Shown: one piece after another, positions 1 to 20,000 of the stretch
How the letters are laid out: every line of letters begins with the position of its first letter
How positions within the stretch are numbered: position 1 is the first letter of the stretch
DNA from: an uncultured virus (IMG/VR IMGVR_UViG_3300026522_001173)
Lineage: Duplodnaviria > Heunggongvirae > Uroviricota > Caudoviricetes
Length of the DNA stretch: 20,000 bases
Strand: one strand, 5' to 3'
IMG/VR virus record: IMGVR_UViG_3300026522_001173
Notes under the pieces: model-generated
The model's database searches: none
Seen by the model: the letters and a program-made list of their open reading frames with translations, nothing else
Told to the model about the DNA's origin: nothing
Made by a program: the position numbers and the translations under genes

Positions 1-647
1 GAGAGATCATCGTTTTTGATTTTGCCTACAGAGCTTTCCAATGCAACGAGATACGGAGGATCGGTGCAGACAAGGTTTACCTTGTTATCGCCCAGGACCG
101 CTGCATAGCTTTCCGTCAGCGTGGAATCACCGCAATAGACTGTGTGCCTTCCAAGATGCCAGATGTCTCCAGCCTTTGAAAAGACCGGACGCTCCAGTTC
201 CGCATCGACATCAAAATCATCGTCTTCGGCATCTGTGCCATCATCAAATAGTTTTGACAGCTCCTTTTCATCGAAGCCCGTCAAGGCGATATCGAATGCT
301 TCCGCCTGCAATGCTTCGATTTCCACCCGCAGAAGCTCCTCATCCCATCCGGCATCCATCGCCATGCGGTTGTCGGCAATGATATATGCCTTTTTCTGTG
401 CCTCGGTCAGATGGTCGGCAAACACGCACGGGACTTCCTTGATGTTTTCTTCCTTCGCCGCCATGATCCTGCCGTGTCCGGCGATCACACCATAGTCACG
501 GTCGATGATGACCGGATTGATAAAGCCGAACTCTCTGAGGGAGGAGCGGAGTTTATTGATCTGTTCCGGGGAATGGGTACGTGCATTGTTGACATACGGC
601 ACCAGCTTCTCGATCGAAACAAGCTGCATTTCTGTTGTAGTCTTCAT
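1..647 (-). CDS. ParB-like N-terminal domain fused to a DNA methyltransferase (N6-A/N4-C); 3' end runs off the window
   Basis: Absent from the ORF track; translated by hand from ATG at 647: MKTTTEMQLVSIEKLVPYVNNARTHSPEQINKLRSSLREFGFINPVIIDRDYGVIAGHGRIMAAK... (ParB-like, GHGR motif), then GDIWHLGRHTVYCGDST...NLVCTDPPY (DPPY catalytic motif). ATGA overlap with the stop of the upstream gene. Confidence 0.9.
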   Translation of the reverse strand, partial: MKTTTEMQLVSIEKLVPYVNNARTHSPEQINKLRSSLREFGFINPVIIDRDYGVIAGHGRIMAAKEENIKEVPCVFADHLTEAQKKAYIIADNRMAMDAGWDEELLRVEIEALQAEAFDIALTGFDEKELSKLFDDGTDAEDDDFDVDAELERPVFSKAGDIWHLGRHTVYCGDSTLTESYAAVLGDNKVNLVCTDPPYLVALESSVGKIKNDDL

Positions 648-1429
648 CGCACAAGCCCCCATTCCGCAAATTTCTCAAAGCCTCCGATGGACCTGATATA
701 GTCCCTGGCCGTCTCTACGATCTCACTGTAAGGAATGCCATCGATCTCTTCATCGCCGATGGCGCAGCAGACTTCCACGGGGATTCCTGTTTCCTGCGCC
801 TGAAGCCATGCGTAGATGTTTACCGACACATCAGCTTTACTAAGGTCTTTGCCGTGCAGACCGCCGCCTGTAACGGAGTCCGCCATATCGCTGCCCAGTT
901 TCCGGTTGGTAGCGCCGGAATCCACATCCGTACCGCCTGTCCAATCACCGATAGGATTGACTTCGGCAGCCGGATACACCTCTTTCAAATGTCTGCTGTC
1001 AGCATTGCTCTGGCAGATGATGAGCCGTGCCTGGTCGAGAATGTACTTTCCGTCTGCGTGATATGTGTTATACATAAATTTCGCAATGTCGGTCAGCGCC
1101 TTCTGCTCCTCCGTCACGGGAACACCTTTAAAAATGCCGTTATCACCACAGCGGATCATCCCATCCTGATTATCGGAAAGATGTACATCTTGCGGCACTT
1201 CTCTGTAATCACAGATAAGATTTCCAGCGATACGCTTTACAATGTTCTCCACATCCTCACGCGGAATGGAAACAGAAGTCTCCGCAATAATATGGCAGAT
1301 TCCGTGTCCGACCAGGACCTCAACAGCGATCCTCGGATCTTTTTCTTTTGCATAAGCCGCATCCACAAGGGCCCCGGCGATGCGGTCAGCCACCTTGTCG
1401 GGATGGGCCGGATTTACTTTTTCGTACAT
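644..1429 (-). CDS. metK: Phage-encoded compact S-adenosylmethionine synthetase (MetK-like), ~261 aa
   Basis: MetK-like motifs EKVNPAHPDKVAD, GDNG, DSGATNRK and GGGLHGKDLSKAD. Start moved from 1471 to ATG 1429, which follows AAGGAAGG and lies just after the terS stop. Confidence 0.85.
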   Translation of the reverse strand: MYEKVNPAHPDKVADRIAGALVDAAYAKEKDPRIAVEVLVGHGICHIIAETSVSIPREDVENIVKRIAGNLICDYREVPQDVHLSDNQDGMIRCGDNGIFKGVPVTEEQKALTDIAKFMYNTYHADGKYILDQARLIICQSNADSRHLKEVYPAAEVNPIGDWTGGTDVDSGATNRKLGSDMADSVTGGGLHGKDLSKADVSVNIYAWLQAQETGIPVEVCCAIGDEEIDGIPYSEIVETARDYIRSIGGFEKFAEWGLVR

Positions 1430-1430
1430 A

Positions 1431-1979
1431 TCAAATGCCCTTCCTTTCATGTAGTAATTTGTCGAGATCATCGTTTGGATTCATTCCGGAGTAGTCTGCG
1501 GAACAGTTCTCCTTGACGATCTGCATGATGGCATCCCATTGCCGGGTAGCCTGATTCATATAGTTGATGCCAATATTGATAAACGGCGATGTGATTGGCT
1601 TATTGGTAGTCGGATGCCGTGAAAGAAATCCCAGTTCATTCGTCATTTCCTCGCACTGCAGCCACCTCGCACGACACATCGCATACTGCTCAATGACCTG
1701 CGGGGACACATACGCTGTTGCATTCAGTTTGTCAAGCCATTTCCATACGGCTTCATATATCTCGGCGGCTTTCAGCTTTGTGCCATCCTTCTGTGTGGCG
1801 GACAGGATCTCATCGGGCTTAGGCATGTCACTACCTTCCACATCTGGAATATCCAGGACAGTAAGTTTCCTGCCGCCAGGATTACCATTGGCTGCTTTTT
1901 CTGCGACACCTTTGGCTTTCCTGCCTGCGCCCGGCCTTCTGCCGCCGCGTCCGCCTGTGTTATTCGATTTTGTCGGCAC
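1431..1979 (-). CDS. Terminase small subunit (P27-family-like)
   Basis: N-terminal GGRGGRRPGAGRK...GNPGGRKL, then 'IEQYAMCRARWLQCEE...GFLSRHPTT..PI.SPF'. Lies directly after an HNH gene, the usual position in cos phages. Confidence 0.8.
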   Translation of the reverse strand: MPTKSNNTGGRGGRRPGAGRKAKGVAEKAANGNPGGRKLTVLDIPDVEGSDMPKPDEILSATQKDGTKLKAAEIYEAVWKWLDKLNATAYVSPQVIEQYAMCRARWLQCEEMTNELGFLSRHPTTNKPITSPFINIGINYMNQATRQWDAIMQIVKENCSADYSGMNPNDDLDKLLHERKGI

Positions 1980-1984
1980 GTTCT

Positions 1985-2112
1985 CACCGCCCTTTCTATC
2001 AGATTTTTATACAGGGTCCTTTATTACCCTTTTGATTTCGCCATTTTTGAACACGACACCCCGCGCCGTTGCCCGGAGGGACCACACACAGAGATTTGAC
2101 CCGCCCCTCCTG
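1985..2112. other. Putative cos/packaging initiation region
   Basis: Non-coding gap between HNH and terS with GC-rich blocks (minus strand GGAGGGGCGGGTCAAATCTC...CCCTCCGGGCAACGGCGCGGGG) and A-tracts. Position matches HK97-like HNH/terS cos sites. The cut site cannot be determined from the sequence. Confidence 0.5.
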
Positions 2113-2472
2113 TCACCGCCTGATCTGCCGATCGCCCATCTCAAGATGGATCTTCGTATGACAGGACTGGCAAAGACTCATCAAATTTGCCGGATCATGC
2201 GTCCCGCCCTCGGACAACGGCACGATGTGGTGGACTTCCTCCACCGCAACATACCGTCCGTTCTTCAAGCACTGTTCACAAAGAGGATGCTTGGTTGCGT
2301 AACGGTGACGGATACGCACCCAGGCTCTGCCGTAGCGTTTTCCGGGAGAATACCCACGCTGGAACTTCTCGTAGTGCTGCTCCATCTGTTTCGCGTGTTC
2401 CTCACAATAAACGCCGTCCGTAAGATTCGGACAGCCGGGATAGCGGCACGGTCTCTTTGGTTTCCTTGGCAT
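2113..2472 (-). CDS. Phage HNH endonuclease (terminase-associated)
   Basis: MPRKPKRPCRYPGC...HPLCEQC...VEEVHHIVPLSEGGTHDPANLMSLCQSCHTKIH. RBS GGAAAGGAGG precedes ATG 2472. Confidence 0.92.
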   Translation of the reverse strand: MPRKPKRPCRYPGCPNLTDGVYCEEHAKQMEQHYEKFQRGYSPGKRYGRAWVRIRHRYATKHPLCEQCLKNGRYVAVEEVHHIVPLSEGGTHDPANLMSLCQSCHTKIHLEMGDRQIRR

Positions 2473-2492
2473 AGCCGCCTCCTTTCCGCGCA

Positions 2493-2528
2493 TAAGAAAA
2501 GCCCCGGAAGGATCGCTCCCATGAGGCT
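2493..2528 (-). terminator. Terminator/attenuator-like hairpin in the leader of the packaging operon
   Basis: Minus-strand RNA AGCCUCAUGGGA-GCGA-UCCUUCCGGGGCU-UUUCUUA: imperfect stem, GNRA loop and a U-rich tail. Confidence 0.5.
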
Positions 2529-2550
2529 CGTCTCATTCTGCTTTTCGCTG

Positions 2551-2612
2551 ATTATACTATAACATAGACGGCACTGTGGTTACTTGTTGCAAAGTGTTGC
2601 AAACCGTGCAAG
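2551..2612 (-). promoter_or_regulatory. Putative activator-dependent late promoter with direct repeats
   Basis: TATAAT on the minus strand at 2551-2556 with no good -35. TGTTGCAAA occurs at 2585 and 2595 (10-bp phase) with a degenerate third copy at ~2605, immediately after the RinA-like gene. Confidence 0.6.
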
Positions 2613-2613
2613 T

Positions 2614-3039
2614 TTATATCCGTATGGGATCCTCCGGCAGCGTCACATGGTTCAGCGCCGAGTTATGCCAGCGGTATACGGTCGTGCGGTCAGCATTCAA
2701 TTCATCCCCGATCTGTTCCCAGGTCATGTTGTGGATATAACGGTAGCGGAGAACCATCTGCTCATCCGCATTGGATGCCGTTGCGATTACCTCCCGCATC
2801 TGTGCCTTGAGGTCAATGAGCCGGTCGATTTCAGAATTGATCTTCTGCTCCAGGTCCCAGACCTTCTCAAGGCACCGCACAAAGGGCGCTTCCGTCGGAC
2901 GGTTCGGATTATGCCGTTCCTCCAGGCTTGGGGAGGAGACGCTTCCCGCCATATCGCGCAGACGCTCCATTTCCTCGATGTCGGAATTGATCCTGTGGTC
3001 GAGGCGGTACGCCTGTCTGAGGTATTCTTTCGATGTCAT
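2614..3039 (-). CDS. RinA/ArpU-like late transcriptional activator (DUF1492 / sigma region-4-like HTH)
   Basis: MTSKEYLRQAYRLDHRI...VLRYRYIHNMTWEQIGDELNADRTTVYRWHNSAL. Typical position between SNF2 helicase and HNH. Confidence 0.8.
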   Translation of the reverse strand: MTSKEYLRQAYRLDHRINSDIEEMERLRDMAGSVSSPSLEERHNPNRPTEAPFVRCLEKVWDLEQKINSEIDRLIDLKAQMREVIATASNADEQMVLRYRYIHNMTWEQIGDELNADRTTVYRWHNSALNHVTLPEDPIRI

Positions 3040-3254
3040 AATTCTTCCTCCTGTAATTTTCGCAGCAGCGCCTCACCGTCGATATCTGTGAGCGCCGCGA
3101 ACCAGTCGGAACGGAAGAATGCCTCACAATCCGTTATCATGAGCTTCGCGTCTTCGTTCTTCGGCCGTTTTTTTTGTTTTTTCCTCGCCTCGCGGTAATC
3201 CTTTACGGCTTGCAGGACGATCGCGTTTGCGAGGTTTTCCCAGGGGTCGGTCAT
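3036..3254 (-). CDS. Phage hypothetical protein (72 aa)
   Basis: LANAIVLQAVKDYR...FFRSDWF pattern. ATGA overlaps with both neighbours. Confidence 0.75.
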   Translation of the reverse strand: MTDPWENLANAIVLQAVKDYREARKKQKKRPKNEDAKLMITDCEAFFRSDWFAALTDIDGEALLRKLQEEEL

Positions 3255-4603
3255 ACGGACGCCCTCAGATGCGCCTTGACCGCGTCGATGAGCGCGTTCT
3301 GCGTCCGCTCCTTTTTGCGTAGCGCCTTCATAACGTCCTCATCTATCGTGCCGGCGGTGATGATGTGGTGGATGATGACCGTGTCCTTCTGTCCCTGGCG
3401 GTGAAGGCGGGCGTTTGTCTGCTGATACAGTTCAAGGCTCCATGTGAGACCAAACCATATGAGCGTGGAACCGCCGGACTGGAGATTCAGCCCGTGACCC
3501 GCGGAGGCAGGATGGATGATTGCCGCAGAAATCCTTCCCGCATTCCAGTCATCGATATCCTTCGAGGTCTTGATCTCCCTCACGGGAAATCTCGCCTTTA
3601 TCCGCTCCGCATCGTGCTGATACCAGTAGGCGATCAGCACGGGCTTGCCGTTTGCGCCTTCGATAAGGTCTTCCAGGGCGTCCAGTTTGCGGTCATGGAT
3701 GTAGTGGCTGTTTTTATCCTCGTCATATACCGCTCCGTTCGCCATCTGGAGGAGCTTGCCGGAAAGCACCGCCGCATTTGCCGCGTCGATCTCCGTACCC
3801 TTTATCTTTGCGACCATATCCTCCCTGAAATTGTCGTATACAGCCTGTTCCTGTTCGTTCATATATACGGGAACGGCGTTTATGACGCATTCCGGCAGCT
3901 TGAGGTAGTCGCAGGACTTCATGGAGATCGTGATGTCCGATATCTGCGCGTAGATCCGTTCCTCCGCGCCGGGGAGAGGCTTGTAGCTGAACACCACTTC
4001 GCCGTTCCGCTTGTCCGGGATAAAATAGGCATTCCGGTAATACGTGATGTACCGTCCGAGCCGTTTTCCGAGATCGAGCAGACGGAACTGCGCCCACAGA
4101 TCCATGAGACCGTTGGAGGACGGCGTTCCCGTCAGCCCCACGACGCGCTTTACATGAGGCCGGACTTTCAGAAGGCTTTTGAATCGTTTTGCCTGCCAGG
4201 ACTTGAAGGACGAAAGCTCGTCGATGACGATCATGTCATAATCGAACGGCAGACCGCTTTTGTTTACGAGCCAGTCCACATTTTCGCGGTTGATGATATA
4301 CAGGGATGATTTCTGCATGAGCGCCGCCTTCCGTTCGGCCTCCGTACCGACTGCTACGGAGTATGTCAGTCCTGCGAGGTGATCCCATTTCCTTATTTCC
4401 GAAGGCCATGTGTCCCGCGCCACTCGCAGCGGGGCGATCACAAGCACTTTCCGTATAAGGAAGCTGTCGAGACACAGGTCGAAAAGCGCCGTCAACGTGA
4501 TCACGCTTTTTCCGAGACCCATTTCAAGCAGTACCGCCGCTATGGGATGCGACAGGATGAACCGCGTCGCGTATGTCTGATATTCATGGGGTTCGTATCG
4601 CAT
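3251..4603 (-). CDS. SNF2-family phage helicase
   Basis: Motifs LEMGLGKS, VIDELS, LTGTPSSNG, SAGHGLNLQ and QTNARLHRQGQ. Confidence 0.92.
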   Translation of the reverse strand: MRYEPHEYQTYATRFILSHPIAAVLLEMGLGKSVITLTALFDLCLDSFLIRKVLVIAPLRVARDTWPSEIRKWDHLAGLTYSVAVGTEAERKAALMQKSSLYIINRENVDWLVNKSGLPFDYDMIVIDELSSFKSWQAKRFKSLLKVRPHVKRVVGLTGTPSSNGLMDLWAQFRLLDLGKRLGRYITYYRNAYFIPDKRNGEVVFSYKPLPGAEERIYAQISDITISMKSCDYLKLPECVINAVPVYMNEQEQAVYDNFREDMVAKIKGTEIDAANAAVLSGKLLQMANGAVYDEDKNSHYIHDRKLDALEDLIEGANGKPVLIAYWYQHDAERIKARFPVREIKTSKDIDDWNAGRISAAIIHPASAGHGLNLQSGGSTLIWFGLTWSLELYQQTNARLHRQGQKDTVIIHHIITAGTIDEDVMKALRKKERTQNALIDAVKAHLRASV

Positions 4604-4865
4604 TGAGTACCTCCTCGATCTGTTCTGTTCCGTCCACGCAGAAGACTCTGAAGCCGAGACTTTCCAATTGCCTCTTCCGTCTTACCTGCAGTGGACGCAT
4701 TGTTTTGCCGGGGCTTTTCAGTTCCACAAACCCGGCACAGCCTCCGGGGAAGAGAACGATACGGTCCGGCACTCCGTCAAAGCCGGGAGATACAAACTTC
4801 AGCGCGATTCCTCCCATGTTTTTCGCCGTTTTTACGAGTTTTCTCTCGATATACTTTTCATTCAC
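4584..4865 (-). CDS. VRR-NUC domain nuclease
   Basis: EKYIERKLV...GGIALKFVSPGFDGVPDRIVL...FVELKSPG...RPLQ. Probable GTG start at 4865 after GGGAG; the ORF track start at 4958 overlaps the upstream gene. Confidence 0.88.
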   Translation of the reverse strand: MNEKYIERKLVKTAKNMGGIALKFVSPGFDGVPDRIVLFPGGCAGFVELKSPGKTMRPLQVRRKRQLESLGFRVFCVDGTEQIEEVLNAIRTP

Positions 4866-5061
4866 TGTATTTCTCCCAGACCTGCCCCGGATCGAACCAG
4901 AGCCATATTTTCTCTCCATCACCATTGTCCACCTCCACTGTTTTGATGCCCTCTTCACGCTTCATGCGTCTGACGGCGTATTTTGACAGTCCCTGTTTCT
5001 GGCAGATATCCTGCACTTTCCGGCAGTCCATAAATTCGCTGCCCACGATTTCTCTGATCAT
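4858..5061 (-). CDS. Small hypothetical protein (67 aa)
   Basis: RBS GGAGGT before ATG; co-oriented with and overlapping the VRR-NUC start. Confidence 0.65.
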   Translation of the reverse strand: MIREIVGSEFMDCRKVQDICQKQGLSKYAVRRMKREEGIKTVEVDNGDGEKIWLWFDPGQVWEKYSE

Positions 5062-5082
5062 TTCAATTACCTCCGCTCGAAT

Positions 5083-5292
5083 GGAACAACAGCCGCAAAA
5101 TTTCCTTACGCGCGCAAAAATGCGTGCCGTGATACGGTTTTTCTTTATATTTTTGTTTTGTTTTGTACTATATAGAAAAAGATGTTCCGTTGTTCCGAAT
5201 TGCTCCGTTTCTGCCTGTATTCAATAGGTTTTACGGTGGAACAGCCACAACCGTCCTGTTCCGTTTGTTCAGTTGTTCCACCGCCTTGTTCC
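5083..5292. repeat. Putative phage replication origin: TGTTCC/GGAACA iteron cluster plus AT-rich tract
   Basis: TGTTCC at 5183, 5191, 5257, 5274 and 5287; inverted copies (GGAACA) at 5083 and 5238; near-copies at 5201 and 5266; AT-rich stretch ~5138-5180. Directly downstream of the primase/helicase stop. Confidence 0.65.
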
Positions 5293-5294
5293 AC

Positions 5295-7625
5295 TTATTT
5301 GCGCTGATAGACTCGCTGCTTTCCGTAGATGGGGAGTCTCACCGATCTTGTCGTCCGCTCCCACTCTCCGAACCTTGTCATGATGGATGCGATAGCATAG
5401 CTGTCAGAAGGCCTGATGTCCTCCTTCGCCTTGCCAAAGCACTCACACCATATCTCAATATTGGTGACCGTTTCGCGGCGTACCGTCCCTTTTACATTGA
5501 GGGGACCGTCCGGGTCCTGAACATACTCACGGCGCTGATAGACGTCCATCGTATCCCAGGTTTCCGGCAGGAGCATATCAAGGTAACGGGCAACAAGCCC
5601 CTCGCGGTCATCCCGCTCCATTGCCTCGGACTGTTCCTTTTTGGCAAACTCCTCCAGTTCGTAGCTTAAGAACAGGTCCTCTCCGGCATCGGCAAGGACG
5701 ATGACCTCCGCCCAGATCTGGTCGACTGTCTCCTGCGTAAGATCCCAGGGTTTCATCCTGCCTGTACCCGGAACACGCACGTTCCAGAATCTGCGGTTGC
5801 CGGTGATATCACGCAGGTAGCCGTTCTCGCTGTTGGTGGTTCCGAAGAAGATGCACTGCCTCGGATGGGGAGTGACCCTTCTGCCGAAGGAGGCGCGGTA
5901 CTTGTCATCGCAGCGGGACACGAAGGCTTTGACCTTCTCAAGGTCGGCTTTTCGCATGCCTGCCATTTCACCGATCTCGTGGATCCAGTAGCCCTGGAGT
6001 TTCTCCGCCGCCGTCTTGTCGTTCATGTCCGAAAGCGTCAGGCTGTCCGCAAACCACTCCATGCCGAGTTTGGCGATCAGCGTACTCTTGCCGATGCCCT
6101 GTTCGCCGTTCAGCACGGTAATGTAATCGAACTTGATGCCGGGATGGTAGATACGCATATAGGCGGCGCAGAGCGCCTTGCGTGTCACCGCCCGGACATA
6201 CTCATTGTCCTGTGCGCCGAGATAGTCAATCAGCACCGTATCCACTCTCGGTATCTCATCCCAGACAGGCAGTGACTCGAAATACTCTTTGATGGGATGA
6301 TAGGAACGGTCATCGGCGGCTTTGGTCACGGCGATGTCGTAGTTCCTCGCCGAAAAGCTGCCATAGCAGGCATCGATATAGCAGATAAGCTGCGCATCGT
6401 CCGCATCCCGCCAGAACTTCGCCGGATGTTTCCAAGGAACCTCTCCGCAGATCTCCATGCCGTCCGCCAGCTGATTAAAGCGGATGTTTTTCATGTACAA
6501 GTCGTTTTCCATGATCAGGCGGATGTTATGAAGGGAGTTTTCCAGGACGCCGTTCTTGTTGCGCTGCAGTTTCTTCTTCCAGTCATCGTCCCCGGCATCG
6601 GCAAAATCCGTCTCCGCCTCCGCAAGCCTCTCGTTCGCCGCCGCGACCTTCACCTCATCCTGCTGCATGGCAAAATCGCACATCGCGCGGAAGGACGCCT
6701 TGTCATCCAAATCGCCGAACTTATGAATGCGGACGATATCAAAGGCGTTGCAGAGATGAAGATATGCCGGGTCTTTTGCATGGTGGGAATATACGAATTT
6801 ATCATCCTTGATCTCCACGCCCGCCATGCTGTGTGACTCGATCAGATGCCAGCGGTTTTCGTTGTCCGTAGGCTCATACACATCCGAAAGAAATACCTCA
6901 AGTGCACGGGTAACGGGGAAGAAGACCCTGTTGAACAGACCGACCGTTCCGTCCTTCGTCAGCGGATCCTGCACTTTCTGCTGTGCGGTCGTATTTGCCT
7001 TGCTCTCACGGGAAGAGGTCGGCAGCCTTGTCGGATCCGTCCATTCCGGATGCGTGGACAGAATATCGTCAGGGTTCAGCCAGCCGCCGTCCGTTTCCTT
7101 ATACACGAATACGCCGTTTTGCGGAGAGGACGGCCAGTACATCAGCTGATTGGGCTGATAGCTGCATTCATCAAAAAAATCGATACCAAGCATCTGCGCC
7201 AGATACCTGGACACCGCCACGAATTCCTCTGGACTCAAATCCCGTGTCAGCGGGAATACAAGCCTTGCCCTCGGATTCTCGTCCGTATGGCTGTGCGTGG
7301 TATAAAGCGCGGATGTATACGGGCAGAGGGTTTCATAGTTATCCAGGAACTCCTTTGTGATACGGTCGCCGTCCAGAGCGATCATGGAACGTTTCTCCAC
7401 GGTCTCGACCTTTCGGCGACCGCCGATCAGGACGCCCGCGACAAAACCTCCGTGGTCTTTCGCAGCGTCCCTCTGTGCCTTTGACATCTTTGCGTATTCT
7501 TCAGCGGACTCCGTAGTTCGTATGGTCACCTTGAGCCGCTCCTTCAGATCATCAAACCGTATGGTCTTGTTGACCCATTTCTTTGCCTGACGGTTGTTGC
7601 CGTAGGCGATAGCAAGATCCCTCAT
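5295..7625 (-). CDS. VapE-family primase/helicase (N-terminal prim-pol-like domain, C-terminal P-loop helicase)
   Basis: Walker A GEQGIGKST, Walker B-like IHEIGEM, FFGTTN, LRDITGNRRFW. N-terminal ALDGD...YTTHSH...PRARLVFPL is AEP-like. Confidence 0.88.
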   Translation of the reverse strand: MRDLAIAYGNNRQAKKWVNKTIRFDDLKERLKVTIRTTESAEEYAKMSKAQRDAAKDHGGFVAGVLIGGRRKVETVEKRSMIALDGDRITKEFLDNYETLCPYTSALYTTHSHTDENPRARLVFPLTRDLSPEEFVAVSRYLAQMLGIDFFDECSYQPNQLMYWPSSPQNGVFVYKETDGGWLNPDDILSTHPEWTDPTRLPTSSRESKANTTAQQKVQDPLTKDGTVGLFNRVFFPVTRALEVFLSDVYEPTDNENRWHLIESHSMAGVEIKDDKFVYSHHAKDPAYLHLCNAFDIVRIHKFGDLDDKASFRAMCDFAMQQDEVKVAAANERLAEAETDFADAGDDDWKKKLQRNKNGVLENSLHNIRLIMENDLYMKNIRFNQLADGMEICGEVPWKHPAKFWRDADDAQLICYIDACYGSFSARNYDIAVTKAADDRSYHPIKEYFESLPVWDEIPRVDTVLIDYLGAQDNEYVRAVTRKALCAAYMRIYHPGIKFDYITVLNGEQGIGKSTLIAKLGMEWFADSLTLSDMNDKTAAEKLQGYWIHEIGEMAGMRKADLEKVKAFVSRCDDKYRASFGRRVTPHPRQCIFFGTTNSENGYLRDITGNRRFWNVRVPGTGRMKPWDLTQETVDQIWAEVIVLADAGEDLFLSYELEEFAKKEQSEAMERDDREGLVARYLDMLLPETWDTMDVYQRREYVQDPDGPLNVKGTVRRETVTNIEIWCECFGKAKEDIRPSDSYAIASIMTRFGEWERTTRSVRLPIYGKQRVYQRK

Positions 7626-8248
7626 TATCTGTACCTCCTTGCTCCGGGTGTTTCTCCATGTTCAAACCGCGCCTGCCGTGCTGTGCGGTATGCACGCTCA
7701 GTTGCAGAAGAATTCATGCTCCATATATAGCTGCTGTCATCACCGAACAGATTAAATACACCGTGCTTATCCACACCGGGATAGGCGCCGAAATAATCGC
7801 CGTCTATGGTCTCAAAATTGTAGTAATTCGGCCATTCCTTGTGGTCGTTATATGCTTCATCATGAAGATGATTCAGGATATCCATCATGTTATCGCCTTC
7901 CGGTATATTGCCTACAACAAGGACAGCCGACCTTGAAACGCCAATATCAAACTCTCCCTTATATCCCATTTGGTAAAACCGTTTGATTTTTTCAGAATCC
8001 GCATCATTCATCCTGCCCTTTACCTCAACATAAATATCACATCCTTTTCTGAAACATCCATGATTAACAGTTACCCCATGCAACAAGAAGTCGGGCAGAT
8101 AATAAAGTCCGTCACCAAGGTCATATCCCTCCGGCTCATACTCCCAGTCCACACCGCAGGCATCGAAAAATACAGCCCAACGAGCCTCAAGACGGGAGCG
8201 AAAAAGGTATCCTTTATACTCCGTCTGTATCGCTTTCAGTTCACTCAT
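7625..8248 (-). CDS. Putative PD-(D/E)XK nuclease-family phage protein
   Basis: FRSRLEARWAVFFD...WEYEPEGY...YLPDFLL...YVEVKG gives a PD...ExK pattern. Overlaps both neighbours. Confidence 0.7.
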   Translation of the reverse strand: MSELKAIQTEYKGYLFRSRLEARWAVFFDACGVDWEYEPEGYDLGDGLYYLPDFLLHGVTVNHGCFRKGCDIYVEVKGRMNDADSEKIKRFYQMGYKGEFDIGVSRSAVLVVGNIPEGDNMMDILNHLHDEAYNDHKEWPNYYNFETIDGDYFGAYPGVDKHGVFNLFGDDSSYIWSMNSSATERAYRTARQARFEHGETPGARRYR

Positions 8249-8604
8249 AACGACTCCACCTCCTGAAACTTGCTGTTGAAATATCGAATCATTTGTCTTC
8301 GTTTCTTCGCTACCTCAATCTCCGTTCGCATTCCGGCGGAAACGGTATCGCCGAATACCCACAATTCGCTGCACTTGCCAAGGAGAACGATATCCATAAA
8401 CAGTGCCAACTCACGTTCTGCGGGATCATCCTCATTTACGAACTGGGGAAACATCAGATGCGGAGCAAGGGGTATCTGTCCCTTCTCCAAAGCGAACCTG
8501 CAGCACTTACGCGCCTTTTCTGTATTGCTTGGTACATCGCCGGATAGTGGGCTGCAAATGTAAACGAGCGGCCTGTATGTCCGGTCTTTCGGTTTGTTTG
8601 ACAT
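8245..8604 (-). CDS. DUF4406-like / nucleoside 2-deoxyribosyltransferase-fold phage protein
   Basis: LVYICSPLSGD...PLAPHLMFPQF...LLGKCSELWVFG..VSAGM..EIEVA. RBS AAGGAGG. Confidence 0.75.
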   Translation of the reverse strand: MSNKPKDRTYRPLVYICSPLSGDVPSNTEKARKCCRFALEKGQIPLAPHLMFPQFVNEDDPAERELALFMDIVLLGKCSELWVFGDTVSAGMRTEIEVAKKRRQMIRYFNSKFQEVESL

Positions 8605-8660
8605 ATCAACTGCCTCCTTATAAAAAGATTTGCCGAGGCTAAGCCTCTAATACCCTCAGT

Positions 8661-8789
8661 GTTTCAGGCGACCAGCCTCTCATCAATATCGAGGAAATGA
8701 GCGTCAGAAGCGACGACGATATCCGGAAGATTTCTCAGCAGCTCAATACTCTTCTGACTGCCGGACGCAGGGCGAAAGGACTGGTGTAA
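8661..8789 (+). pseudogene. 3' remnant of a tape-measure-protein-like gene
   Basis: Frame reads VSGDQPLINIEEMSVRSDDDIRKISQQLNTLLTAGRRAKGLV* and ends 1 nt before the Dit ATG, the usual TMP C-terminus context. In-frame TAA at 8640-8642 upstream and no RBS-backed start. Confidence 0.7.
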
Positions 8790-8790
8790 C

Positions 8791-9570
8791 ATGGGATTTT
8801 CATTTAACGGAACAACCTCCCAGTCTATGGGACTTGCGACAAGAATTACAAACGAATACCGTATGCCGGATCTTAGAAACAACACGATCACCATGCCCGG
8901 ACGGCACGGTGTATTTGATTTTGGAGAAACGGTATCTGAGCGAAAGATACTGATTTCCTGCTTCATTCCTCCGGGAAAGACAGACGAGCAGTTTCTTTCA
9001 AAGAAGGACGCTATTATTGAATGGCTGAATCCGGATAACGGCCTCTGCCAGCTCATTCTGGACAAGGAACCGGGACGAGTGTATGAAGCAAGGCTTACGT
9101 CCGGATTCTCCTTTGACCGGGCAGTCCGTAATTCCTGCACCTTCGATTTGGAATTTTTCTGCCCAGACCCTTATGGCTATGCCATATCAGACGAGACCTT
9201 TGATTTTGCGGAAACCGGAACCTTTACTGCGTCTCGCGCTCTTGGGAATATCGAGTCCTACCCGGTCTACTCCTTAACGGGTGTAATTCCTTCCGGGACG
9301 GACTCGTATATCTCCATAACCACAAACGGCAGTGAGCTTCAGATCATTGGACGGCTTGCCGCCGGAGAAACATTGATTATTGACTCCGATCTGATGACAG
9401 CAAAAGTAGTTGATTCTAATGGAGAAACCCTCCGAAACGGTCTCCCGCTTTTGTCTGAGCTGAATTTCCCGGTCTTAAATACGGGAGATAATACCATCGT
9501 GATTGCTGTGGTCGGTACGAGTACAACATTTACGGAACTGAACATTCAAGCCAGAAGCCGCTGGAGGTGA
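8791..9570 (+). CDS. Distal tail protein (Dit, Siphoviridae tail component)
   Basis: MGFSFNG..S..MGL, 'ITMPGRHGVFDFG', 'LILDKEPGRVYEAR', 'FFCPDPYGY', 'FPVLNTGDNTI' and a C-terminal RWR. Confidence 0.85.
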   Translation: MGFSFNGTTSQSMGLATRITNEYRMPDLRNNTITMPGRHGVFDFGETVSERKILISCFIPPGKTDEQFLSKKDAIIEWLNPDNGLCQLILDKEPGRVYEARLTSGFSFDRAVRNSCTFDLEFFCPDPYGYAISDETFDFAETGTFTASRALGNIESYPVYSLTGVIPSGTDSYISITTNGSELQIIGRLAAGETLIIDSDLMTAKVVDSNGETLRNGLPLLSELNFPVLNTGDNTIVIAVVGTSTTFTELNIQARSRWR

Positions 9571-9576
9571 TATTGC

Positions 9577-12099
9577 ATGGCTCTTAAAAATATATTGAAT
9601 ACCCAAGATGCCTTCACCGGCGAGTTTCCGGCTGCATGGGCTCCAGACGGTCTCTGGCGCTTTAACGAGTCCGAACCGGATGCAGATGATTATCTGGCGG
9701 ATTCCTCCGGGAAGGATCGCAAGGCATATATTCATAACTGGAGCGGAACAACCGCAGATATGAAAACAGGCAATTTCGGTCGCTATTTTCAGATGAACAT
9801 CAATAATCCTTCATCGGAGAAAACCTACCTGAAAGTAGAAAACGACGGCAGCATCTTCTCAAACCTCGGTGAAACCATCGTGGTCGGCGGCTGGATGAAG
9901 CCTACGACATATTCAGTCGGCAACACCTATACTCCGATCTTGAATACCCGCTACGGTTCCGGGCAGCCGATTTTCTATCTGTCGCTGATCAGAGGAAAAC
10001 CGAGGATTATGCTGTATAGCTCCTCCGGTTCTCTGATCCTCGATACGTCTGTAACGCCATCATTCTCTTTGCTAAACGGCTACTGGTATTTTATCGCATG
10101 CGTGATTAAGCCAAATGCCAAGACAGCGCAATACATCCTTGGCGATAAGAGCTCCGGCACGATTTGGCAGTCAAGTGTGCTGACCTTTACCGGAGAGCTG
10201 AACCGTAGCTGCGTGGCTGACCTCATCTGGGGAATGCACGCGGACTCCTACTGGTACGCAGGCGGCTTTGATGACTGGTTCCTCGACTGCGATTCTGATC
10301 TAACCGCCGATGACCTTGCAGAATATTTTCTGGAATCGCTCTCCGCAAACGGTGCAGATCTGACCGGTGATGTGGACGCTCTGACGACACCGGATGTCGT
10401 TACACTTCGAGCTACAGACTCTGTCTATCCGTCAAGCGGACAGCTCATTACTGCAGCAAGGGACTGTGGCGTGACTGGAAACGGCAGAGTTTCTGTGAAG
10501 GCGGATTACTCTCCGGGAGAAACCTCTATCTCGCTTGTGGAAACAGCCACCTCGGACGACCTAACCACTTGGACAGAGTGGCAGGCTGTCGGTGCAAACG
10601 GCGAGCTGGAATCTCCTGCAAAGAAATATATTAAATACCGCGTCACGCTCTCTACCACAAATACAGCAAGGACGCCTACGCTGACATCTATCAGCCTGTA
10701 CGATAATCCAAAGCCGCTCTATACCAAACTTGGCTATGCAAGACCGGTCATTCTGGACTCAGACGGGAATGTGGAAGCCGTGCTGGATAACGCCTATGAC
10801 ATCATTGTGACCAGTGAGATCAACGGCGTGGATGAGCTGGAATTTAAGCTGCCGTTTCAGGACAGCAAACGCGCCTATATCGATAACGAAAAGACCGTGC
10901 GTATTGTCAGCGACACCTATCGCATCCGCACGATTACGGACGACAAGGAAGAAAGCGGCAAGGCCATCACCACGGTCTATGCGGAAGCGGCATTCTATGA
11001 TCTTGCCTACTCCGTGAAAAAGGACGAGATTACCTTTAACGCAGACGCGGCTGATGTGCCGATGGCTTATGCCCTGCAGGGTACCGACTGGGATGTGGGC
11101 ACGGTTAATGTCTCCACAAAGCGTACTTGGACTTGCTCTGAGAAAAACGCGCTGGCGATTCTACGTGCAGTACAGAACATTCACGGCGGCGACCTGATTT
11201 TTGATAACGCAAACAGGATTGTGAAGCTCCTAACCTTCTCCGGTGAGGATTCCGGCGTACTGTTCTGCTACAAGAAAAATATGAAATCCATCCAACGCGT
11301 CATTGATACGACCAGCCTGATTACAAGGCTTTACGCCTATGGCAAGGACGGCATGACCTTTGCTTCGATCAATGGCGGCAACGAATATGTGCAGGACACG
11401 ACCTATACTTCCGAAATACGAATTGCTACGCTGGATTGCTCGAACTTCACCAATCCATATCAGATGCTGGAATATGCCAACATGCGACTTGCAGACTATG
11501 CCTCTCCGCGTATCTCCTATGTGCTAAAGGCGATGGATCTGTCAGTATTGACCGGCTATGAACATGAAACATGGGCGCTGGGCGATACGGTCATGGTGAA
11601 GGATGATGACCTGAACCTGTCTGTAAAGACCAGAATCGTCCGCAGGGAATACAACCTGCAGGAGCCTTGGAATACGGTGCTGGAGCTTTCCACTACCCTC
11701 CGGGAGCTGGGCGATTCCTCCTCACGCTGGGATAGCGCAGCCGATACGCTGGAGTCTACCGATCTGATAGACAGTCAGGAAATGAAGGATCTGGTGCCGT
11801 TTAATCACCTGCGTAATTCCAGAGCAGATTCCGGTCTTACCTACTGGCAAAACTCCGGATTTACCGTGGATGCAGATAATGGCGTATCCGGCACGGCTTC
11901 CTTCAAATGCGAAGGTGCGCTGAATACCACAAAGAGTCTTTCACAGACCATAACGCCCGCCAACCGGCAGTGCTATACCTTTTCGGCGCAGATTGCCTCT
12001 GAGAATCTCTCAAAAGGTACGAATGGACAGGTGGGCATTGAGGTGACCTTTGAATACGAGGATGGAACAACGGAAACACGATTTATAGACCTGATCTGA
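9577..12099 (+). CDS. Phage minor tail/baseplate protein: N-terminal LamG/ConA-like domain, Tal-like core, C-terminal partial CBM-like domain
   Basis: 'GLWRFNE', 'GGWMKPT' and 'WYFIACV' are LamG-like. 'EINGVDELEFKLP', 'KNMKSIQRVIDTTSLITRLYAYGKDG' and 'LGDTVMVKDDDLNLSVKTRIV' fit a prophage tail protein. Follows Dit. Confidence 0.85.
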   Translation: MALKNILNTQDAFTGEFPAAWAPDGLWRFNESEPDADDYLADSSGKDRKAYIHNWSGTTADMKTGNFGRYFQMNINNPSSEKTYLKVENDGSIFSNLGETIVVGGWMKPTTYSVGNTYTPILNTRYGSGQPIFYLSLIRGKPRIMLYSSSGSLILDTSVTPSFSLLNGYWYFIACVIKPNAKTAQYILGDKSSGTIWQSSVLTFTGELNRSCVADLIWGMHADSYWYAGGFDDWFLDCDSDLTADDLAEYFLESLSANGADLTGDVDALTTPDVVTLRATDSVYPSSGQLITAARDCGVTGNGRVSVKADYSPGETSISLVETATSDDLTTWTEWQAVGANGELESPAKKYIKYRVTLSTTNTARTPTLTSISLYDNPKPLYTKLGYARPVILDSDGNVEAVLDNAYDIIVTSEINGVDELEFKLPFQDSKRAYIDNEKTVRIVSDTYRIRTITDDKEESGKAITTVYAEAAFYDLAYSVKKDEITFNADAADVPMAYALQGTDWDVGTVNVSTKRTWTCSEKNALAILRAVQNIHGGDLIFDNANRIVKLLTFSGEDSGVLFCYKKNMKSIQRVIDTTSLITRLYAYGKDGMTFASINGGNEYVQDTTYTSEIRIATLDCSNFTNPYQMLEYANMRLADYASPRISYVLKAMDLSVLTGYEHETWALGDTVMVKDDDLNLSVKTRIVRREYNLQEPWNTVLELSTTLRELGDSSSRWDSAADTLESTDLIDSQEMKDLVPFNHLRNSRADSGLTYWQNSGFTVDADNGVSGTASFKCEGALNTTKSLSQTITPANRQCYTFSAQIASENLSKGTNGQVGIEVTFEYEDGTTETRFIDLI

Positions 12100-12112
12100 A
12101 GGAGGAATTTCT

Positions 12113-12304
12113 ATGGCTTCATTTACACACGTGGCACAGGATGTCTCTCCTCAGTATGGCCGCGTCACAAAGATCACCATCCGGGTATGCGTGACCGACT
12201 GCACCGGAACTGTATATATCACAGATATGCTCCTGCAGGGCGGCTCCATCGCCACCGGCTGGGTAGGCCATGTATCAGAAATTCAATGGACGGAGGACGG
12301 ATAA
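12113..12304 (+). CDS. Small tail-associated protein (63 aa), half beta-sandwich-like
   Basis: RBS AAGGAGG; similar to the N-terminus of the next gene. Confidence 0.75.
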   Translation: MASFTHVAQDVSPQYGRVTKITIRVCVTDCTGTVYITDMLLQGGSIATGWVGHVSEIQWTEDG

Positions 12305-12883
12305 ATGCCGGAGTTTACACGCTTTACAGAGACAATAACAAAAAAGCAGGATAAGCGCGTCGTAAACATTACGGTAAAGCCAACCGTCATAGATTGCACC
12401 GGTTCGGTCTGGTTTACCGACCTGATACTGCAGGAAGGCGATAAAGTCACAGGCTTTGTCATCAACACCGAAACACTTCTGGAAAAATATGATGGCGATG
12501 ATGCGAAAGCAGGCAAGAGATTTTATAACGGCATCGTCCGTTCTGCTGCGACCTGCATTATCTACAATCTCGGCTCCACTGCTGCCGGTCTTGACTACAA
12601 GGTCTATCCGATTCAGGCGATGGCTGCCGGGAGTATATCGCTTGCGCTGGGTGAAGGTGCTCATAAGGCAACTTTCAAAGCGGCAGCGGCTGCCGGTGAT
12701 GAATTTGACCTTTTCGCTTCTACGAGGGAGTGCCTGAAGAACGGCGCTGCAACAGCCAAGGACGGCTTTTTCCAATACTCTGCTGCCGGTGACAGCAAGC
12801 ACCCAATCACAGTCGAGGATAAAAAATCGGCTCGAATCTATGTAGAATTTCAGGAAATGCAGGACGGAGGTGATGCCCTGTGA
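12305..12883 (+). CDS. Tail-associated hypothetical protein (192 aa)
   Basis: RBS GGAGG; starts directly after the upstream TAA; GTGA overlap with the GH18 gene. Confidence 0.75.
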   Translation: MPEFTRFTETITKKQDKRVVNITVKPTVIDCTGSVWFTDLILQEGDKVTGFVINTETLLEKYDGDDAKAGKRFYNGIVRSAATCIIYNLGSTAAGLDYKVYPIQAMAAGSISLALGEGAHKATFKAAAAAGDEFDLFASTRECLKNGAATAKDGFFQYSAAGDSKHPITVEDKKSARIYVEFQEMQDGGDAL

Positions 12884-14652
12884 GCTATGATTATTTGAAA
12901 GGCCGCAAGTGCATGGTCTGGACATTCATGGGCAATTCCAGAATGTATCAGGCACTTGCCGCATATGGAGACCGCCTGTCACAGGTGGGTCTCTTTTCTT
13001 TTAAGGTATCGCGCACCGGTATCATCACGGAAAGCGGCGTGGCTATTTCCAACATGCTGACCTACATAAACCGATGGCCGCACATCAAATGGCTCCTGAC
13101 GATATCCAACGATGGCACGAACAGTATCTTTGCAGCTCTCCGTGATAACACCGACGGCGCTCAGGATACTTTCCTTTCGGAGATCGTCCGCATTATGGAA
13201 AAATACCCGTGGTGCGACGGCATCGACATTGACCTTGAGAAAGGCGACGGATATTCCACGCACGCTGCTTCTACGGCGATGTTTCGGAATATCTATAACA
13301 CAGTAAAAGGATATGACAGCAGCAAGCTCATGAACATATGCCTGCCGGGTATGAATTCCATCAACGGCTCGGTCGGAGGTGAAAACTGGTGCGTTTACGG
13401 CGATCTCAACGCTTACTGTGATACGGCGGCCATCATGAGCTATGGCATGGCGTGGGCGGGCTCTGCTCCCGGAGCCGTCTCTCCAAGGGACTGGCTGGAG
13501 GGCATTTACGACTACGCGGTCACGGTCATGAATCCGGAGAAGATATTCTTCGGCCTTCCCGCATACGGCTGGAACTGGCAGATTTATGACCTTCCTGCAA
13601 ACCTTGGTAAAACCTATCGCGGCACATCAAATACCTACTATGCGGCAAAGAACTGGATGACCGGGCAATACAACTTCACGGACGATGCTCCACCGCAGCC
13701 CTTCATCCCGATCCTCGCATACTGGGACGATTATGACATGGTACCTTGGGCGCTTCCACAGGTCTACGACTTCATGGAAGGCAGGGACGCCACAAGCTAT
13801 GAGTATCCTTTGATGAACGGAACCTATAACAGGCGGCATTACCTGACCGCTTACAGCAAAGAGCAACACACAGAGTTCGGCACCATTTATGTGGATGCGG
13901 ATGGAACGACAAGCTCCTACTCCGGCATCGTATCCTTTGAAAACGGCGTGGCCACTCTCGGTGATGCTGGCTCTGCCACATATACCTTTTCCGTATCAAG
14001 CGCCGGAACCTACGACATCGCCATCCGCCTCTGTTATCCCTTCTGGGATAAAAACGGCATCTATGTTTCGATTGACGGCAACACGACGCATTTTACGGAA
14101 AGCAGGCTCTGGTGGCCATATTGGAGAAGCACCTTCTGGACGACGCTCGCCAGCAACATTTCACTATCTGCCGGGACGCACACCATCGTGATATCCGTAG
14201 ATGTAAAAGGCGTACAGTTTTACGGCTACCGTGTTTGCAGCAGCTTTTCGGAGGCTCCCTCTGCAGGCAGCGCGACCTTTACACTCTCTCCACGCCACTT
14301 TATCGACGTGGACGGCAACGAGTGTCAGCCGGATAGAGCCTTCAAGCTCACCTGTGAAATGCTGAGGCGAAAGCCAGACTCTGCCCTCATCTGGTATGAG
14401 GATTTCCGGGACTATGGTGTGCTGCAAACAAACTACTGGACGACGCTTTCAGGCTCTTGGACGGTATGGCGTGAAGATGAATATTCCGAAAGTCGCGTTT
14501 ACTCTCATCTTGACGGCTCCGGAAAGCTCGCATGGCAATACGATGGTTTTTCCGATATTCACCTGCGGGCGGCTTGTCCGGGTCAAGTCCAAAATCATGC
14601 GCCAGCTTTTTCGCCGCCTCATAGCTGCCCAGGCCAAACAAACGGGCGGTGA
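12880..14652 (+). CDS. Tail-associated glycoside hydrolase family 18, C-terminally truncated at ~14570 with a non-native tail
   Basis: Intact DxDxE motif (CDGIDIDLE), IMSYG, KIFFGLPAYGWNW, then a CBM-like segment. After FSDIHLRA the frame runs into the antisense strand of the CHC2 gene. Confidence 0.85.
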   Translation: MSYDYLKGRKCMVWTFMGNSRMYQALAAYGDRLSQVGLFSFKVSRTGIITESGVAISNMLTYINRWPHIKWLLTISNDGTNSIFAALRDNTDGAQDTFLSEIVRIMEKYPWCDGIDIDLEKGDGYSTHAASTAMFRNIYNTVKGYDSSKLMNICLPGMNSINGSVGGENWCVYGDLNAYCDTAAIMSYGMAWAGSAPGAVSPRDWLEGIYDYAVTVMNPEKIFFGLPAYGWNWQIYDLPANLGKTYRGTSNTYYAAKNWMTGQYNFTDDAPPQPFIPILAYWDDYDMVPWALPQVYDFMEGRDATSYEYPLMNGTYNRRHYLTAYSKEQHTEFGTIYVDADGTTSSYSGIVSFENGVATLGDAGSATYTFSVSSAGTYDIAIRLCYPFWDKNGIYVSIDGNTTHFTESRLWWPYWRSTFWTTLASNISLSAGTHTIVISVDVKGVQFYGYRVCSSFSEAPSAGSATFTLSPRHFIDVDGNECQPDRAFKLTCEMLRRKPDSALIWYEDFRDYGVLQTNYWTTLSGSWTVWREDEYSESRVYSHLDGSGKLAWQYDGFSDIHLRAACPGQVQNHAPAFSPPHSCPGQTNGR

Positions 14653-14839
14653 ACTCAATCACATCGCCGTGAGCCCCGCAGCCAAAGCAGTAGAAATAAT
14701 CCTTGTTCAGTTTCATGCTGGGGTGCCGGTCATCGTGGAACGGACAGCGGCACATCCCATTCCGCTGCACCTCCACTCCGTAGTGTTCGGCAGCCTGCGG
14801 GACGGTCACGTTTGCCTTTACAAATTCGTAGATACTCAT
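14564..14839 (-). pseudogene. Truncated CHC2 zinc-finger (DnaG-type zinc-binding domain) protein of an integrative mobilisable element
   Basis: MSIYEFVK...CRCPFHDDRHPSMKL...FYCFGCGAHGDVIEF...EAAKKLAHDFGLDPDKPPA, with RBS AAGGAGG. The frame continues to 14387 only as antisense of the GH18 gene. Confidence 0.8.
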
Positions 14840-14925
14840 GTGTTTTCCTCCTTGATTTTTCGTACAGGTTTTCCCTGTCACTTCAATGTACGGAGAAAAA
14901 GGGGCCATCCCGAAAAATCCGTCAG

Positions 14926-14966
14926 TTTTGCAAGAAACAAAAAAGCAGCCCTGAAATCTTGCAAAA
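14926..14966. repeat. Perfect 10-bp inverted repeat in the divergent intergenic region
   Basis: TTTTGCAAGA (14926-14935), 21-nt spacer, TCTTGCAAAA (14957-14966). Confidence 0.6.
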
Positions 14967-15005
14967 ATGCAAAACCTCAGAGCGGCAGATGTTCACAAAG
15001 ATATG

Positions 15006-15034
15006 TTGATATTATTCCGGTTATGGAATATAAT
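15006..15034 (+). promoter_or_regulatory. Sigma-A-type promoter with overlapping operator-like palindrome
   Basis: TTGATA-17 nt-TATAAT. TATTCC-N6-GGAATA (15013-15030) overlaps the spacer and -10. Confidence 0.7.
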
Positions 15035-15066
15035 TTATATAGAATCAGGAAAGGACATAATAAACC

Positions 15067-15255
15067 ATGAAATACCTTTCTACCTTTGAAGCAGCAGAGA
15101 AATGGGGGGTATCGCCCCGGCGTGTCGGCGTTCTCTGTAATGAAAACCGCATCCCTGGCGCACAGCGAGCAGGCTGCCGCTGGATCATCCCGGAAAATGC
15201 GGAAAAGCCAAAAGACGCCCGCATCAAAAGCGGGAAATACATCAAGAAAAACTGA
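15067..15255 (+). CDS. Small HTH DNA-binding protein (excisionase/HTH_17-like)
   Basis: MKYLSTFEAAEKWGVSPRRVGVLCNENRIPGAQRAG..WIIP; RBS AGGA. Confidence 0.85.
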   Translation: MKYLSTFEAAEKWGVSPRRVGVLCNENRIPGAQRAGCRWIIPENAEKPKDARIKSGKYIKKN

Positions 15256-15269
15256 GAGGGGGCTTGGAT

Positions 15270-16106
15270 ATGGAGCAGCGGTATCTTCCCAGCACGCCGC
15301 AGCAGCGGTTGCAGGACTTGATGAAGGAACATAAAATTACGCAAGCGGTTCTGGCCAAGAAAATCGGAGTTACCGAAAGCACTCTGAGCCGTTTTATCAA
15401 CGGTACAAAGGATACGCTCAGCCTGGATCAGATGATTAGCATTGCCCGCATCTTCAATGTTTCTACCGATTTTCTCCTGTGCATGACTGATGTCCCTGAC
15501 CGGAAAAACTATGACATTTCCGAGCTGGGATTGTCCGCTGAAGCGGCACGGAACCTTTATACCGGCAGAACCAATCCGCAGGTGGTAAGCCGTCTGCTGG
15601 AAAACCGCCGCTTCGCCCAGCTTACCAATATGATTGCGCTGTATTTTGATGATACCCTTGCCTCTGGTTTTGCGGTGCAGAATCAGATAGTTCAAACGCT
15701 CAGTTCCATGCTGTTGGGAACAGGAAAAGAACAGCCTGATGCCAGGAAAGCGGCCCAGCAAGCAGCACAGACTGCATTACTGAATAAGGTGCCCGTCTAT
15801 CAGGCAGACCTGACCAATATCCAAAATCAGTTTATGGCTGTTTTGCGGGAGATCAAAAAAGAAATCGGCACGGAAACAGGGGAGCCGCTGACCAAAGAAA
15901 TGGTGGAACAGATGTATTCGGAAACGATGAAAGGGCAGGATGCACTGCATCCATCTGTTTCGCCGGAACAGTTTGTGGATCTGATTATTGCCAGTGTCTC
16001 CGGGATGGAGCTTGCCGATGCCGATTCTCTGGGGGAAGTGCGGCAGGCACTGCTTCACATGGTACAGCGGATGGCGGAACAGGATCATGAAGCCAAAAAC
16101 AAATGA
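15270..16106 (+). CDS. XRE-family HTH transcriptional regulator with extended C-terminal domain
   Basis: RLQDLMKEHKITQAVLAKKIGVTESTLSRFING...IARIFNVSTDFLL. ATG 15270 fits the GAGGGGG RBS spacing better than TTG 15264. Confidence 0.88.
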   Translation: MEQRYLPSTPQQRLQDLMKEHKITQAVLAKKIGVTESTLSRFINGTKDTLSLDQMISIARIFNVSTDFLLCMTDVPDRKNYDISELGLSAEAARNLYTGRTNPQVVSRLLENRRFAQLTNMIALYFDDTLASGFAVQNQIVQTLSSMLLGTGKEQPDARKAAQQAAQTALLNKVPVYQADLTNIQNQFMAVLREIKKEIGTETGEPLTKEMVEQMYSETMKGQDALHPSVSPEQFVDLIIASVSGMELADADSLGEVRQALLHMVQRMAEQDHEAKNK

Positions 16107-16749
16107 GCAGCTCTGCGTACTGGCACAGCGAGGGGATGCACAGGCGCAGGAGCAGCTGGTAAAAAACAATCTGGGATACATACAAAAGGTTGCAAATGAA
16201 CTGTATCAAAGCGTAGGGCTGGGCAACAGTGAGCTTGGCATCGACCACGATGATCTGATTCAGGAGGGAAGCATCGGCCTTTTACGGGCTATCTCCCTGT
16301 ACGACCCTGACAAGAAAATAAAGTTCTTGACCTATGCCGGACAAGCCATCCGCAACGCCATGATGGATTTGATTTCCGCCGCCTTTGCCACCTTTGAGCA
16401 GCGGCTGCAATCAAAAGAGGATGGCTTTCCTATGGAACGGATCAATCTGGATGATCTGCTCCCCGGCGAGGACTCCATGCAGCGTTCCGAGCTGATCGCT
16501 GATCCGTATGCCGCTGAGCCAGAGAAGATCCTGATTGAAGAAGAAAACCGGCGGGAGCTGTACGAGGGACTGAGACGCATTCCCGCAAGAGACAGGGCAT
16601 ACCTCCTGTACCGATTTGGCTTTGAGGACGATCTGGAACACCCTCTGATTGGGACGGCGTTGCATTTCCATCTCAGTGAAAGTCGGGCAAAGTCAACCGA
16701 GGCTCTGGCGCTGGACAATCTATGGCTGGAACTGCCGTGGTGGTTTTAA
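16087..16749 (+). CDS. Sigma-70 family RNA polymerase sigma factor
   Basis: Region 2: AQRGDAQAQEQLVKNNL...DDLIQEGSIGLLRAISLYDPDKKIKFLTYAGQAIRNAM; divergent region 4. ATG 16087 overlaps the end of the XRE gene. Confidence 0.85.
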   Translation: MKPKTNEQLCVLAQRGDAQAQEQLVKNNLGYIQKVANELYQSVGLGNSELGIDHDDLIQEGSIGLLRAISLYDPDKKIKFLTYAGQAIRNAMMDLISAAFATFEQRLQSKEDGFPMERINLDDLLPGEDSMQRSELIADPYAAEPEKILIEEENRRELYEGLRRIPARDRAYLLYRFGFEDDLEHPLIGTALHFHLSESRAKSTEALALDNLWLELPWWF

Positions 16750-16806
16750 CGATAGATGCTGTGGCAGGACGGGGGCTTTTGATATACCTTTGTTCCGCTG
16801 CTGACC

Positions 16807-16850
16807 GGCTGGAAAAAGCTGCTTTCTGCACCTTCTTCCAGCCTTTTCCT
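16807..16850 (+). terminator. Possible intrinsic terminator of the HTH-XRE-sigma operon
   Basis: GGCTGGAA...TTCCAGCC stem followed by TTTTCCT; the loop is long. Confidence 0.45.
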
Positions 16851-16955
16851 GTTGCTCAGACTGCCCCATTTATAGGGCAACCTTTCCCACCAGAACGCCG
16901 GAATTGCAGCACAGATTCAAGGGTGTGCTACATTTCCGGCTGCCATCCGCTCTAC

Positions 16956-16980
16956 AAAGGTATAACACACTAGACTTTCC
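16956..16980 (-). other. MOBV-family origin of transfer (RSA / pMV158-type oriT)
   Basis: Minus strand GGAAAGTCTAGTGTGTTATACCTTT closely matches the pMV158 nic region (AAAGTATAGTGTG^TTATACTTT) and the RSA core (AAGTCTAGTGTGTTAGACTT) as I recall them. Predicted nic between 16966 and 16965. Confidence 0.75.
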
Positions 16981-17130
16981 TGCGGAAAATTGTGTGCCAA
17001 CAGGGATGCTGCTCGCCCCTATTGGAAACCCAGAGCCAAGGGGCTGCGCCCCTCTGGACACCCTTCATATTTTCCTCGAAAATGGTACCCAAACTGTAAA
17101 AATGCAGTTTGACACCATTCCTCAGGAAAT

Positions 17131-17185
17131 ATAAAACCGCTGCATATTCCATCCTGCTCGGGGATGAAAATTGCAGCGGTTTTAT
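17131..17185 (-). terminator. Strong hairpin terminator after the helicase-HNH operon (possibly bidirectional)
   Basis: ATAAAACCGCTGCA...TGCAGCGGTTTTAT is a perfect 14-bp inverted repeat with an inner CATCC/GGATG stem, abutting the stop codon at 17185-17187. Confidence 0.8.
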
Positions 17186-17718
17186 CATACTACTCGAAAT
17201 GTCAGCATCTGATCCAAATCGGCATCTTCGATAGAGCATGGCACGCCACCACGCAACGTCGCTCCCAGATGATAGAACAGCATACATCGGTTTATGTGTT
17301 GAAGCAACAACTGAGACCTTCGTTTATAGCCATACTGCTTGAGCAGGGTTCTCAGCTTAATTCTAACATAATCATTTCCATATCCATACAAAATACGGAT
17401 GCGGATGCTTTTGAAAAACAAATCCAAATCCGAGAAATCGCTGGTTAATTGGTCTGCTTGCAAAGTCCTGTTTGAATACGCCAAATCTTTCTGTATTGCA
17501 GGAAATTCTTTATCGATCACTGGTTTATCATAGAAATATTGTAACCAATGATAGGTGTCTAAAATGAATTTCCGCTGATTTGCTCTGTATGGAATATCGA
17601 GAAATGCTTTCTCGCCCTCCCATATCCGGTCAAGTATTCTGCTTTCATCTCGACAGCCGAGCTGCATACTGCTGACAATTACCGCAATATCGAGTGCAGA
17701 GTAGCATAACCCTTGCAT
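17185..17718 (-). CDS. Hypothetical protein (177 aa), partner of the helicase-HNH
   Basis: TAATG overlap with the upstream stop, followed by a terminator. Basic C-terminal segment YVRIKLRTLLKQYGYKRRS. Confidence 0.8.
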   Translation of the reverse strand: MQGLCYSALDIAVIVSSMQLGCRDESRILDRIWEGEKAFLDIPYRANQRKFILDTYHWLQYFYDKPVIDKEFPAIQKDLAYSNRTLQADQLTSDFSDLDLFFKSIRIRILYGYGNDYVRIKLRTLLKQYGYKRRSQLLLQHINRCMLFYHLGATLRGGVPCSIEDADLDQMLTFRVV

Positions 17719-20000
17719 TACTGATCACCTTTCGTTCCGTTGCACTGACGACAGAGAATTTGCAAATTTTCTACAACGCTTTTGCCGCCGTTGTTCATCG
17801 GAACGATATGATCGACTTGGAAATAGATACGTGACTTGTCTGCAACACCACAGCAAGCGCACCGGTAATTTCCATCTGCATCTTTAGCTTTTTCAAAAGC
17901 CTGATCTCTCAATTCCTTTTCCAAAGCAGGATTGATTTTCCCAATTTCATGCAAAGGCAAATCTTCTAATGCTCTGGTTCCATACTTTATGTTGTTTTCA
18001 TCATCGTATATATCGGGATGCGATAGTTTCATCAATTCGATGTTCAGCTGACGGAGGAAATAAAGTTTCCTACCAAAAAACAGGCGAAGCATATTATCAT
18101 CACTGGATTCCCAGAGCGAATCAATATACTCTGTTCTTTTGCGTTCGCCCATATCTTCGTCCCAAATATGCTGGGCAATTTTGCTAACATCAAGTTTGCT
18201 TCTGTCTACCTCAGCGAAAGTATAGAACTGCGGAACGGCTTCATATTGGGCATAATATTTCAGGATATTCAGAACATCCTTCCGTTCATAAGGAGGAATC
18301 ATCTCTCCGCAAAAGAACGAATCCCGGCACTGTGCTTCCATTTCATCAAGCTGCGCTTCTGTCAAATATTCTTCTGTTGCACCAAAAGACTTGAACAGGG
18401 AAGGAAGCGCATCCATCAAATTTTTATAGGCATTCTGTGTGCTGTCGTAGACCATTACCTGATAAGCGTGATCCATTCCGTTTTCTTCAAGATATGTAAA
18501 CGCATACATACCAACAGGGATTCTTTGCTCAAATGGCACTTTTTCCAACGCAGTAGTATCAACTGCATCATCCAAAATAGCTGCAAACTCCTCAATCTTG
18601 GAAATAGCAATCATGCGCAGATCTCGTTTGGCACGCTCAGATTCATTATCCTGAAAGTCATTGTTTCCATCAAATAGGCTTTCCGGATTAACCCATGCAA
18701 TATGCTCGTTCCAGTGGTCTACGAACGAAACAATATATGCGCTGGCTGTGCCGCCTGCTGCTGTACCACGCAATGCACGACCAACCATCTGCGTCATCAA
18801 AATGGAAGAAACAGTAGGTCTTGCCAAAAACACTGTTTTAGTTTTGGGCAAATCAACGCCCTCAGTCAAAATGTTGACATTGATCAAAACCTGCAACTTT
18901 CCATTTCGATAGTCTTCCAGCTTTCTTTCGTTATCCTCCCGGCTAATCGTCACACCAGTAATGGCATCCTTAACAGAAGATACGATGAAGTCAGCTTTGA
19001 TACCAGCTTTTTTGAAAAGAGAGGTCAACTGAATTGCATGAACCACATTAACGGCAAACAATATTGTCTGACCATAGTCATTCTGTTTTGCCTTATAAGT
19101 TTCGACAATCAGTTTGTTACGGGCTGCACTATCTGCCATCTGCTGTGCAACCTCATCCGGCAAAACATCCAAATGTTGAATGCTTTCCCATGCGTCAACA
19201 CCGAGAGAATCGCCGTATTCTTCATCCGTGTAAAAGCTTTCAAAAATAGGTTTTGCAAGAATCTGTCTGTTAATCAGTTCCTTTAGTCCGATCTGATATG
19301 TGATTCCAACATCACCGTGAACAACTCGTCCATCACTGATACCGTCAGTATATATTTTTGCTAACAGTCCCTGTTCTTCTTCAGCAGTACGGAACGGAGT
19401 AGCAGTTAAACCAATCAGTTTTAAATTAGGAACCTTTGCCTTTACATAATCAATGACCTTTCTGTACGTTTTTGCGGTTGAATGATGAGCTTCATCCACA
19501 ATCAAATACAGCTCTTTTTCACCTTTGAGCCATTGATCCAATCGATCAATGTTTCTTCCGATGCTGTCCTTGCTGACAATCAGCAAGTTGTCACCCGGAC
19601 GAATGTCGCTGGTTCGGTCATGGCTGGAAGCTCCAGAAACAATTCTAAAGCAGAAGGAAGAAATGTGGGGGACAACTTCTGTATAAGCAAACTTTTGAAA
19701 AGACTCAGCAGCCTGATCCAGCAACATCTGGCGATGGGCAATCCAAAGAATTTTCTTTCTCTTATCAATAGCATTTTTTAAGAGCCACATGGAAGCAGTA
19801 TATGTCTTACCACCACCAGTAGGAAGAACTACCAGTGTGCTGTATGATGCCTCCTGATTCATCTTATCCAATGCTTCCATTGCCTTCTTCTGATGCTCGT
19901 AAGGCGTTCTGGTATTTGTTCCTTTTTTGGGAAAAATATCACCAAAGGATTTTACTTCTACATAATTTGTAAAGTTTTGTTTGTCTAATTCATTCATCAT
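17718..20000 (-). CDS. SF2 (ResIII/DEAH-type) helicase fused to a C-terminal HNH endonuclease
   Basis: LPTGGGKT, IVDEAHH, LTATP, LTEGVD and QMVGRALR; C-terminal CACCG...QVDHIVPMNNGGKSVVENLQILCRQCN. The start lies at the window edge, so RBS and any N-terminal extension cannot be seen. Confidence 0.9.
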   Translation of the reverse strand: MMNELDKQNFTNYVEVKSFGDIFPKKGTNTRTPYEHQKKAMEALDKMNQEASYSTLVVLPTGGGKTYTASMWLLKNAIDKRKKILWIAHRQMLLDQAAESFQKFAYTEVVPHISSFCFRIVSGASSHDRTSDIRPGDNLLIVSKDSIGRNIDRLDQWLKGEKELYLIVDEAHHSTAKTYRKVIDYVKAKVPNLKLIGLTATPFRTAEEEQGLLAKIYTDGISDGRVVHGDVGITYQIGLKELINRQILAKPIFESFYTDEEYGDSLGVDAWESIQHLDVLPDEVAQQMADSAARNKLIVETYKAKQNDYGQTILFAVNVVHAIQLTSLFKKAGIKADFIVSSVKDAITGVTISREDNERKLEDYRNGKLQVLINVNILTEGVDLPKTKTVFLARPTVSSILMTQMVGRALRGTAAGGTASAYIVSFVDHWNEHIAWVNPESLFDGNNDFQDNESERAKRDLRMIAISKIEEFAAILDDAVDTTALEKVPFEQRIPVGMYAFTYLEENGMDHAYQVMVYDSTQNAYKNLMDALPSLFKSFGATEEYLTEAQLDEMEAQCRDSFFCGEMIPPYERKDVLNILKYYAQYEAVPQFYTFAEVDRSKLDVSKIAQHIWDEDMGERKRTEYIDSLWESSDDNMLRLFFGRKLYFLRQLNIELMKLSHPDIYDDENNIKYGTRALEDLPLHEIGKINPALEKELRDQAFEKAKDADGNYRCACCGVADKSRIYFQVDHIVPMNNGGKSVVENLQILCRQCNGTKGDQ

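Follow-up and report, generated by a model that had tools for sequence, protein, structure and literature searches.

What is the function of the two-gene operon at the end of a 20,000-nucleotide DNA from an uncultured virus (IMG/VR record IMGVR_UViG_3300026522_001173; this whole stretch is hereafter the window), and does it belong to any defence system that already has a name? Helicase–nuclease defence proteins are a known theme, and the original prediction had singled out a 760-aa helicase–HNH fusion (P0001), together with the 177-aa protein coupled to it (P0002), as a candidate undescribed anti-phage system. We put the probability at roughly 60% that the two genes constitute an unnamed, methyltransferase-independent translocase–nuclease defence pair that is self-contained and horizontally mobile. 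The features of the operon and its flank are collected in Table 1.

Table 1. Features of the helicase–HNH operon and its flank, in window positions
Feature	Position	Strand	Basis
Helicase–HNH fusion gene P0001, 760 aa	17718..20000	-	ORF; its ATG is the last three bases of the window
Helicase/translocase core, residues ~33–425	18726..19904	-	ResIII/DEAD lobe and Helicase_C lobe; motifs I, II, III, VI
Middle region without family, residues ~430–705	17886..18713	-	Pfam null; AF2 model; pI
C-terminal zinc-finger HNH (beta-beta-alpha-Me) nuclease domain, residues 714–760	17721..17861	-	Pfam HNH, HNH_5
TAATG stop/start overlap coupling P0001 and P0002	17716..17720	-	Read from the sequence
Partner gene P0002, 177 aa, no known family	17185..17718	-	ORF; AF2 model; pI
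Terminator-like hairpin and U-rich tail directly 3′ of P0002	17131..17185	-	Folding versus shuffles
Non-coding tail of the cassette or element	16954..17130	.	Identity to locus L001 ends at 16954

First, the large protein is an intact fusion of helicase and nuclease. Pfam places ResIII at residues 33–204 (9.5e-27), DEAD at 35–207 and Helicase_C at 300–411, and recognizes the C-terminus as HNH (714–760; 2.7e-11), with HNH_5 also matched. As originally described, helicase motifs I, II, III and VI accompany an intact C-terminal zinc-finger HNH, and the catalytic motifs are all invariant in 17 of 17 homologues of 48–96% identity. On the helicase side these are GxGKT (62–66), DEAHH (169–173), TATP (199–202) and QxxGRAxRG (404–412); on the nuclease side, they comprise C714, C717, D730, H731, N745, C750, C753 and N754, and the signature CxxC...DH...N...CxxCN is unchanged in all 17 sequences. 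The long middle of the protein, which had been called uncharacterized, is indeed blank in Pfam over residues ~430–700; it is acidic (pI 4.5), and its AF2 model is disordered at 430–485, after which come a beta-hairpin and helices with a pLDDT of 70–90. The gene is complete, with a 100%-identical protein in a Lawsonibacter locus (L001) starting at the same ATG, and near-identical copies are found in many metagenome assemblies. Its promoter region lies beyond the end of the window. The solved chains nearest to P0001 by sequence are SauUSI (7clg; 4e-19) and RadD, and the top Foldseek matches are RadD, XPB, SauUSI and Hef. From this RadD/XPB/SauUSI-like SF2 core we infer that the large protein would be an ATP-driven translocase on double-strand DNA, and the C-terminal HNH would provide the nuclease activity of a built-in effector.

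Second, the two genes are arranged as a coupled operon. The TAATG through which the 760-aa gene had been said to be coupled to the 177-aa gene is present, and the coordinates of the two genes overlap or abut in related loci too. Such overlapping stop and start codons would lead the 177-aa protein to be produced in step with the large one. The strong hairpin that closes the operon was also correctly seen: it folds at -32 kcal/mol with z = -5.8, none of 200 shuffles folds equally well, and it is followed by UUUUAUAUUU. A simple scan for promoter and terminator consensus sequences missed this hairpin and returned fewer promoter-like sites than shuffled sequences did, and Rfam recognized no RNA family in the window. 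The operon is AT-richer than its surroundings, as had been noted, with a GC fraction of 0.405–0.429 (0.41–0.43) over 17001–20000 versus 0.47–0.565 (about 0.5) in the rest of the window.

Third, the 177-aa partner has many relatives and no family name. It finds no family match in Pfam, NCBIfam, PHROGs or PADLOC-DB v2.0.0, and searches for relatives gave 312 in one case and 315 in another, the latter counted as clusters at 50% identity within a library of 1.84 billion proteins. The AF2 model is confident (pLDDT 89.5; pTM 0.83), and the protein divides into a helical, acidic N half (pI 5.0) and a basic C half (pI 9.7), a polarity that recurs in five of the five distant homologues checked. Foldseek against the PDB returned nothing at E <= 0.001, and a wide comparison by VIA-align pointed to no clear fold, its best Z being 3.7. 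Residues 95–177 repeatedly aligned to winged-helix domains in VIA-align (Z 3.0–3.5), a weak resemblance of the modeled C half to a winged helix that we treat as a lead, not a finding. For both proteins, the ESM Atlas yielded only their own families, named "hypothetical protein" and DEAD/HNH. Among 13 longer relatives of P0002 that were scanned, one carries DUF4357, one has a weak YgjP-like match and the rest have nothing; the fused domains of these 13 gave no functional clue, and some of the fusions may be products of gene calling.

Do the two proteins bind one another? Complex prediction gave a score of 0.41 (0.41, 0.60 and 0.39 in individual runs), the best of three controls scoring 0.00; the runs share at least 50% of their contacts, and the pLDDT of the partner is at least 71. 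Of 157 solved complexes, 116 pass the mark set for such scores, as do 2 of 215 mismatched pairs, and among those that pass it with a score of 0.60 or less are only 18 of the 157 solved complexes, plus both of the passing mismatches. The predicted P0001–P0002 complex is accordingly graded as weakly supported, a grade that, by this calibration, is wrong in most cases unless binding was already likely a priori. In the defence reading that we prefer, the 177-aa protein most likely binds the large protein while its basic C half contacts nucleic acid, and it would act either as a sensor or specificity subunit, or as a brake that spares host DNA until foreign DNA, or a cue from a phage, is present. 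Cutting the invading DNA, or all DNA if the mode is abortive, would then halt the phage or plasmid. Complex formation, the role of the partner and the anti-phage effect are steps that we infer, and the more specific role proposed earlier, that of a modification-dependent or replication-sensing nuclease, is a guess in either form.

Fourth, the pairing is conserved, both in sequenced genomes and at considerable distance. Genome loci that contain the small protein were collected from Clostridia, Veillonella and Phascolarctobacterium (n = 44), and in 42 of them the small gene is immediately preceded by a helicase–HNH sequence (37 full-length, 2 cut by contig ends and 3 degraded); one unpaired locus has no upstream DNA, and the other has a small-gene remnant only. 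The same arrangement is found in 22 of 24 loci of a distant metagenome clade, where identity is ~27–30% for the small protein and 41–57% for the helicase. The coupling of the two genes that had been proposed from a single locus therefore holds as conserved adjacency in both sets. Both genes are under purifying selection: omega is 0.02–0.04 for the helicase and 0.04–0.08 for the small gene, whose dN is ~2.4 times that of the helicase, both estimates being drawn from the 4 unsaturated of 66 locus pairs. Two more remote helicase–HNH relatives (L070 and L071; 32–35% identity) have no same-strand ORF of at least 70 aa directly downstream, so the partner marks a subfamily and not the whole helicase–HNH clade.

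A small, coupled and faster-evolving gene invites another explanation, namely a toxin–antitoxin-like or abortive module in which the HNH–helicase is self-toxic and the 177-aa protein is chiefly an inhibitor, released or overwhelmed on infection. The position of the small gene downstream of the enzyme, its translational coupling and its faster evolution are all consistent with such a module, as is the weakly supported complex (0.41 versus 0.00 for the best control). Degraded copies further retain an HNH-bearing C-terminal piece along with the small gene: residues 262–760 in L013, 424–760 in L047, and a 169-aa ORF plus the small gene in L056–58. However, classical antitoxins are mostly encoded upstream and autoregulate, no antitoxin family (Panacea, HTH-Xre or other) was detected in P0002 by Pfam, PADLOC or NCBIfam, and the loss of 5′ parts could be no more than a result of upstream insertions. 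We regard this explanation as unlikely; it departs from the defence reading only in the role of the partner and in the outcome, cell death versus selective restriction.

Fifth, the pair is sporadic, with an orthologue in 1 of 399 sampled Clostridia genomes, and its neighbors vary between loci. The DNA past position 20000 was read from L001, the near-identical Lawsonibacter locus, which is a mobilizable element with the order sigma/HTH, primase, D5-like, Mob_Pre and serine recombinase, then the pair as the last operon, beginning 17 nt past the large serine recombinase gene. With a recombinase upstream in this copy and variable genes upstream elsewhere, the pair is not the tail of a larger R-M operon, a possibility that the original prediction had entertained. 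The window is 99.8% identical to this element over 16954–20000 only, so 16954–17130 is likely the end of the element or an att region. An earlier claim on this same flank was not confirmed: the oriT placed beside the operon finds no support at 16750–17130, a stretch that instead contains the likely end of a mobile element, with its junction at 16954, and what was taken for an oriT is more likely that end or an att region.

Could the pair then serve the replication, excision, transfer or competition of small mobilizable elements, and not host defence at all? Several observations favor such a role, and those on the recombinase and on phrog_16 also count against defence. A serine recombinase lies directly upstream of the pair in L001, L004, L008 and L011, which fits a part in the element life cycle too; Blautia copies adjoin MobA/MobL and a Toprim-DnaB primase; and the PHROG profile phrog_16, "DNA helicase", matches P0001 at 2e-70 (residues 24–639; profile positions 262–786 of 986), so the helicase part has relatives in phage replication modules. 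On the other hand, the pair also occurs without element genes: L021 and L025 have it alone, with PMT_2 on one side and ilvD on the other, and in about ten loci from Veillonella it is flanked by a TRAM-methyltransferase gene and an opp ABC operon. Across loci, the upstream genes come from many unrelated families. The identification of P0001 as a phage replication helicase was also rejected: the phrog_16 profile is matched only in part, and tblastn of P0001 against 50,697 phage records recovered the helicase core only, always at <60% identity, with no record covering at least 80% of the query. The partner is absent from the same 50,697 records by tblastn, a pattern scan of IMG/VR for P0002 gave 42 pattern matches and no relative, and the cassette had no megablast match in phage or plasmid collections. 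A function dedicated to the elements themselves is, in our judgment, quite improbable.

Sixth, defence-type genes are found near the pair: a non-generic PADLOC match lies within 4 kb in 20 of 41 loci. These matches include DolA/DolB (Dodola), type IIG MmeI, UzuA (Uzume), HEC-05/GmrSD_N and AbiEi/AbiEii, as well as a PsyrT/DpdF-like helicase, WYL, PDC-S05, S14, S41, M34B and M57, and the neighbors in the distant clade include an SF1 helicase-REase, JetD-like with WYL, Panacea and a serine recombinase. Of the representatives of neighbor clusters, 24 of 141 within 4 kb match PADLOC models versus 14 of 145 further out, these being single-gene HMM matches and not called systems, compared between near and far flanks only. 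The contrast is modest, and the far flanks belong to the same islands. A cognate methyltransferase had been reported as missing, and no DNA methyltransferase adjoins the pair in the window or is conserved across the loci examined. A housekeeping DNA-repair helicase–nuclease of the RadD/XPB kind with an accessory factor is very improbable, for although RadD is the best NCBIfam match (3e-28) and leads the structural matches, P0001 reaches only 98.3 bits against the cut-off of 720 for the RadD equivalog (NF053632), and the single orthologue among 399 Clostridia genomes, the low GC, the variable neighborhoods and the residence of the pair on mobile elements or in islands all speak against a housekeeping role.

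What would a defence pair of this kind mean for its hosts? The carriers of the family are anaerobes of the human and animal gut and mouth (Lawsonibacter, Blautia, Veillonella and Phascolarctobacterium), in which, to our knowledge, few defence systems have been tested. The two-gene family is not a rarity, even though Pfam, NCBIfam, PHROGs (for the partner) and PADLOC v2.0.0 all lack it. If active, the pair would be a compact 2.8-kb system in which sensing or regulation falls to a small protein without a clear match among solved structures, and it would help to account for the barriers that phages and plasmids meet when they spread in gut and oral communities. Somewhat short of even odds, we would tentatively go further and propose that it is the first member of a new family of restriction-like defence systems that need no methyltransferase, spread among gut and oral Firmicutes via small mobilizable elements and defence islands, in which the small protein would license or aim the SF2 translocase–HNH and the partner would evolve faster owing to an arms race with triggers or inhibitors of phage origin.

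Finally, how does the pair compare with systems already named? PADLOC-DB v2.0.0 gave only partial matches of P0001, to the core (mREase_IV, 8e-31 over 32–415; PbeA; type I R) or to the HNH alone (PtuB), the NCBIfam matches were all far below their cut-offs, and full-text literature searches yielded no description of the gene pair. The original failure to match the pair to a named system is thereby reproduced in PADLOC-DB v2.0.0 (2023, which may miss systems named more recently), NCBIfam and the full-text literature. The likeness to Septu is at the domain level only, the HNH of P0001 matching PtuB models (5.5e-5) with no PtuA ATPase present. The type I and III R subunits share the ResIII domain match and a logic of translocating and then cutting, and EcoAI-type and PRK11448 R-subunit models match the core of P0001; however, the scores are far below cut-offs, neither HsdM/HsdS nor Mod is conserved, and the nuclease is HNH instead of PD-(D/E)XK. 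Hachiman HamAB and Rst_HelicaseDUF2290 we take to be, like the pair, operons of a helicase and a smaller protein in defence islands. They differ in that the nuclease of the pair is fused to the helicase and P0002 has no DUF1837, DUF2290 or any other Pfam or PADLOC match. Hna is described as a DinG/XPD-like protein with a PD-(D/E)XK exonuclease domain that acts alone (PMC13381803). Hna and P0001 each join SF2 ATPase motifs to a nuclease at the C-terminus, and Hna defends without a methyltransferase, but the nuclease of P0001 is HNH, its core is RadD/XPB/SauUSI-like and its partner gene is conserved, so the two are not the same. Closest is SauUSI, a modification-dependent, ATP-dependent type IV enzyme (PDB 7clg; mREase_IV, PDLC03659), which is both the nearest solved SF2 motor by sequence and the best PADLOC match, the shared region being the SF2 core. 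A review places a PLD nuclease at the N-terminus of SauUSI and an SRA reader at its C-terminus (PMC12707154). In P0001, Pfam detects neither PLD nor SRA/DUF3427, the helicase begins at residue ~33, and the PADLOC alignment starts only at profile position 218 of 945, which argues against an N-terminal PLD nuclease. SauUSI and P0001 are nevertheless alike in uniting translocase and nuclease in one polypeptide with no methyltransferase, and they differ in that P0001 carries its nuclease as a C-terminal HNH and is accompanied by a separate gene for a 177-aa partner.

The cassette formed by the genes of P0001, the 760-aa SF2 helicase-HNH protein, and P0002, its 177-aa partner, is a real, conserved and mobile two-gene unit associated with defence islands, and we would put at about 60% the probability that it is a helicase-HNH candidate defence pair that has yet to receive a name. 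In agreement with the original prediction, P0001 carries helicase domains and a C-terminal HNH domain; residues ~430-700 return no Pfam match. Its ATPase motifs and the catalytic residues of its zinc-finger HNH domain are unchanged in 17 of 17 sequences (48-96% identity). The gene of P0002, a partner matching no known family (no match in Pfam, PADLOC, NCBIfam or PHROGs), does overlap that of P0001 through TAATG, and the expected closing hairpin is strong, with 0 of 200 shuffles folding equally well. The cassette is likewise AT-richer than the phage blocks, at a GC content of 0.405-0.429 versus 0.47-0.565 in the remaining window. Because an identical 760-aa gene is present in L001, a Lawsonibacter contig with a near-identical pair, the P0001 gene is complete and the window just stops at its start codon.

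Features of the window, of P0001 and of related loci (coordinates are those of the window unless a locus or residues are given)
Feature	Location	Strand	Remarks
Gene of 275-aa protein	644-1471	-	PF00438, S-adenosylmethionine synthetase N-terminal domain only, 1.8e-12
173-aa ORF	14387-14908	-	74.5% DNA homology to start of L001 CHC2 primase gene
HTH_17 / HTH_3 / sigma-70 block	15067-16749
Hairpin	17131-17185		24-nt arms, U-rich tail after; -32 kcal/mol, z = -5.8
P0002 gene	17185-17718	-	ORF, 177 aa
P0001 gene	17718-20000	-	ORF, 760 aa
ResIII in P0001	residues 33-204		Pfam, 9.5e-27
DEAD in P0001			Pfam
Helicase_C in P0001	residues 300-411		Pfam
HNH in P0001	residues 714-760		Pfam, 2.7e-11
DUF6884 genes	L035:6318-7694, L036:3015-4391, L043:6690-8084; also L040		Pseudoflavonifractor/Intestinimonas clade

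First, the two genes travel together. Relatives of P0002 number 312 among 90% clusters; at 50% identity they form 315 clusters (242 of them at E <= 1e-10), nearly all of stand-alone proteins of ~175-180 aa. A P0002 profile scan of one genome per species gave 44 loci in Clostridia (Lawsonibacter, Blautia, Faecousia, Pseudoflavonifractor, Intestinimonas and others) and Negativicutes (Veillonella, Phascolarctobacterium), and in 42 of these a helicase-HNH sequence lies immediately upstream of the small gene, full-length in 37, cut by the contig end in two (L002, L010) and degraded in three (L013, L017, L043); in the remaining two, upstream DNA is lacking (L029) or only a small-gene remnant is present (L044). 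Scanning with a distant small-protein clade (~27-30% identity to P0002) added 24 metagenome loci, in 22 of which the C-terminus of a helicase-HNH protein (41-57% identical) ends at the small gene, L062 and L068 having partial small genes only. The decayed loci L056-58 (e.g., L057:2473-3494) retain just the small gene and a C-terminal ORF of 169 aa that bears the HNH domain. Downstream of the more distant helicase-HNH genes of L070 and L071 (32-35% identical), no such partner is found. Both genes are under strong purifying selection, omega being 0.02-0.04 (helicase) and 0.04-0.08 (small gene) in the 4 unsaturated locus pairs of 66. The small protein diverges faster, its dN being ~2.4 times higher than that of the helicase in these pairs and its identity falling to 47%, versus 71% for the helicase, in the most divergent part of the first set.

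Second, the pair is sporadic and mobile. Among 399 scored Clostridia genomes, an orthologue occurs only in the Lawsonibacter genome itself, and the pair is absent from the phage collections searched. Among metagenome contigs with near-identical 760-aa copies, many measure only 3.0-3.5 kb, roughly the length of the cassette, which would fit assemblies breaking at its boundaries owing to flanks that vary from strain to strain. The window is 99.8% identical to L001 over 16954-20000 only. In L001, the pair closes a small integrative mobilisable element; ahead of it come sigma/HTH genes, a CHC2 primase, a D5/DUF5906 protein, DUF6471, a Mob_Pre relaxase and a large serine recombinase (651 aa) that ends 17 nt ahead of the helicase gene. 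A second, related HTH-primase-D5 set follows, whose window counterpart is the sigma/HTH block (74.5% similar) following the cassette; L001:1-14110 thus holds two related mobilisable-element modules in tandem. A short direct repeat, TATACCTTTG(T), at ~10755-10775 of L001 corresponds to window position 16954, where identity stops, and we read this junction as an element end or att region; the oriT once placed beside the cassette is unsupported.

The remaining window is phage-like. Over 1-14652, a minus-strand replication/packaging block (genes for ParB_N, an S-AdoMet_synt_N-only protein, the small terminase terS, DUF1492/sigma-r4, an SNF2 helicase and a VapE primase) abuts plus-strand tail genes (Dit, Tal and a GH18-CBM35 protein), and head genes are lacking in between, an odd layout that possibly represents a rearranged or composite prophage or satellite. 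The 275-aa PF00438 gene, between the ParB_N and small-terminase genes of this block, could be a phage-borne MetK-like gene that has been truncated or repurposed. The 173-aa ORF overlaps the 3′ end of the GH18 gene and is therefore probably a truncated remnant of a second mobilisable element.

Third, genes matching defence models recur near the pair. Within 4 kb, 24 of 141 neighbour-cluster representatives match PADLOC models, and 14 of 145 do so beyond (E <= 1e-8; 6 of 147 near representatives, all housekeeping by Pfam, were omitted), counts that serve as context and not as a statistic, the far flanks lying in the same islands (pAgo, BREX, Mokosh-like). A non-generic match falls within 4 kb in 20 of 41 loci. 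In about ten Veillonella loci, the pair is flanked by a TRAM/U5-methyltransferase-type RNA methylase gene and an opp-type ABC operon, with variable additions (GmrSD_N/HEC-05, AbiEi/AbiEii, PsyrT/DpdF-like helicase, GIY-YIG UzuA-like and YadA-like genes). Blautia loci L012 and L014 read MmeI-type IIG enzyme, DolA, DolB, pair, uncharacterised 206-aa protein, MobA/MobL and Toprim-DnaB protein; L005 reads PDC-S41, mREase_IV-like gene, RhuM/PDC-S05, GIY-YIG-DUF4357/PDC-S14 and pair; and L003 has a HEPN gene (PDC-M34B) 139 nt upstream. Between PMT_2 and ilvD, the pair stands without companions in L021 and in L025, a locus labelled Bacteroides sp. CAG:545. In L035, L036, L040 and L043, with tyrosine integrases nearby, the helicase gene is preceded by a gene for a DUF6884 / PDC-M57A-B fusion of ~460 aa, which matches both PADLOC PDC-M57A and PDC-M57B. 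The gap is 25 nt, or 534 nt in L043, and the gene could be a third member restricted to this clade or an adjoining candidate system. Distant-clade neighbours include an SF1 helicase with MTES_1575 nuclease, JetD-like + WYL, Panacea, an integrase and a serine recombinase. A conserved DNA methyltransferase is lacking beside the pair in the loci examined, in line with the earlier remark that no cognate one is adjacent.

The pair has further companions. The 206-aa protein follows the small gene in L010, L012, L013, L014 and L029 (e.g., L012:9506-10126), and a 314-aa protein lies downstream on the opposite strand in L035-L040 (e.g., L040:10547-11491); both are conserved, clade-specific and have no Pfam or PADLOC match. 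Beside the pair in Veillonella and Blautia (L019:10890-13658, L020, L013) recur an uncharacterised 322-aa protein and a 666-aa DEAD helicase, PsyrT/DpdF-like with a PD-DExK-like C-terminus (PADLOC), which together look like a PsyrTA-like system or variant. L009 holds a second, distant helicase paralogue (8405-10693; 27% identity over residues 35-406), which is found ~2 kb past the pair and is preceded by a DEDDh exonuclease gene.

How might such a pair work? By sequence, the nearest solved chains to P0001 are SauUSI (7clg, 4e-19) and RadD (8e-13), and the top structural matches to its model (pLDDT 73.5, pTM 0.51) are RadD, XPB, SauUSI, Hef and MDA5-type motors, all double-strand translocase-type SF2 enzymes. 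The middle region is acidic (pI 4.5) and may hide a reader domain; its model shows a disordered linker (430-485) and then, with moderate confidence, a beta-hairpin and helices. The high-confidence P0002 model (pLDDT 89.5, pTM 0.83) has no clear match to any solved fold in structure comparison; residues 95-177 align repeatedly to winged-helix domains (Stn1, RepE, Pi, CtsR, TFIIIC) at Z 3.0-3.5, a likeness that is only a lead. The N half of P0002 is acidic (pI 5.0) and the C half basic (pI 9.7), a polarity shared by 5 of 5 distant homologues checked, and conservation peaks in the basic K-L-R-x-L-L-x-x-x-G-Y-K-R-R-S segment. Complex prediction scored 0.41 (runs 0.41, 0.60 and 0.39) and the best of three controls 0.00, with runs sharing at least 50% of contacts and partner pLDDT at least 71. 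Of 157 solved complexes, 116 reach the mark for this score, as do 2 of 215 mismatched pairs; at 0.60 or below, only 18 of the 157 do so, along with both passing mismatches. The models lend a P0001-P0002 complex weak support. P0001 would load on DNA, translocate at the expense of ATP and cleave with its HNH domain, while co-translated P0002 would bind it and either recognise the target or signal or restrain the nuclease; the HNH piece and small gene kept in decayed copies mildly hint at a brake. Since there is no methyltransferase, avoidance of self-damage leaves two options: the pair could recognise a foreign feature (e.g., modified bases, replication or packaging intermediates), or it could fire only on a phage cue, with an abortive outcome.

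Finally, no description of the pair emerged from full-text searches of the literature on helicase-HNH defence pairs, 10.1101/2025.09.30.679545 and PMC12839542 included; a candidate list in the supplements of defence-discovery papers could contain the family. SauUSI comes closest, having the motor and the absence of a methyltransferase in common with the pair, but the accessible account describes a single chain with a PLD nuclease and an SRA reader (PMC12707154). P0001 lacks the PLD nuclease; Pfam shows no SRA match in it, though its middle region may conceal such a reader. Type I/III R subunits share ResIII, yet their required Mod/HsdMS is missing beside the pair. As far as the available text describes them, Hma differs in being a three-gene Snf2-PD-(D/E)XK system (PMC11232893), and Hna, to which the pair does not belong, is a single DinG-like protein with a PD-(D/E)XK nuclease (PMC13381803). 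P0001 is no RadD, scoring 98 bits against a cut-off of 720, and PtuB and ZorE resemble it at the level of the HNH domain only.
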